Virus record (IMG/VR): IMGVR_UViG_3300021426_000080 | Span: 27,744-91,743 of that record | From: a virus | Lineage: Duplodnaviria; Heunggongvirae; Uroviricota; Caudoviricetes | Length of the DNA: 64,000 bases | Reading direction: 5' to 3' (one strand) | Part shown: piece by piece, positions 1-64,000 of the stretch | Position numbering within the stretch: position 1 is the stretch's first letter | Layout of the letters: every line of letters starts with the position of its first letter | Translations under genes and position numbers: made by a program | The notes under the pieces: model-generated | Databases searched by the model: none | The model's input: the letters and a program-made list of their open reading frames with translations, nothing else | Told to the model about the DNA's origin: nothing

Positions 1-2234
1 TCATTGTAGACGGAACGGAAGTAGGAACACAGCAAACAAGCGTATCCGGCAGACAGATGACATATACGCTTCCTGCGCAGGCTCATGGATCGCATAATAT
101 TCGAGTCTATTTCGAAGCAACAATCAACGATGAAACTGTCCGCAGTAATGAGCTTTACTACGAGTTCATGTCTATTGAACCTCTTAACGATCAAATCATC
201 ATCACGAGTTCCTTCAACATGGCGGAAGTCAGTCAGTTTTCGTCAGTCGTGATCCCGTATAGAGTCTATGATCCGATGAACGATCATACCGAAGTAAAGC
301 TTTATGTGAATGAGTCCCTTGTTTCCACACAGGACGTTGATCGTACGGAACAAAGCTTCACGTATCGTGCTTCAACAGCAGGTGATATTACTTTCAGTAT
401 TACTGCTGGAAACGTTGTAAAACGAATTCAGTTCCACGTAAATGAAACTGATATTGATATTGAAGCCGAAACCGAAGATCTTGTGCTTTATCTGAATGCT
501 CAGGGACGTTCGAATAACGAATCGACCCGTGATATTTGGCAGTACGAAAACCCATCGACCCATCAGATTATTAAAGCTCAGCTTTCGAACTTTAACTGGG
601 TTCTGGACGGTTGGCATACCGATGATGATGGCATTAATGTTATGCGACTCGTCGACGACGCAAGAATGACGATTCCATATCAGCTGTTTGGAACAGATTT
701 TAAGGCTGGCGGAAAGACGATCGAGATTGAATTTGCGACCAGACAGGTTTCGGATTATAGCGCTACGATTCTCAGCTGTTTCGCTGATAACATCGGTTTG
801 AAGATTACGCCGCAGTCAGTCCTGTTCAAGGGCGCCCAGAATGAACTTAGTACTCTTTACAAAGAGAACGAGCACATCAGACTGAGCATTGTGATTGAAA
901 AGCAGACCGCCAACCGCCTGGTTCTTATTTATATTAACGGCGTAATGTCGAGAGCGATTCAGTATGCCTCGGGCGAGCGATTTAGTCAGTTGAATCCTGT
1001 AGGCATTACTCTCGGATCCAACGACTGTGGCCTTGATATTTACAATATTCGAGTTTACGATAACGATCTTAATCGCCAGCAGGTGTTGGATAACTGGATC
1101 GCTGATACTCAGGTTGGAGAAATTATGCTGCAGCGTTATACACACAATCAGGTATATAACACAAGCGGTGAAATCACAACAGCAAATCTACCGTCCGATC
1201 TTCCGTATTGGATTCTTGAGGCTCCGGAACTCCCGCAGTATAAAGGCGATAAGAAGACGATTTCCGGATCCTTCACGGTTCCTGGAAATTCGGCAAAGTC
1301 CTTCACATTTACTGGCGTCGAGATTGACGTTCAGGGTACCAGTTCTGCGATTTATTATCGAAAGAACTATGACCTGAAATTTAAGAATGGGTTTGATACG
1401 GCTGCTGGAAATGTTCCGAATTACGGTATCCGTGCAGCGTCTATCCCGTTCAATCGCTTTGTTCTTAAAGCTGATGTCGCTTCGTCCGAATCGGCAAATA
1501 ATACAGAGCTTTCGATGTTCTATCATGACAGCTGTCCGTATCGTACTCCGGCTATGCAGGAAAATCCGAGAGTTCGTTATGGTATCGAGGGCATTCCTAC
1601 CGTTGTTTTCTGGTACAATCCGGACGATCAGACAACGACGTTCCTCGGAAAGTATAACTTTAACCTTCCGAAGAGAGCGCCTGGTCCTTACGGATATTCT
1701 ACGTCGGATAATACGATGGAGAGCTGGGAAGTTGAAAGAAACAACTCGGAGAATGTTAAGTTCCAGGATGATGACTTTGTATCTACGTCTGTGGATGAAC
1801 TTGGCCAGGAATACCCAACATGGTATGATGACTGGGAGGCAAGATTCCCGAGCGATGAGTGGCGTGACTACTCAAAACTGAAAGAGTTTGTCGGCTGGGT
1901 GAAATCTACGAGACGAGAGACTGCAACGAACGAGAATCTTCCTGAGCCCGTTATATTTAAACTTCGGACAACAGTTACGGTAAGTGCCTATCCTGACGAT
2001 CAAAGCTATACTGTAGAGGACGAGATTGTGGATGGTGTAAGCACCGGATACAAGATCATGACCTTTACGAAAGATACTCCTGCATATCGACTTACGAAAT
2101 TCCGCGCGGAAGCTCAGGATTATATGGAAGTCGACAGCGCAGTATTTTATTACCTTTTCACTGAGCTGTTCCTTATGATTGACTCACGTGCAAAGAATAT
2201 GTTCATGGGCTTTGATGGAAGCCTGATTGAATAA
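1..2234 (+). CDS. tail fibre / receptor-binding protein with ConA-like (LamG) lectin domain, 5' partial
   Basis: Reading frame is open from the window start (no in-frame stop before ATG 57). Motif LVLIYINGV...DIYNIRVYDNDLNRQQVLDNW is typical of LamG/ConA-like lectin folds. First gene of the tail-fibre block. Confidence 0.6.
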   Translation, partial: IVDGTEVGTQQTSVSGRQMTYTLPAQAHGSHNIRVYFEATINDETVRSNELYYEFMSIEPLNDQIIITSSFNMAEVSQFSSVVIPYRVYDPMNDHTEVKLYVNESLVSTQDVDRTEQSFTYRASTAGDITFSITAGNVVKRIQFHVNETDIDIEAETEDLVLYLNAQGRSNNESTRDIWQYENPSTHQIIKAQLSNFNWVLDGWHTDDDGINVMRLVDDARMTIPYQLFGTDFKAGGKTIEIEFATRQVSDYSATILSCFADNIGLKITPQSVLFKGAQNELSTLYKENEHIRLSIVIEKQTANRLVLIYINGVMSRAIQYASGERFSQLNPVGITLGSNDCGLDIYNIRVYDNDLNRQQVLDNWIADTQVGEIMLQRYTHNQVYNTSGEITTANLPSDLPYWILEAPELPQYKGDKKTISGSFTVPGNSAKSFTFTGVEIDVQGTSSAIYYRKNYDLKFKNGFDTAAGNVPNYGIRAASIPFNRFVLKADVASSESANNTELSMFYHDSCPYRTPAMQENPRVRYGIEGIPTVVFWYNPDDQTTTFLGKYNFNLPKRAPGPYGYSTSDNTMESWEVERNNSENVKFQDDDFVSTSVDELGQEYPTWYDDWEARFPSDEWRDYSKLKEFVGWVKSTRRETATNENLPEPVIFKLRTTVTVSAYPDDQSYTVEDEIVDGVSTGYKIMTFTKDTPAYRLTKFRAEAQDYMEVDSAVFYYLFTELFLMIDSRAKNMFMGFDGSLIE

Positions 2235-2253
2235 GAGAGGAGGAAACAGAATT

Positions 2254-4371
2254 ATGGCTGACGAAAACCGTAAAATGAACCGGAGAGTAGTATTCGAGCC
2301 TTATGACATGGATACTGCAAATGGAACGAATAACTCCGGCGTTCTTATGTTTTCTCCTTATCTGGAGGACATTGACCGTGTTTCCAGCGTGATATCTGGC
2401 GGAGACGGTGTCGGTTCGGAGGCTCCTGTGTATAACGCACAGGACTCCGTCCTCTGGTGCAATATGAGAGATGCTTTCAAAGCCGAGATGATGGCCATGT
2501 ATCGGACTCTTCGTGCTAACGGCATCTGGAGTTATGACGAAGTAGAACAGCGATATGAAAACCATCAATCGATTTGGCCGGAAGCTATTTTCAATGAGGA
2601 CGCCTGGGTTAAGTATATTATTCCGCTTGTTGATCCGGTAACCATTGATGAAGATACCGGTAAACCAATTCGAACGGATCGATATTTGACTATGCTGCAG
2701 GGTTCGAAAGAAGAGCAGCGTAAATGGTGGCTGTATAATCGGTTCCGTTATCTCGACAGTAAATACGATACGGGCAACGCTACTGCCAATACGATTAACA
2801 TTCGATTCTTTAACGAAGGCGTATTGAGAATTAAAGCCGCAATCCCAATGTATATTGCGGTCAGCTTTGGCGGCGGCACAACACCAATTCTGAAGCGTAC
2901 GGAAGTTGGTACGGCATCCGAGTTTCCTTATGTTGCTCCGACTGGCGTAACTGAAATGGAGACGTGGATTCACTCTGCGAATTTGATTACAGATGTCGGA
3001 GATTTGAGCCAGTTCTATCCAAACGAATGCGACTTCTCAAAAGCTGTATTGCTGAAAAGACTTAAGATTGGTGATGCGACCGAGGGATATTCTAATACCA
3101 ACTTGGTAACGCTGGACGTTCGTAACTGCCAGTTGCTGGAGTATATTGACTGCCGTAATTGCCCGAGACTAGGTATTACCGTTAATCTTGAGAATTCGCC
3201 TCGTCTGGTTGAAGCATATTTTGACGGAACGATTATCACGGGCGTTGATCTTGCGGACGGCTGCGTGATTGAGAAACTTCATTTGCCTGCCACGGTTACA
3301 GCCCTGACGCTTCTGAATCTGAAGAAGCTGAATGAGTTTGTGCTGCCGGATTATTCAAATATTTCTCGGCTGATGTTGTCCAACATTGACGCTTCTGTCG
3401 TAAATCCGGTAACGATTCTGAATGCGATCCCAGCAAGGTCCCAGGTTAATATTCAGGGATTATATTTGACCTTTGCGTCTCTGTCTGAGATTGAAGACTT
3501 CTACGATTTGCTGGACACTATGACCGGTGTAACGAGAGAACGCAGCTCCACGACCGGAGAATGGGTCTATCATGACGAAGAGAATGCGATTGTCAGCGGC
3601 GAAGTACATACCGGGACGCTTACTGGAGAGCAGATTGATGCGCTGATGGCTCGGTATCCTTATATTCGTGTAACGGCCGATCATTTGTCAACAGAATTGA
3701 AGTACTATAACTATGACGGCACGACATTGCTGCACACGGAAACAATCCTTGACAGTGGTGACGGCTCGTGGAATGGAAATCCGACAAGAACCGCAGATGC
3801 TCAGTATACTTATACGTTTGCTGGCTGGTCTTTGTATCAGGACGGCTCTGCCGACATGAATGCAACAAAGAATGTAAGTCGGAATCGTTCGGTGTATGCG
3901 GCGTATACAAAGACTGTCAATACTTATACCGTAACGTGGAAGAACGCCGATGGAACAGTACTTGAAACTGATAATAATGTTCCTTATGGAACCGTTCCCA
4001 CCTATGACGGAGAAACTCCTACACAAGACGGCGTAGAATCAACCGGCTGGACTCCTGAGGTCGCTTCTGTAACTGGGAACGCTGTCTATACCGCAACTTA
4101 TATTCCGCATTATACTGCGACATTTGTTACATCTGAGGATGACGGTGGGCAGACTCTGTGGTCAGGACGCTTTGCCGAGAATACGACTCCTGTCTACGGT
4201 GGATCCACACCCACTACAACCCAGGGTGACAGTACCGAGTTCGAGTTCATCGGCTGGGAGCCTGCACTTGGACCTATTACAACAAACACAACCTATACCG
4301 CGAAATTCCAGGATATGAGAGCATTGACGATTCAGTTCCTGGCGCGGACCATGAAAGAATACGAGGGGTGA
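2254..4371 (+). CDS. tail fibre / receptor-binding protein with LRR block and Listeria-Bacteroides (Flg_new-type) repeats
   Basis: RBS AGAGGAGG upstream of ATG 2254 (the track start at 2227 is TTG). LRR-like LxxLxLxxN stretch (LVTLDVRNCQLLEYIDCRNCPRL...). Repeated ~35-aa units YTVTWKN.DGT...P.YDG..PT. C-terminal QFLARTMKEYEG module shared with 6910..8151. Confidence 0.65.
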   Translation: MADENRKMNRRVVFEPYDMDTANGTNNSGVLMFSPYLEDIDRVSSVISGGDGVGSEAPVYNAQDSVLWCNMRDAFKAEMMAMYRTLRANGIWSYDEVEQRYENHQSIWPEAIFNEDAWVKYIIPLVDPVTIDEDTGKPIRTDRYLTMLQGSKEEQRKWWLYNRFRYLDSKYDTGNATANTINIRFFNEGVLRIKAAIPMYIAVSFGGGTTPILKRTEVGTASEFPYVAPTGVTEMETWIHSANLITDVGDLSQFYPNECDFSKAVLLKRLKIGDATEGYSNTNLVTLDVRNCQLLEYIDCRNCPRLGITVNLENSPRLVEAYFDGTIITGVDLADGCVIEKLHLPATVTALTLLNLKKLNEFVLPDYSNISRLMLSNIDASVVNPVTILNAIPARSQVNIQGLYLTFASLSEIEDFYDLLDTMTGVTRERSSTTGEWVYHDEENAIVSGEVHTGTLTGEQIDALMARYPYIRVTADHLSTELKYYNYDGTTLLHTETILDSGDGSWNGNPTRTADAQYTYTFAGWSLYQDGSADMNATKNVSRNRSVYAAYTKTVNTYTVTWKNADGTVLETDNNVPYGTVPTYDGETPTQDGVESTGWTPEVASVTGNAVYTATYIPHYTATFVTSEDDGGQTLWSGRFAENTTPVYGGSTPTTTQGDSTEFEFIGWEPALGPITTNTTYTAKFQDMRALTIQFLARTMKEYEG

Positions 4372-4381
4372 AACAAACCTT

Positions 4382-5407
4382 ATGAGTATATCGAAAGTTG
4401 GCCAGTATGCCTTTTATAATCATCCAAATTTGGAAAAAGCTACTGTCAGCGCTCCGGTTATTGAAGCATACGCATTTCAGAGTTCCGAGAAGCTTAATAC
4501 GGTGGATCTGACATCGGATGCTGCAGTTACGATTAACGAGAACGCTTTCAAAGACTGCTCGAATCTAATTCATCTGGTTGTGAGAAGTTCAACGTTAAGT
4601 GCTTTGTCTGCAACTTCGGCGCTTGACGGTACAAAATTCAAGCTCGGCGACGGCGGCATTTATGTTCCGGAAGATCTTCTTGATTCCTATAAGTCTGCAA
4701 CGAACTGGAATGTATTCGCCAAGAATATTTACCCGATTGGAGAATATCCGAGAACTAATTTTGATACGATCGGCGACAGCTGGGCAACGATTTTTGCCAA
4801 TTCTTCCTATGCAACCGCTTATGCCGTTAAAGATACTAAAACAATGGAATTAACGGATGGAACTAAAATCAAAATGGACTTAGCTGCCTTTGATACTGAT
4901 GATAAATCCGATAACAGTGGTAAAGCAAAAATTACTTGGATTAGTCATTGTGCTTTGCCTTCGGTCAGTTTTGGTAGTGTGTCATCAAATGAATATGGCT
5001 GGAATGATTCAAAATTGCGCACCTATCTTATTGATAATATTTTACAGAAGATACCTAATGAAATAAAGAGCCACATCGTATCAGTTAATAAAAGCTATAA
5101 ACAATGTGATAGCACCACCAGCGCTCTGACAGAATATACCATTGATGACATGATATGGGCGCCGTCGATTAAAGAGGTTAATATTAGTGATGATAAATCC
5201 GAAGTCGATGGTGTCGTGTATTCGTCGTATTTTTCGAATAATGCCTCGAGAATCAAATTGTCATTAGAAACCTTAAGTGCAAATGGCTGGTGGTTGCGAA
5301 GTGTTGGTACTGGTAAAACTTTTGGAATAGTTTCGAATTATGGCGAACGTAGATGGTTAACGACCAATAATAGATCGGGCATCGTCTTCGGCTTCTGCAC
5401 CGACTAA
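4382..5407 (+). CDS. BspA-type LRR receptor-binding / tail-associated protein, paralog A
   Basis: N-terminal BspA-like LRR repeats (AYAFQSSEKLNTVDL...ENAFKDCSNLIHLVV). C-terminal domain ends GIVFGFCTD. Paralogous to 5428..6543 with a near-identical 70-nt DNA segment. Confidence 0.6.
   Translation: MSISKVGQYAFYNHPNLEKATVSAPVIEAYAFQSSEKLNTVDLTSDAAVTINENAFKDCSNLIHLVVRSSTLSALSATSALDGTKFKLGDGGIYVPEDLLDSYKSATNWNVFAKNIYPIGEYPRTNFDTIGDSWATIFANSSYATAYAVKDTKTMELTDGTKIKMDLAAFDTDDKSDNSGKAKITWISHCALPSVSFGSVSSNEYGWNDSKLRTYLIDNILQKIPNEIKSHIVSVNKSYKQCDSTTSALTEYTIDDMIWAPSIKEVNISDDKSEVDGVVYSSYFSNNASRIKLSLETLSANGWWLRSVGTGKTFGIVSNYGERRWLTTNNRSGIVFGFCTD
4813..4884. repeat. near-identical ~70-nt segment shared with 5958..6029 (inside paralogous fibre genes)
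   Basis: ACCGCTTA(T/C)GCCGTTAAAGATACTAAAACAATGGAATTAACGGATGG...AAAATCAAAATGGA(C/T)TTAGC present in both genes, encoding ATAYAVKDTKTMELTDGTKIKMDLAA. Confidence 0.8.
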
Positions 5408-5427
5408 TCTGGAAATGAGGTGATTTT

Positions 5428-6543
5428 ATGTCTGAATTTGTAAATACCAGAGACGTTATCGGAGATCAGGCAACAGTTGACGGATTGGTCGAGCATAGTT
5501 TGACAGAGCTGAAAGAAGATGGAATCGGAATTGTAGAGACTTACGCGTGCTATAAAAATACTGGTCTACAGTCCGTGGAGTTTCCAGGTGTTTCACAGAT
5601 TAAGACATACGCGTTCTGTGATTGCAGTAATCTTGAGGTTGTCAAACTTGGAGGAGAAGGTTCTTCCAATTCACTTAGCATTGCGGAAAATGCATTTAAT
5701 GGGTGCTCGAAGTTAAAGCATTTGGTCATTGACCGGCCAGCAATGGCGACTCTGGCGGCGGTTTCCGGGCTTACAGGAACGCCAATTGCTAGAGGGGAAG
5801 GCGCCATTTATGTCCCAAACGAACTTTTGAGCACCTATAAAAGCGATAACGTTTGGAAGAACTTTTTCATTGCCGATAAGACGAAGTATCCGATGACTGA
5901 ATTTACCAGTCTTGCCGATTATTCCTGGTCCACAATTCTTACTAATCCGGATTATGCCACCGCTTACGCCGTTAAAGATACTAAAACAATGGAATTAACG
6001 GATGGCACCAAAATCAAAATGGATTTAGCGGCTATTGATACTGATGTTAAATCGGACAATAGCGGTACAGCTAAAATGACATGGATCTGCCATGGCATTC
6101 CTTATACCCATCGTATGAACGCGACTGGCGTCAGTACAGACGGATGGGTTGGTTCTGAAATGAGAAGTTGGCTTATAAGTGATATTTTGTCTAAGATACC
6201 AACTGAGATTAAATCTCATATTGTATCAGTAAAGAAATCTTATCGATCTAAATCTCCGAATGACGAGACTTTATGGTCTGATGACGAGATCTGGATTCCG
6301 TCCTATAAAGAAGTCGGATTTACAAAGGCGTCTTATGTTGAGTCCGATGGCGTTGTATATTCAACTCTTTTCACGACTCAACTATCACGAGCAAAACACA
6401 ACCCTTCCGGTTCATCGGGCAGCTGGTGGCTTCGGTCTGCTGACGGCACGACGGGGTTCATGTACGTGAGCACCAGTGGCAATGCGAGCAACAATTCCGC
6501 GAATTACTTGGACGGGGTCGTCTTCGGCTTCTGTACTGACTAA
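5428..6543 (+). CDS. BspA-type LRR receptor-binding / tail-associated protein, paralog B
   Basis: RBS GAGGTGA. Same architecture as 4382..5407 (LRR N-terminus, shared middle block, C-terminus GVVFGFCTD). Confidence 0.6.
   Translation: MSEFVNTRDVIGDQATVDGLVEHSLTELKEDGIGIVETYACYKNTGLQSVEFPGVSQIKTYAFCDCSNLEVVKLGGEGSSNSLSIAENAFNGCSKLKHLVIDRPAMATLAAVSGLTGTPIARGEGAIYVPNELLSTYKSDNVWKNFFIADKTKYPMTEFTSLADYSWSTILTNPDYATAYAVKDTKTMELTDGTKIKMDLAAIDTDVKSDNSGTAKMTWICHGIPYTHRMNATGVSTDGWVGSEMRSWLISDILSKIPTEIKSHIVSVKKSYRSKSPNDETLWSDDEIWIPSYKEVGFTKASYVESDGVVYSTLFTTQLSRAKHNPSGSSGSWWLRSADGTTGFMYVSTSGNASNNSANYLDGVVFGFCTD
5958..6029. repeat. second copy of the ~70-nt near-identical segment (see 4813..4884)
   Basis: Direct DNA-level comparison of the two paralogs. 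Confidence 0.8.
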
Positions 6544-6674
6544 TTCCTATCATAATGAAACTGCTTGGCGGGTCAGTTATTATTTTACAACCGCCGGTTA
6601 ATTGAATAAGGGACTCGCGGTTTCTCACTCATTTTCCACGGGTCCCACTTTTTATTTGAGAGGAGCGGTTTCTT

Positions 6675-6902
6675 ATGATCCGTTATACCAATCGAAAAAC
6701 CGTCGACTCCATAAAAGACGGAAATAAAACTACTTATCTGGAATACTTCGAAGGTTACTGTAATACATCGGATACACAGAGTGGTCTGCCTACTAAAAAT
6801 GTAGCAAACGGCAGCAATCTGATCGATACAGACACCGGATCCTGGTATTTCTTTAATGAAAAGACACAAACCTGGAGTAAATGGCGCGAGTTAAAGGAGT
6901 GA
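6675..6902 (+). CDS. hypothetical small protein (75 aa) within tail-fibre module
   Basis: RBS GAGAGGAG 7 nt upstream of ATG. No recognisable motif. Confidence 0.35.
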   Translation: MIRYTNRKTVDSIKDGNKTTYLEYFEGYCNTSDTQSGLPTKNVANGSNLIDTDTGSWYFFNEKTQTWSKWRELKE

Positions 6903-6909
6903 TGATCCG

Positions 6910-8151
6910 ATGAGATTGTCATTGCTTGATAATCGACGAAATTTTCTACTATACCTTGACGAAGACAAAGTTATTCCAAAGTATACGGTTACATGGAAAA
7001 ACTGGGATGGTTCTGATCTTTATGTGGACACTTCTGCTCCTGAAGGCGGAATTCCTGCCTATACAGGACCTACTCCGACAAAGCCTGCAACTCAGACAGT
7101 TCGCTACGAATTCGCCGGGTGGGAGCCTGCCATTACTGCAGTTACCGGAGACACGATTTACACCGCGACCTTTACCGAAGTTCCGATTATGGTCCAGGTT
7201 AAGTGGCTGAACTACGACTCCAGCGTAATCAAAATGGAAGAAGTTCAGGCCGGAACAAAGCCGACTTACAGCGACACTAATCCGACGAAACCCTCGACTA
7301 CGCAGTATCGTTATAACTTCACCGGCTGGAGTCCGAGTCCTGTAATTATTTACGAAGATACCGTCTACACGGCTCAGTTCCAGGAAGTTCCAAATACGGT
7401 CACGGCGACCTTTGTTAAGGATTCCTCTGACGGCGGCGGTACGATTAAGACCGTAACGGTAAACTATGGCGAAACTCCGGTCTTCGGTTCTGCTGATCCT
7501 ACGTCGACTAAGGGCATACCTCCGGAAATTACCTTCGAAGGATGGGAGCCCGCACTCGGACCAATTACTCAGAACATGACTTACACGGCTGTATTCAAGG
7601 ATAACAGACCTTATACTGTTCAGTTCTTGGCGCGGACTATTTCCGAATATACCGATATTCACGAAGCTCTTACTGCTGCGAACGTTACATGGCTGAACTG
7701 GGATGGAAGTCTACTGGAACTTGACCGAGATGTCCCGATCGGAACCACGCCAACATATAACGGAGCGACGCCTACTCGTCCTGCGGTTCCTGGTTATACC
7801 TATACTTTCGCAGGCTGGGACAAACAGATCGTGCCTCTGACAGACTACACGACTTATATTGCCGTCTATACCGAAGTTGTAGAGACTCATAAGGCAACCT
7901 TCGTAAAGGCCAGTGCCGACGGTGGTGGAACCCTACAGACAATTAATGCTGTTCCGTATAACACGACTCCGAATTATACAGCAGCTACCCCGACCACAAG
8001 CAAAGGAACTGCTGAAGTATTTCCGTTTATCGGATGGGATCCTCCGCTTGGACCGATGACTCAAGACACAACCTATACAGCAGTATTCGATGACTTGAGG
8101 CCATATACGGTAAAATTCCTGGATCGCAGTATTACGGAATATGAAGACTAA
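6910..8151 (+). CDS. Flg_new (Listeria-Bacteroides) repeat-containing tail fibre/adhesin protein
   Basis: RBS AAGGAG. About six repeats of the motif YTVTWKNWDGS...P.YTG.TPTKP / Y.F.GW.P. Two copies of the C-terminal module YTVQFLARTISEYTD / YTVKFLDRSITEYED. Confidence 0.6.
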   Translation: MRLSLLDNRRNFLLYLDEDKVIPKYTVTWKNWDGSDLYVDTSAPEGGIPAYTGPTPTKPATQTVRYEFAGWEPAITAVTGDTIYTATFTEVPIMVQVKWLNYDSSVIKMEEVQAGTKPTYSDTNPTKPSTTQYRYNFTGWSPSPVIIYEDTVYTAQFQEVPNTVTATFVKDSSDGGGTIKTVTVNYGETPVFGSADPTSTKGIPPEITFEGWEPALGPITQNMTYTAVFKDNRPYTVQFLARTISEYTDIHEALTAANVTWLNWDGSLLELDRDVPIGTTPTYNGATPTRPAVPGYTYTFAGWDKQIVPLTDYTTYIAVYTEVVETHKATFVKASADGGGTLQTINAVPYNTTPNYTAATPTTSKGTAEVFPFIGWDPPLGPMTQDTTYTAVFDDLRPYTVKFLDRSITEYED

Positions 8152-8175
8152 CATTAGCCGAAAGGAAAATTCAAA

Positions 8176-8463
8176 ATGGCAGTAGTTTATGAAACTTATC
8201 GCCCCGGTCTGATTCGAGCCTATTCCGATAAAGGGCTCTACATCAAGAATCCTGAGGGCGAAGTGTATTACGAGGCTATTGATCCGGATTGGACTCATCG
8301 GACTTATGAAGAGACCGAGGACGAAATTGAGATTGCTCCAGACGAAGCGCTCTCTATTATTTCCGGAGAAGATACCTATCAAAACTATGAAGAAAGCGAT
8401 GGGGACCTTCTTCAGTCTTCTGAAGAGGCCCTCAACGTTATTTTAGGAGGAGAAACCGAATGA
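8176..8463 (+). CDS. hypothetical acidic protein (95 aa)
   Basis: ORF with weak RBS AAAGGA 10 nt upstream. Highly acidic C-terminus. No motif recognised. Confidence 0.35.
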   Translation: MAVVYETYRPGLIRAYSDKGLYIKNPEGEVYYEAIDPDWTHRTYEETEDEIEIAPDEALSIISGEDTYQNYEESDGDLLQSSEEALNVILGGETE

Positions 8464-8852
8464 AACTTGCAAGAGCCATGGAACTTCGGGCGATTATTGA
8501 AGAGGCCATGAGCAAGGAAGACGATTCCGTTGTTCTTGAGACTCCTCAGCTCCTGCCCGAATGGAAGGCCGGTATCGCCTATAAGACCGGCAAGAAAATT
8601 CAGTATGGCGGAATTGTCTGGAAGGTTCTTCAGGATCATACCTCTCAGGAAGGCTGGGAACCGGGTGCGGCACCGAGTCTGTTTGCCGAAGTGCTGATTC
8701 CAGATCCGGATGTGATCCCTGAATGGAAGCAGCCTGACAGCACGAATCCGTATATGAAGGGCGACAAGGTTACTCACAACGGAAGCACCTGGGTATCCAC
8801 CATTGACAACAACGTCTGGGAACCAGGGGTCTACGGATGGGATCCGATATAA
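8460..8852 (+). CDS. carbohydrate-binding (CBM5/12-like) protein, two repeats
   Basis: RBS TTAGGAGGAG. Two aromatic-rich repeats (WKAGIAYKTGKKIQYGGIVWKVLQDHTSQEGWEPG and YMKGDKVTHNGSTWVSTIDNNVWEPGVYGW) match the W..G..Y..GD.V.YNG..Y...Q.HTSQ.GWEP pattern of CBM5/12. Confidence 0.5.
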   Translation: MKLARAMELRAIIEEAMSKEDDSVVLETPQLLPEWKAGIAYKTGKKIQYGGIVWKVLQDHTSQEGWEPGAAPSLFAEVLIPDPDVIPEWKQPDSTNPYMKGDKVTHNGSTWVSTIDNNVWEPGVYGWDPI

Positions 8853-8888
8853 TCTGACATCTCAAATTCAAAATGGAAGTGTAACGGT

Positions 8889-10469
8889 ATGACAACGCAA
8901 GAACATCTCTACCGGCGCTTTCGAGAAGCCGGTATGACTCCAGCAGGAGCCTGCGCGACTCTTGGACAGATTCAGTTTGAAAGTGCGTTTCGGGCAAATA
9001 ATGCTGAAGATTCAAAGGGCATTGCCGATGAAGTATACACGGCTCAAGTAGATTCTGGGCAGAAAACCAGGCATCAGTTTTCCTACGATGGTGTAGGCTA
9101 CGGATATGCGCAGTGGACCGAACCGACGAGAAAAGGCCGCATGTATGATTTTCACAAGTCCAGAAAAACTTCGATCGGAGATTCCGAAACTCAGATTCAG
9201 TATCTGCTCTGGGAAATGAAAAACTATTTCCCAAATCAGTGGAAACTGGTAACGAGCAGTTCGGATCTGAAAGCTTGTACCTGGGAGCTCCTTGACAAGT
9301 GGGAGAACCCGAAAGAAAAAACAAACAATATGGCGAATCGCTATCAGACAGCTCAGAACTTCTTTAAGATGTTCTCGGCACTTACGCTTGACGGCGGTTC
9401 TTCTGCTATTAGCGCAGATGAGGCGATCGAAAAGGTTCTCAATCAGGCAAAAGCAGAAATCGATTACCACGAAAAAGCTTCGAACGTAAATCTTGACGAT
9501 AAGACTGCAAATTCTGGATCCGGTAACTGGACAAAATACGCAAGAGACTTGGCAGCCATCGGTAACTTCTATAACGGAAACAAAAATGGCTATGCCTGGT
9601 GCGACGTATTTGTAGATTGGTTATTCGTGAAATGTTTCGGAGCTGAAATCGGACGGCAGATGGTATGCCAGCCTTACAATAGTGCCGGAGCCGGGTGCCT
9701 TTATTCGGCACAGTACTATAAGCAGGCAGGGCGTTGGACAAATGATCCAAAACCAGGTCATCAGATCTTCTTTACCTACTCGGCTGGAGAAGTAAGCCAT
9801 ACGGGAATTGTCGAAGCAGTTTCCAGCGGCATGGTTACGGTAATCGAAGGTAACGCATCCGATCAGGTATGCAGACGTACATATTCCGTATCCAGCGCCT
9901 CAATCTATGGCTATGGCATTCCGAGATGGGAACTTGCGTCAAATGGTGATACATCGGTTATATTCTCTGATGTTTCAGATCGTATCCTCCGTATGGGCAT
10001 AAAAGGCGACGACGTGAAAGATCTTCAACAGAAGCTTATGAAGCTTGGTTATGATCTTGGCAAATGGGGCGCAGACGGAGATTTCGGCACGGATACCTAC
10101 AATGCTGTAAAGAAGTTCCAGGCTGAGCATGGTCTCGATTTTGTTGACGGTGAAGTCGGTCCCGATACAAGAAAGGCGTTGGAGGCAGCGCTTAACACAC
10201 CGAAACCGAAACAGGAAGAGACCGTTATTGAGCCAGTAACTCAGATTCCGTTTCCGAATATTCGAGTTCGCGAAATCAAAATGGAAGATGAGGGCTCCGA
10301 TGTGAAGCTTGCACAGGCTGCCTTACAGTGCTGGGGTTACACCATCGTTGTAACCGGCATCTTCGGCAAAGAAATGGACGAGAAGATTCGGCATTTCCAG
10401 AAAGCAAAAGGCCTCGAACCGGATGGCGAAATCGGCCCAAAGACCTGGAAGGAACTGCTTAAAACATGA
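8889..10469 (+). CDS. endolysin: phage-lysozyme2-type N-domain + CHAP amidase/peptidase + 2x PG_binding_1
   Basis: N-terminus GQIQFESAFRANNAED...YGYAQWTEP is lysozyme2-like. The Cys in NGYAWCDVFVDWLF and the His in SHTGIVEAV fit a CHAP domain. Two repeats D.K.LQ..L...GY..G..G.DG.FG..T..AV..FQ match PG_binding_1. Followed by the membrane-protein and holin genes. Confidence 0.8.
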   Translation: MTTQEHLYRRFREAGMTPAGACATLGQIQFESAFRANNAEDSKGIADEVYTAQVDSGQKTRHQFSYDGVGYGYAQWTEPTRKGRMYDFHKSRKTSIGDSETQIQYLLWEMKNYFPNQWKLVTSSSDLKACTWELLDKWENPKEKTNNMANRYQTAQNFFKMFSALTLDGGSSAISADEAIEKVLNQAKAEIDYHEKASNVNLDDKTANSGSGNWTKYARDLAAIGNFYNGNKNGYAWCDVFVDWLFVKCFGAEIGRQMVCQPYNSAGAGCLYSAQYYKQAGRWTNDPKPGHQIFFTYSAGEVSHTGIVEAVSSGMVTVIEGNASDQVCRRTYSVSSASIYGYGIPRWELASNGDTSVIFSDVSDRILRMGIKGDDVKDLQQKLMKLGYDLGKWGADGDFGTDTYNAVKKFQAEHGLDFVDGEVGPDTRKALEAALNTPKPKQEETVIEPVTQIPFPNIRVREIKMEDEGSDVKLAQAALQCWGYTIVVTGIFGKEMDEKIRHFQKAKGLEPDGEIGPKTWKELLKT

Positions 10470-10598
10470 AGTGGTTTCTTTTGTGGCTGGGCGTTGCGAC
10501 TGCGATTATCACGTGGTTTCGAAGTAACGGGCCGGTTTAATTTTAACGGGGCGTTCCAATAAAACGGTTCGCCCTATTTTTCTTTGGAGGAAAATCCT

Positions 10599-11108
10599 AT
10601 GACATTTCAGGATTTTTTAAACTACATCGGTTGGAAAGCTACGACTTTCTGGGGCGTGCTGATCTTTCTGATGTCAATCGGGATTGAGATCATCCCGAAA
10701 ATTAAGTGGAGCCCGTGGAGCGCTCTTATTAAGTGGTTCGGATCCAAATTCAATGACAAGATCGATAAGAAAATGGATACGGTTCGTGGCGAAATTAAAG
10801 CTCTCGACAAAAAGGTCGATTATGTTCAGACCCAGCTTTCAGAGCATATCACTGAATCGGAAAAGAAGTCTCTGGAAGATACCAGACGCGATATCCTTGA
10901 GTTTGCAAACGCCTGCATGAACGGGCGAAAGCATACAAAAGAGCAATTCGATTTTATGATCAAAAAGTGTGATGCTTATGAATCGCACATTCAGAAGAAC
11001 GAAATCAAGAACGGAGTTATAGAAGCCGCAATTAAAGAAATAAGACGGCTCTATGAAAAGTGTATTCAAGAACATAGTTTCTTAAAAGAGGAAGGAGAAG
11101 AATCATGA
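10599..11108 (+). CDS. lysis-associated membrane protein (N-terminal TM helix + coiled coil)
   Basis: RBS GGAGGA 9 nt upstream of ATG 10599 (the track start is an upstream TTG). TM segment TFWGVLIFLMSIGIEII. Sits between endolysin and holin. Confidence 0.45.
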   Translation: MTFQDFLNYIGWKATTFWGVLIFLMSIGIEIIPKIKWSPWSALIKWFGSKFNDKIDKKMDTVRGEIKALDKKVDYVQTQLSEHITESEKKSLEDTRRDILEFANACMNGRKHTKEQFDFMIKKCDAYESHIQKNEIKNGVIEAAIKEIRRLYEKCIQEHSFLKEEGEES

Positions 11109-11443
11109 CGAACAAAACTTATGACGTACTGAAGTTCATCGCGCAGATTGTACTGCCGGCACTCGGCACTCTGTATGCGGCCCTCGCTCCGCTGTGGAAT
11201 CTTCCGTATTCTGAACAGATTGTCGGAACGATCGTTGCCATTGACGCATTTCTCGGCGCTCTGCTTGGCCTGAGCTCTGTCAATTATTATAAGAATGGCA
11301 AAGACGTTCTCGGAACTCTGGCAATCGATCCTGAAAACGAGACCGCAGACTTTAACTTCAATGAAGCGAATGCGGAAGAGCTGATCAATGCTAAGACCGC
11401 AAAGGTTAAGGTTGAAGTTTACGAAGGAAAGCATGAAACCTAA
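11105..11443 (+). CDS. putative holin (112 aa, two hydrophobic helices)
   Basis: Overlaps the upstream stop (ATGA). Hydrophobic helices FIAQIVLPALGTLYAALAPLW and IVGTIVAIDAFLGALLGL. Small size and position after the lysin. Confidence 0.5.
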   Translation: MTNKTYDVLKFIAQIVLPALGTLYAALAPLWNLPYSEQIVGTIVAIDAFLGALLGLSSVNYYKNGKDVLGTLAIDPENETADFNFNEANAEELINAKTAKVKVEVYEGKHET

Positions 11444-11456
11444 TACTTGATATACA

Positions 11457-11496
11457 AGAGCTGTGAGTCGCACGATTTACAGCTCTTATTTTTTTT
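11457..11496 (+). terminator. rho-independent terminator after lysis cassette
   Basis: Hairpin AGAGCTGT-N14-ACAGCTCT followed by T10. Confidence 0.75.
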
Positions 11497-11532
11497 GACA
11501 GGGATTCGCAAAAATTACAATCGATATAGTAG

Positions 11533-11598
11533 AGAGACGTGGTGTAACAGGTAACATACCAAAAACGGAGATTGTAGGTTCAAGTCCTACCGTCTTTT
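11533..11598 (+). ncRNA. tRNA-like element: acceptor stem + D-arm + T-arm (GGTTCAAGTCC), anticodon arm truncated
   Basis: AGAGACG / CGTCTTT form a 7-bp acceptor stem. D-stem is GTGT/ACAT. Perfect T-arm GTAGG-TTCAAGT-CCTAC. Only 16 nt lie between the D- and T-arms, so it is not a canonical tRNA. Confidence 0.3.
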
Positions 11599-11605
11599 AT
11601 TTTTT

Positions 11606-11631
11606 TTCGCAAATTTTTCATCTTCTATAAT
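11606..11631 (+). promoter_or_regulatory. phage promoter motif TTCGCAA-N13-TATAAT
   Basis: Matches the 26-bp motif reiterated at least 15 times in the window, with identical 20-nt offset. Confidence 0.5.
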
Positions 11632-11668
11632 AGAGAGCTACTAAATTTATGGAAAAGAGGTTTTCTTA

Positions 11669-11803
11669 ATGAAGAAAGTAATAATCAGTTTAAGGCAATT
11701 TATTGAGAATCACGGCGAGTTTATTAATTCGCTGGCGAAAGGAGTGATTGACGCAAACCGATACATTTCGTCAGGAGGAGGCGGTTATTTAGAAATAAAT
11801 TAA
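11669..11803 (+). CDS. small hypothetical protein (44 aa)
   Basis: RBS GGAAAAGAGG. ATG 11669. Below the 60-aa cut-off of the ORF track. Confidence 0.3.
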   Translation: MKKVIISLRQFIENHGEFINSLAKGVIDANRYISSGGGGYLEIN

Positions 11804-11819
11804 GTGGAAAAGGAGACGG

Positions 11820-11862
11820 GAGTCGCTGTTAATAGCACATGCACAGCGGCTCTCTTCTTTTT
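11820..11862 (+). terminator. putative rho-independent terminator
   Basis: Imperfect hairpin GAGTCGCTGT...ACAGCGGCTCTC followed by a T-rich run. Confidence 0.4.
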
Positions 11863-11922
11863 AAGCCCAAAAAATCCCCGGTTGGAAATTTTTGAAATCA
11901 AAATGGAAGAGGCGAATGCAAT

Positions 11923-12525
11923 GTGGTCATCAGTAAAAAATCAGATCAAATGATCTATCACGAGGAAGATTGTCCGTATGCAAAGAGAATCAAGAAAAAG
12001 TATCTCCGTTATATTTCAGAAGATGCGGCAAAAGAAATGGGCTATCACGAGTGCTCTTATTGCGGCGGTCTTCACGGGATGTATTTGAAATTCCGAGATA
12101 ATCCGAATTATTTTCAAATGCAGCAGAAAGGCTTATCGGTTTCCTATGATCGAGTTGACCGAGGACTGTGCTTTCGAACAGCGAATGGCTTTTGGAAAGT
12201 TCTTGTTCGAGGACCGATTAAGACTTATAAACTCTGGCACTTAAATCATGGTCATTTTGATCCAAGTCTTCCTGATAAAATTCTGATGCGAAGGGACTTT
12301 CACAGGCAGATCGATGTTCAGTCCACATTAAATATTGGAAAAATCATAAGCTATATTTCAAATCATGATAAGGCAAAACGAATCATCGACAATGACTGGA
12401 AAAAGCTTCCGAAGTCAACACCAAAGCAGAAAAAGTATTACAAGCAGGCTCAAAAGAGGGCCAAACAAAAAGAAAACAAGAGAATTGATGAATTATTTAA
12501 AAAGCTTGAAAAAGGAGAACTGTAA
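11923..12525 (+). CDS. zinc-ribbon / lysine-rich DNA-binding-like protein (lysogeny module)
   Basis: CPYAKR...CSYCGG Cys pairs. Strongly basic K-rich C-terminus. GTG start from the track; alternative ATG at 11950. Confidence 0.4.
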   Translation: MVISKKSDQMIYHEEDCPYAKRIKKKYLRYISEDAAKEMGYHECSYCGGLHGMYLKFRDNPNYFQMQQKGLSVSYDRVDRGLCFRTANGFWKVLVRGPIKTYKLWHLNHGHFDPSLPDKILMRRDFHRQIDVQSTLNIGKIISYISNHDKAKRIIDNDWKKLPKSTPKQKKYYKQAQKRAKQKENKRIDELFKKLEKGEL

Positions 12526-12526
12526 A

Positions 12527-13315
12527 ATGGACGAAGTAATGAAAATCTATAATCCGAGAAAACAGCTTCCGATTATGTCTCATGAAGAAGCTTCAGCCGT
12601 TATCGTAAAGGAAGCGAAAAATAAATCAAAATGGAATAAATTCTGTGATTATTTGTTTGATGGTAAGGCCTGGAAGAACGTTTTCGTTGAGAACGCCAAG
12701 AGAGAACATGAGCTTGAGCATAAGTATCCATGGTTCGAGATTCTCTATCGGTGGACCATTGCATTGCTGATCTTTCTGCTTTGCGTGTCCTTTGTCATCT
12801 GGGGAATCAATATTCACACAAGGCGTACCGCACAGGCTTATGCCGATTCGATCGCAGCTCAGAAGGATGCAGAACATCAGGCATTTATCGCTCAGCAGGA
12901 AGCCGACAAACTTGCGGCGGAACAGTCTCTTGAGAATATTATGAAAGTCAACGCCCAGGTAAAAGCAAAACTTGGATACGGCAGCCGCAATTTCATCGAA
13001 AAGTATAACTACTCGGATGCTGATTTCATGACTCTTTACCAGTGCATTGACAATCGCCTCAAGAATTCTATGTACACTGGTATGACGATTGACGAAATCG
13101 CATTTCAGGAAGGACAGTTTATTGCATCGTATGATACGAATCCAGTACAGGATTATTACTTCAACCTGGCGATGAAGTCTGAGAGACTTAAGCATAATCA
13201 GGTATCAGATCCGGTCGGAACCGATTACGTTTATACGATTTACACGCCGCATGGAATCTTTCTCGCAAATGATCCGAAAGCACCGGCCTATACCTGGTGG
13301 AGATATTCGGAATAA
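12527..13315 (+). CDS. membrane protein with coiled coil (possible superinfection-exclusion/abortive-infection function)
   Basis: RBS AAAGGAGAA then ATG 12527. TM segment WTIALLIFLLCVSFVIWGI. Located in the lysogeny module. Confidence 0.4.
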   Translation: MDEVMKIYNPRKQLPIMSHEEASAVIVKEAKNKSKWNKFCDYLFDGKAWKNVFVENAKREHELEHKYPWFEILYRWTIALLIFLLCVSFVIWGINIHTRRTAQAYADSIAAQKDAEHQAFIAQQEADKLAAEQSLENIMKVNAQVKAKLGYGSRNFIEKYNYSDADFMTLYQCIDNRLKNSMYTGMTIDEIAFQEGQFIASYDTNPVQDYYFNLAMKSERLKHNQVSDPVGTDYVYTIYTPHGIFLANDPKAPAYTWWRYSE

Positions 13316-13327
13316 AGGAGGATACTA

Positions 13328-13525
13328 ATGGGCCAACATAAATATAATCCAAAAGCGATTGCTGCGAAAAATGGAGAAATTCCGCCAAAGCCAAAACAAC
13401 CGTCAAAAAGAGAACGTGAGGCCATAACTTATATGGCCTTTCAAAAAGCAATGCATGATAAAGGGCTATTGACGCCGTTCGATATGAATATTCTTTTTGG
13501 CGTTGATAATACTTATTTAAACTAA
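13328..13525 (+). CDS. hypothetical protein (65 aa)
   Basis: RBS AAAGGAGG 6 nt upstream. Confidence 0.4.
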   Translation: MGQHKYNPKAIAAKNGEIPPKPKQPSKREREAITYMAFQKAMHDKGLLTPFDMNILFGVDNTYLN

Positions 13526-13559
13526 AACGCTATATTATAATAAGGAAGGGATTTATAGA

Positions 13560-14090
13560 ATGAAAACTTACAACTTTAATATTTACAAGTATCACATTAC
13601 CGTGACGATTGAGAAGAAGTCGTATAAGACGGCAGAGGATGAACTTAAGTCTAAAATCGAAGCCATCAATTTGAAATTTGACGAAAAGTATCTAAAACCG
13701 GTAACCGTTGATGAAATTCTTGAATATTGCGGTGTTAAAAAAGATCCAGAAGAAATCAAAATGGAAGAAAAAGCTTCAGATTTATGCGTCCTGGAAGCAG
13801 CCGAAAAGTATATTCAGGCCAAACGAGGCAAACTGGCAGATTCGACAAGAAAAGGCTATATGAATATTGTCGACAATCATCTTAGCGGCATTTGGTTATA
13901 CAGACTTGACAGACTTACCGAAGAGCATCTTCAGGAAGCTTTTGATGCGGAAATTGCAAAAGGTCTCAGCGTGAAGACTCTGAAAGGCTATAGAACATTT
14001 ATCATGAAGGTTCTTGCCGAGTATTGTCCGGACTTTCATCCGAACATTCGTGTAACCAAGGAGGGTGTAAATGAAACTCCCAAAACCTAA
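13560..14090 (+). CDS. integrase N-terminal SAM-like (core-binding) domain protein lacking catalytic domain (truncated integrase paralog)
   Basis: AEKYIQAKRGKLADSTRKGYMNIVDNHLSGIWLYRLDRLTEEHLQEAF..KGLSVKTLKGYRTFIMKVLAEY matches the integrase core-binding domain pattern. No RHRY catalytic residues. Overlaps the int start by 20 nt. Confidence 0.5.
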   Translation: MKTYNFNIYKYHITVTIEKKSYKTAEDELKSKIEAINLKFDEKYLKPVTVDEILEYCGVKKDPEEIKMEEKASDLCVLEAAEKYIQAKRGKLADSTRKGYMNIVDNHLSGIWLYRLDRLTEEHLQEAFDAEIAKGLSVKTLKGYRTFIMKVLAEYCPDFHPNIRVTKEGVNETPKT

Positions 14091-15123
14091 ACAACTTAAA
14101 TCCGGTAATTGGAGAATACAGATCCAAATTAATGGAGAGCGATATTCTCGCACTGGAGCCACAAAGAAAGAAGCTCTTGAGAAAGCTAAGCAAGTTATCG
14201 CTGGCATTGAAGCGGAAAAACGTATTCCTTTGACTCTCGGTAAGGCCATTGACAAATATATTGAAGCTAAGACCGCAGTTCTTTCGCCATCAACCATTCG
14301 CGGATATAAGTCAGTTAGGAGAAATTATTTTCCGAATATTATTGATAAGAATATTTCAGACCTGACCCAGTCAGATATTCAGTTTGCCATGAGTTCGCTC
14401 GCAGCAAAAGGACTATCCCCGAAAACGATCAAAAATGCTCATGGTCTTCTCAATTCTACTTTTGAAATGTTCAGACCAAATTTTACGCTGAGAACAAGAC
14501 TTCCGAAGAGTCAGAAAACCGAAATGCGGATATTCTCTGAAGCTGAAATGAAGAAAGTTTTTGAAGCTGCAAAAGGTGATACATATGAAATTACGATTTT
14601 GCTTGCTGCATGGCTCGGCCTTCGAATGGGTGAGGTCAGAGGCTTGAAGTACGGCGATCTTAAAGATGGAAGACTTCATGTTCATACTACAATTGTTCGC
14701 GATTCAAACGGCAAAGACGTCGAAAAGAGCACAAAGACTACCTCTGGAGACCGCTATATTAAATGCCCAGGAGCAATTCAACATCTGATCGTGGTGAGAA
14801 GGTTAGAGCTTGAAAATTCCGGTATGAATAAAAAGGATATTTCTAAGACTTACGTTTGCCCATGGAAAGATAATACAATCTACAAAAACTTTATCCGGAT
14901 CTGTAAGAAGGCTGGAGTTGAGCCTTGTAGATTCCACGATCTTAGACATTTTATGGCAAGCGAAGGGCATGCTCTTGGAATTCCGAACAAGTATCTGACG
15001 AAACGTATGGGGCATAAGACTGAACATATGCTTCAGAATGTTTATCAGCATACGATTAGCGATATGGTTGATGAATTCGATTCTCTGATTGACGAAAAAA
15101 TGGAGAAATTGTATAATGAATAA
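14071..15123 (+). CDS. int: tyrosine integrase (site-specific recombinase)
   Basis: RBS AAGGAGGG. Arm-binding N-terminus SGNWRIQIQINGERYSRTG. Catalytic residues LRMGEVRGL (Arg), HDLRHF (His-x-x-Arg), GHKTEHMLQNVYQHT (Tyr). Confidence 0.85.
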   Translation: MKLPKPKQLKSGNWRIQIQINGERYSRTGATKKEALEKAKQVIAGIEAEKRIPLTLGKAIDKYIEAKTAVLSPSTIRGYKSVRRNYFPNIIDKNISDLTQSDIQFAMSSLAAKGLSPKTIKNAHGLLNSTFEMFRPNFTLRTRLPKSQKTEMRIFSEAEMKKVFEAAKGDTYEITILLAAWLGLRMGEVRGLKYGDLKDGRLHVHTTIVRDSNGKDVEKSTKTTSGDRYIKCPGAIQHLIVVRRLELENSGMNKKDISKTYVCPWKDNTIYKNFIRICKKAGVEPCRFHDLRHFMASEGHALGIPNKYLTKRMGHKTEHMLQNVYQHTISDMVDEFDSLIDEKMEKLYNE

Positions 15124-15289
15124 AAAGAGAATGATCAGAAACGGCGAACTTGTTGATGTATATTATAATGAGAACGGCGAAGAAGAATTGGTTCATTGGG
15201 TTCGTACTCCAAGAAATTCCGGGCGATACCCTTGGCCTAAAACCAGTATTTCTGAAAAGAGTGCACACGAAAATGCACACGGAGAATGA
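15116..15289 (+). CDS. small protein sharing an N-terminal TPR(N/H)SGRYPWG motif with the gene at 63790
   Basis: ELVHWVRTPRNSGRYPWPKTS compared with FLEHYGTPRHSGRYPWGSGKN at 63790. The start is uncertain. Confidence 0.3.
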   Translation: MNKKRMIRNGELVDVYYNENGEEELVHWVRTPRNSGRYPWPKTSISEKSAHENAHGE

Positions 15290-15328
15290 GGAACGTAGTA
15301 AATACGGGCCAGTTAAGGGGTTTGTATG

Positions 15329-15356
15329 ACGGGTTCGACTCCCATCATCCGCTCCA
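15329..15356 (+). other. tRNA 3'-half fragment (T-arm GGGTTCGACTCCC + acceptor 3' strand + CCA): candidate attP core
   Basis: ACGGG-TTCGACT-CCCAT-CATCCGC-T-CCA. No complementary 5' acceptor strand upstream. Lies 200 nt downstream of int. Confidence 0.5.
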
Positions 15357-15405
15357 TGGTGAGAGGCTCCTAAATCTGGAGTCTCTCAGTTTTTACTGAT
15401 ATTTT

Positions 15406-15451
15406 AGGCCTTCTTGGGTGAGATCTTCGTTTCATCTGGGAAGGCCTTTTT
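15406..15451 (+). terminator. rho-independent terminator
   Basis: AGGCCTTC-N26-GAAGGCCT followed by TTTTT. Confidence 0.65.
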
Positions 15452-15549
15452 GCATTTCTAAGCAAAATTTCTGCACATGAAAGTGCACACGGGATATTTT
15501 GTGTGCATTTACTCGAGCGATTTAAAGTGCGAAAGTAAAAGGAGAACAA

Positions 15550-15993
15550 ATGACGAGTGATACAGAAATCAAAATGAAAGAAATTAGTAATCGGATTACA
15601 GATCTTAAACTTGAATATGAGCGATTGCATGGCGATTATATCAGAGAATTGCAAGATAAGCTTGGCAAGTTAGTTGGAATGTCATTTAAAAGTAAAAACG
15701 GAGCATATTATTTTAGAATCATCGATAATCCAATTGTAGAGTACAAGAAAGCGTACACGTCATTCAATGAATATCGGCTGCCGGCTCTAACTTACTATAG
15801 TGATCCGACCGATCATGGAGATGTTGGAAGACTTGGTATACAAGAAATATATTCGGAAGCAGCCCACGCCGAAAATCCAATCGATTTCATTAGGAGCGAA
15901 TACACGGAAGTGTCGCCAGAGGAATTTGATGAAATTCTAGAAGGAGCATTTTCCGAGATTAAAGCTCTTGGAAAGCGAGGTGATGCCAAATGA
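15550..15993 (+). CDS. hypothetical early protein (147 aa)
   Basis: RBS AAAAGGAGAA. First gene after the operator-like region. Confidence 0.5.
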   Translation: MTSDTEIKMKEISNRITDLKLEYERLHGDYIRELQDKLGKLVGMSFKSKNGAYYFRIIDNPIVEYKKAYTSFNEYRLPALTYYSDPTDHGDVGRLGIQEIYSEAAHAENPIDFIRSEYTEVSPEEFDEILEGAFSEIKALGKRGDAK

Positions 15994-16086
15994 AAGAACA
16001 CTACAGCATAGTTCCTGATGGATGCGGTGGCTGGAGAACTAATCCGGATTATATGTAGTAAAATCTCTTGGAAAGCGAGGCGATGT
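15962..16086. repeat. direct repeat AAA(G/A)CTCTTGGAAAGCGAGG(T/C)GATG (two full copies, one degenerate third)
   Basis: Copies at 15962-15986 and 16062-16086. A partial third copy near 16146. Confidence 0.6.
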
Positions 16087-16269
16087 GTAAATGTATGGAT
16101 ATGTTCAAAACGCGAGTGCTGATAAACTAAGTCCTATAATGTAGTTAAAGCTCTCTCGTGAAGTCGACCGCGGGAGGGCTTTATTAATATATGGAAGGTG
16201 AGCGGAGATGATTTATATGGACTAAAATAATTAATGAAAGGATGATGCTTAATAGCGTTTTTCGAGCAA

Positions 16270-16581
16270 ATGTGTGAAATGACCGGGTACAAGCCTCAAA
16301 CTACTTTCTGGGATGACTTTATGATCGCAGAAAAATTTGGAGTAGACGCTGTTCGAGATACCTATAATCGAGCTATGAGAGCTTTGCGTGGCAATTATAT
16401 TTATCTAACCGAGCTGGTCATGGTTCTAAACTGGAATATTTGGTATTGGAATGGTGCAGGAACAAAGAAAGCTGAAGAACTTACGGAAGTGTATAATGAT
16501 CTCTTGGAGAAAGCCGATGAATATGCGCTCGACCATTTGACCGGTGATGAGCTTCAGTATTTTCTAAGGACGGTGGACTAA
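16270..16581 (+). CDS. hypothetical protein, partner of RadC-JAB (possible anti-restriction/ polyvalent-protein-type domain)
   Basis: Contiguous with the RadC-like gene. No motif firmly recognised. Confidence 0.4.
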   Translation: MCEMTGYKPQTTFWDDFMIAEKFGVDAVRDTYNRAMRALRGNYIYLTELVMVLNWNIWYWNGAGTKKAEELTEVYNDLLEKADEYALDHLTGDELQYFLRTVD

Positions 16582-16591
16582 GACGGAATAC

Positions 16592-17035
16592 ATGATTCCT
16601 GAAGTTCGTTCAAGAATGTATACACAAGAAGTCGGTGCAATGTATGGACGAAAACCTATCAAATCAACCATTGATGCTGCGGATGCTTTGATGGAGCATT
16701 TTTATGATGCTGATAAAGAATACTTTGTTGTAGTTCATATGGATTCTCAAGGAAGGCCGATTAGCTTTTCTGTGGTATCATCCGGCGATGTTAACGCTGT
16801 ACATTTTCCGATATCGAGCGTATTTAAAACAGCGCTCTTACAGAACGCCGCCTCTATTATTCTGTGCCATAATCATCCTGGCGGAACTTTATCTCCTTCT
16901 ACAGAAGACCTTGAGGCGACAAGGATGCTGGTTGAAGCCGGAAAGATGCTCGGAATAAAAGTTCTGGACCATTTCATTATTACACCAACAGATTACCTTA
17001 GCTTGCGAGAGAGAAGAGGTGATCTGTTTAATTAA
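16592..17035 (+). CDS. RadC-like JAB/MPN metalloprotease domain protein
   Basis: JAMM motif HNHPGGTLSPSTEDLEATRML (H-x-H-P-x-G ... S-x-x-D). Size about 147 aa, typical of the RadC C-terminal domain. Confidence 0.7.
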   Translation: MIPEVRSRMYTQEVGAMYGRKPIKSTIDAADALMEHFYDADKEYFVVVHMDSQGRPISFSVVSSGDVNAVHFPISSVFKTALLQNAASIILCHNHPGGTLSPSTEDLEATRMLVEAGKMLGIKVLDHFIITPTDYLSLRERRGDLFN

Positions 17036-17162
17036 CACGAAAAAGTAGTAAAACGAGGTGAAAGATGCGCTTGATGGAGCCAATGGGAGAAGTTTAGATG
17101 ATGAAATGTTCATTTAAGTCTCTCAGAATCGCTCCAGCCGGCAACTTTTTGAGGTAAAATGG

Positions 17163-17192
17163 AGAGCGGCTTTTACAGTCGCTCTTTTTTTT
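17163..17192 (+). terminator. rho-independent terminator
   Basis: AGAGCG...CGCTCT hairpin followed by T8. Confidence 0.6.
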
Positions 17193-17307
17193 GCCTCCAA
17201 GTTAAACTATTCTAATCGCACAGTTATATTTCAAATCTGAAATACGTTTTCGTCATTCAAATCTGAAAGGATTCTTTCAAACTGGAAACAAGTTGTAACA
17301 AACATGA

Positions 17308-17335
17308 TTTACATTCGACTTTCTCGTGATATACT
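17308..17335 (+). promoter_or_regulatory. host sigma-A-like promoter (TTTACA-N16-TGaTATACT extended -10)
   Basis: Consensus-like -35 and an extended TG -10. Preceded by direct repeats (T/A)TTCAAATCTGAAA at 17231 and 17264. Confidence 0.5.
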
Positions 17336-17379
17336 GTATTTGCTGGCCAGCAATCAACTGTAAAAAGGAGATTGCAGCA

Positions 17380-17655
17380 ATGAAAGTGATATTTTCGGAT
17401 GAAGAGAAGCGTATGGATCGGTTTGATGCCATCCTATGTGAGTATTGTCGGCATTATAGGAAATCCGTGGAAACTGTTGCCCAAAAAGCCGGGTGCAGCA
17501 CAGCAAGCTTATGGAGATATCGTACTCAGGTCGAATCGTTTCGAAAGGCACCACTCGGAGTTATTGCCAACTGTTTAAGGCTTACGAATGTTTCGAACCA
17601 GGATCTTCGTTATATCCTAGGCCTTCCGACGGGTAAAGCCGAAAATGAAAACTGA
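17380..17655 (+). CDS. putative HTH transcriptional regulator (92 aa)
   Basis: RBS AAAAAGGAG. Probable HTH VETVAQKAGCSTASLWRY. Confidence 0.45.
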   Translation: MKVIFSDEEKRMDRFDAILCEYCRHYRKSVETVAQKAGCSTASLWRYRTQVESFRKAPLGVIANCLRLTNVSNQDLRYILGLPTGKAENEN

Positions 17656-17944
17656 ATACACATTGAGTAAGCATCGCTTTTATGAGCTTAAACACTTCTG
17701 TCTCCAATACCCGGAATGGAAGAAGTTATATTCTCAGCTGGACGGCTGGGATGGTAAAGGCGACACGACTTCTCGAGATGGGATCAAGCGTGCTGATATT
17801 CGTCGCAATGTAGAACTGATCGAATACTGCGCCATGATTACAGACCGTGATATTCTTCGGTATGTAACTGAAGGGATTAGTCTACCCGTTGAGCTAAGGT
17901 ATTCTTATAAAATATTCTTCTGGGAATTGAGTAAACGACGGTGA
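17645..17944 (+). CDS. hypothetical regulator-like protein (99 aa), co-transcribed with 17380..17655
   Basis: Overlapping start (translationally coupled). Immediately precedes the first phage-motif promoter. Confidence 0.4.
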   Translation: MKTEYTLSKHRFYELKHFCLQYPEWKKLYSQLDGWDGKGDTTSRDGIKRADIRRNVELIEYCAMITDRDILRYVTEGISLPVELRYSYKIFFWELSKRR

Positions 17945-17953
17945 TATTTTGGA

Positions 17954-17979
17954 TTCGCAAAATATTCAACTCCTATAAT
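17954..17979 (+). promoter_or_regulatory. phage promoter motif TTCGCAA-N13-TATAAT
   Basis: TTCGCAAAATATTCAACTCCTATAATGGAG. Confidence 0.55.
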
Positions 17980-18023
17980 GGAGAGTTTGACTAACTCGAA
18001 ATTAATAAAAAGGGGTTGTAGTA

Positions 18024-18269
18024 ATGGTATTTAGAGTATTAACACCGAAAGAAGAAACTGCTGCCACTAACACAGCTAAGGCACTCAAATCGATGGGGAT
18101 CAAGATCGTTGATTTATTGGAGTCGTCAATGGTCGATTCGAAATCTGGAGAATCCGTATACGATGTGTTTGCGTTGGTATGCAAGACAAATCGATTAAAG
18201 TACAAATACTTACTTAAGCATTCGAAATACTCCCAGATTATTTGGGAAGGAGTTAAAACTCTTATATGA
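18024..18269 (+). CDS. hypothetical protein (81 aa)
   Basis: RBS AAAAGGGG. Confidence 0.45.
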   Translation: MVFRVLTPKEETAATNTAKALKSMGIKIVDLLESSMVDSKSGESVYDVFALVCKTNRLKYKYLLKHSKYSQIIWEGVKTLI

Positions 18270-18309
18270 TTTAAGAATAAAGATCGTTAAGAAATCAGCG
18301 GTCTTTATT

Positions 18310-18335
18310 TTCGCAAAATATTCAACTCCTATAAT
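18310..18335 (+). promoter_or_regulatory. phage promoter motif TTCGCAA-N13-TATAAT
   Basis: TTCGCAAAATATTCAACTCCTATAATGG, identical to 17954 over 26 nt. Confidence 0.55.
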
Positions 18336-18386
18336 GGTGGACCAATAAATGTGTCTCCAATTTTATATTTTTAGGAGGAATTCAAC

Positions 18387-18650
18387 ATGGTAAAAATTGG
18401 CGAACTGGCGATGGCGGTTGGAAGAAAGGTTCTCAACAAACTTCCGAACAAGAAGTACTGGAATACATATGCTGACTATGGTGATCGAATTGTTTATGAT
18501 AAAGACGTTTATGAATACATCATGAAGCATATGCATTTTCTCGATAAACTTGATATCCGGAAAATTGTTGAGGCCGCGTTTCTGTCTGTTGGCATTCTGA
18601 ATGGGGCAGTTGAAGAACCTAAAGAAAAGGATTGGAAATTCGAATGGTAA
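18387..18650 (+). CDS. hypothetical protein (87 aa)
   Basis: RBS TTAGGAGGAA. Confidence 0.45.
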   Translation: MVKIGELAMAVGRKVLNKLPNKKYWNTYADYGDRIVYDKDVYEYIMKHMHFLDKLDIRKIVEAAFLSVGILNGAVEEPKEKDWKFEW

Positions 18651-18661
18651 CCGAAAAGATT

Positions 18662-18692
18662 GACTGCTGATTATTCAGCGGTCTTTCTTTTT
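18662..18692 (+). terminator. rho-independent terminator
   Basis: GACTGCTGA-TTAT-TCAGCGGTC followed by a T-rich run. Confidence 0.55.
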
Positions 18693-18714
18693 ATATTTTT
18701 ATAGGAGGCAAATA

Positions 18715-19176
18715 ATGGAAATTCAAGAACGAATCCAAGAATCGAAATGCCCGCTTATCATGGATCTCATGCATTCGGAATTCGAAAAGAAGATGGCAGC
18801 TTTCGTTTCTATTCCGGTTACACAATTTCCGTCGAATGAACAAATCCAAAAATTCGATGAAATGATAGATCAAAAGCTCAGGCAATATTTTCTAGAGCTT
18901 AAGATGATCTGCGATTATTACAAAGATACGTTTATCGAACTTAAAAATGAACAGGAGTTTATCGGACAGAAACAGGGGCTTCTCATTCGCTTAGTCGGTA
19001 TTGAAACAGAAAAGAATGCAACAGCGCTTTTAAATAGTGGATCCGATATTCAAAGAATTGATTCCGAATTAGTCAATATTCTTGGCCGGTATTATGTTTG
19101 GAAAGATTCCATTATTAAATATTATGATCTTTCAGAGGATGAAGAAAGCGATAATGAGAATGATGAAGACTTCTGA
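18715..19176 (+). CDS. hypothetical acidic protein (153 aa)
   Basis: RBS ATAGGAGG. Confidence 0.45.
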   Translation: MEIQERIQESKCPLIMDLMHSEFEKKMAAFVSIPVTQFPSNEQIQKFDEMIDQKLRQYFLELKMICDYYKDTFIELKNEQEFIGQKQGLLIRLVGIETEKNATALLNSGSDIQRIDSELVNILGRYYVWKDSIIKYYDLSEDEESDNENDEDF

Positions 19177-19235
19177 TCGCAAATTAAACAAGCCTATTAG
19201 TGGAACAATTAAAATCTAGAAAGGGGCATGTATTT

Positions 19236-19685
19236 ATGGACAACGATAAAATCACTGCCGAGATCAACAAAATTCAAGGGATGCTGGAAAAGTGTGATCC
19301 TGTGGAAGAGCGTTATAATATTTTGCTCGGGGTTCTTGCTAGACTCGCAAAGATGAAGTCTGATAACGATGAAGCCTGCGACAAGCAGAATGAACGTCAG
19401 GACAAACTAAGTCTTGAACGCGAAAAACTCCTGAAAGAGTTGGAGCTTAAAACAAAAGAGCTCGAACTCAAGTATGGAATCGAAGCGAAAAAGCTTGAGA
19501 GAGATAATGGCGAAGCTGCAAATCGCAGGCGCGAAGAAAGGCGTCATGCTATATGGGATATTATCAAGATCCTGGCACAGATTATCGGCTCTATCGCTGT
19601 GATCATTGTAACCGGTAAAGTTGAAGAGAATGTTCTGATCGGCAATCACAAGTGGTCCGTGATTCAGAAGCTTTTTAAGATGTAA
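19236..19685 (+). CDS. coiled-coil protein with C-terminal TM anchor
   Basis: RBS GAAAGGGG before ATG 19236. C-terminal TM IIKILAQIIGSIAVIIV. Confidence 0.45.
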   Translation: MDNDKITAEINKIQGMLEKCDPVEERYNILLGVLARLAKMKSDNDEACDKQNERQDKLSLEREKLLKELELKTKELELKYGIEAKKLERDNGEAANRRREERRHAIWDIIKILAQIIGSIAVIIVTGKVEENVLIGNHKWSVIQKLFKM

Positions 19686-19691
19686 TTATCG

Positions 19692-19739
19692 CAAAAGAAT
19701 AAGGTGCGTGATATTCACAATCCTTATTCTTTTTCGCAA
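19692..19739 (+). terminator. terminator hairpin; 48-nt unit identical to 20485..20532, fused to promoter motif
   Basis: AAGAATAAGG-N16-CCTTATTCTT then TTTT, then TCGCAA. Confidence 0.7.
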
Positions 19740-19772
19740 TTTATACAGCCTCTTTATTGAGGAGGTGGTTGC

Positions 19773-19880
19773 TTGACGAGTGATCAAGACAGGTATGAAA
19801 CTTTGGCCGACACGGCGATGATGCTGTTATTGTTGGTGATGTTTCTACCAATCAAAAAGATCCTAGACCAGGCATTGTAA
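19773..19880 (+). CDS. possible small hydrophobic peptide (35 aa, TTG start)
   Basis: GAGGAGG 8 nt upstream of TTG. MMLLLLVMFLPI TM-like segment. Weak. Confidence 0.2.
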   Translation: MTSDQDRYETLADTAMMLLLLVMFLPIKKILDQAL

Positions 19881-19944
19881 CCAGAAAGGAGAGCCCTTCG
19901 TTATGAGGGACTCTTCTTTATATTTTTGAAAGGAGAATAAAATC

Positions 19945-20220
19945 ATGGAAGAAAAGATTAAGGACTATATTCTGAAACAGTACGAATCGATTGGGAATTT
20001 GCACAAAATACTTAATGACATTAATGAGTATGTTGCAGAAATGATTACTAAATCTCAGGGCCCTGGTAATCCAAACGGACAGTTATGTCTCATGACTATC
20101 GAGTGCGATGAAAGATATCGTGGAGATTGGCTTTATGCAAATGGCCTTGAAATGTCCTCGGAAGAACGCAATATGTGGAAGCAACTTTCGGAAGAAGTAG
20201 CTAGCATGTTCCGCACATAA
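19945..20220 (+). CDS. hypothetical protein (91 aa)
   Basis: RBS GAAAGGAGAA. Confidence 0.45.
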   Translation: MEEKIKDYILKQYESIGNLHKILNDINEYVAEMITKSQGPGNPNGQLCLMTIECDERYRGDWLYANGLEMSSEERNMWKQLSEEVASMFRT

Positions 20221-20266
20221 AACAGTTCTTATAATGGACAAAAGCCTATTATAAGGAGGATTTAAA

Positions 20267-20482
20267 ATGGACGAAATCAATATCAGAACTGGATTTTTTC
20301 AAGGAATTATTGTCAAAGTAATAAAGAAGGTAATTAGACAGAAGACTGGCTATAATCCAGAGCTTCGGTTTAATGACCCAATTCAAGTGAATTTTGACGG
20401 TGATAAAGTGAAAGTACATCTGAATCTTGATGTTGAACTCGGAAAGGATGATCTTCAGAAAATACTGAAGAATCTTGTCTAA
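20267..20482 (+). CDS. hypothetical protein (71 aa)
   Basis: RBS ATAAGGAGGA. Confidence 0.45.
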   Translation: MDEINIRTGFFQGIIVKVIKKVIRQKTGYNPELRFNDPIQVNFDGDKVKVHLNLDVELGKDDLQKILKNLV

Positions 20483-20484
20483 AA

Positions 20485-20532
20485 CAAAAGAATAAGGTGC
20501 GTGATATTCACAATCCTTATTCTTTTTCGCAA
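20485..20532 (+). terminator. terminator hairpin; exact repeat of 19692..19739
   Basis: Identical 48-nt sequence. Confidence 0.7.
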
Positions 20533-20770
20533 GAAAAACAATGCTTATAACGGAGAGGTCATGTAAGACCTTTTAACGTATAATGAGAGTGGAATTCCTG
20601 GGTTATGCCGGGGCGGTTGAGATACTGCAACCACGCGAATAGTTCAATAGTAGAACGCTCATGACGCTGAGTCAAATGAGAGACACCTGTTTGAAGCGGG
20701 CAATCCTTATATTTTTATCGCAAGAATTACATGGTTTTTAATAGAGAAATCAGAAAGGAGATAAATTTAT

Positions 20771-21133
20771 ATGATTCAAAACATTTTAAAGGTAAGCGCT
20801 AAGGGATGGAAAGTTCTGCTTAAAAATCATGCAGGCGATATCGTAATCTTGACTGCTGGCGGAAGCGCTATTTACGGTATACTGAAAGTATGCAATGATG
20901 TATGCCGTGAAGCAGATAAGCTAAGGCGGGAAGGCGATAAACAAATTGCGGAGTATAAAAGAAAACTTGAAGAAATCATGGAAGAGACGCACGAGGAAAT
21001 TAAAAGACGTGAATCATTTAAAGAAACAATTGATGAAATAGAAAAGAGTAACGAAGAAACGGCTCATAATATTGAACAAGCCAAGGAAACTCAAAGCGAA
21101 CTCGAAGAGCTACTGAGAGAATTGGATAAGTAA
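20771..21133 (+). CDS. coiled-coil protein (120 aa)
   Basis: RBS GAAAGGAGAT. Confidence 0.45.
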   Translation: MIQNILKVSAKGWKVLLKNHAGDIVILTAGGSAIYGILKVCNDVCREADKLRREGDKQIAEYKRKLEEIMEETHEEIKRRESFKETIDEIEKSNEETAHNIEQAKETQSELEELLRELDK

Positions 21134-21137
21134 TATT

Positions 21138-21165
21138 AGAGGACTAACTTCGGTCCTCTTTTTTC
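21138..21165 (+). terminator. rho-independent terminator
   Basis: AGAGGAC-TAACTTCG-GTCCTCT followed by T6. Confidence 0.65.
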
Positions 21166-21225
21166 TCGCATTATTTACAGCGCCTTTAATGGAAAGTTTT
21201 GTACTAAATGAAAGGAGCTTTAAAA

Positions 21226-21402
21226 ATGTTCGAAAAAACTTATAAGATTATTATTTTTTATGACTGCGGAGTAAGAAGAATTAGTCACTTAAAAGGCACG
21301 AGAAGTATGATCAAAAAGGATCTTGAATATTATAAAAGCAAAGCGGATTGGTATGAAGAATTCAAAGATGTAATGGTAATGACAACGAATCAACCGGTGT
21401 AA
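21226..21402 (+). CDS. hypothetical protein (58 aa)
   Basis: RBS AAAGGAG 7 nt upstream of ATG 21226. Confidence 0.4.
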   Translation: MFEKTYKIIIFYDCGVRRISHLKGTRSMIKKDLEYYKSKADWYEEFKDVMVMTTNQPV

Positions 21403-21476
21403 CAGCCGGCTTGATTTTTCTTGTTGTATTTCTCAAATTAAATAATGCTCTTAATGACGAAAGGAGAATTTTACAC

Positions 21477-21671
21477 ATGAAAAAGATCATTTACTACATT
21501 GGAATCTACCATGTTTGTCTTGGTATTCACGAAGGCTTGAAAATCATGCAAGAAGAAATTCGAAAGCATGAGCAAAGCAGAGATTATCGCAGAAAAGGAT
21601 CCATTGGCATTCATCCTGAACCGGTAAAGAAACCGATGAACAAAATCGGATTTGAAATTCCGCAGGCATGA
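21477..21671 (+). CDS. hypothetical protein (64 aa)
   Basis: RBS GAAAGGAGAA. Confidence 0.4.
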   Translation: MKKIIYYIGIYHVCLGIHEGLKIMQEEIRKHEQSRDYRRKGSIGIHPEPVKKPMNKIGFEIPQA

Positions 21672-22003
21672 AGTATTATTATCAAAAACCTGATATTTGC
21701 GTTCGAGTTTTCGGAGAACCGGTTAGCTTAGATCATTCGGTTTATCGTGGTGGAACGTTATATTTTGAGCATGGGCGAGGAATTATTATAACGCAGAAAA
21801 AATTCGATTCAAAACGAAAAGAATGCTCTTGGGACTCTGTTGATCCGTGGATCGCGAATGATATTTACACTTCTCCGAATTTCGTTGAGTTTTTTATCTC
21901 GAATGCAACAGAAAAAGACTACCCGATATTTGAACTCAGAAAAATTATGTGGGCTTTACGAATGAAGCCTTTGAAGAAAGAAGATTGGGAGTTATATTTT
22001 TGA
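21668..22003 (+). CDS. hypothetical protein (111 aa)
   Basis: ATGA overlap with the upstream gene. Confidence 0.45.
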   Translation: MKYYYQKPDICVRVFGEPVSLDHSVYRGGTLYFEHGRGIIITQKKFDSKRKECSWDSVDPWIANDIYTSPNFVEFFISNATEKDYPIFELRKIMWALRMKPLKKEDWELYF

Positions 22004-22122
22004 AACTCGCAAATTAAACAGCCTCTTTAATAGGGAGGTGGAGCTCGAACTAACAAGCAAAGACAAAACGTTAGTCCGGGTTCCTTTTTTTATGTCTAAA
22101 AACTTAAGGAAAGGAGAAGAGT

Positions 22123-22452
22123 ATGGTAACGATTGATGGATTAAGGGATATTACACAAAACTATTTAGATGAACTTAAGTACACGCATCCATTCGTCAAC
22201 AGTGATAAGTTTATTGACAATTCATATGCAAAGTGGGCATGCACGGAAATTCTTAAGGAGATCGATAAGGCGAACGATCTTCCTTTTCATTTGACGCCAA
22301 TCGAACTTCTTGAGGCGTTTTCTAATAAGATGCAAAGCTATGCGTTTATGAATTCTAAGAATTCTCTTGGGTTTACAATCGCGAAAGAAACCGCGGAATA
22401 TTTAATTGAAGAGTGTTGGGTTAGTGAATGGCGCAAAACTAGACGACGCTGA
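22123..22452 (+). CDS. hypothetical protein (109 aa)
   Basis: RBS GGAAAGGAGAAG. Confidence 0.45.
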   Translation: MVTIDGLRDITQNYLDELKYTHPFVNSDKFIDNSYAKWACTEILKEIDKANDLPFHLTPIELLEAFSNKMQSYAFMNSKNSLGFTIAKETAEYLIEECWVSEWRKTRRR

Positions 22453-22474
22453 TTTTTTTTGAAAGGAGAACGAC

Positions 22475-22741
22475 ATGTGCAAATACTGTAAGCAAATCAT
22501 GCCAGACTATGACGATGATGAATTTGAAGATCTTATTCAAATTCCAGTCGTTCATGGCATCGGAGATTTTGTTACACACGCAGATGACGAATGTCGCGAC
22601 GAAATTGATATTTGTATAGAAGATGAAAAATTGGCCGTTTTCGTATGGCTTGGCGGAGATTGCGAGATGGTAGCAAGCCTTCCAATCGAATACTGCCCGG
22701 TTTGCGGCCAGAAACTCAGTGATTTTATTTCGCAAAAATAA
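22475..22741 (+). CDS. zinc-ribbon protein (88 aa)
   Basis: RBS GAAAGGAGAA. CKYCKQ...CPVCGQ. Confidence 0.45.
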   Translation: MCKYCKQIMPDYDDDEFEDLIQIPVVHGIGDFVTHADDECRDEIDICIEDEKLAVFVWLGGDCEMVASLPIEYCPVCGQKLSDFISQK

Positions 22742-22784
22742 CAGCTTCTTTAATAGAAGATATTAAATTATGGAGGTAATGTTT

Positions 22785-23084
22785 ATGAACGAACGGAAGT
22801 ATGTTGTTATTGCATCGTATGCGCTTTCCGGGGCATTTATGATGAATCTTCTTGGCATTGCGAATTGCTGGCCACAGGCTTTCCGGCTTATCGACGGATG
22901 CGACTACAAGAAAGTCGTAGATGAAGAAGTAGACGGAGCTTGGTCTGAGTATCGCATCCCAAGTAAGAGTTTTAGCACAGAAAGCAACGGAAAAGTATCG
23001 TATACTGAAACGCATGATTTCAAATGCGAAGACGATTCAGAGGCAATGGAGACTTCAGTGATGTTTACTATCTTCGAATACTAA
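22785..23084 (+). CDS. hypothetical protein with N-terminal hydrophobic segment
   Basis: RBS GGAGG 8 nt upstream of ATG 22785. Confidence 0.4.
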   Translation: MNERKYVVIASYALSGAFMMNLLGIANCWPQAFRLIDGCDYKKVVDEEVDGAWSEYRIPSKSFSTESNGKVSYTETHDFKCEDDSEAMETSVMFTIFEY

Positions 23085-23090
23085 GCATAA

Positions 23091-23120
23091 AGGAGCTTGT
23101 AATTCACAGGCTCCTTTATA
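23091..23120 (+). terminator. rho-independent terminator
   Basis: AGGAGCTTGT-AATTC-ACAGGCTCCT followed by a T-rich run. Confidence 0.55.
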
Positions 23121-23140
23121 TTTTTTGAAAGGAGAACCGA

Positions 23141-23539
23141 ATGGGCAGAAAATCTAATAAGGAAACATGGAACGAACGTCGGAAATCTCTATTCGTAAAA
23201 GATTTAATGGAACATGCCAGCTTTACTCCCGCTATAGCAGCAGATTATCTTGGCATATCAGAAAACTCTTTTAATTGCAAATTGCATCGCGATAGCTGGT
23301 CTGTTGGCGATCTACAACTGCTCGCATACGCATCTGGGCTTCAATTATGGGCGGTGGATAAAAACGGTCTTCTTTGGAAATCTCTTTCCCTAGAACATTG
23401 GTATCCAGCGGACGCGGAGCAAGTCGATGCGATTCGAAAAAGATACGATGATGAACGAATTAAACAAAAACGCGAGGAATATGAAACGTTAAAGCAAACT
23501 CTGGCAGCGATGAAAGAAACATATGGATTTGAAAATTGA
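23141..23539 (+). CDS. putative HTH DNA-binding protein (132 aa)
   Basis: RBS GAAAGGAGAA. HTH-like TPAIAADYLGISENSFNCKLH. Confidence 0.45.
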   Translation: MGRKSNKETWNERRKSLFVKDLMEHASFTPAIAADYLGISENSFNCKLHRDSWSVGDLQLLAYASGLQLWAVDKNGLLWKSLSLEHWYPADAEQVDAIRKRYDDERIKQKREEYETLKQTLAAMKETYGFEN

Positions 23540-23949
23540 AAGGAGAACTAAACATGAGCAACGACCATGTGATCGATGAAAGAAAAGACGCAATGAAGAG
23601 AGCAGTAGATCTGATTACCGATATGTCGGTTAACGGAGCTACACAGGAGGAACTAGAGCGGGCTATTTTGTGGTCTGCCGATGTCGTTCGTGCCGGAAGG
23701 GAAGATATCGACTGGAAGCAGTCGTATGAGGACTATGCGATTGTTGATCTGGAAGATAAGTATCAGGGAGCGGATCTTAGCGAGTACGACAAAGACTACC
23801 TGGTTATTGATGAAACTTATCGCAGTCCGCGCGGTGATGTCGGAAGAGGACTCATGATTGCCGGTTTCGACACACGAGAAGAAGCTGAGGCTCTTGTTAA
23901 AGAAATGAATAGTCCGAATCTTGTTATTCTGGGACCGAAACAGAAGTAA
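23536..23949 (+). CDS. hypothetical protein (137 aa)
   Basis: RBS GAAAGGAGAA. Confidence 0.45.
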   Translation: MKGELNMSNDHVIDERKDAMKRAVDLITDMSVNGATQEELERAILWSADVVRAGREDIDWKQSYEDYAIVDLEDKYQGADLSEYDKDYLVIDETYRSPRGDVGRGLMIAGFDTREEAEALVKEMNSPNLVILGPKQK

Positions 23950-23967
23950 CGTGGAAGGAGAGTTGTA

Positions 23968-24459
23968 ATGAGCATTTATCAGATCGCAGCGTTTATTGGC
24001 GTTGGTTATATTTTGAAGGATAAAATCGGAAACACATCCACGAGATATTCTCGCAGTAATCCTGTAAAGGATAAAGTATATCAGATTATAACGGATAAAT
24101 TAGATCTGATATTTTATGGAAATTGTCTATGGAGACCGGTGATGTCTGGAAAAACTTTATATGGTTATGGTAATACAACAAGAAGATATTACCCGGTAAA
24201 AGACAACTATCCAATAGTCGATATTTACTTCAACACCAAATTTGAAGCGGAAAATGTTCTCGACAATCTGAGAGAACAAATTGAACGATATAATTTCGTT
24301 TCGGTCGAGGACTATTATCACATGTGCGGAACTATAGGTAAATTTACAGATCGGTATTATGGATGGGAAGATCTTGACGATGCAAAAATTGATTATAAAA
24401 ACGGCCGTTATCATTTGATTTTAACCGCTACGGAAAGACAAGGTGATTTAAATGCTTAA
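23968..24459 (+). CDS. hypothetical protein (163 aa)
   Basis: RBS GGAAGGAGAG. Confidence 0.45.
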   Translation: MSIYQIAAFIGVGYILKDKIGNTSTRYSRSNPVKDKVYQIITDKLDLIFYGNCLWRPVMSGKTLYGYGNTTRRYYPVKDNYPIVDIYFNTKFEAENVLDNLREQIERYNFVSVEDYYHMCGTIGKFTDRYYGWEDLDDAKIDYKNGRYHLILTATERQGDLNA

Positions 24460-24739
24460 ACGAATCATCTGTGCGCTACTCTGCGTGATATTTGCGTTCT
24501 TTCTCATTGGCTGTAATACGAGAACGGAGCGTACGAAATTTGAACGAGTAGATGAGAAACCGCAGCAACCGGTCTCAATGTTTATTGTCATCGAAGGAGG
24601 CGGACTTGACTCATATCGAATCGTATATCATCGCGATACTAAAGTCATGTACGCTGTTTCCACCGGTACCTATAATAGTGGAAATTTTACGGCGCTGCTC
24701 AATCCTGATGGAAGTCCGATGCTTTGGGAGGGAGATTAA
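24452..24739 (+). CDS. small lipoprotein (95 aa) - candidate superinfection-exclusion factor
   Basis: Signal peptide with lipobox: MLKRIICALLCVIFAFFLIGC. Confidence 0.5.
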   Translation: MLKRIICALLCVIFAFFLIGCNTRTERTKFERVDEKPQQPVSMFIVIEGGGLDSYRIVYHRDTKVMYAVSTGTYNSGNFTALLNPDGSPMLWEGD

Positions 24740-25255
24740 ATGATTCCATGCCCGAATGCTTATGATATTTTACTTCGGACCATTATGGATCCTGTTGACA
24801 GAGATTATCTGGAAAGTTTCATTGGGCGCATATGCCTCGGAGATTACGACAGTGTTCCTAAATATACTGTGCTTTACGGAAAGGCAGGTACCGGGAAATC
24901 AACGATCTTAAATGCCTTGGTTCGGATATTCGGAGAAGGTAAAATTTCTTACGGCGCTGAAATGGCTAAACTTGCGCATTCTCCGATTATTATTATCCAA
25001 GACGGTAACGTAGATAAAATCGTTGATGAAACTAATAATGATTATTCGCTTAATAAAACTAAGTTCTTTATTGCGACAAACAAACTTCCAAATTATTGGG
25101 AACCGACTGCTCGCGTTTTATGTATGACCGGAGAAAGAATTCCCGTTAAGATATTTATGAATCTAATTTTGCCAAGTCTCTGGGAAATGGTGATCCCATA
25201 TAAGCAGTATTGTATCGATAAAGTATGCGAATATCTGAAAGTAAAAGGAGAATAA
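24740..25255 (+). CDS. P-loop NTPase, stand-alone paralog of the replicase SF3/D5-like helicase core
   Basis: VLYGKAGTGKSTILNALVRIFGEG...IIIQDGNVDKIVDET...FFIATNKLP aligns with the replicase segment VFYGDSGTGKSTILDIIAKMFKG...AIQQDGDLSKIEDN...LFMGTNKPV. Confidence 0.55.
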   Translation: MIPCPNAYDILLRTIMDPVDRDYLESFIGRICLGDYDSVPKYTVLYGKAGTGKSTILNALVRIFGEGKISYGAEMAKLAHSPIIIIQDGNVDKIVDETNNDYSLNKTKFFIATNKLPNYWEPTARVLCMTGERIPVKIFMNLILPSLWEMVIPYKQYCIDKVCEYLKVKGE

Positions 25256-25258
25256 ATC

Positions 25259-25708
25259 ATGAGCTTTAATCTTAATTATTGGCTTAAAGAAACCGTTGAT
25301 ATTGATGCGGTTCGTGTTCCTGGAGTAACAGCATTTCAGAAAGTTCGTCCAAGAATTGCCTGTAATGATGGGTTTTCTGTATCAGTCCAAGCAAGTGAAT
25401 TCACATACTGTCACCCCAGGTATACACAGTGGCAGAACGAGGACGGATGGCAGGTTATTAATGGCGAATACTGGTTATCGAGCGAAACTCCAAGGAATTT
25501 CGAAACGGATCATTATACACCGTACGAATCTGTCGAGCTTGGATTTCCTTCAGAAGAGGACGAACTTATCAACAAATATGCTGAAGGTGACGATTATACT
25601 AACACTGTTTATGGCTATGTTCCGGTTGATATTGTCGAGAAACTCATTGAAAAACATGGTGGGTTTAAAGGCGTTGATAGAAGCAATAAGAAAGGAGAAA
25701 ACCAATGA
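25259..25708 (+). CDS. hypothetical protein (149 aa)
   Basis: RBS AAAGGAGAA. Confidence 0.45.
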   Translation: MSFNLNYWLKETVDIDAVRVPGVTAFQKVRPRIACNDGFSVSVQASEFTYCHPRYTQWQNEDGWQVINGEYWLSSETPRNFETDHYTPYESVELGFPSEEDELINKYAEGDDYTNTVYGYVPVDIVEKLIEKHGGFKGVDRSNKKGENQ

Positions 25709-25983
25709 ACAAACCATTTGTAATTACTGAAGATGAGTACAACAATGACAAAATGGATTTTGGTAAGAAGGAATTTATTGTTTACGACAATGTATGCACG
25801 CCTCCAATCACTTTGTATACCCTTGACGACAAAAAAATGGAAGGTTTCATCGGCAAAGAACTTCTGACGAAAGCCAGAGAAATGGCGCCAGATGAAAGAA
25901 TGTATGTTAGAAATCCTGAGATGGAAATGGATGTGGAGCTTCTCAGAGCGGAAGGAGACTATTGGAGGAAACTTGAATGGTAA
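25705..25983 (+). CDS. hypothetical protein (92 aa)
   Basis: RBS AAAGGAGAAAA. Overlapping start. Confidence 0.45.
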   Translation: MNKPFVITEDEYNNDKMDFGKKEFIVYDNVCTPPITLYTLDDKKMEGFIGKELLTKAREMAPDERMYVRNPEMEMDVELLRAEGDYWRKLEW

Positions 25984-26156
25984 TTCATAAGTGCGATATT
26001 TGCGGAAAGGAAATGGGTGTTTGGTTCAAGGTAGTATTAACTGTTGAATCTTTGCATCCGGAAACAAACGTCGCAGATATTATTCATCTGCAAGGGACGA
26101 CGGAGATTTGTAAAGATTGTTATCTGTCGCGAATGCCGAAAGGAGAAACTGAATGA
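25977..26156 (+). CDS. small zinc-ribbon protein (59 aa)
   Basis: CDICGK...CKDCY. ATG overlaps the upstream stop. Fills the gap between the track ORFs. Confidence 0.35.
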   Translation: MVIHKCDICGKEMGVWFKVVLTVESLHPETNVADIIHLQGTTEICKDCYLSRMPKGETE

Positions 26157-26389
26157 GCATGAGCGAAGAAGTCGTTTTTGTTAGGCAAAAACAAATCTGC
26201 GAGATTATTCTGAATAATCTATTTTCGGAAGATACTAATAGATTCTTTGAAAATTGCGAATTCTCTTCAGATCGAATGGCTTTTATGCAAGGAATGAATT
26301 ATGCTGCATTACTTTGTAACACAAAGCTTGATCAGTATCCTGTATTAATAACGGTCAGAGATAACGGAGAAAAGGAGAATAAAAAATGA
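26153..26389 (+). CDS. hypothetical protein (78 aa)
   Basis: RBS AAAGGAGAAA. Confidence 0.45.
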   Translation: MSMSEEVVFVRQKQICEIILNNLFSEDTNRFFENCEFSSDRMAFMQGMNYAALLCNTKLDQYPVLITVRDNGEKENKK

Positions 26390-27204
26390 GTATTAAAATT
26401 GAAAATACACAGGTTTTCGGCTGGGAGGCAGCTATCAGAGGCTGCAGAAATCCAATGAATTCCTGGGAGAAGTCGGATAGTTGGTTTTTGGAATGGCAGG
26501 AAGAAGGCGCTTACTATTACCGTGATCTTATTCCGAACGATGATTATTATGATCACTGTTCCGACGATCCTGATGACAAAGAAATATTCCGCGAACGAAT
26601 TAAACACAACAAAGATAAAACCATATTGATTGGCCCCAACGACCATAAGCTCCTCATGAACCTCTGCAAGGGAGGAACTGAGGAGGCAAAATGGAGACGC
26701 ATGGTTCATGTTCAGATGGATGTGACAGCTCCTCTTTATTGGTGGAAGGAATTCGAGACGTACAAGGTCGGAACTGTCAGCAACTCCTGCAGCACAATGC
26801 ATAAGATTCAAGCGAAAGAATTTACACTGGATGATTTTTCGTGTGAACATCTTTTTGTATATTCTAACGCAGATGTTTACTCATTTGCTGATATTGGATC
26901 AAATCAAAATCAGGATGGGCGCTTATTTTCAATGGATCTTCTTGAGTTGACAATAAAAGCTCTAAACTATTACCGTACCAAATTTCTCGAAACTAAAGAT
27001 AAGAAATATTGGTACCAGATGATCCAGCTTTTACCTAGCAGCTATAACCAGAAGCGGACAATCGATCTGAACTATGAGGTCCTGGCAGCGCAATATCGGC
27101 AGAGAAAGGATCATAAACTTCAGGAATGGTTGGACTATTGCTCTTTTATAAAAAGTTTGCCGTACAGTGAATTCATTACATTGGAGGATAAAAATGAAAA
27201 ATGA
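26386..27204 (+). CDS. ThyX (flavin-dependent thymidylate synthase)-like protein, divergent (RHR motif not evident)
   Basis: N-terminus AAIRGCRNPMNSWEKSD resembles the ThyX A.R.C..S segment. VGTVSNSCSTMH resembles the ThyX S..S..SxR block. The expected RHR is replaced by KEFETYK. Confidence 0.35.
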   Translation: MSIKIENTQVFGWEAAIRGCRNPMNSWEKSDSWFLEWQEEGAYYYRDLIPNDDYYDHCSDDPDDKEIFRERIKHNKDKTILIGPNDHKLLMNLCKGGTEEAKWRRMVHVQMDVTAPLYWWKEFETYKVGTVSNSCSTMHKIQAKEFTLDDFSCEHLFVYSNADVYSFADIGSNQNQDGRLFSMDLLELTIKALNYYRTKFLETKDKKYWYQMIQLLPSSYNQKRTIDLNYEVLAAQYRQRKDHKLQEWLDYCSFIKSLPYSEFITLEDKNEK

Positions 27205-27818
27205 TAGATTATTCTATAATTGGTAAAAGATTTGGCCATCTAACCGTATTAGGTTTAGATCATATTACAGAAAGACATAATACATATTGGCTATGTCAAT
27301 GCGATTGTGGAAATAAAACGGTTGTGTATAGAGGCGGATTAACATCTGGCGATACCATTTCATGCGGTTGTTATCATAAAGAACATCATCATGAATATGG
27401 ATTTAAGCACGGTTTAACTGGAACACCTTTATACACGACATGGTGTGGAATGAACAATCGATGTCGAAATGAAAATGCTGGTAACTATGAACGGTATGGA
27501 GGACGTGGAATATCGGTATGTGATGAATGGAAGAATAATTTTATAGCATTTCATGATTGGGCTTTATCTCACGGTTATAAAGAAGGACTATCGCTAGACA
27601 GAATTAATAATGACGGCGATTATGAACCGGATAATTGTCGTTGGGCAACAAGAAACGAACAGCAAAACAATAGACGAAATAGCCATTATTTTACATATAA
27701 TAATGAAACGCATACTATAGCAGAGTGGGGGCGTATATTAAATGTAAAAGACAATTTACTAAATTATAGAATTAGTAAAAATAATTATATGGACTTCGAA
27801 CGATATTTTAAAATATAG
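27201..27818 (+). CDS. HNH homing-type endonuclease
   Basis: LSLDRINNDGDYEPDNCRWATRNEQQNN matches the HNH (H-N-N) motif. Cys/His cluster upstream. The gene is markedly AT-rich. Confidence 0.65.
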   Translation: MIDYSIIGKRFGHLTVLGLDHITERHNTYWLCQCDCGNKTVVYRGGLTSGDTISCGCYHKEHHHEYGFKHGLTGTPLYTTWCGMNNRCRNENAGNYERYGGRGISVCDEWKNNFIAFHDWALSHGYKEGLSLDRINNDGDYEPDNCRWATRNEQQNNRRNSHYFTYNNETHTIAEWGRILNVKDNLLNYRISKNNYMDFERYFKI

Positions 27819-28046
27819 GTGAGGGACAAAATAGTGGTTACAGGACAAGAAATTATTGACTTCATTCGTAACTGTAAGCTCGAAGACACGCCAATCACCA
27901 GAACATGTGATGAACTTATATTTTCAAAACGTCTTAATACTGGAAATGGAACTTACGAGGAAACAAGTCTGCAGTTAAATCTTCAATCAGGAATGTACTA
28001 CAAGGTCAATCATTCGAGAAAGGTTTATGAGTATATGGAGGAATGA
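27819..28046 (+). CDS. hypothetical protein (GTG start)
   Basis: Track ORF. The start is uncertain. Confidence 0.35.
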   Translation: MRDKIVVTGQEIIDFIRNCKLEDTPITRTCDELIFSKRLNTGNGTYEETSLQLNLQSGMYYKVNHSRKVYEYMEE

Positions 28047-28357
28047 TGGTAATAGAAAATGTGTCATTTGCTGAACTTGAATATGAAAACGACATAGTAT
28101 TTGTTCCTCACATATTTAAAGGCGATCATGATAACGGTCTTATTGCAAAATTTATAGATTATTTTGGATTATTGAATCTGGGCCCCGATTCTAGATTTTT
28201 AGACGGAGGACCTATGAGAATTCTTTGCACCGGAGACACGTACCGCTACACAATACCCTTTAAAATTGAAGAATTTTGTAGAGACAATAATTATAAATAT
28301 AGTTTTAAACAGCACAAACGTGATAGTTCAGTTCGTAGATTATATCAAAGACTTTGA
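28043..28357 (+). CDS. hypothetical protein (104 aa)
   Basis: ATGA overlap. Confidence 0.4.
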   Translation: MMVIENVSFAELEYENDIVFVPHIFKGDHDNGLIAKFIDYFGLLNLGPDSRFLDGGPMRILCTGDTYRYTIPFKIEEFCRDNNYKYSFKQHKRDSSVRRLYQRL

Positions 28358-28380
28358 ATTGTTACGATGGAGGACAATTG

Positions 28381-28728
28381 ATGCAGCATTTTGATCGTTT
28401 TATAGAATTAGACAAACTTGTCAGGAAAAGTCTGATTATCTATGGGTCAGAGTGGCAAATCAAAGGAGCTTATATTCACAATGAAAGTGAGTTTAGGCTC
28501 CTTTCTAATTATTTTGCCATAGGTAAGACATATGAAGGTCAAATCGAAATTGCCAATAATTATTTTAGGGGAGAACCTGACTGGTATTTCTTAGAAGGTG
28601 AAGATGGAGGAATAGACTATCCAGCGACATGGAACTTTCAAACGCTATCCGAACGTAAGGCAGAATTTCAAAAGTTCTGCGACCATCTTAAAGAATTAGA
28701 AAAACAAATGAGTAATTCGAAGAGCTAA
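28381..28728 (+). CDS. hypothetical protein (115 aa)
   Basis: RBS GGAGG 7 nt upstream of ATG 28381. Confidence 0.4.
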   Translation: MQHFDRFIELDKLVRKSLIIYGSEWQIKGAYIHNESEFRLLSNYFAIGKTYEGQIEIANNYFRGEPDWYFLEGEDGGIDYPATWNFQTLSERKAEFQKFCDHLKELEKQMSNSKS

Positions 28729-28745
28729 AAACTGGAGGAAGAAAA

Positions 28746-29087
28746 ATGATTGACACAAGCACCAAATCAGCCTTGGTTAAGAAAGAAGTTGTTATTCAGA
28801 GAGACTATATCTGTGACGTTTGTAAGAAACCGTTTCTATCCTGGGGCTATTCAGATGCGGGAATACTCGAAACCTTAAATGGAACTCCTTATCATGGGAG
28901 AAGAGGCATAAAATGGTTTATAGTCACAACCCATCATTCCGACTGGGGAAACGACTCGGTAGACAGTTTCGAGAATAAGCACGTTTGTTCGGCCGAATGC
29001 CTTAGAAAGGCTTTTGAAGATTATCTAGCCAATGATGTTCGGGAGTGCAGAACTGCTTGTTTTGAAGTTGAAGAAAAGACCGACTGA
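28746..29087 (+). CDS. Cys-containing hypothetical protein (113 aa)
   Basis: RBS CTGGAGGAAG. Confidence 0.45.
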   Translation: MIDTSTKSALVKKEVVIQRDYICDVCKKPFLSWGYSDAGILETLNGTPYHGRRGIKWFIVTTHHSDWGNDSVDSFENKHVCSAECLRKAFEDYLANDVRECRTACFEVEEKTD

Positions 29088-29107
29088 TTTTAGAAGGAGG
29101 AAACTTA

Positions 29108-29794
29108 ATGGCAGAATTTGTACAATCAAAAATGACAGTAATTCAACCAGACGGAACTATACTCGGATCTCCGGAGTCTCTTGAAAAATATTGGAATGAA
29201 TACTGCAACGCCCCTAAAGATGACTGTTGGTGCATTAAAGAACCATTTCTGATGTTTCCGAAAGGAACTAATGATAGCGAAATCTGTGAATGGTTTAACA
29301 AAATGTATCCGGGTGGTCTTTTAGAACTAACGAGAAAAAGGCAAATTAAAAGGTTTGGTGAAGACTATGTTAAAACTTGGGAGAAGATTGGAAAACGAAT
29401 GCGTTCGGCGGGTGCCTCATATTTTCTGAGTACCCCGCCCGATCTTGCTAGAACTCGTGAACTTCAAGCAAATCTTCGTGGACAAAGAGCATTTCTTCAA
29501 CCGGTCGATGATGCAGCTTGTTTAACAGAAGAAGTTATGCAAAAAGTTAAAGAAGGCGTTTATCGCGGCCCGTTTGAAGAATTTTATCCGACACTTCGAG
29601 AGCACGGCGCTGAACCAAAAGCTCTTGAAACATTCTGGAATGAGCTTGGTGATATTTCGGTGGACGATGACGGGATCATTCAGGAGTCATTCCTCTGGTG
29701 GCCAAAAGGAACTGATCGAGAGGATATTTGGCATTGGTTTGATGAAAAGTATCCTGGCGGAGTTGCGAAACTTATGGGATTGGAGGAAAACTAA
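29108..29794 (+). CDS. protein with two copies of a ~50-aa F(L/F)xWPKGT...DIxxWF(D/N)xKYPGG domain
   Basis: RBS AGAAGGAGGAAA. Internal duplication visible in the translation. A third copy is encoded by 30062..30223. Confidence 0.5.
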   Translation: MAEFVQSKMTVIQPDGTILGSPESLEKYWNEYCNAPKDDCWCIKEPFLMFPKGTNDSEICEWFNKMYPGGLLELTRKRQIKRFGEDYVKTWEKIGKRMRSAGASYFLSTPPDLARTRELQANLRGQRAFLQPVDDAACLTEEVMQKVKEGVYRGPFEEFYPTLREHGAEPKALETFWNELGDISVDDDGIIQESFLWWPKGTDREDIWHWFDEKYPGGVAKLMGLEEN

Positions 29795-29796
29795 AG

Positions 29797-30078
29797 ATGC
29801 TTCAGAGAATTTGTGATCGTTGTGGAAAAATAATTCAATCTGGACTTAATTTAAAAATTGACGTAAAAAATTGTGAATTACCATCGGACATGTGTCTAGT
29901 GCACCTTGATATTGGTCCTTTCCGAACCGGTGTTCAAGGCGACGGAAATGTTAAGCGAAGAGTTATAAATCCAAGTGAGACTAAACAATATGAACTCTGT
30001 AAAGCTTGTAAAGATGAATTGATGTCATGGCTGACTAAATATGAAAAGTTGGAGGACAAAAATGACAAATTACAGTGA
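29797..30078 (+). CDS. zinc-ribbon protein (93 aa)
   Basis: CDRCGK...CKACKDE. Confidence 0.45.
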   Translation: MLQRICDRCGKIIQSGLNLKIDVKNCELPSDMCLVHLDIGPFRTGVQGDGNVKRRVINPSETKQYELCKACKDELMSWLTKYEKLEDKNDKLQ

Positions 30079-30223
30079 AGTAAAAAAGTTCTTGTATGAA
30101 GTTCCGACTGATATTGCCGGACGAATCAAAGAAGAGTTCTTTGGATGGCCGAAGGGAACTAAGGTAAGTGATATCGAGAAGTGGTTTGACAAAAAAGCAA
30201 GGGGTGAGAGCACAAGAAAATGA
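30062..30223 (+). CDS. small protein = third copy of the WPKGT...WFDKK domain
   Basis: RBS TTGGAGGACAAAA. EEFFGWPKGTKVSDIEKWFDKKARG. Confidence 0.4.
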   Translation: MTNYSEVKKFLYEVPTDIAGRIKEEFFGWPKGTKVSDIEKWFDKKARGESTRK

Positions 30224-30495
30224 CTTATTATACGATGTTTTTGGCGCACACCGCTTTGATGAATGAGTTTAATATAGCTCAGAAGCAACTCGCAGCAGTC
30301 AATAAAAAACTTAAAGAAGCCGCTGAAAGAGATAAAGCATTCTTAAGAGACCCTTTCGGAGATCCTATGCTAAATACGGAGTATGAGGATTTTCAGAAAA
30401 AAGTTATGAATCTTCGCGCAATTGAACTTGGATTATCTAAAAAGGCAGAAGAGCTAGCTGACGCTATAGCCGATTTTGATAAACACAACTGGTAA
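30220..30495 (+). CDS. hypothetical protein (91 aa)
   Basis: ATGA overlap. Confidence 0.4.
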   Translation: MTYYTMFLAHTALMNEFNIAQKQLAAVNKKLKEAAERDKAFLRDPFGDPMLNTEYEDFQKKVMNLRAIELGLSKKAEELADAIADFDKHNW

Positions 30496-30507
30496 AGGAG
30501 ATAAATT

Positions 30508-31152
30508 ATGCCTATTACAACAGTGATAATCATTTCTCTGCTTCTTGCGAATCTTGCGTTAACTCTCATTATGTTCTGGATCGTTTATGATTTGCTGTCC
30601 GCTGTGAAGTCACTCCAGGATATGGAAGAGTTGTCCAAGCATGCTTTTGATTTATGCTATGATCAGATTACCGATTATAGCAATACTATTAAAAAATTGT
30701 TCGCTCACGTACATGAAATATGCGGTTCGATTAAAACCAGATATGATGCTGTCTGCGATGCTTACAAGCTTATGAGAGGAGAATATGATTCAATAGTCGA
30801 TATGAATAGAAAGCTTCTCGAATGCTGGAAAGGTTGCGAAGAGAGATATTCACAGAGTTATGAGGAGTTTAAGCATTGTTCAGATTCATTGAAGGAAATA
30901 AGTTATCAGATTACAGATCTGGCTAATGTTTCGACAGAAGATGAGTATACGCTTACCTTAAACGAAGCATGTGATACAGTATGCATCGAATGCCCGTTCG
31001 GCGGATCGAAGTGCAATGATTGCCCGGTATGGAAGATTCAACACGGAAATGAAGACGAAGGAGATGAAACGCCGGTGGATCCTGAAGCCATGGAGGAATT
31101 CTTCGAGATGGATGCCTTTAAGGATGGGCAAGAAAAAAGCGGTGCTTCGTGA
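30508..31152 (+). CDS. membrane-anchored Cys-rich protein (214 aa)
   Basis: RBS AAAGGAGATAAATT. N-terminal TM ITTVIIISLLLANLALTLIMFWIVY. Cys cluster CIECPFGGSKCNDCPVW. Confidence 0.45.
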   Translation: MPITTVIIISLLLANLALTLIMFWIVYDLLSAVKSLQDMEELSKHAFDLCYDQITDYSNTIKKLFAHVHEICGSIKTRYDAVCDAYKLMRGEYDSIVDMNRKLLECWKGCEERYSQSYEEFKHCSDSLKEISYQITDLANVSTEDEYTLTLNEACDTVCIECPFGGSKCNDCPVWKIQHGNEDEGDETPVDPEAMEEFFEMDAFKDGQEKSGAS

Positions 31153-31187
31153 TTTACTGCATTGTATTTTTAAAAGAAGAAAAGTAA

Positions 31188-31493
31188 ATGAACGAACTTA
31201 TCGATTATACAAAACAAATACTGGATGATATCAAGAAAACGTCTGGTAAAACAATAGATGATATCATCGTTAAGATCCTCGAACAAAATGGGCTTTCGAT
31301 CGAAGATGTTATTGAGCATCCGGATGATTTTCGGCTATGGGAGTTTCCTTCTACTTGCACCCCATTCGGAATAACACAACGCGCCGAGTTATATTACAAA
31401 GATTCATATATTGGATCCTATTTACTTCGGATGGATATGGACGATGATAGAAAAACATATACAATTCGTGCTGGATATTTAGTAAAAGAATAG
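31188..31493 (+). CDS. hypothetical protein (101 aa)
   Basis: Track ORF. Confidence 0.4.
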   Translation: MNELIDYTKQILDDIKKTSGKTIDDIIVKILEQNGLSIEDVIEHPDDFRLWEFPSTCTPFGITQRAELYYKDSYIGSYLLRMDMDDDRKTYTIRAGYLVKE

Positions 31494-31520
31494 AAATAAT
31501 AAATAAAAAGGAGATTAAAA

Positions 31521-32501
31521 ATGTTCGCAATTATATTTTCAGTTATTCTCATTCTCGCAGGTATTGCCGCAGGACGTATTATTCCGGTTCTGCGAGATGA
31601 AGAATCCGGTAAAAAGTTTACACCGTGGCCTCTTTTGCCCGCAGTTGCGATTTCAATGGCTTTGTTTATTGTTAGCTGCATTGCTATCGTACCAACCGGA
31701 TATACTGGAATTCTGACAACATTTGGCAAAGTTGAAGATCGAACCGTTGGATCCGGCATTAACTTCATCGCGCCCTGGCAGGAAGTAGTGAAAATGGATA
31801 ACCGTATTCAGAAGCAGGAGTTTGAATCGGCAGCATTTTCAAGCGATCTTCAGGAAGCCTCTTATGCGGTAACTATTAACTACAGCATCGATCAGACAGC
31901 GGCCCGTGATATTTATAAGACTGTCGGAACAAATTACTACGAAACGGTTATGTTTGGACCGATTCAGGACAATATCAAGACAATATTTGCGAAGTATACT
32001 GCAGAAAGCCTAATCGGGAATCGTGATGTTCTCTCGCAGAAAGTTACGGGCAGTGTCGCCGCCGATATGAGTCGTTACGGAATTAATGTTGTGTCCATCG
32101 CCATTCGTGATATTGACTTTACTGATACGTTTACTAATGCGGTTGAAGCAAAGCAGGTAGCAGCTCAGAATAAACTGAAGGCCGAAACTGAGCAGGCCCA
32201 GAAGACGATGGAAGAAGAGCAGACGGCAAAACGAGCGATTATTGCAGCAAATGCGGAGGCTGAAAAGGCGGTTATTGCGGCTAATGCAGATCTCGAAGTT
32301 GTGAAGGTCCAGGCCGAGGCTGCTCTTTATGCCGGCGAGAAGGAAGCCGAAATGAATAAGCGTATCGGTGAATCTCTTAACGGAAATGTTATTGACTATT
32401 ACTGGATCAAGCAGTGGGACGGTAAACTTCCGACGACTGTTCTTGGAGATGGGAATGATTATATTCTCGATCTTGGAAGCATAACTAATGCGGAGGAATA
32501 A
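31521..32501 (+). CDS. SPFH / band-7 (prohibitin/HflK-like) membrane protein
   Basis: RBS AAAAAGGAGATTAAAA. N-terminal TM. SPFH core GYTGILTTFGKVEDRTVGSGINFIAPWQEVVKMDNRIQ...INVVSIAIRDIDFTDTFTNAVEAKQVAAQ. C-terminal coiled coil. Confidence 0.7.
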   Translation: MFAIIFSVILILAGIAAGRIIPVLRDEESGKKFTPWPLLPAVAISMALFIVSCIAIVPTGYTGILTTFGKVEDRTVGSGINFIAPWQEVVKMDNRIQKQEFESAAFSSDLQEASYAVTINYSIDQTAARDIYKTVGTNYYETVMFGPIQDNIKTIFAKYTAESLIGNRDVLSQKVTGSVAADMSRYGINVVSIAIRDIDFTDTFTNAVEAKQVAAQNKLKAETEQAQKTMEEEQTAKRAIIAANAEAEKAVIAANADLEVVKVQAEAALYAGEKEAEMNKRIGESLNGNVIDYYWIKQWDGKLPTTVLGDGNDYILDLGSITNAEE

Positions 32502-33176
32502 ATGCGCATTATAGATAAGAATACCGATTTTTATGATTATCTACAAAACATTTATATTGATAAAACAATAACGTTTGACAGAACCGATTCGTATTTACTC
32601 ACGAAAGAAATCATGTGCGATAATATGAAATATGTTAACGAACCAGGAGATATTGTCTTTTTGCTGATGCAAGTGTGTAATAAATTTTGGCTATTCAGAA
32701 TAACTGTTACAGAAGTAACCAAATGGAACACGCCAAAAAAGTATCAAATCGAACTGATTTTTTCATGGGACAATTACGACAAAAAGCGTGAACTGATTCA
32801 ATTGGCTTTTATTCGATTCGGAATCAGCATATATCGTAGTGCATTAGACACTTCTAAATTGCATACGTCTGAAGCCTTTAAAAGATCTGACGTTCTCGTA
32901 AATGCTATCAACACTAATGATTATAATGCTTACGATAATATTACGGCGCATGCTTTTTATAATAATGGCGCTAAAACGGTTAAACATATACCAATTCTGA
33001 AGGCGTGCGGCATTGCAGATTTTATTGAACCGCTTGAGATCTATCTGGCATTCGAAGAATATTTCATGCTGGAAAAATCGTCAGGTGAACGAACCGAGTC
33101 AGTCGGACTTACCGACAAAGAAAAAATAGGAAATCACGGCTTTGATATTAAGTCGTCGTTTCGAAATATTAAATAA
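32502..33176 (+). CDS. hypothetical protein (224 aa)
   Basis: ATGA-type overlap with the SPFH gene. Confidence 0.45.
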   Translation: MRIIDKNTDFYDYLQNIYIDKTITFDRTDSYLLTKEIMCDNMKYVNEPGDIVFLLMQVCNKFWLFRITVTEVTKWNTPKKYQIELIFSWDNYDKKRELIQLAFIRFGISIYRSALDTSKLHTSEAFKRSDVLVNAINTNDYNAYDNITAHAFYNNGAKTVKHIPILKACGIADFIEPLEIYLAFEEYFMLEKSSGERTESVGLTDKEKIGNHGFDIKSSFRNIK

Positions 33177-33195
33177 TATAAAGGAGATTAAACAA

Positions 33196-33549
33196 ATGAA
33201 CGAGAAAGAATTTAGAGAGTACGTATACGAGCAGAGGAGACAGGGCAGATCTGATAGCCAGATTGCGAGAAGCCTTGGTATGAGTCTTGCTCATTTTATG
33301 GGACGACTCAACGGCGTAGATGTTGATAAGATCGATCCGCCGAAGAAGACAAACGCAGAGATGGCCAAAGATCTTGGTATCAAAGAAGCTCCGGTTCGTC
33401 CTGTCCAGAAACCGGAAGTAAAGCCCGTATCCGGAGCCAAGCAGCCTGAAAAGTACGAAAACCACAAGAAAGAAAAAGTTTCCGAAGCTTCTAAGATTGA
33501 GGAGCCTAAGGACAAAAAGAAAACCGAAGATCTCAGCTGGATGGAGTAA
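33196..33549 (+). CDS. HTH DNA-binding protein with lysine-rich tail (117 aa)
   Basis: RBS AAGGAGATTAAACAA. HTH RSDSQIARSLGMSLAHF. Confidence 0.45.
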   Translation: MNEKEFREYVYEQRRQGRSDSQIARSLGMSLAHFMGRLNGVDVDKIDPPKKTNAEMAKDLGIKEAPVRPVQKPEVKPVSGAKQPEKYENHKKEKVSEASKIEEPKDKKKTEDLSWME

Positions 33550-33575
33550 TTCGCAATAATTACAGCTCCTATAAT
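33550..33575 (+). promoter_or_regulatory. phage promoter motif TTCGCAA-N13-TATAAT
   Basis: TTCGCAATAATTACAGCTCCTATAATGAAAGGAG. Confidence 0.55.
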
Positions 33576-33591
33576 GAAAGGAGTTGGTCTT

Positions 33592-33825
33592 ATGAAATGT
33601 TATCTAGTTATAGTAAAGGCATGGACCGAACGAGGTCGGCTTGTAATGAATAACGTGCTAAAGATTTTCTTTAATAAAAATAATGCCGAAAAATTTATTA
33701 AAGAAACCTGGCCAGAAGCTCATTACAGGAAAGATGATCGTGGCGAATGCTACGTAATTGAACCGGACGAATATTCATGGGATACGCATTATTTCATTAG
33801 AGAAATGAACATAGAGGACTTGTAA
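33592..33825 (+). CDS. hypothetical protein (77 aa)
   Basis: RBS GAAAGGAG. Confidence 0.4.
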   Translation: MKCYLVIVKAWTERGRLVMNNVLKIFFNKNNAEKFIKETWPEAHYRKDDRGECYVIEPDEYSWDTHYFIREMNIEDL

Positions 33826-33850
33826 CTTACAGGTCCTCTAAATTTTATAT
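33814..33850 (+). terminator. terminator hairpin GAGGACTTGT-AACTT-ACAGGTCCTC (repeat of 36224..36256)
   Basis: 10-bp stem followed by TAAATTTTATATTT. Overlaps the gene end (…EDL*). Confidence 0.55.
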
Positions 33851-33869
33851 TTGAAAAGGAGAAACTAAA

Positions 33870-34094
33870 ATGACTATTTGGCTTTGTGACAGATGCGGTG
33901 CTCAGGTTAAGAAGGATTCTTATGGCGCAGGGAAGTATGAGATCTCGAAGCCTTGCAAGGATGAAAACGGGACAATTTATCGTAGAGGCATGAAGTTCTG
34001 TGATCAGTGCAAAATGGAGCTCGAACAGTTCCTGGATGATGAATTTTCCAAGATGCCGACTTCCGCTACTGTGTCAATTAATGAGAAGATGTGA
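33870..34094 (+). CDS. zinc-ribbon protein (74 aa)
   Basis: RBS GAAAAGGAGAAAC. CDRCGAQ...CDQCK. Confidence 0.45.
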   Translation: MTIWLCDRCGAQVKKDSYGAGKYEISKPCKDENGTIYRRGMKFCDQCKMELEQFLDDEFSKMPTSATVSINEKM

Positions 34095-34498
34095 GGCTAT
34101 TAAGGATGATTGTAGAATTTGAGCTCGTTAAACGTGAAGTCGACAACGTATCAAAAATACTTTTTCATGATTGGTGTACGTATGACGCTTCAGGCAAATT
34201 CATTCCACATTCTGAAAAAATGGAAGATATGCTCAGAAGCGGGTACGTTATCGAGAACGCTAGAATAATCGGGGAAGATTTCTATCCAAACGAACTTAAA
34301 TTATATTTTGCTATGTTCGCAGTTCTCAAAGATCACGAGTATCATGCTTCTGCCGGATATATTTTTGCTTATAGTGAAGATCGAGCTATAGAAATGCTGA
34401 AGAAACGGTATGGCGAGAAAACAAGGGTCAGATCCATCGAAGAATTACCGTATGAGGAGGGAACAGTGCTCTATGGAGAACGCTGGCATAAACTTTAA
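34091..34498 (+). CDS. hypothetical protein (135 aa)
   Basis: ATGA overlap. Confidence 0.45.
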   Translation: MRLLRMIVEFELVKREVDNVSKILFHDWCTYDASGKFIPHSEKMEDMLRSGYVIENARIIGEDFYPNELKLYFAMFAVLKDHEYHASAGYIFAYSEDRAIEMLKKRYGEKTRVRSIEELPYEEGTVLYGERWHKL

Positions 34499-34868
34499 TA
34501 CTCATAAACTTAGTGATGATTTTGTAAATGATGTGTTTCGGCATTATGTAGAACGGCATATTTCGGTAGACGCTCAGGAAAAATCACCGGTATGTCCATT
34601 TGAAACTTGCGGAGAGTGCAATACAGCGTATTCCGATTCATGCTATACATGCGAATTTGCAGAGGAATCATTTCAGAAAATGCTCGATGGCATATATAAG
34701 AAAACAGATCCGAGGACAAAAGCACGAGTTTTCTGTATCTGCTGCGGAGCTCAAAAGAGAACGCTTCGCAAATGGCATAACTCTTATCTTTGTAATGATT
34801 GCTATAAGATTATGATGCATATCGGTGAGGAGAAGTATATTAAGGCTTTACAAGGTGAAGAGGCTTAG
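34473..34868 (+). CDS. Cys-rich zinc-finger protein (131 aa)
   Basis: RBS GAGGAGGG 12 nt upstream of ATG 34473. CPFETCGECN...CYTCEF...CICCGAQ...CNDCYK. Confidence 0.4.
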   Translation: MENAGINFNTHKLSDDFVNDVFRHYVERHISVDAQEKSPVCPFETCGECNTAYSDSCYTCEFAEESFQKMLDGIYKKTDPRTKARVFCICCGAQKRTLRKWHNSYLCNDCYKIMMHIGEEKYIKALQGEEA

Positions 34869-43117: not shown

Positions 43118-44160
43118 GTTTCGCATACGATCAGTATCTGGCCGAACATATCGGAAATGTAAATGAAGGTCTTCACTGGATGCTGGATAATCTTGGTCTC
43201 GGTCAGGAAGAAAAGAGTGCCATTGAAGAAGCCATGACGAGTTTCAATCACGATGAGAGTAAATACTCTGTCGAAGAATATGATGCTTACGACAAGTATT
43301 TCTATGGCGGGAATCGCAGTTACAAGGTCGTACGAGACTTTAATTATGCCTGGCTACATCACATTCACAATAATCCGCACCATTGGCAGTACTGGGTGCT
43401 TCTTGAAGATGATCCTGAGAGCGGAATGCCGTATAAAGCACTTGAGATTCCAGTGCATGTGATATTTGAAATGATTGCCGACTGGTGGTCATTCAGCTGG
43501 AAGTCTGGGAATCTCTTTGAGATATTTAACTGGTACGCCGATCACAGGAGTAAGCAAATTATTAATCCGAAGAGCAGAGAGATCGTTGAATATATTTTAG
43601 ATCGGATCTGGAAAGTACTCATCATGCAGGAAACTGTCGCAGGGCATGATATTTCGGAGATTGAAAAGCAGTATAAGCGGTTCTGGGTAGAACAGGAAGA
43701 TATTCGACCGGCATTTAGTAAACTTGAATACAATCCAAAAGATGAAGATAGCTATCGCGAAGCTGCCGACAATGCTGCAGTCACGGTGCATGGCAATGAT
43801 GTAGAATTTTATGGACTTCGGCACTCGGACGAGGAAGATGCTCTCATTCATAATCCGACAATAAGCGAACGTAAGGCATTCTGGGGAAAAGACAAGCCTC
43901 CTGTGCCGACAATAGAACACTCCGAATCCGAAGACGATGAAGACCTCTATGGCGTTCCGGAGCTCAAGAAATTCCCTATGCCTGACAAGAAGCACGTGAA
44001 GTCGGCTATCAGATTCTTTAACTATGTCGATCCGAAGTACGAGAAGGAGCTGGCGGAAACGATCATCGAGAAGGCTGAGGAGTTCGGGCTGGATCTGAAG
44101 AGTGATATTTCAGTCGGAGATGAAAACAGATTTCAAAAGTATTTGAAGGAGGATAATTAA
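43114..44160 (+). CDS. hypothetical protein (348 aa) with His-rich HHIHNNPHHWQYW motif
   Basis: RBS AAGGAGGAAAACAA. No assignable family. Confidence 0.45.
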   Translation: MSFAYDQYLAEHIGNVNEGLHWMLDNLGLGQEEKSAIEEAMTSFNHDESKYSVEEYDAYDKYFYGGNRSYKVVRDFNYAWLHHIHNNPHHWQYWVLLEDDPESGMPYKALEIPVHVIFEMIADWWSFSWKSGNLFEIFNWYADHRSKQIINPKSREIVEYILDRIWKVLIMQETVAGHDISEIEKQYKRFWVEQEDIRPAFSKLEYNPKDEDSYREAADNAAVTVHGNDVEFYGLRHSDEEDALIHNPTISERKAFWGKDKPPVPTIEHSESEDDEDLYGVPELKKFPMPDKKHVKSAIRFFNYVDPKYEKELAETIIEKAEEFGLDLKSDISVGDENRFQKYLKEDN

Positions 44161-44723
44161 TGCATTATTGTTGTGTTATTTTTTCAAAAGAATTTCCATC
44201 TGATGATGTTATAAGTAAGACGTTAAGTCCATTTTGTGAAGAAAATGAATCAAGACCATGCAAATATCCTGCATTCTTATGGGACTGGTATGGACTCGGT
44301 GGGAGATATAACGGGCTGCTTAAACTGTCTACCAAAAAGAATTCAGATAAATACGAATGGAATTACTATATCGCTAATCCTAGAGCTGGTAGGTTATTTC
44401 GTTCATATCTTCTTGAAGAATTAATAGCGAGCAATGTTGAATGTAATCTTTGTAGTTTTGTAGGTGTAGAAGAAACCTTTTTTCCATCTCTTGGTTTTAG
44501 AGATGGATTTCTTTATGTTGATGGCGCAAAGATTTCAGATATCATTAATGTCGACGATCTGATTAACTGTTATTGTTTTATTGATATAGATGGCAATGGC
44601 TATGCTCGCGAACATTGGGATGGTAAACATTTGACAAAAAATGAAAATTTTGATGAACTTATTAAAAGCGCGATTACAAATAGTCAAGATTACTATGCTT
44701 GTATTGTAGATCTTCATGACTAG
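44160..44723 (+). CDS. hypothetical protein (187 aa), AT-rich gene
   Basis: Track ORF. Codon usage is visibly more AT-rich than its neighbours. Confidence 0.4.
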   Translation: MHYCCVIFSKEFPSDDVISKTLSPFCEENESRPCKYPAFLWDWYGLGGRYNGLLKLSTKKNSDKYEWNYYIANPRAGRLFRSYLLEELIASNVECNLCSFVGVEETFFPSLGFRDGFLYVDGAKISDIINVDDLINCYCFIDIDGNGYAREHWDGKHLTKNENFDELIKSAITNSQDYYACIVDLHD

Positions 44724-44782
44724 ATAAAAAGAAGGAAGAATCGTAATTTATACAGGCTCCTTAATAGAAAGGGGAGTGTAAT

Positions 44783-45085
44783 ATGGCTTCTTATCAAGAC
44801 AAAATTAATCAAAAACGTATGTCTACAGAAAGTGGAAAAATAGCGTGGTGTATAGACTTTATGCAGCATCCGCCGTTGAATTTCAACAATGACTATTATA
44901 AGGAATTGATAGACGGAATAGATTTATTCGATGATATTTCCGTATTTGAGGACGTATATGTCTATGTGGTTTGGCGGCCCGTGCATTATAAAGGTAATCG
45001 CTATTTGTATAAATACTTGCAGATAGGCATGTCATATGATCAAATGGTCAAGATGCTAGATGCTCAACCTTGGCAATACATATAG
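44783..45085 (+). CDS. hypothetical protein (100 aa)
   Basis: RBS AAAGGGGAGTG. Confidence 0.4.
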   Translation: MASYQDKINQKRMSTESGKIAWCIDFMQHPPLNFNNDYYKELIDGIDLFDDISVFEDVYVYVVWRPVHYKGNRYLYKYLQIGMSYDQMVKMLDAQPWQYI

Positions 45086-45150
45086 AGGATCATTACAGGT
45101 CCTCTAATTTTCGCAAGTTTTACAACTCCTTTTATGAAGGAGGCGATGTT

Positions 45151-45387
45151 ATGTGCTTAACAAAGTATAAACTAATCGATAAAGACGACATAATCGCAGA
45201 AGATTTAATTTCAAAAGTTTATAATATTAATCATTTATTACCATTGTTTGTTAGAGAAACAAACGACAAGGCGCATTTTATGATTATTATAAAAGCACTT
45301 TGGAAGAATTCTTTAAAATATAAAGAAATAAATCGATTAGGGTTTAAAGACTTAACATCAGAGGTTATCAGAGAACACTTAGCGTAA
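45151..45387 (+). CDS. hypothetical protein (78 aa)
   Basis: RBS GAAGGAGG 8 nt upstream of ATG 45151. Confidence 0.4.
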   Translation: MCLTKYKLIDKDDIIAEDLISKVYNINHLLPLFVRETNDKAHFMIIIKALWKNSLKYKEINRLGFKDLTSEVIREHLA

Positions 45388-45423
45388 AAGTTAAGTGTTC
45401 TTCTTTTTTATGGAGGATTCAGA

Positions 45424-45648
45424 ATGTTTGATAATGATGATACCTGGCTTATACTTTTTCTTCTATTATATTCAGCGCAAGAACAAGGTAAAGAAATAAG
45501 TTTCATCGACCTCGAACAAAAGAAGGCAGATGCTGAATATGTAAACAATTGTCCAAATGTCGAGTGGGAGCAGGATATGCACGCCGATATTCCGTTCTGT
45601 ACACTTGACGGCGAAATGTGCAATATGCAGTGTAAAAATCGCAAATAA
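45424..45648 (+). CDS. small Cys-rich protein with N-terminal hydrophobic segment (74 aa)
   Basis: RBS ATGGAGGATTCAGA. Confidence 0.4.
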   Translation: MFDNDDTWLILFLLLYSAQEQGKEISFIDLEQKKADAEYVNNCPNVEWEQDMHADIPFCTLDGEMCNMQCKNRK

Positions 45649-45708
45649 TACAACTCTTATAATGCAGAGAAATCTGACATTATACACTATATTTAAAGGA
45701 GAAAAACT

Positions 45709-45882
45709 ATGAAACACAACATGACAAAGGAAGAGAAACTGAAAGTTCTCAGTAATGTTTCAACAGGAATCGATGGTATTGAGGAGAAACTCAGACATAA
45801 TATTGGCGATGAAGACACAACATTTTTCATTGAGCCGATCCGAAATCTTCTCTATACCATGGAGGAATGTCTGAAATCGTAA
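45709..45882 (+). CDS. small hypothetical protein (57 aa)
   Basis: RBS AAAGGAGAAAAACT. Confidence 0.35.
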   Translation: MKHNMTKEEKLKVLSNVSTGIDGIEEKLRHNIGDEDTTFFIEPIRNLLYTMEECLKS

Positions 45883-45889
45883 CTATATA

Positions 45890-45920
45890 GAAGAGAAGCT
45901 GTTGCACTTCTCTTCCTTTT
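45890..45920 (+). terminator. rho-independent terminator
   Basis: GAAGAGAAG-CTGTTGCA-CTTCTCTTC followed by CTTTT. Confidence 0.6.
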
Positions 45921-45962
45921 CACGCGGACCTTTCGGTTTACTTTTTCTCAAGGAGATCACTT

Positions 45963-46169
45963 ATGAACCTTACAAAAGTCTATATTTACTCTAACATGAC
46001 TGCGCAGAGGGCTCAGGATAAGGTCAATGAGCTAATCGAAGAGTACCGTGAGACCGACAGCACTGTAAACTTCGACCTTCAGATTGAAAACTCTATTGCG
46101 GCAGGGAAATACAGTGAGACTAGATACACATTGGTTGTTTATATTTATAGTTTAGTTATGGAGGGATGA
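45963..46169 (+). CDS. hypothetical protein (68 aa)
   Basis: RBS CAAGGAGATCAC. Confidence 0.4.
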   Translation: MNLTKVYIYSNMTAQRAQDKVNELIEEYRETDSTVNFDLQIENSIAAGKYSETRYTLVVYIYSLVMEG

Positions 46170-46176
46170 TACACGA

Positions 46177-46584
46177 ATGGAAATTAATGCGGAAATCAAT
46201 AAAATTTTCGGTACGGAAATGGAAAAACTCTTTGCTGAGCAGATTTCGGAGGAAGAATTAAGAGATTCTGCGATTAAGTCGTATAATAAATTAAGACACT
46301 CTGGTAGAAGCTCGTCATATTGTGGAAATTACGACAGCGATTTCGATAAGTATTTAAGAGCTGCTATTTTAGATCGCTTTAAAGAGGAAGTAAATAAATA
46401 TCTTCAAACCGAGCAGATTCAGATTGATATTCAGAAGGAAGCGGAAAAACTCGTTAATGACGTTCGAGAAAAGGCAAGGGAGAAAATTCTTGAAAGAGCG
46501 TCGAATACGCTGGTTGAAATCTATACCGGTAGCACACTAACTGAGTCAATTATTATGTTAACAGATGAACTGAGGAGCAGATAA
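46177..46584 (+). CDS. hypothetical protein (135 aa)
   Basis: RBS ATGGAGGGATGA. Confidence 0.45.
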   Translation: MEINAEINKIFGTEMEKLFAEQISEEELRDSAIKSYNKLRHSGRSSSYCGNYDSDFDKYLRAAILDRFKEEVNKYLQTEQIQIDIQKEAEKLVNDVREKAREKILERASNTLVEIYTGSTLTESIIMLTDELRSR

Positions 46585-46818
46585 ATGCAGATTGTTAAAA
46601 ACTTTATTTATGGGCGAGATTGGAGTGGCTATACAAATGCTACGCCGCTGGAAGATCAGATCAATGAATACCTGGAGTATCATCCTGGGTATTCGGTTGC
46701 GACAATGAGTTTGCTCAATGCTTCTGGTTATAAGGAAGCTCTTGTCGTATTCAATGTTCGGGAAGAACGTTATCAGAAACCGGTTGAACAGAATAAGAAA
46801 GTGAAGAACAATGGCTGA
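46585..46818 (+). CDS. hypothetical protein (77 aa)
   Basis: Overlapping start. Confidence 0.4.
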   Translation: MQIVKNFIYGRDWSGYTNATPLEDQINEYLEYHPGYSVATMSLLNASGYKEALVVFNVREERYQKPVEQNKKVKNNG

Positions 46819-46969
46819 AAATACATTTATTCTACTTATTATTGTGGCGCTGATCCTTTCGGTGCTTTGGAAACTTTGATATTCGCAAATTAAACATGGT
46901 TTATAGAGGAGAGAGGTCTCGGTAAGTTACCGGGGCTTCTCTTTTATATTTTAAAAGGAGGATTGCCTT

Positions 46970-47209
46970 ATGATGACCGGACCGCAGAGATGGAAGCATG
47001 GCGATTGGATGCTGAAGGCAAAGATCGAAGCAAAAGAGAAGCAGAGAAGGAAAAAGAGAGATCCGATGCCGACTGATATTTTCAAGTATGATGTGAAAAT
47101 GCGGAATGAGGATTTTGTCGGATACAATCGCAATAATGGGCGCGTGATATTTGAAGCCGAAAGTTACGACGAGGCAAGAAGAGTCCTCGAGGAATTGTAT
47201 TCTGCCTAA
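46970..47209 (+). CDS. hypothetical protein (79 aa)
   Basis: RBS AAAAGGAGGATTGCC. Confidence 0.45.
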   Translation: MMTGPQRWKHGDWMLKAKIEAKEKQRRKKRDPMPTDIFKYDVKMRNEDFVGYNRNNGRVIFEAESYDEARRVLEELYSA

Positions 47210-47263
47210 AAATGTGATATTTTAAAGAAACCAAACGAAAGAAAGGATTAATGGAAACGGAGA

Positions 47264-47527
47264 ATGGAAACCAGGTATATTATTGGATTGATCGTATGTA
47301 TTATCGTATCCATCGCACTTGGATATTTGATCGGCAAAAACAGCAAGAAACCTCTAGGAGATATCGTGTTCGAGACGTATATAGATGACGAAACCGATCA
47401 GATGGCTGTTCGATGCACGTTCAAGCTTGATTTGGACATCGACGAAATCGTGAAAAAAGATTATATTCTATTCGGCGTTAAGAAGAATCGAGACGTTATA
47501 GAGTACTATAAAGCTCAGGAAAAATAG
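47264..47527 (+). CDS. small membrane protein (87 aa)
   Basis: N-terminal TM IIGLIVCIIVSIALGYLIG. Confidence 0.4.
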   Translation: METRYIIGLIVCIIVSIALGYLIGKNSKKPLGDIVFETYIDDETDQMAVRCTFKLDLDIDEIVKKDYILFGVKKNRDVIEYYKAQEK

Positions 47528-47529
47528 AA

Positions 47530-47555
47530 TTCGCAAAATAAACAATCCCTATAAT
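47530..47555 (+). promoter_or_regulatory. phage promoter motif TTCGCAA-N13-TATAAT
   Basis: TTCGCAAAATAAACAATCCCTATAATGGAG. Confidence 0.55.
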
Positions 47556-47598
47556 GGAGCAGAATAACTGCAAATATTAATGAAAAGGGGATTGTAAA

Positions 47599-47841
47599 AT
47601 GTCTGAAATCATCATTGATAATCGTTGCGGTGGAATCGTGAAGCAGGTTCGTCTGCAGCTTAACTGCACTCAAGCGGAACTTGGTAAGAAGATTGGAGTC
47701 GATCAGCCTACCATGTGCCGGATTGAGCGCAGGCAGCAGATGCCGACTGAGCCTGTACTTCAGAAGATCGCCAATCTTGCGGGACTCAATATGAACCAGA
47801 TGACGGGTCAGGAACCTATCAACTACGCAGCTATCTGGTAA
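47599..47841 (+). CDS. XRE/Cro-type HTH regulator (80 aa), monocistronic
   Basis: RBS AAAAGGGGATTG. HTH LNCTQAELGKKIGVDQPTMCRIERRQQMP. Confidence 0.55.
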   Translation: MSEIIIDNRCGGIVKQVRLQLNCTQAELGKKIGVDQPTMCRIERRQQMPTEPVLQKIANLAGLNMNQMTGQEPINYAAIW

Positions 47842-47935
47842 TAAAGCGAAGGGCTTTGATCAAATTGATCAGGGCTCTTCTCTTTTTCTATATAGTAGTT
47901 CGATTAGTGGAGTGAATGGATATTTGAAAGGAGAA

Positions 47936-48076
47936 ATGAAAATGAAGTTTTGGCGTGTTTTGGATAAGCTTACTGAATTCTATATTCCCATCATGGTTAG
48001 TGTTATGGCGTTTTATATTAATTCGGAATACAGAGATCTCAAAGAGAACATTGATTACATTCGTAAGCATGTCTGA
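47936..48076 (+). CDS. small membrane protein (46 aa)
   Basis: RBS GAAAGGAGAA. Possible start at 47942. Confidence 0.35.
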   Translation: MKMKFWRVLDKLTEFYIPIMVSVMAFYINSEYRDLKENIDYIRKHV

Positions 48077-48097
48077 TATTTGAAAGGAGAAATAAAA

Positions 48098-48295
48098 ATG
48101 GTCGAATTCAGCGAACGTGAAAGACGTGCCTGTAGACTTCTGAGCCATCTTAAGTATGATCGTGACACAGATGTGTACACTAAGTGCTGGTTCAATAATA
48201 TGCTCTGTAATATTTCTTATTATATTTTGAAGGTCAATCCGGACAATCTATTCAAGAAGGTTTCGCAGTATGCTAAAGAAAAGGGGAACACCTGA
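48098..48295 (+). CDS. hypothetical protein (65 aa)
   Basis: Leader TGATATTTGAAAGGAGAAATAAAA then ATG. Confidence 0.4.
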   Translation: MVEFSERERRACRLLSHLKYDRDTDVYTKCWFNNMLCNISYYILKVNPDNLFKKVSQYAKEKGNT

Positions 48296-48591
48296 TGGTT
48301 TTAACGTTTATAGATAATTTCCGTTTTAAAGGCGGCGCGAAAGAATGCTCTGATTATAGAGCACTTCTAAATAGAACCGTAAGCTACCTTAATGAATTAC
48401 TTTACGCAAGAGGATACGTTACCGTAAGAGACCTAAACGATCAGTTAGGAAGAAAAAGCGCGTTTGATTCGGATGATTCTCTGTATGGATGGGAAGTACA
48501 GGATGGTCCTATCGAACTCAAGATGCTTCACGACGGAAAATTCAAATTGCATTATCAATTTGAAGCCAAAATTTTGACCTGCATGCTTTGA
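48295..48591 (+). CDS. hypothetical protein (98 aa)
   Basis: ATG overlaps the upstream stop. Confidence 0.4.
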   Translation: MVLTFIDNFRFKGGAKECSDYRALLNRTVSYLNELLYARGYVTVRDLNDQLGRKSAFDSDDSLYGWEVQDGPIELKMLHDGKFKLHYQFEAKILTCML

Positions 48592-48612
48592 TATTTGAAA
48601 GGAGAAATGAAA

Positions 48613-49056
48613 ATGATTAATGCAAACGTAATCACAAAGTTCGGAAAGATGGTTGTTAAAGTCGGCCTTGCTATTGGATCGGTTTATATTCTGTCAAAGG
48701 CGAATGATGAACTCGGAAAATTTGGTTTGAATATTGGGTGCTCGGTTGGAAACGGAATTGATATTCGTCCTGGAGACATTCCGAAGTACAACACTAGGTC
48801 GGTAGAGTTCAATGCAAACAGTGTCACTGAGCGGTCAATTGCTGAGCTGCTTCATGCTTCGTGGAAGACATATTCTACAAACTCGAAGCTCGAATGCGCC
48901 AAGCGTATCTACAACATCGCATTGTCCGGAGATGATAGGACGAAACTGGTTGCGATCCAGGCTCTTGGCCGTATTGCAGACGACTCATATTCTGCTCAGC
49001 TGAAGAATTATGTAAGCAAGGCTATTACTGAGCTTGCAATCGGCAATGACGTTTGA
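48613..49056 (+). CDS. membrane-anchored protein with HEAT-like repeats (147 aa)
   Basis: Leader TTGATATTTGAAAGGAGAAATGAAA then ATG. TM KVGLAIGSVYIL. HEAT-like KLVAIQALGRIADDSYSAQL. Confidence 0.4.
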   Translation: MINANVITKFGKMVVKVGLAIGSVYILSKANDELGKFGLNIGCSVGNGIDIRPGDIPKYNTRSVEFNANSVTERSIAELLHASWKTYSTNSKLECAKRIYNIALSGDDRTKLVAIQALGRIADDSYSAQLKNYVSKAITELAIGNDV

Positions 49057-49069
49057 AAGGAGAATGTAA

Positions 49070-49348
49070 ATGATTATGCGATGGATTTCACGAAAGAATA
49101 AAAGTGAACCAATTTCGGATGATGTTGAGTTCGTAGAAACATTCGGTGGCTGTGTTGGACGAATTGCTTCCGACGATCATCCAAACCATAAACGAATAGC
49201 AATGTACTTTAGAGATGCCTATGATAACGAATCTCCCGTTTATATTTTAAGTCCCAGAGCTGCACGATTCGCTGGATGGCAGCTGTTTAGAAGAGGCGTA
49301 GTTGACGGACTTAAACTTCGACTCGATTATATTAAATACCATAAGTAA
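49070..49348 (+). CDS. hypothetical protein (92 aa)
   Basis: RBS GAAAGGAGAATG. Confidence 0.4.
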   Translation: MIMRWISRKNKSEPISDDVEFVETFGGCVGRIASDDHPNHKRIAMYFRDAYDNESPVYILSPRAARFAGWQLFRRGVVDGLKLRLDYIKYHK

Positions 49349-49368
49349 TAATTTAAAGGAGAATGGAA

Positions 49369-49512
49369 ATGAAAATGATTATTGTTCTTGATAAGATCTG
49401 CCTGCTTGGCATTGTTGGTGTTTCTCTGTATGCTGGATACAAGCTTGGACGGAAAGCTGAGAAACTTGAGCAGAGTCTCAAGCCGAACAAAACCAATTTC
49501 AACAATGATTAA
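49369..49512 (+). CDS. small membrane protein (47 aa)
   Basis: RBS AAAGGAGAATGGAA. TM IIVLDKICLLGIVGVSLYAGY. Confidence 0.35.
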   Translation: MKMIIVLDKICLLGIVGVSLYAGYKLGRKAEKLEQSLKPNKTNFNND

Positions 49513-49528
49513 TTTGGAGGTTTAAATT

Positions 49529-49819
49529 ATGTGTGATTTCTGCAAGAATATTGTTAACAACGATGGAAAATGGAAAAACTCCCTTTTGGCTTCAAGGCAT
49601 TCAAATGATAAGAACCACGGTCTTGACATCATTCTTGGAAAGACGGATGGCAAATTCAAAATTGAAGATGCTAAATTTGTTCGTGATAAATCGATCGATG
49701 CGCCGATTACATATTTGAAAGCCTTTAATTGGCGAAAAGGATCCGATTCAGTAAAGCCTGCGGCATGGACGACAGCCATGGAGATTCATTATTGCCCAAT
49801 TTGTGGCGAAAAACTTTGA
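49529..49819 (+). CDS. zinc-ribbon protein (96 aa)
   Basis: RBS TTGGAGGTTTAAATT. CDFCKN...CPICGEK. Confidence 0.45.
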   Translation: MCDFCKNIVNNDGKWKNSLLASRHSNDKNHGLDIILGKTDGKFKIEDAKFVRDKSIDAPITYLKAFNWRKGSDSVKPAAWTTAMEIHYCPICGEKL

Positions 49820-49851
49820 TATTTTGAACTCTTGAAAGGAGAACTGAAAAC

Positions 49852-50874
49852 ATGAAAGGTACTACTATCGCATTCGCAGCACTCGGACTTATTGATATTG
49901 GTATGATCGTTCTCGATCGTGCCGCAAATCGTCATGGCAGAAAGCTCGCTGAAGCTGAGGCAATCAAGAATCGCGGCGAAGAGGCCAATGCTGTTCTAGA
50001 GGAAGTTAAGAAGCGCTGCGATGCCTATGATGAGCTAATCAAGCGTGAGAAGGTGGAATTCAAGCAGAAGAGAGCTGATTGGCTCGAAGCAAATGCGTTC
50101 AACGCCAAGAAGAAAGATATTCTTGATGGCGTTCCGAATGGTCTCAACGAATTCAAGAAACAGATTGGATATTCTGATGTAATTCAGAGACTTACGGACG
50201 AATACAATGCCGGTGTCGAAGCCGTCAAGAACTCCATTGACTATGACGTAAACAAGAAGAAGTTTGAGAAAGCTATCGCCGATGCCAAGAGCCATTATGA
50301 CAGTCAGAAGGCGCTGTATGACTGTGCCGGCTCTGATATTTCTGATGATGCTATGAAGCTCAGACATGCTGCAGAAGAGGCCATGAATGCCAAGATCAAA
50401 GAGGCTAAGGCAAACCTTGATATTCTTGAGGGCAAGCTTAACGCTGAAGTCGAGAAGCTTACTCAGGTAAAGCAGAATGGCATTCGTGAACTCGAGGAGA
50501 AGATCGCGAAGGAGAAGATTCGTCTGGATCACAAGGCTGACCAGGAGCTCGAGGCACTGAACACAAAGCTCTCTGAAGCAGAACAGGATATTAACAATGC
50601 CATCCTGAATAAGCGGACCGGCGCGGATGCTGAAGCGGAGATTAATCACGCCGATGATATTCGTATCATCCGTGAGCAGAAGAAAGTTGATGCCAAGGCT
50701 GCGGAAGATATTTTCAATGCAAAGCCTGAGACCGTCAAGATTGCAGAATTCCTGAAGGGCCACAAGGTTCCGAAAGTGGTTGTGCCCATGTTCGGTGTTG
50801 TTAGCATGGCGCCTGTTGGATATTTGTCCTATCGCTGGCTCAAGTTCCTTGGGCAGATCATGAGGGCGATGTAA
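49852..50874 (+). CDS. membrane protein with long coiled coil and N- and C-terminal TM helices (340 aa)
   Basis: Leader TTGATATTTTGAACTCTTGAAAGGAGAACTGAAAAC then ATG. N-terminal TM IAFAALGLIDIGMIVL. C-terminal VVPMFGVVSMAPVGYL. Confidence 0.5.
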   Translation: MKGTTIAFAALGLIDIGMIVLDRAANRHGRKLAEAEAIKNRGEEANAVLEEVKKRCDAYDELIKREKVEFKQKRADWLEANAFNAKKKDILDGVPNGLNEFKKQIGYSDVIQRLTDEYNAGVEAVKNSIDYDVNKKKFEKAIADAKSHYDSQKALYDCAGSDISDDAMKLRHAAEEAMNAKIKEAKANLDILEGKLNAEVEKLTQVKQNGIRELEEKIAKEKIRLDHKADQELEALNTKLSEAEQDINNAILNKRTGADAEAEINHADDIRIIREQKKVDAKAAEDIFNAKPETVKIAEFLKGHKVPKVVVPMFGVVSMAPVGYLSYRWLKFLGQIMRAM

Positions 50875-51608
50875 TGAATCCAAAACTGATATTTACGGCA
50901 GCCAAGAAGAATCTTCCATCGATTCTTAGCTGGACTGCTGTAGGTGGCGTTGTTCTGACCGGGTGGCTTACCGATAAAGCTGCCCGGAAGTCAGATCCAA
51001 AGGAACCTTTTAAGAAGCACTGGAAGAATTATATTCCTCCGATCATTGCCGGCGTAGGCACAATCGCATGCGTCGTCGGTTCAAACTGTGCACATTTGAA
51101 GGTTGAAGCAGGACTTGCCGGAGCTGTAGCGTTTTATAAGGCAGCCAAAGAAGACCTTGAAATGGCCGTTTCTGAAGTATATGGAGAAGAAGGCCTTGGA
51201 CAAGTGAAGAAAGCAGCAAATGATATTAATCCTGATCTTTCGGCTATGTATCATGATGCGCCAAGAAGCATTCGCATGTTCGAGCCGTATACGAGCCAGT
51301 GGTTTTACACAACTCCTGAAGAACTTCTCTGGGCTGAGCTTACTGCAAACAAGATGCTGTCTCAAAGAGGCACTGTAAAGCTCAATGATATTTTGAAGCT
51401 TTATAAGAATTGCAAGCCAAAGCCAATTGGAGAAACTCTTGGCTGGAGCTGGGAAGATGAAATGTTTAATGAATCGGCCAGCTGGTACTGTAATGGCGGA
51501 TGGATTGATATTTGTCCTCAGTACGAGGAACGAAACGGAAAACGATGCTACGTTCTGGATTACGGAATCAATCCGATTGATATTTCGCAAATTTTACAAG
51601 GTGTTTAG
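50874..51608 (+). CDS. membrane protein, member of three-gene paralog family (with 51985 and 54645)
   Basis: Two TM helices then a C-terminal domain RGTVKLNDILKLYKN...LGWSWEDE. Compare DGYLSVNDWFCELN...LCWTAES and RGHVFLNEILDAIG...LGWCMGLGDD. Confidence 0.5.
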   Translation: MNPKLIFTAAKKNLPSILSWTAVGGVVLTGWLTDKAARKSDPKEPFKKHWKNYIPPIIAGVGTIACVVGSNCAHLKVEAGLAGAVAFYKAAKEDLEMAVSEVYGEEGLGQVKKAANDINPDLSAMYHDAPRSIRMFEPYTSQWFYTTPEELLWAELTANKMLSQRGTVKLNDILKLYKNCKPKPIGETLGWSWEDEMFNESASWYCNGGWIDICPQYEERNGKRCYVLDYGINPIDISQILQGV

Positions 51609-51716
51609 TAGAGAGATTAGTGACGCATTCACTGATATTTGGTGAGTTCCCGATAAAGCCGGGTTACATCTCTCTTAATTTTTGTGTGCTCGAAATGAGC
51701 AGAAAGGAGAATGGAA

Positions 51717-51860
51717 ATGAAAAACTTGACGTGTGGGATGTTGTTGATCTGTGGAGCGTGTCTGCTGATCGAGCTGCAGATGCTTGGAACTGATCTTCAG
51801 ATTCGAAAGCTGGAGAATAGGATTAATGAAATGACTCAGACAAAGGAGGATGCGGAATGA
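51717..51860 (+). CDS. small membrane protein (47 aa)
   Basis: RBS GAAAGGAGAATGGAA. TM LTCGMLLICGACLLI. Confidence 0.35.
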   Translation: MKNLTCGMLLICGACLLIELQMLGTDLQIRKLENRINEMTQTKEDAE

Positions 51861-51988
51861 AAGTACTTTGTGGAGCGGTTGGCGTATCAATTATATTTGC
51901 AACTGGATTCGTAGCAGGTGTCATTGCTGGTATTGCCATCGCTATGACTCCGGACGCGAAAGATTCGGTATCGGAGGATAAGCAATGA
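51857..51988 (+). CDS. small membrane protein (43 aa)
   Basis: RBS AAGGAGGATGCGGA. TM VGVSIIFATGFVAGVIAGIAIAM. Confidence 0.35.
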   Translation: MKVLCGAVGVSIIFATGFVAGVIAGIAIAMTPDAKDSVSEDKQ

Positions 51989-52797
51989 ATTTCTCAACAA
52001 TCGTAAAAGGATGTAAGATGGCCGTAAAATACAGCGGAAAGCAAATCGTGAAACACGCGCCTGGAATCTTGTGCGGATTTGGTACAGGAGGTGTCGGTTT
52101 TGCTCTCTGGCTTATGGCAAAGAAAGCTCCGGAAGCCAAGAAGGAACTCGATGCCGAAAAGGCCCAATGGGAAGCGACTGAAGATAAGGAGAAGCGAAAT
52201 AAAGCCGATTATATTTTTAAGCTTGTTCGCATTGGCGCAAAGCATTATTGGGTCGTGATCTCAGTTGCTACAGGAGCTATTGTGTGTTTCTGGCTCGCGA
52301 ATCGAATTAATTTCAAGCGGCTCATGTCTGCGTTGACAGCACTTGGAATCAGCACCAAGGGCAAGGAGGAGCTCGAGGAGAAGATCAAAGAACTGGACGG
52401 AGAGAAGCATCTGCAGAAAATTAAGGATGAGATCGATGCCGATAGAATCAAGAATGATCCTCCGGTCCAAGATAAGATTATTGATACAGGACTCGGAACG
52501 CATCTTTGCTATGAGGCAATCACCGGAAGATATTTCTATTCAAACATTGAGCGAATTAAACGGGCGGTTATTACGTGTCGAGACTATCTTCAAAAAGATG
52601 GATATTTGTCAGTGAATGACTGGTTCTGTGAATTAAATCTCGATACAACTGATTTGCAGCTCTGTTGGACGGCAGAGAGTATTGATGAAGTCAATGAGTT
52701 TGATATTGAGACGAGTTCTCAGCTTACTCCTGAAGGTGTTCCGGTCTTGGTAATCAGATACACGACGAACCCGACCATGGAGCGACGAGACTGGTAA
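51985..52797 (+). CDS. membrane protein, paralog family member
   Basis: See 50874..51608. Confidence 0.5.
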   Translation: MNFSTIVKGCKMAVKYSGKQIVKHAPGILCGFGTGGVGFALWLMAKKAPEAKKELDAEKAQWEATEDKEKRNKADYIFKLVRIGAKHYWVVISVATGAIVCFWLANRINFKRLMSALTALGISTKGKEELEEKIKELDGEKHLQKIKDEIDADRIKNDPPVQDKIIDTGLGTHLCYEAITGRYFYSNIERIKRAVITCRDYLQKDGYLSVNDWFCELNLDTTDLQLCWTAESIDEVNEFDIETSSQLTPEGVPVLVIRYTTNPTMERRDW

Positions 52798-52837
52798 CTG
52801 ATTGATATTCCAATAGGGGCTGTACGAGTATGCATAA

Positions 52838-52863
52838 ATCGCAAAAAATACAGTCCCTATAAT
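52838..52863 (+). promoter_or_regulatory. phage promoter motif (A)TCGCAA-N13-TATAAT
   Basis: ATCGCAAAAAATACAGTCCCTATAATGGTAGG. Confidence 0.5.
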
Positions 52864-52904
52864 GGTAGGAAACTACACATTATATTTAAAAGGAGAACAT
52901 GAAA

Positions 52905-53210
52905 ATGGGTCTGTTTAAGAAAAACAAAAAGCTTGAGGTAATCAAGATGGATGAGAATGGAAACGTGATTAATCCCAAACAGAAAAAGGAGAAAGGGAAG
53001 GATCTCGGAAAGAAATTGCTCATTGGAGCACTTGCTATCATTGGAGGTACTATAGCCTTCGTAGGAGTCGGTGCTGCAATGGCGATTGTTGACGAGAAGT
53101 CTTCCGGTAGTGACACGATTGATGTTGGGGACGGCACGATTACGTTCACTCCGAACGAAGACCAGAGCAACAAATCAGAGACAGAGTCTACTGGGACTTC
53201 TGAAGAATAA
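52905..53210 (+). CDS. membrane protein (101 aa)
   Basis: RBS AAAAGGAGAAC. TM LLIGALAIIGGTIAFVGVGAAMAIV. Confidence 0.4.
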   Translation: MGLFKKNKKLEVIKMDENGNVINPKQKKEKGKDLGKKLLIGALAIIGGTIAFVGVGAAMAIVDEKSSGSDTIDVGDGTITFTPNEDQSNKSETESTGTSEE

Positions 53211-53383
53211 TTGATATTCTACCACAAAGAGAAATGGGTTAAACAACTCACTTCTCTTTTGTCTTCGAAGTGAAACGGCATCGAAGTTCTAGAAGAGGAC
53301 TGAGATTGATATTTAACGCAAAATATTCAGCTCTCTTAATGAGGGAATAATTCCTCAGATATTTTGAAAGGAGCAATTTAATC

Positions 53384-53743
53384 GTGAAGAAAAAAGATGC
53401 TGTTGGGAAAGCGAAGCTCGTTGCAGAGATTGTCAGTACAGAAGGAGCTCAGATGCTTGCCTGTGGTCTCTGCCGATTGGTTCTTCCTCCTCAGGTTAAT
53501 ATCGTCGTTAAAGGCGGGATGCTTGTAGGAGGTTGGCTACTCGGTGGATGCCTTGGGGAGCATATGAAAGGATATTTGAACCGACAGATCGATGACGTAG
53601 CGGAATACGTTGAAGAGAGTGTCAAAAGAGTGAAGGAAGATATTGCTATCATTCAGAAAGAATCTGAAGAAACTGAAACCGAAAAGACTGATCAAACTGA
53701 TCAAACAAATGAAAATGATAAAGAAGGAGAAGACTTGGGCTAA
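53384..53743 (+). CDS. membrane protein (GTG start, 119 aa), acidic C-terminus
   Basis: Leader CAGATATTTTGAAAGGAGCAATTTAATC then GTG. Hydrophobic GMLVGGWLLGGCLG. Confidence 0.4.
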   Translation: MKKKDAVGKAKLVAEIVSTEGAQMLACGLCRLVLPPQVNIVVKGGMLVGGWLLGGCLGEHMKGYLNRQIDDVAEYVEESVKRVKEDIAIIQKESEETETEKTDQTDQTNENDKEGEDLG

Positions 53744-53888
53744 ACAGCCCACTTCTCTTTTGTCTTCGAGACTTACATAGTAAGTCAAGATAACGTTGAA
53801 CGCAGTGAAACAGAATCGAAGCTTTCGTAAAAAGCTGAGAAAACGCTGAGCGAAACGACATAGAATCAATTGATATTTCAAGGAGGTA

Positions 53889-54623
53889 ATGAATCACATG
53901 GCTGAAGTGCCAAAAGAAAGCCTTCGAGCGGAAGATATTGATTTTCTCTCGAATGCTCATAAGTATCGGGATGTTGGAAAAGAAAACAGTAATGATATTC
54001 AGGAAGAAAGTACTGATGAGACTCCAAAAAAGACTTTGAATGGCTCTGTCACTTCTAAAAAGCGGTCTCTTGGAAAACAATTCATTGATATTTTCTTTCG
54101 CAATGGTGCAAGCCCAAAGGAAATCAAACGATATGTTATCGAGGATCTGCTCGTACCGGCGATTCTTGAAAACATTGCGGATACCATTCAGACCGTGGTT
54201 GAGATGAGATTCTTTGGGGACACCTGTCGAAGCTCAAGAAGAAACCGAAAATCTGGAAACTCTACAGGATCCAGAATTAATTATGGTGGATATTTTGTCG
54301 GTAATGACAATCGAAGAGACAGATCAAGATCGAGTAACCGGGATCGTGATGATTCTTACCAGGAGCCTCTGGACGACTTTATATTTGATGACAGACGGGA
54401 TGCTGAGATGGTTCTGGTAGACATGAAGGAACTTCTCGATCAATACACTCGTGTAACTGTCGCTGATTATATTGATCTTCTAAAGCAATACGGCGTAAAA
54501 GTCCGTGATGCAGATCATACGGATCAGAAATGGGGCTGGAATGATCTCAGTGATGTAAGAGTGAAGCCGGCCAGAGGTGGAGGACACTATCTCGATCTTC
54601 CAAAAGAGTATCCTGTTGGATAA
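53889..54623 (+). CDS. RS/RD-rich basic protein (244 aa)
   Basis: Leader CAATTGATATTTCAAGGAGG. Alternative ATG at 53898. Low-complexity RSSRRNRKSGNS...RRDRSRSSNRDRDD. Confidence 0.45.
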   Translation: MNHMAEVPKESLRAEDIDFLSNAHKYRDVGKENSNDIQEESTDETPKKTLNGSVTSKKRSLGKQFIDIFFRNGASPKEIKRYVIEDLLVPAILENIADTIQTVVEMRFFGDTCRSSRRNRKSGNSTGSRINYGGYFVGNDNRRDRSRSSNRDRDDSYQEPLDDFIFDDRRDAEMVLVDMKELLDQYTRVTVADYIDLLKQYGVKVRDADHTDQKWGWNDLSDVRVKPARGGGHYLDLPKEYPVG

Positions 54624-54644
54624 ATTGAAAGGAGAATTATATTT

Positions 54645-55655
54645 ATGAAAGTAAAAGCACCTAAATTCGTGTTGGACGCGGTTGCAAAAGCCGGAGTAGC
54701 TGCCGGTAAAGCTGGTCTTAAACTTAAAGCGGCATCTCCGGAACTCATGTTGGCCGGTGGACTTATCGCTGGTGGAGCAGCTTTGGTGGCGGCCTGCATC
54801 GCAACTAAGAAAGTCGTTGAAAATAAGACAATCGCAAATGCTCAGGATAAGCTCGATGATATTCAGAAGAAGGCTGATGGAGCAATCAAGCAGCTGGACG
54901 AAGGCGACTTCTCCGGACTGGTTGGATATGACAATGTTGACGACTGCAAGAAAGATATTAACAAGAATCGTAAGATCGAAAGTCTGAGAGTATATCGTCA
55001 TTTAGCCTGGGAACTGGCTAAAAAGTATGGTCTTTCTGCGTTTCTATTTATGCTCTCTGTGGGCCTTATAATGGGCTCTCACGGCGTTTTGAAAAAGAGG
55101 TACATTTCCTCAACTTTGGCGTACAAAGCGCTTGACGAGGCTTATAAGGACTACAGGAAGCGTGTAAAAGAGGCAGTTGGGGAAGATAAGGAAAAGCATC
55201 TGTTTCTTGGCACTGAAGAGAGCGGCGAAACCACTGTTTATGACGAAAATGGCAATGAAAAGACCGTTAAAGATATTGTTAAAACTCAGGCTAAAAAGTA
55301 CTCGCCTTATGAATTCGATTGGAACGCTCAGACTGCTCCCGGGAATTGGGAAGCGAATTCGGATTATAATCTTATGTTCCTCAAAGGAATTCAGAATTAT
55401 GCCAATGACCTACTGCATTCGAGAGGTCACGTGTTTCTGAATGAGATTTTGGATGCAATTGGGCTTCAAAGGACGCAAGAAGGGCAGTCTTTGGGCTGGT
55501 GTATGGGCCTCGGAGATGATTTTGTTGACTTTGGACTCGAAGAATACTTCACCGATGAGTATTCTGATGCTTCCCAGGATGGATATTTGAAGAATATTCA
55601 CCTCGATATGAACTGTGACGGGAACATTCTGGCGTACGCGTTCAAGAAAAGATGA
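54645..55655 (+). CDS. membrane protein, paralog family member (336 aa)
   Basis: RBS TTGAAAGGAGAATTATATTT. See 50874..51608. Confidence 0.5.
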   Translation: MKVKAPKFVLDAVAKAGVAAGKAGLKLKAASPELMLAGGLIAGGAALVAACIATKKVVENKTIANAQDKLDDIQKKADGAIKQLDEGDFSGLVGYDNVDDCKKDINKNRKIESLRVYRHLAWELAKKYGLSAFLFMLSVGLIMGSHGVLKKRYISSTLAYKALDEAYKDYRKRVKEAVGEDKEKHLFLGTEESGETTVYDENGNEKTVKDIVKTQAKKYSPYEFDWNAQTAPGNWEANSDYNLMFLKGIQNYANDLLHSRGHVFLNEILDAIGLQRTQEGQSLGWCMGLGDDFVDFGLEEYFTDEYSDASQDGYLKNIHLDMNCDGNILAYAFKKR

Positions 55656-56377
55656 ATAAGTGGATATTTTTCGGTTTTGGGGTGGCTCTTGGCTCAGGAG
55701 TCACCTTTTTTGCCGTAAAAAAACACTATCGGGACGTTGCGTATCATGAAATTTCGGAAATGAGGGCATTTTATCGCGAGAAAAAGGCCGAATTGAAAGA
55801 AAAATATGACCCAAAAAGCGACAAAACTGACGCAACTGACTCAAAAAATGATGAAAAATCAGGAAATGAGCATCGTTATGTCAGCGGAAATACCGAAATT
55901 CAGAGCGTTTTGAATAGATATTCGGGCGGAAATCATGGTAATTTTGTCGTTGAACCGCATAAAAAAATCGGAAAAATCGGGGCAAAACGCAATGAAAATC
56001 ATGATATTTCGGACGAAAATGAGGACCATGATGACCGTTTTTATACTGAAGAAGGGGACGATCCCTATGATATTTTTGTGAGCCATGAAGCGCCTTCTGA
56101 GGGCTATGTAGAACAGCCATACCAGATTTCTGAGGAACAATTTGCAAGCGAAAAGCTGCATTATGATAAAGTTACCGTCGAATATTATGCTGACGGAATC
56201 GCCGTAATCGACGAAACTGACGAGATTTTAGACTCTTTGGAAGACCAAATCGGACCTTATATTTTGAGTAAACCGATCGAAGAGAATGAGATTTATGTCA
56301 GGAATGAAGCTCGAAGTACGGACTATTATATTCAGTTGAAAGAGACAAATTTCGTCTCTGAAGAAGGTTCAGATTGA
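55652..56377 (+). CDS. membrane-anchored acidic protein (241 aa)
   Basis: N-terminal TM WIFFGFGVALGSGVTFFAV. ATGA overlap. Confidence 0.45.
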   Translation: MNKWIFFGFGVALGSGVTFFAVKKHYRDVAYHEISEMRAFYREKKAELKEKYDPKSDKTDATDSKNDEKSGNEHRYVSGNTEIQSVLNRYSGGNHGNFVVEPHKKIGKIGAKRNENHDISDENEDHDDRFYTEEGDDPYDIFVSHEAPSEGYVEQPYQISEEQFASEKLHYDKVTVEYYADGIAVIDETDEILDSLEDQIGPYILSKPIEENEIYVRNEARSTDYYIQLKETNFVSEEGSD

Positions 56378-56883
56378 CCTACTTCGACTGGCTGGTGTAT
56401 CAGATTTCGCCAGACTATCATATGCGTGAACGCTACTCAGAACTGTTATTCGCTTTATATTCTACAGAGTTCTTTTGGGCGCTTCCAAGAGATATTAATC
56501 GTGCAAAGGATGGTCTGGATTTACGAAAACAATACGAACGTGAAACAGATGAAGGGGCTGATCTTTTCGGTCCCTGCACCTGTCTTGAGATGATGATCGC
56601 ACTGGCCATTCGATGCGAAAATGAACTAATGTATGACCCGGATTTTGGTGATCGGACAGACCAATGGTTCTGGATCATGATAGATAATTTGGGGTTGGAT
56701 CAGTTCGAAAATGACAGGTTTGATAAGGACGAAGTGGACTATATTTTGAACAGATTTATGAATCGGGAGTATGGTTCGAACGGCGAATTTTGCATGTTTC
56801 CAGGAACAGAATCCGTCAAAAATTTGAAAAAAATGGAGCTCGCCTATCAAATTAATTATTACGTAAAAATGATTTTGTGTTGA
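56374..56883 (+). CDS. hypothetical protein (169 aa)
   Basis: Overlapping start. Confidence 0.45.
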   Translation: MTYFDWLVYQISPDYHMRERYSELLFALYSTEFFWALPRDINRAKDGLDLRKQYERETDEGADLFGPCTCLEMMIALAIRCENELMYDPDFGDRTDQWFWIMIDNLGLDQFENDRFDKDEVDYILNRFMNREYGSNGEFCMFPGTESVKNLKKMELAYQINYYVKMILC

Positions 56884-57119
56884 AAAATCGTGAAAAAATG
56901 AGGTTTTGCGTCAGTTGCGTCACTTTTTTTTAGTACTACGCACGAGAAAAATATATGTTTTTATATATATAAAGGACGAAAAAAAACTGTCATTTTTGAC
57001 GCAAGCCATTTTTGGTGAATTTTTAGAAGAAAGGAGGGAGCAAGACGGATTTTGTAAAAGTCACGTGGAGAGGTCCGAAAAGGAAAGGCGATCCGATTGA
57101 GATATTTCCGATTTTTATT
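56884..57119. promoter_or_regulatory. candidate replication origin / regulatory region (AT-rich core flanked by inverted repeats)
   Basis: TTGCGTCA direct repeat (GCGTCAGTTGCGTCAC). Inverted partner TGACGCAA about 90 nt downstream. AT-rich core TATATGTTTTTATATATATAAAGG. Immediately upstream of the replicase. Confidence 0.35.
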
Positions 57120-60100
57120 GTGAAGAACAGCAAGGACTTGATGATACGAGGAAGCGACTTTTATGCGGTCTGGGATGAGCAACGAGGTGTATGGTCGACT
57201 GAGCAGGATGATGCCACCGGATTGATCGATGCTGAGATGGATGCATACAAAGCAAAGATGGAGAAAGAGAATCCTCAGTTTGCAAACGCAAGAATATTAT
57301 ATTTGTGGAACTCGGATACCGGAATGATCGATAAGTGGCATAAGTATGTTCAAAAGCAGCTTGTTGATAATTTTCATCCGTTGAATCAGAAGGTTGTGTT
57401 TTCGAATACAGAACCGCGACGTGAAGATTATTCGTCTTTTCATTTGCCTTACGCACTTGAGCCAGGAAGCACGGATGCCTGGGATGAAATGGTCAGAACA
57501 TTATATTCTCCTCCAGAACGCCATAAGATTGAATGGCTTATCGGATCAGTTGTAAGTGGCGATAGTAAGGAGCTTCAGAAATTTGGAGTGTTCTACGGTG
57601 ATTCAGGAACGGGTAAATCAACGATCCTTGATATTATCGCAAAAATGTTTAAAGGTTATGACTGCACATTTAATGCGAAAGCGCTTGGAAGCTCTACCAG
57701 CGAATTTGCGTTGGAACCGTTTAAGAACAATCCATTGGTTGCGATTCAGCAGGACGGCGATCTGAGTAAGATTGAAGATAACGCCAGATTGAATAGTCTT
57801 GTGTCCCACGAAGAAATCATTGTGAATGAAAAGCATAAGAGCCAGTATGGAAGCAGGTTCTATGCGATGCTTTTCATGGGAACTAATAAACCGGTTAGAA
57901 TTACGGATTCAAGAAGCGGTATTATTCGAAGACTAATTGATATTTCTCCTACAGGAAAGCTTATTCCGAAGAAACGGTATTTGAAATTGAAGGAACAGAT
58001 TGACTTTGAGCTCGGAGCTATTGCGTGGCATTGCCGTGAGGTGTTTCTTGAGGATCCGTATTATTACGACACCTATACGCCGCAGGCAATGATCGGAGCC
58101 ACAAACGATTTCTACAACTTTATGGAAGAGTATCTGGATGAATTCCTTAGAAAAGATTACACGACTCTGAAAGAAGCATGGACGAAGTACCAGATTTACT
58201 GCAATGAAGCCAAGGTTCCATATCCGTATTCGATGCGATCCTTCAAGGAAGAGTTGAAGAACTACTTCCGCGAGTACAAGGAAAGATATCGTACGGACAG
58301 CGGAGAGCAGCTGCGGAAGTGGTACGGAGGATTGAGAAGATCGAAGTTCGGAATGGAAGAGTTGGTTTCTGAGGAATCTGATGACATTGAAGTAAAAGAT
58401 ATTGCTGATGAGGATGCTGCGGAAGCGGAAGGGTATAGCAATTGGATTAAGCTCGATGAGCGCCCCAGTCTTTTGGATGATATTCTAGCTGATTGTCCTG
58501 CTCAGTATGCTGTTCCGACAGATACTGGCGGGGATCGTCCGGAATTCAAATGGGAGAAATGTAAGACCAAGCTTTGCGATCTGGACACATCAAAGCTGCA
58601 TTACATTCGTTTTCCAATTGATATTCAGAACCATATTGTAATCGACTTTGATCTTAAAGATCCGTCAACCGGCGAGAAATCTCTTGAAAGGAATTTAGCG
58701 GAAGCTTCGAAATGGCCGAAGACATATGTTGAAACCAGTCGGAGCGGAAAAGGTCTTCATTTGCATTATATTTACAAAGGCGACGTTACAAAGTTAAGCC
58801 GAATCTATGACGATAATGTTGAAGTGAAGGTATTTACAGGTAATTCGTCTTTGAGGAGACAGCTAAAGCTCTGCAATGATATTCCGATTGCTGAGATTAA
58901 TTCTGGATTGCCTATGAAGGAGGAGGCGCGAGTGATAAACTTTGATGGTTTGAAGTCTGAGAAGGCCCTTCGAACCGCAATAAAAAGGAATTTAAACAAA
59001 GAGATCCACGCTGACACAAGATCGAGCGTGGATTTTATATTTAAGATCCTGAACGATGCGTATGAATCCGGAATGCATTATGACGTTACCGATCTTCGTC
59101 CTGCGGTGCTTGGGTTTGCTGCAAAAAGCAGTAATCAGTCTGCATATTGTATTAAGCTCGTAACTAAGATGAAGTTCCAGTCAGAAGATATTTCGGAAGA
59201 TACGGCATTTTCCGATGACGATGAACTCGTATTCTTTGACGTTGAAGTGTTCCCGAATTTCTTCGGCGTTGTCTGGATGACAGATACCGGTAATCCGGTT
59301 AAGATGATCAACCCGACAGCAAAAGATATTGAGAAGCTTTGTGAGAGAAAGTTGGTAGGATTCAATAATCGCGAGTATGACAACCACATTCTGTATGCCA
59401 GGATGATGGACTATGATAATTACGGTCTGTATGTTCTTTCGCAGAGAATCATAAGCGGCAGCAAGAATTCTAAGTTTAGGGAAGCATACAATCTGTCTTA
59501 TACAGATATTTACGATTTTGCTTCCAAGAAGCAGAGCTTGAAGAAATGGGAGATCGAGCTTGATATTCATCATCAAGAACTTGGACTTCCGTGGGATCAG
59601 CCGGTTCCTGAAGAGTTATGGGATAAGGTTATGGACTATTGTGTGAACGATGTCGTTGCTACAAAGGCAACGTTTCATGCGTTGAGTGCGGATTTCGTTG
59701 CAAGAGAGATTCTTGCAGATATTTCCGGGCTTACCGTAAATCACACAACAAATCAGCATACAACCAAGATAATCTTCGGCGATGATCCGAATCCTCAGAT
59801 CCAGTTTGTGTATACGGATCTTTCTAAGATGTTTCCTGGGTACGAGTATAACGCAATGGGAATCGATCCGAAAAGATATTCCGGAAAGATCGTTCAGGGT
59901 AAGTCCATCTATCGTGGAGAGGATCCTGGGGAAGGTGGACGAGTTTATGCTCAGCCTGGGATGTATGAGAACGTTGCACTTCTTGATATTGCTTCCATGC
60001 ATCCGTCAAGCATCGAGAATCTGAATCTATTCGGAGATAAGTATACGAAGCGATTCAGCGATCTGAAGAAGATCCGAATTCTTATTAAGCATGGCGATTA

Positions 60101-61088
60101 CGAAGGAGCTGCCAAACTGTTTGACGGGAAGCTTACTGGATATTTGCAGGATAAGACACAGGCAAAGGCTCTTGCTCAGGCTCTGAAGATTGTAATTAAC
60201 AGTGTATACGGTTTGACCTCTGCCAGCTTTGATAATAAGTTCCGCGATCCAAGGAATGTTGATAACATCGTTGCAAAGCGTGGAGCGCTATTTATGATCG
60301 AGCTTCAGAAGGCCGTTGAGGAGAAAGGCTATACAGTTGCACATGTTAAGACCGATTCCATCAAGATTCCGGATGCAAATAACGAGATCATTGATTTCGT
60401 AATGAAGTTCGGAGAAAAGTATGGATATACGTTCGAGCACGAAGCAACTTATGAAAAGCTTTGCCTAGTAAACGAAGCCGTGTATATTGCAAAAGATATT
60501 TCTGATGGGCATTGGACAGCCACAGGAACTCAATTTCAGGTTCCATACGTGTTTAAGACGTTGTTTAGTAAAGAGCCGATTGAGTTTAAGGATGTCTGCG
60601 AGACTAAGAGTGTTAAGACTGCTTTATATTTGGACTTCAACGAGGATCTTCCGAATGTTGAAGATAAAGAAGATCGTCTTCAGAAGCTTCTCAAGAAGTA
60701 TGGGCTGACGATGAGTCAGATTAATGGATATTTGGAAACCGGTGATGCTCCGGATCTTCCAGAGGAATCTGGCACTGCTCTGATGGAAGCCTCTGAATTG
60801 GTAAAAGATATTCGAGCCGGACATGATTACAGATTCATCGGACGTGCAGGATCGTTCTGCCCAGTAATCAATGGCGTTGGTGGTGGATATTTGATGCGAG
60901 AGAAAGACGGCAAGTATTCATTTGCAACAGGAGCAAAAGGATATCGGTGGATGGAAGCCGAAGTTCTTAGAGCTCTTGGAACTGAAGAAGCAATGCGCAG
61001 AATTAATCGAAAGTATTACGCTGCGCTTGTAGATGACGCAATTGCCACAATCTCCGAGTATGGAGACTTTGAGGCCTTTGCGTCTTAA
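57120..61088 (+). CDS. fusion replicase: SF3/D5-type P-loop helicase core + AEP prim-pol domain + 3'-5' exonuclease + family-B DNA polymerase
   Basis: Walker A: VFYGDSGTGKST. AEP motifs VIDFDLKD and SGKGLHLHYIY. Exo I FFDVEVFPNFF and Exo III YCVNDVVAT. PolB motif A DIASMHPS, motif B KIVINSVYG, motif C VKTDSI. GTG start from the track; alternative ATG 57141. Confidence 0.75.
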   Translation: MKNSKDLMIRGSDFYAVWDEQRGVWSTEQDDATGLIDAEMDAYKAKMEKENPQFANARILYLWNSDTGMIDKWHKYVQKQLVDNFHPLNQKVVFSNTEPRREDYSSFHLPYALEPGSTDAWDEMVRTLYSPPERHKIEWLIGSVVSGDSKELQKFGVFYGDSGTGKSTILDIIAKMFKGYDCTFNAKALGSSTSEFALEPFKNNPLVAIQQDGDLSKIEDNARLNSLVSHEEIIVNEKHKSQYGSRFYAMLFMGTNKPVRITDSRSGIIRRLIDISPTGKLIPKKRYLKLKEQIDFELGAIAWHCREVFLEDPYYYDTYTPQAMIGATNDFYNFMEEYLDEFLRKDYTTLKEAWTKYQIYCNEAKVPYPYSMRSFKEELKNYFREYKERYRTDSGEQLRKWYGGLRRSKFGMEELVSEESDDIEVKDIADEDAAEAEGYSNWIKLDERPSLLDDILADCPAQYAVPTDTGGDRPEFKWEKCKTKLCDLDTSKLHYIRFPIDIQNHIVIDFDLKDPSTGEKSLERNLAEASKWPKTYVETSRSGKGLHLHYIYKGDVTKLSRIYDDNVEVKVFTGNSSLRRQLKLCNDIPIAEINSGLPMKEEARVINFDGLKSEKALRTAIKRNLNKEIHADTRSSVDFIFKILNDAYESGMHYDVTDLRPAVLGFAAKSSNQSAYCIKLVTKMKFQSEDISEDTAFSDDDELVFFDVEVFPNFFGVVWMTDTGNPVKMINPTAKDIEKLCERKLVGFNNREYDNHILYARMMDYDNYGLYVLSQRIISGSKNSKFREAYNLSYTDIYDFASKKQSLKKWEIELDIHHQELGLPWDQPVPEELWDKVMDYCVNDVVATKATFHALSADFVAREILADISGLTVNHTTNQHTTKIIFGDDPNPQIQFVYTDLSKMFPGYEYNAMGIDPKRYSGKIVQGKSIYRGEDPGEGGRVYAQPGMYENVALLDIASMHPSSIENLNLFGDKYTKRFSDLKKIRILIKHGDYEGAAKLFDGKLTGYLQDKTQAKALAQALKIVINSVYGLTSASFDNKFRDPRNVDNIVAKRGALFMIELQKAVEEKGYTVAHVKTDSIKIPDANNEIIDFVMKFGEKYGYTFEHEATYEKLCLVNEAVYIAKDISDGHWTATGTQFQVPYVFKTLFSKEPIEFKDVCETKSVKTALYLDFNEDLPNVEDKEDRLQKLLKKYGLTMSQINGYLETGDAPDLPEESGTALMEASELVKDIRAGHDYRFIGRAGSFCPVINGVGGGYLMREKDGKYSFATGAKGYRWMEAEVLRALGTEEAMRRINRKYYAALVDDAIATISEYGDFEAFAS

Positions 61089-61123
61089 TTGATATTTTTC
61101 AAATTTGAAAGGAGAATTTAACC

Positions 61124-61606
61124 ATGGCAAGAACAGATGTACCTAACATTAGCATTGACAACGCACAGATTCGTTTCCGTAATTTTACTGGAGAGCCGAC
61201 GAAGTTCGACAAAGCCGGAGGAAAGAGAACGTTCAGCGTTATTCTTGACGCCGAAATGGCAGACAAGCTTCGTGATGACGGATGGAATGTAAAGTCCTGG
61301 GAGCCCGATGGAGCTGATGAGCCGATCTATCATCTTCCGGTTGAGATTTCGTATAAGATATATCCTCCGAAGGTGTGGATGATCTCTGGGAATAAAAAGA
61401 CCATGCTTCAGGAAGATACAATTTCTGCTCTCCAGTATGCTGAATTTACTAAAGTTCAGCTTATTATCCGTCCTTATTGCTGGGAAGTGAACGGCAAGTC
61501 TGGCATTAAGGCCTATGTCAAAGCGATGTATGTAACCATCGAGGAAGACGAATTCGAGAAAGAGTATCGGAACTTCGAGGATGATGAAGACGATCTTCCG
61601 TTCTAA
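61124..61606 (+). CDS. putative phage ssDNA-binding protein (DUF2815-like)
   Basis: Leader TTGATATTTTTCAAATTTGAAAGGAGAATTTAACC then ATG. Acidic C-terminal tail EDDEDDLPF, typical of SSBs. Position next to the polymerase. Confidence 0.45.
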   Translation: MARTDVPNISIDNAQIRFRNFTGEPTKFDKAGGKRTFSVILDAEMADKLRDDGWNVKSWEPDGADEPIYHLPVEISYKIYPPKVWMISGNKKTMLQEDTISALQYAEFTKVQLIIRPYCWEVNGKSGIKAYVKAMYVTIEEDEFEKEYRNFEDDEDDLPF

Positions 61607-61615
61607 GATATTTAT

Positions 61616-61650
61616 AGGGGCTGTCTGAAATATGGCAGCCTCTTTTTTTT
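61616..61650 (+). terminator. rho-independent terminator
   Basis: GGGGCTGTC-N9-GCAGCCTC followed by T8. Confidence 0.6.
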
Positions 61651-61673
61651 AGATATTTGAAGAGGAGCGAACT

Positions 61674-62918
61674 ATGCCATCGTTTTTATACGATTATCAA
61701 ATAGACGCTATTAATCGAATGCGAAATGGCAGTATTCTATGTGGAAAAGTTGGATCCGGAAAGTCAAGAACTTCTATTGCTTATTATTTCATGAAAGAAT
61801 GTGGCGGCTCCGTAATAAATGAGTATATACCGATGTGTAAAACGGTTAATCTGTTTATTATTACTACTGCACGAAAAAGGGATACAAAAGAATGGGAAGG
61901 AGAACTCGTTCCATTCTTGATATCCGCAGATCATCCCGAAGATACGATCTATCAAGATCTTGAAGTTCACATCGATTCATGGAACAACATAGCAAAGTAT
62001 GTTGGAGTAAAAGACTCATTCTTTATATTTGATGAGCAGCGTGTTGTTGGAAGAGGCGCTTGGGTTAAAGCGTTCTTAAAGATTACAAAAGCAAATCATT
62101 GGATTTTACTGTCGGCAACGCCTGGCGATACTTGGATGGATTATGTTCCTGTTTTTATAGCAAATGGATATTTTAGAAACAGAACCGAGTTCAATGAGAG
62201 GCATGTTGTGTTTAGTCGATTTGCGAAGTATCCTCAAGTTTCTAAATATTTGAACGAAGGTCGATTAATTAGATATAGAAACGAGATCCTTGTTACAATG
62301 GATTATCAGAAGCCAACCAGAACTCATGAAGTAATAGTGGATGTCGACTACGATCGAGCTGAATACAAAGATATTATGAACACGCGTTGGAACATTTACA
62401 AAGATCAACCAACTACAAACGCTGCTGAGCTTTGCTACGTTCTTAGAGAGTCTGTCAATTCCGATCCAAGCAGGATCCAAGCGGTTCTTGATATTTTAAA
62501 AGATCATCCAAAGGTCATAGTGTTTTACAATTACAACTATGAGCGAGAGGCTTTGAGGAATGCTCCTTATGGAAAAGATATTTCAGTTGCTGAATGGAAC
62601 GGCGATAAGCATCAGTTAATTCCTAAAACTGATAAGTGGGTGTATCTGGTTCAGTATACAGCAGGAGCCGAAGGCTGGAACTGCATAGAAACAGATACTA
62701 TGATATTTTACTCTTTGAATTATTCATACAAAATCATGACTCAGTCGGCCGGAAGGATTGATCGAATGAATACTCCGTTTACTGATTTGTATTATTACAA
62801 GTTGAAATCAAATAGTCCTATAGATATTGGCATTTCGCACGCGCTTCGAAAGAAACAGAAGTTTAATGAGAACAAATTCTTTGATTCTTTTGATTCGCAA
62901 AAAAAACATCCCTTATAA
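61674..62918 (+). CDS. SNF2/DEAD-like superfamily-2 helicase
   Basis: RBS GAAGAGGAGCGAAC. Motif I GKVGSGKSRTS. Motif II FIFDEQR. Motif III LLSATPG. Motif VI QSAGRIDR. Confidence 0.7.
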   Translation: MPSFLYDYQIDAINRMRNGSILCGKVGSGKSRTSIAYYFMKECGGSVINEYIPMCKTVNLFIITTARKRDTKEWEGELVPFLISADHPEDTIYQDLEVHIDSWNNIAKYVGVKDSFFIFDEQRVVGRGAWVKAFLKITKANHWILLSATPGDTWMDYVPVFIANGYFRNRTEFNERHVVFSRFAKYPQVSKYLNEGRLIRYRNEILVTMDYQKPTRTHEVIVDVDYDRAEYKDIMNTRWNIYKDQPTTNAAELCYVLRESVNSDPSRIQAVLDILKDHPKVIVFYNYNYEREALRNAPYGKDISVAEWNGDKHQLIPKTDKWVYLVQYTAGAEGWNCIETDTMIFYSLNYSYKIMTQSAGRIDRMNTPFTDLYYYKLKSNSPIDIGISHALRKKQKFNENKFFDSFDSQKKHPL

Positions 62919-62967
62919 TAGAGGGGATATACCTCTTCTTTATTTTTTTAAGCAGGAGGTATGTCTG

Positions 62968-63288
62968 ATGCTGGAAAGCAGATTCCAGGCTAAATTGATT
63001 AAAGAACTAAAAGATCGGTTTCCAGGATGTATCGTTCTTAAGAACGATCCGAATTACATTCATGGATTTCCCGATCTTTCTGTTTTTTATCAAGATAAAT
63101 GGGCTTGGCTTGAAACGAAACGAAGCTCGGATGCTTCTCACCGTCCTGGCCAAGACTATTACATTTCGCTAGGTAAAAAGATATCCTACGCGAGCTTCAT
63201 TTGTCCAGAGAACAAAGAGGAGGTACTGGATGAACTTCAACAAGCATTTCAACCTCGAAGGAAAACACGCGTTTCTCGGAGCGTCTAA
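62968..63288 (+). CDS. VRR-NUC domain nuclease
   Basis: RBS AGGAGG 8 nt upstream of ATG 62968. GFPDLSVFYQDKWAWLETK matches the VRR-NUC G.PD...E.K pattern. Confidence 0.55.
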   Translation: MLESRFQAKLIKELKDRFPGCIVLKNDPNYIHGFPDLSVFYQDKWAWLETKRSSDASHRPGQDYYISLGKKISYASFICPENKEEVLDELQQAFQPRRKTRVSRSV

Positions 63289-63784
63289 GTACCACTGGAT
63301 TAACTACGACGAAGAGAAACTGATCAATGCATATCGAAATTTTGCAAGAGTTCAACGAGGAACAGAACTTCACGATTTTGCGAAACAAGCGATTACTCTT
63401 GGAATCAAACTTCCGAAGTCAAAGAAAACGTTGAATATGTATGTCAACGATGCGATTGGTTTTCAGATGACTCCGGAACAGCCTTTATATTATTCGGAGA
63501 ATTGCTTTGGAACTGCCGATGCGATTTCGTTTAAGAACAATTTCCTTCGTATTCACGATCTAAAGACCGGAGATACTCCGGCCCATATGGAACAGCTCAT
63601 GATATATGAAGCTCTGTTTTGTCTTGAGTATGACAAAGATCCGAATCGATTTGATTCAGAGCTTCGTATTTATCAGTTGGATGAAGTAATGGCAGAGACC
63701 CCTGATCCTAAAGATATTGAGTTCATTATGGACAAGATCATCTTGTTTGATCAGTGTCTTAATAAAGTGAAGGAAGAAGGATAA
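63230..63784 (+). CDS. PD-(D/E)xK-type nuclease (phage exonuclease/recombination nuclease candidate)
   Basis: RBS GAGGAGGTACTGG. Putative D...E.K in GTADAISFKNNFLRIHDLKTG. Confidence 0.4.
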   Translation: MNFNKHFNLEGKHAFLGASKYHWINYDEEKLINAYRNFARVQRGTELHDFAKQAITLGIKLPKSKKTLNMYVNDAIGFQMTPEQPLYYSENCFGTADAISFKNNFLRIHDLKTGDTPAHMEQLMIYEALFCLEYDKDPNRFDSELRIYQLDEVMAETPDPKDIEFIMDKIILFDQCLNKVKEEG

Positions 63785-63789
63785 GAATC

Positions 63790-64000
63790 ATGGACGATAG
63801 TCAACGTGGTAGAAAGATATTTGTCGCAATCGACAGATTGAACGATCGGTTCCTTGAACACTATGGAACTCCAAGGCATTCTGGAAGATATCCTTGGGGT
63901 TCTGGTAAGAATCCTCAAAGAAACAAAAACTTTCTTTCAAGAGCTAAGGACCTTGAAAAGCAAGGACTTACTCAAAAGCAGATTGCAGAAGCCTTCGGCA
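63790..64000 (+). CDS. protein with RYPWG motif and HTH (LTQKQIAEAFG), 3' partial - possible terminase small subunit/regulator
   Basis: RBS GAAGGAAGAAGGATAAG. Runs off the window end. N-terminal motif shared with 15116..15289. Confidence 0.4.
   Translation, partial: MDDSQRGRKIFVAIDRLNDRFLEHYGTPRHSGRYPWGSGKNPQRNKNFLSRAKDLEKQGLTQKQIAEAFG

Follow-up and report, generated by a model that had tools for sequence, protein, structure and literature searches.

Domain organization of the gene and its neighborhood

On the plus strand of the window (the whole 64,000-nucleotide stretch of phage DNA analyzed here), the mechanical list of open reading frames includes one of 1322 codons at positions 57120–61088, with GTG as its first canonical start and its stop codon at 61086–61088. 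From the N- to the C-terminus, the encoded protein consists of a D5-type SF3 helicase, an AEP primase, a four-helix accessory domain (aHD), and an exonuclease joined to a family B DNA polymerase (PolB) (Table 1). The motif set listed for it is far beyond chance expectation. The initial annotation had described the reading frame and listed the motifs without Exo II; everything that it listed was found in place, and only the 5' end needed to be amended, probably to 57045. Besides Walker A, the N-terminal helicase module has the Walker B, sensor 1, and arginine finger of an SF3 (D5-like) helicase, and the PriS-like AEP that comes after it has motifs I–III.

Table 1. Positions of motifs, domains, and neighboring genes in the window
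Feature	Position	Strand	Residues (aa)	Remarks
Shine-Dalgarno AGGAGG	57032–57037	+		7 nt upstream of candidate ACG; read from sequence
Candidate initiation codon ACG	57045–57047	+		homologous to Met, Val, or Leu start elsewhere in family
N-terminal beta/alpha region and D5-type SF3 helicase module	57045–58424	+	-24 to 435	
TIGR01613/DUF5906 core of helicase module			141–367	
Walker A (P-loop) VFYGDSGTGKST	57588–57623	+	157–168	
Linker, helicase to primase	58365–58436	+	416–439	acidic, poorly conserved, disordered
AEP (PriS-like/PrimPol-like) primase catalytic domain	58482–58955	+	~455–612	
AEP motif I VIDFDLKD	58638–58661	+	507–514	DxD
AEP motif II SGKGLHLHYIY	58743–58775	+	542–552	SGxGxHxH
aHD of primase (alpha-helix accessory domain)	58956–59189	+	613–690	
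3'-5' proofreading exonuclease subdomain	59190–59819	+	691–900	
Exo I FFDVEVF	59232–59252	+	705–711	
Exo II GFNNREYD	59358–59381	+	747–754	
Exo III YCVNDVV	59637–59657	+	840–846	
PolB palm, fingers, thumb	59820–61085	+	901–1322	
PolB motif A DIASMHPS	59985–60008	+	956–963	
PolB motif B KIVINSVYG	60186–60212	+	1023–1031	
PolB motif C VKTDSI	60345–60362	+	1076–1081	
Candidate KxY	60936–60944	+	K1273-G-Y1275	putative assignment
Phage ssDNA-binding/annealing protein gene	61124–61606	+		Pfam PF24083, 2e-46; phrog_4787, 7e-55
SNF2/SF2-type helicase	61674–62918	+		phrog_62, 4.5e-61
Endonuclease	within 62827–63288	+		phrog_93, 2e-13
PD-(D/E)XK-like exonuclease	63230–63784	+		phrog_3953, 3e-78

The match of the protein to phrog_4210 runs from end to end (1795 bits; residues 2–1321 against positions 28–1285 of the 1304 in the profile). 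The exonuclease region matches phrog_1252 (1e-40), and the polymerase matches E. coli Pol II (5e-5 with phmmer, 5e-6 with the family profile). The AEP domain gives a weak Pfam score, under the gathering threshold. The PDB was searched by sequence with three queries (the protein itself, the profile of its family, and the AEP+aHD segment alone); the sole match was E. coli Pol II, for the palm, whereas neither the AEP nor the helicase was found, and structure prediction was needed to recognize these folds. Both were recovered, which bears out the SF3 and AEP assignments made from the motifs. The exonuclease and PolB assignments are likewise upheld by Foldseek matches at E 1e-13 to the archaeal PolBs 9N, KOD, and Tgo, to E. 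coli Pol II, and to Pol alpha. The AF2 models have pLDDT values of 81 and 79, with low confidence in parts of the thumb and values below 50 in the linker (model residues 441–464, corresponding to aa 416–439); the aHD is modeled as four helices (model residues 639–650, 658–674, 682–693, and 699–708; aa 614–683). An N-terminal match to a DUF1902/TTHA1013-like domain (E 4.5e-4 on a fragment, under the gathering score) was too weak for a fifth domain to be assigned.

The gene for the single-stranded DNA-binding protein (SSB) lies directly downstream of the replicase gene, as it also does in six relatives (L002, L003, and L016–L019). Together with the SF2 helicase and the two nucleases that follow, this SSB-like protein would probably complete a replication-recombination module. 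A scan for promoters and terminators around the replicase gene gave counts not above shuffled expectation.

The 5' end of the gene

Where does the coding region begin? Most likely at 57045, since conserved protein sequence runs 25 codons upstream of the GTG: codons 57045–57119 encode TDFVKVTWRGPKRKGDPIEIFPIFIV, to be compared with MDFLKxxWRxxKKxGPxEIYPxF in the family, and this extension is modeled as two confident beta strands. ATG, GTG, and TTG are all absent in frame between a TAG at 57024–57026 and position 57120. A start at the canonical GTG would drop these 25 conserved residues. Judging from the sequence, initiation would be at the ACG, and the arrangement AAAGGAGG-N7-ACG is kept in relatives L002, L003, L016, L017, and L019. 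An upstream in-frame TTG, present in L002 and L003, was considered as a shared start and rejected because a stop codon lies 5–6 codons before the ACG in the window, L017, and L019.

On balance, we lean slightly toward the view that, in this clade of HelPrimPolB phages, translation of the replicase starts at a conserved, non-canonical ACG lying 7 nt past a strong AGGAGG. If true, the gene would use an initiation codon for which few cases are documented in bacteria and phages (among the papers searched, none was relevant to ACG initiation in either), and this may serve to hold the replicase at a low level. It would also mean that gene callers misplace the start of the protein across the whole clade; such mis-calling owing to the ACG start is probable, and is a practical point for annotation.

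Relationship to GP55 and the HelPrimPolB family

A fusion of helicase, primase, and PolB was described by Kazlauskas et al. in 2016 in gp55 of Lactococcus phage 1706 (PMC4889955), the founding member of the group; in 2020 the group received the name HelPrimPolB and was assigned to the primed PolBs of the EpsilonN-like clade (PMC7544198). In 2025, Zhang et al. (NAR) expressed and purified GP55 as a single active polypeptide and reported four activities for it (helicase, primase, exonuclease, and polymerase), with each module catalytically active and separable by mutation (PMC12205980). Thus, K189A lacks helicase activity, D509A abolishes primer synthesis, D712A/E714A lacks exonuclease activity, and D949A is polymerase-dead, while Y655 and F667 of the aHD are essential for priming (PMC12205980). 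Unwinding by GP55 depends on UTP or dTTP, and the protein makes RNA primers that it extends de novo on ssM13 DNA (PMC12205980).

The window protein aligns with GP55 in a single collinear BLASTP alignment (41% identity over ~1198 aa, 872 bits), in which all of these essential residues are kept (K189 as K166, D509 as D511, Y655 as Y654, F667 as F666, D712/E714 as D707/E709, and D949 as D956). Identity is 38–57% in the catalytic modules and 50% in the aHD; it falls to 30% in the N-terminal region, to 23% in the C-terminal part of the helicase, and to 24% in the last ~150 aa. The domain order is the same (SF3 helicase, PriS-like AEP, aHD, exonuclease and PolB), the sizes are similar (1317 aa in GP55, 1322 or 1347 aa in the window protein), and both have the KTDS variant of motif C (VKTDS). 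The two proteins differ by a 14-residue insertion before Pol motif A, and GP55 starts with ATG whereas the window gene probably starts with ACG. In phage 1706, gp66 is the counterpart of the SSB, and gp67–gp69 match the order of the helicase, endonuclease, and exonuclease genes; however, about ten small ORFs lie between gp55 and gp66, whereas in the window the SSB gene adjoins the replicase gene. The host lineages also differ, phage 1706 being a Lactococcus phage (Fremauxvirus) and the relatives of the window phage being of the gut Clostridia type. We consider it highly probable that the window protein is a HelPrimPolB, or GP55-type "four-in-one replicase," and that it is the principal replicase of its phage, a temperate tailed phage infecting gut Firmicutes.

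Conservation was assessed in an alignment of 57 homologues spanning 60–98% identity, in which the catalytic residues of all four modules are invariant. These include G160, G163, T164, G165, K166, S167, and T168 of Walker A; D509, F510, and D511 of AEP motif I and H547 of motif II; F666 of the aHD; D707, E709, N749, Y753, D754, Y840, and D844 of the exonuclease; and D956, K1023, N1027, Y1030, G1031, T1078, and D1079 of the polymerase. The sensor-1 TN (T255-N256) and the RR finger (R270-R271) are invariant or nearly so, and G543, G545, and H549 of motif II are kept in at least 90% of sequences. The columns of the linker (aa 416–439) are not conserved. The invariance of the catalytic residues argues against the protein being a PolB with vestigial appendages, in which the helicase serves for oligomerization or DNA binding or the AEP is an inactive scaffold. 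Such degeneration might be suspected from the helicase, which is the least conserved module relative to GP55 (23–38% identity), from GP55 being a dimer and not a hexamer as is typical for SF3 helicases, and from the sub-threshold Pfam score of the AEP. It is nonetheless quite unlikely, given that both folds were recovered, that the residues from Walker A through Exo I–III and Pol A–C are (nearly) invariant, and that in GP55 every module is active and mutationally separable (PMC12205980).

Could the long reading frame be an artifact, in which a frameshift or an error of sequencing or assembly has joined separate helicase, primase, and polymerase genes? The initial annotation had called for such a check. 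A few shorter homologues do exist (P0038 with 1070 aa, P0056 with 932 aa), most of them fragment-like and on short contigs, and no other supporting evidence was found. On the other hand, the full-length chain was found by tblastn at a coverage of at least 80% in 252 of 269 phage records, including phages of Lactococcus, Faecalibacterium, Gordonia, Arthrobacter, Streptomyces, and others, and it is uninterrupted in all 120 of the best metagenomic clusters and at 12 loci in bacterial genomes or MAGs. The linkers stay in frame in every homologue in the family alignment, and GP55 was purified as one active polypeptide (PMC12205980). An artifact is thus refuted in practice, its probability being negligible, and the claim that all modules reside with PolB on one chain stands.

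A further alternative is that the polymerase is protein-primed, as in phi29, and that the AEP does not prime replication but acts, for example, in repair or translesion restart. In favor of this, the PolB portion is compact (~630 aa), and GP55, which its authors aligned to phi29 polymerase, resembles phi29 in its strand displacement and makes very long products (PMC12205980). However, the 50 Foldseek matches listed, of 232 with E ≤ 0.001, are all RNA/DNA-primed PolBs (archaeal B1 type, E. coli Pol II, and Pol alpha), consistent with the EpsilonN-like assignment of HelPrimPolB (PMC7544198), and no gene for a terminal-protein-like product was seen among the neighbors of the replicase. Since GP55 moreover synthesizes its own RNA primers for de novo extension (PMC12205980), protein priming is very improbable.

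As a GP55-type replicase, the window protein would be expected by orthology to unwind duplex DNA through NTP hydrolysis (UTP/dTTP in GP55) with its helicase module, which would provide strand-displacement capacity and also mediate dimerization. The AEP+aHD module would lay down short RNA primers with loose requirements for the template site, the PolB site of the same or of the other subunit of the dimer would extend primers down to 4 nt, and the exonuclease would proofread. Supplied with dNTPs and NTPs, an enzyme with this set of modules could presumably both initiate and finish DNA synthesis de novo. We infer these activities from GP55, together with the preferred nucleotide, the oligomeric state, and the choice of priming sites. 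The last three may differ in the window protein, because its identity to GP55, the only member characterized, is 41% overall and 23–30% in places.

Distribution and comparison with other replicases

Homologues in phage genomes are annotated as "DNA primase/polymerase" or "helicase/polymerase," and several hundred metagenomic protein clusters have the full-length chain. The closest isolated phage is Faecalibacterium phage FP_oengus, whose helicase/polymerase is full-length with the same architecture, as are the homologues in Gordonia, Arthrobacter, Streptomyces, and Microbacterium phages and gp072 ("DNA primase/polymerase") of Rhodococcus phage ReqiPepy6. These homologues, those of FP_oengus and ReqiPepy6 included, are 49–53% identical to the window protein; they are uncharacterized annotations from phages of other hosts that have no nucleotide-level similarity to the window. 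A close sequenced phage is lacking, since megablast of positions 50000–64000 against 50,697 phage records gave zero matches.

The initial annotation had called the protein uncommon. This holds for its design but not for its abundance, as it is common in gut-phage metagenomes and the architecture had been published before. Its discovery adds little that is new to the field, as the fusion was on record by 2016 and its enzymology was worked out in 2025. What the window gene contributes to this already characterized design is a member well diverged from GP55 (41% identity) that comes from a lineage of temperate phages of the gut-Clostridia type. It may help in comparing how members of the family differ in the nucleotides they prefer, in oligomeric state, and in priming specificity; it may also be a candidate single-enzyme reagent for DNA amplification.

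The folds are the same as in the D5-type primase-helicases (vaccinia D5/MPXV E5, ASFV C962R, SaPI5 Pri-Rep, and the primase-polymerase of phage NrS-1), but the architecture is different. In those proteins the AEP comes first and the helicase second, whereas in the window protein the P-loop precedes AEP motif I. The initial annotation was right to regard this order as atypical, since 94% of fusions between a primase and a helicase have the primase at the N-terminus (PMC4889955). The D5-type proteins also have no fused PolB, they have a PriL/HBD-type helper domain in place of the aHD of the GP55 type, and they are typically hexamers whereas GP55 is a dimer (PMC12205980). The present evidence indicates that the AEP+aHD primase module hardly occurs outside the HelPrimPolB architecture. 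The sole other single chain described as joining helicase, primase, and polymerase is Pas55 of Actinoplanes phage phiAsp2, in the order SF3 helicase, DnaG primase, PolA (PMC4889955). By its description it stands apart, its DnaG/TOPRIM primase and family A polymerase being non-homologous to the primase and polymerase of the window protein.

Domain architecture of the replicase

According to the initial annotation, a 1322-aa ORF encodes an SF3 helicase, an AEP primase, a proofreading exonuclease and a PolB in a single chain. The ORF list agrees, and since the ORF and each quoted motif were located (the motifs by script, together with an Exo II motif), the observation was accurate.

Positions of the replicase, its motifs and other features of the window (replicase residues numbered from the GTG at 57120)
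Feature	Position	Strand	Remarks
Adjoining ORFs	57-2234; 2227-4371	+	725 and 714 aa; different frames; 8-nt overlap
Multidomain endolysin	8889-10469		
tRNA-like element	11533-11598	+	
Tyrosine integrase	14071-15123		
DUF6353 / phrog_2152 paralogues	51985-52797; 54645-55655		just upstream of the replicase
AGGAGG	57032-57037		7 nt before ACG
ACG	57045-57047		family Met position
Pre-helicase region	57045-57539		aa -24 to 140
Replicase ORF	57120..61088	+	1322 aa; GTG start; from ORF list
Walker A	residues 157-168		located by script
AEP motif I	residues 507-514		located by script
AEP motif II	residues 542-552		located by script
Exo I	residues 705-711		located by script
Exo II	residues 747-754		located by script; absent from initial annotation
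Exo III	residues 840-846		located by script
PolB motif A	residues 956-963		located by script
PolB motif B	residues 1023-1031		located by script
PolB motif C	residues 1076-1081		located by script
SF2 helicase gene	61674-62918		
Endonuclease ORF	62827-63288		TTG at 62827; overlaps SF2 helicase gene by 92 nt

In Pfam, DUF5906, the P-loop core of P4/D5-type helicases, matches residues 158-264 above the gathering score (E 8e-14); DNA_pol_B (E 2e-3) and Prim-Pol (E 0.049) are sub-threshold. With the AEP and its alpha-helix accessory domain (aHD) alone as the query, Prim-Pol is better (E 0.0045), yet still sub-threshold. In NCBIfam, residues 141-367 match the P4-family primase C-terminal (helicase) domain (E 3e-15), and residues 940-1083 match E. 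coli Pol II models. Among PHROGs, phrog_4210 'DNA polymerase' matches at full length (1795 bits; residues 2-1321 against profile positions 28-1285 of 1304), with partial matches at 97-409 (helicase halves of several 'DNA primase' families), 504-572 (N-terminal AEP part of phrog_3022, E 1.4e-5) and 690-892 (polymerase exonuclease region).

Two AlphaFold2 models, built on family alignments, cover the N-terminal half (57045 to aa 690; mean pLDDT 81) and the C-terminal half (aa 680-1322; mean pLDDT 79). In Foldseek searches, the former resembles MPXV E5, the SaPI5 primase-helicase, ASFV PrimPol, the NrS-1 C-terminal region and vaccinia D5 (PDB; E 1e-8 to 1e-6), and the latter RNA/DNA-primed family B polymerases (9N, KOD, Tgo, Pyrobaculum PolB, E. 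coli Pol II and Pol alpha; E down to 1e-13). A disordered, acidic 24-residue linker forms the helicase-AEP junction, and four helices lie between AEP and exonuclease. The four domain assignments are borne out by these profile and fold matches and by invariant residues, and the single-chain helicase-primase-exonuclease-PolB interpretation is supported; the replicase has the architecture, folds and catalytic residues of all four modules. The helicase-before-primase order is indeed atypical, as first remarked, the primase being N-terminal in 94% of primase-helicase fusions (PMC4889955).

The region before the helicase core, highly conserved across the family, contains a small beta/alpha domain with a weak, sub-threshold likeness to DUF1902 / TTHA1013 (HicB-like; E 4.5e-4 on the fragment, 0.78 against the PDB sequence). 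In the sections consulted, the paper on GP55, the replicase of Lactococcus phage 1706, makes no separate domain of it (PMC12205980).

Distribution, conservation and translation start

Could the chain be an artefact, two genes joined by a frameshift or sequencing error, as the initial annotation had cautioned? In a tblastn search of 50,697 phage records, 269 matched the replicase and 252 had one place covering at least 80% of the query at 49-53% identity. Matches include Faecalibacterium phage FP_oengus ('helicase/polymerase'), many Gordonia, Arthrobacter, Streptomyces and Microbacterium phages ('DNA primase/polymerase'), Rhodococcus phage ReqiPepy6 gp072, and Lactococcus, Listeria and Enterococcus phages. 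The best 120 of at least 8000 candidates in a 5.8-billion-protein collection are clusters essentially all of full length, and homologues with 51-67% identity are encoded at 12 bacterial genome or MAG loci (Blautia, Lachnospiraceae, Peptostreptococcaceae, Ruminiclostridium, Oscillospiraceae, Erysipelotrichaceae and others). Relatives thus carry one full-length chain, and an artefactual fusion is rejected.

In a family alignment of 57 sequences (60-98% identity to the window replicase), invariant residues are found in the helicase (Walker A, T255-N256, R270-R271), primase (D509-F-D511, H547, E568, K570), exonuclease (D707, E709, N749, Y753, D754, Y840, D844) and polymerase (D956, K1023, N1027, Y1030, G1031, T1078, D1079), so all four catalytic centres are under selection. 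An exhaustive search with the AEP+aHD segment gave 412 clusters at 50% identity, 214 of them at E <= 1e-30. Most of the best 150 of these 412 clusters measure 1240-1520 aa and have the module near residues 470-700, so it is essentially confined to the HelPrimPolB (helicase-primase-PolB) architecture; shorter matches look like fragments.

Where does the replicase begin? The family N-terminus reads MDFLKxxWRxxKKxGPxEIYPxF..., followed by an SKDLMIRG segment, and the window encodes this conserved peptide (TDFVKVTWRGPKRKGDPIEIFPIFIV) in the same frame, ahead of the GTG. ACG occupies the family Met position, with an in-frame TAG six codons upstream (57024-57026) and no ATG, GTG or TTG between that TAG and 57120. 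Five independently sampled close relatives (L002, L003, L016, L017 and L019) share the arrangement AAAGGAGG-N7-ACG; Thr likewise stands at the Met position in the related locus L018, and ACG recurs there in L008, an Oscillospiraceae-MAG copy that is more distant. In other lineages the codon at this position is ATG, GTG or TTG. The 25 residues upstream of the GTG form two confident beta strands in the AlphaFold2 model, and N-termini from gene callers are inconsistent within this clade. We infer initiation at this ACG; the arrangement is conserved in every close relative examined and in one distant relative, and the ACG, behind its strong Shine-Dalgarno site, is a candidate non-canonical start and source of the inconsistent gene calls. 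In E. coli reporters, ACG and similar near-cognate codons initiate at about 1% or less of the AUG level, so an ACG start, if true, implies strong translational attenuation of the replicase.

Other features of the window

The window consists of phage DNA, with almost every larger ORF on the + strand and a steadily positive GC skew. No close nucleotide relative was found among the 50,697 phage records; relatives occur on 40-99 kb contigs. The left end encodes large proteins without assigned function. There, two adjoining ORFs match successive parts (699-1295 and 1530-1935) of phrog_14959 (2494 positions). They may represent a single giant gene interrupted by a programmed or erroneous frameshift, or two genes derived from one.

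Between the lysis genes and the integrase sits a tRNA-like element (Rfam, 44.1 bits against a gathering score of 29), where ARAGORN reported no tRNA. Its acceptor, D and T arms are normal; the anticodon arm has only a 2-bp stem and 6-nt loop (CC-AAAAAC-GG), leaving no anticodon, and a T-run follows. Possible readings of the element are an att-related remnant, a decoy or a pseudogene. Several kb-scale stretches (37900-40200, 45400-48300 and others) hold only very short + strand ORFs (30-90 aa), head to tail, for which no annotation was obtained; early or moron regions of phages are typically packed in this way.

The DUF6353 / phrog_2152 genes occur in one to three copies at the same position in relatives (one in L003; three in L002, at 276-1004, 1161-2024 and 3682-4596), and with phrog_4079, phrog_4695 and phrog_4678 genes form a conserved, uncharacterised companion set.

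Comparison with GP55 of phage 1706

The genes 3' of the replicase (an SSB-like protein, PF24083, 2e-46; an SF2 helicase; an endonuclease; a PD-(D/E)XK-type exonuclease) parallel gp66-gp69 of phage 1706 and recur beside it in relatives. The endonuclease PHROG match starts only at residue 47, and the gene probably begins some 40-45 codons after the TTG at 62827. Near its right end, phage 1706 carries orf75 (27083-30172), whose 1030-aa product is annotated as 'RNA-dependent RNA polymerase'; an 894-aa protein encoded downstream of L002's replication module gives faint HTH/sigma-like matches. Any equivalent in this phage would fall past the window's right end.

The helicase-primase-PolB design has been published and characterised before. 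Kazlauskas et al. described the fusion in 2016 (PMC4889955). In 2020 they named the group HelPrimPolB and placed it, as a divergent member, in the EpsilonN-like PolB clade, noting that the group is prevalent in metagenomes (PMC7544198). GP55 was purified by Zhang, Lu, Zhu and Huang (2025), who report DNA polymerase (dead in D949A), 3'-5' exonuclease (dead in D712A/E714A), UTP/dTTP-dependent helicase with strand displacement (dead in K189A) and RNA primase activities (dead in D509A). Priming prefers GTP initiation at 5'-CCAAC-3', yields primers of 2-22 nt and requires the new aHD (Y655, F667). GP55 dimerises via its helicase domain, its primase and polymerase cooperate in trans, and its more than 1000 homologues are mostly in human-associated phages (PMC12205980).

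The window replicase belongs to this group and is collinear with GP55 (41% identity over about 1198 residues, 872 bits). Identity is highest in AEP (57%), polymerase (53%), aHD (50%) and exonuclease (44%), followed by the SF3 core (38%), N-terminal region (30%), C-terminal 150 aa (24%) and helicase C-terminal part (23%). GP55 K189, D509, Y655, F667, D712/E714 and D949 correspond to K166, D511, Y654, F666, D707/E709 and D956. From this orthology we infer the activities and their parameters: the protein would be a self-contained replicase in which the helicase unwinds DNA and confers strand displacement, AEP+aHD lays down short RNA primers and PolB extends them with proofreading. Like GP55, it would probably be a dimer, its primase and polymerase able to act in trans.
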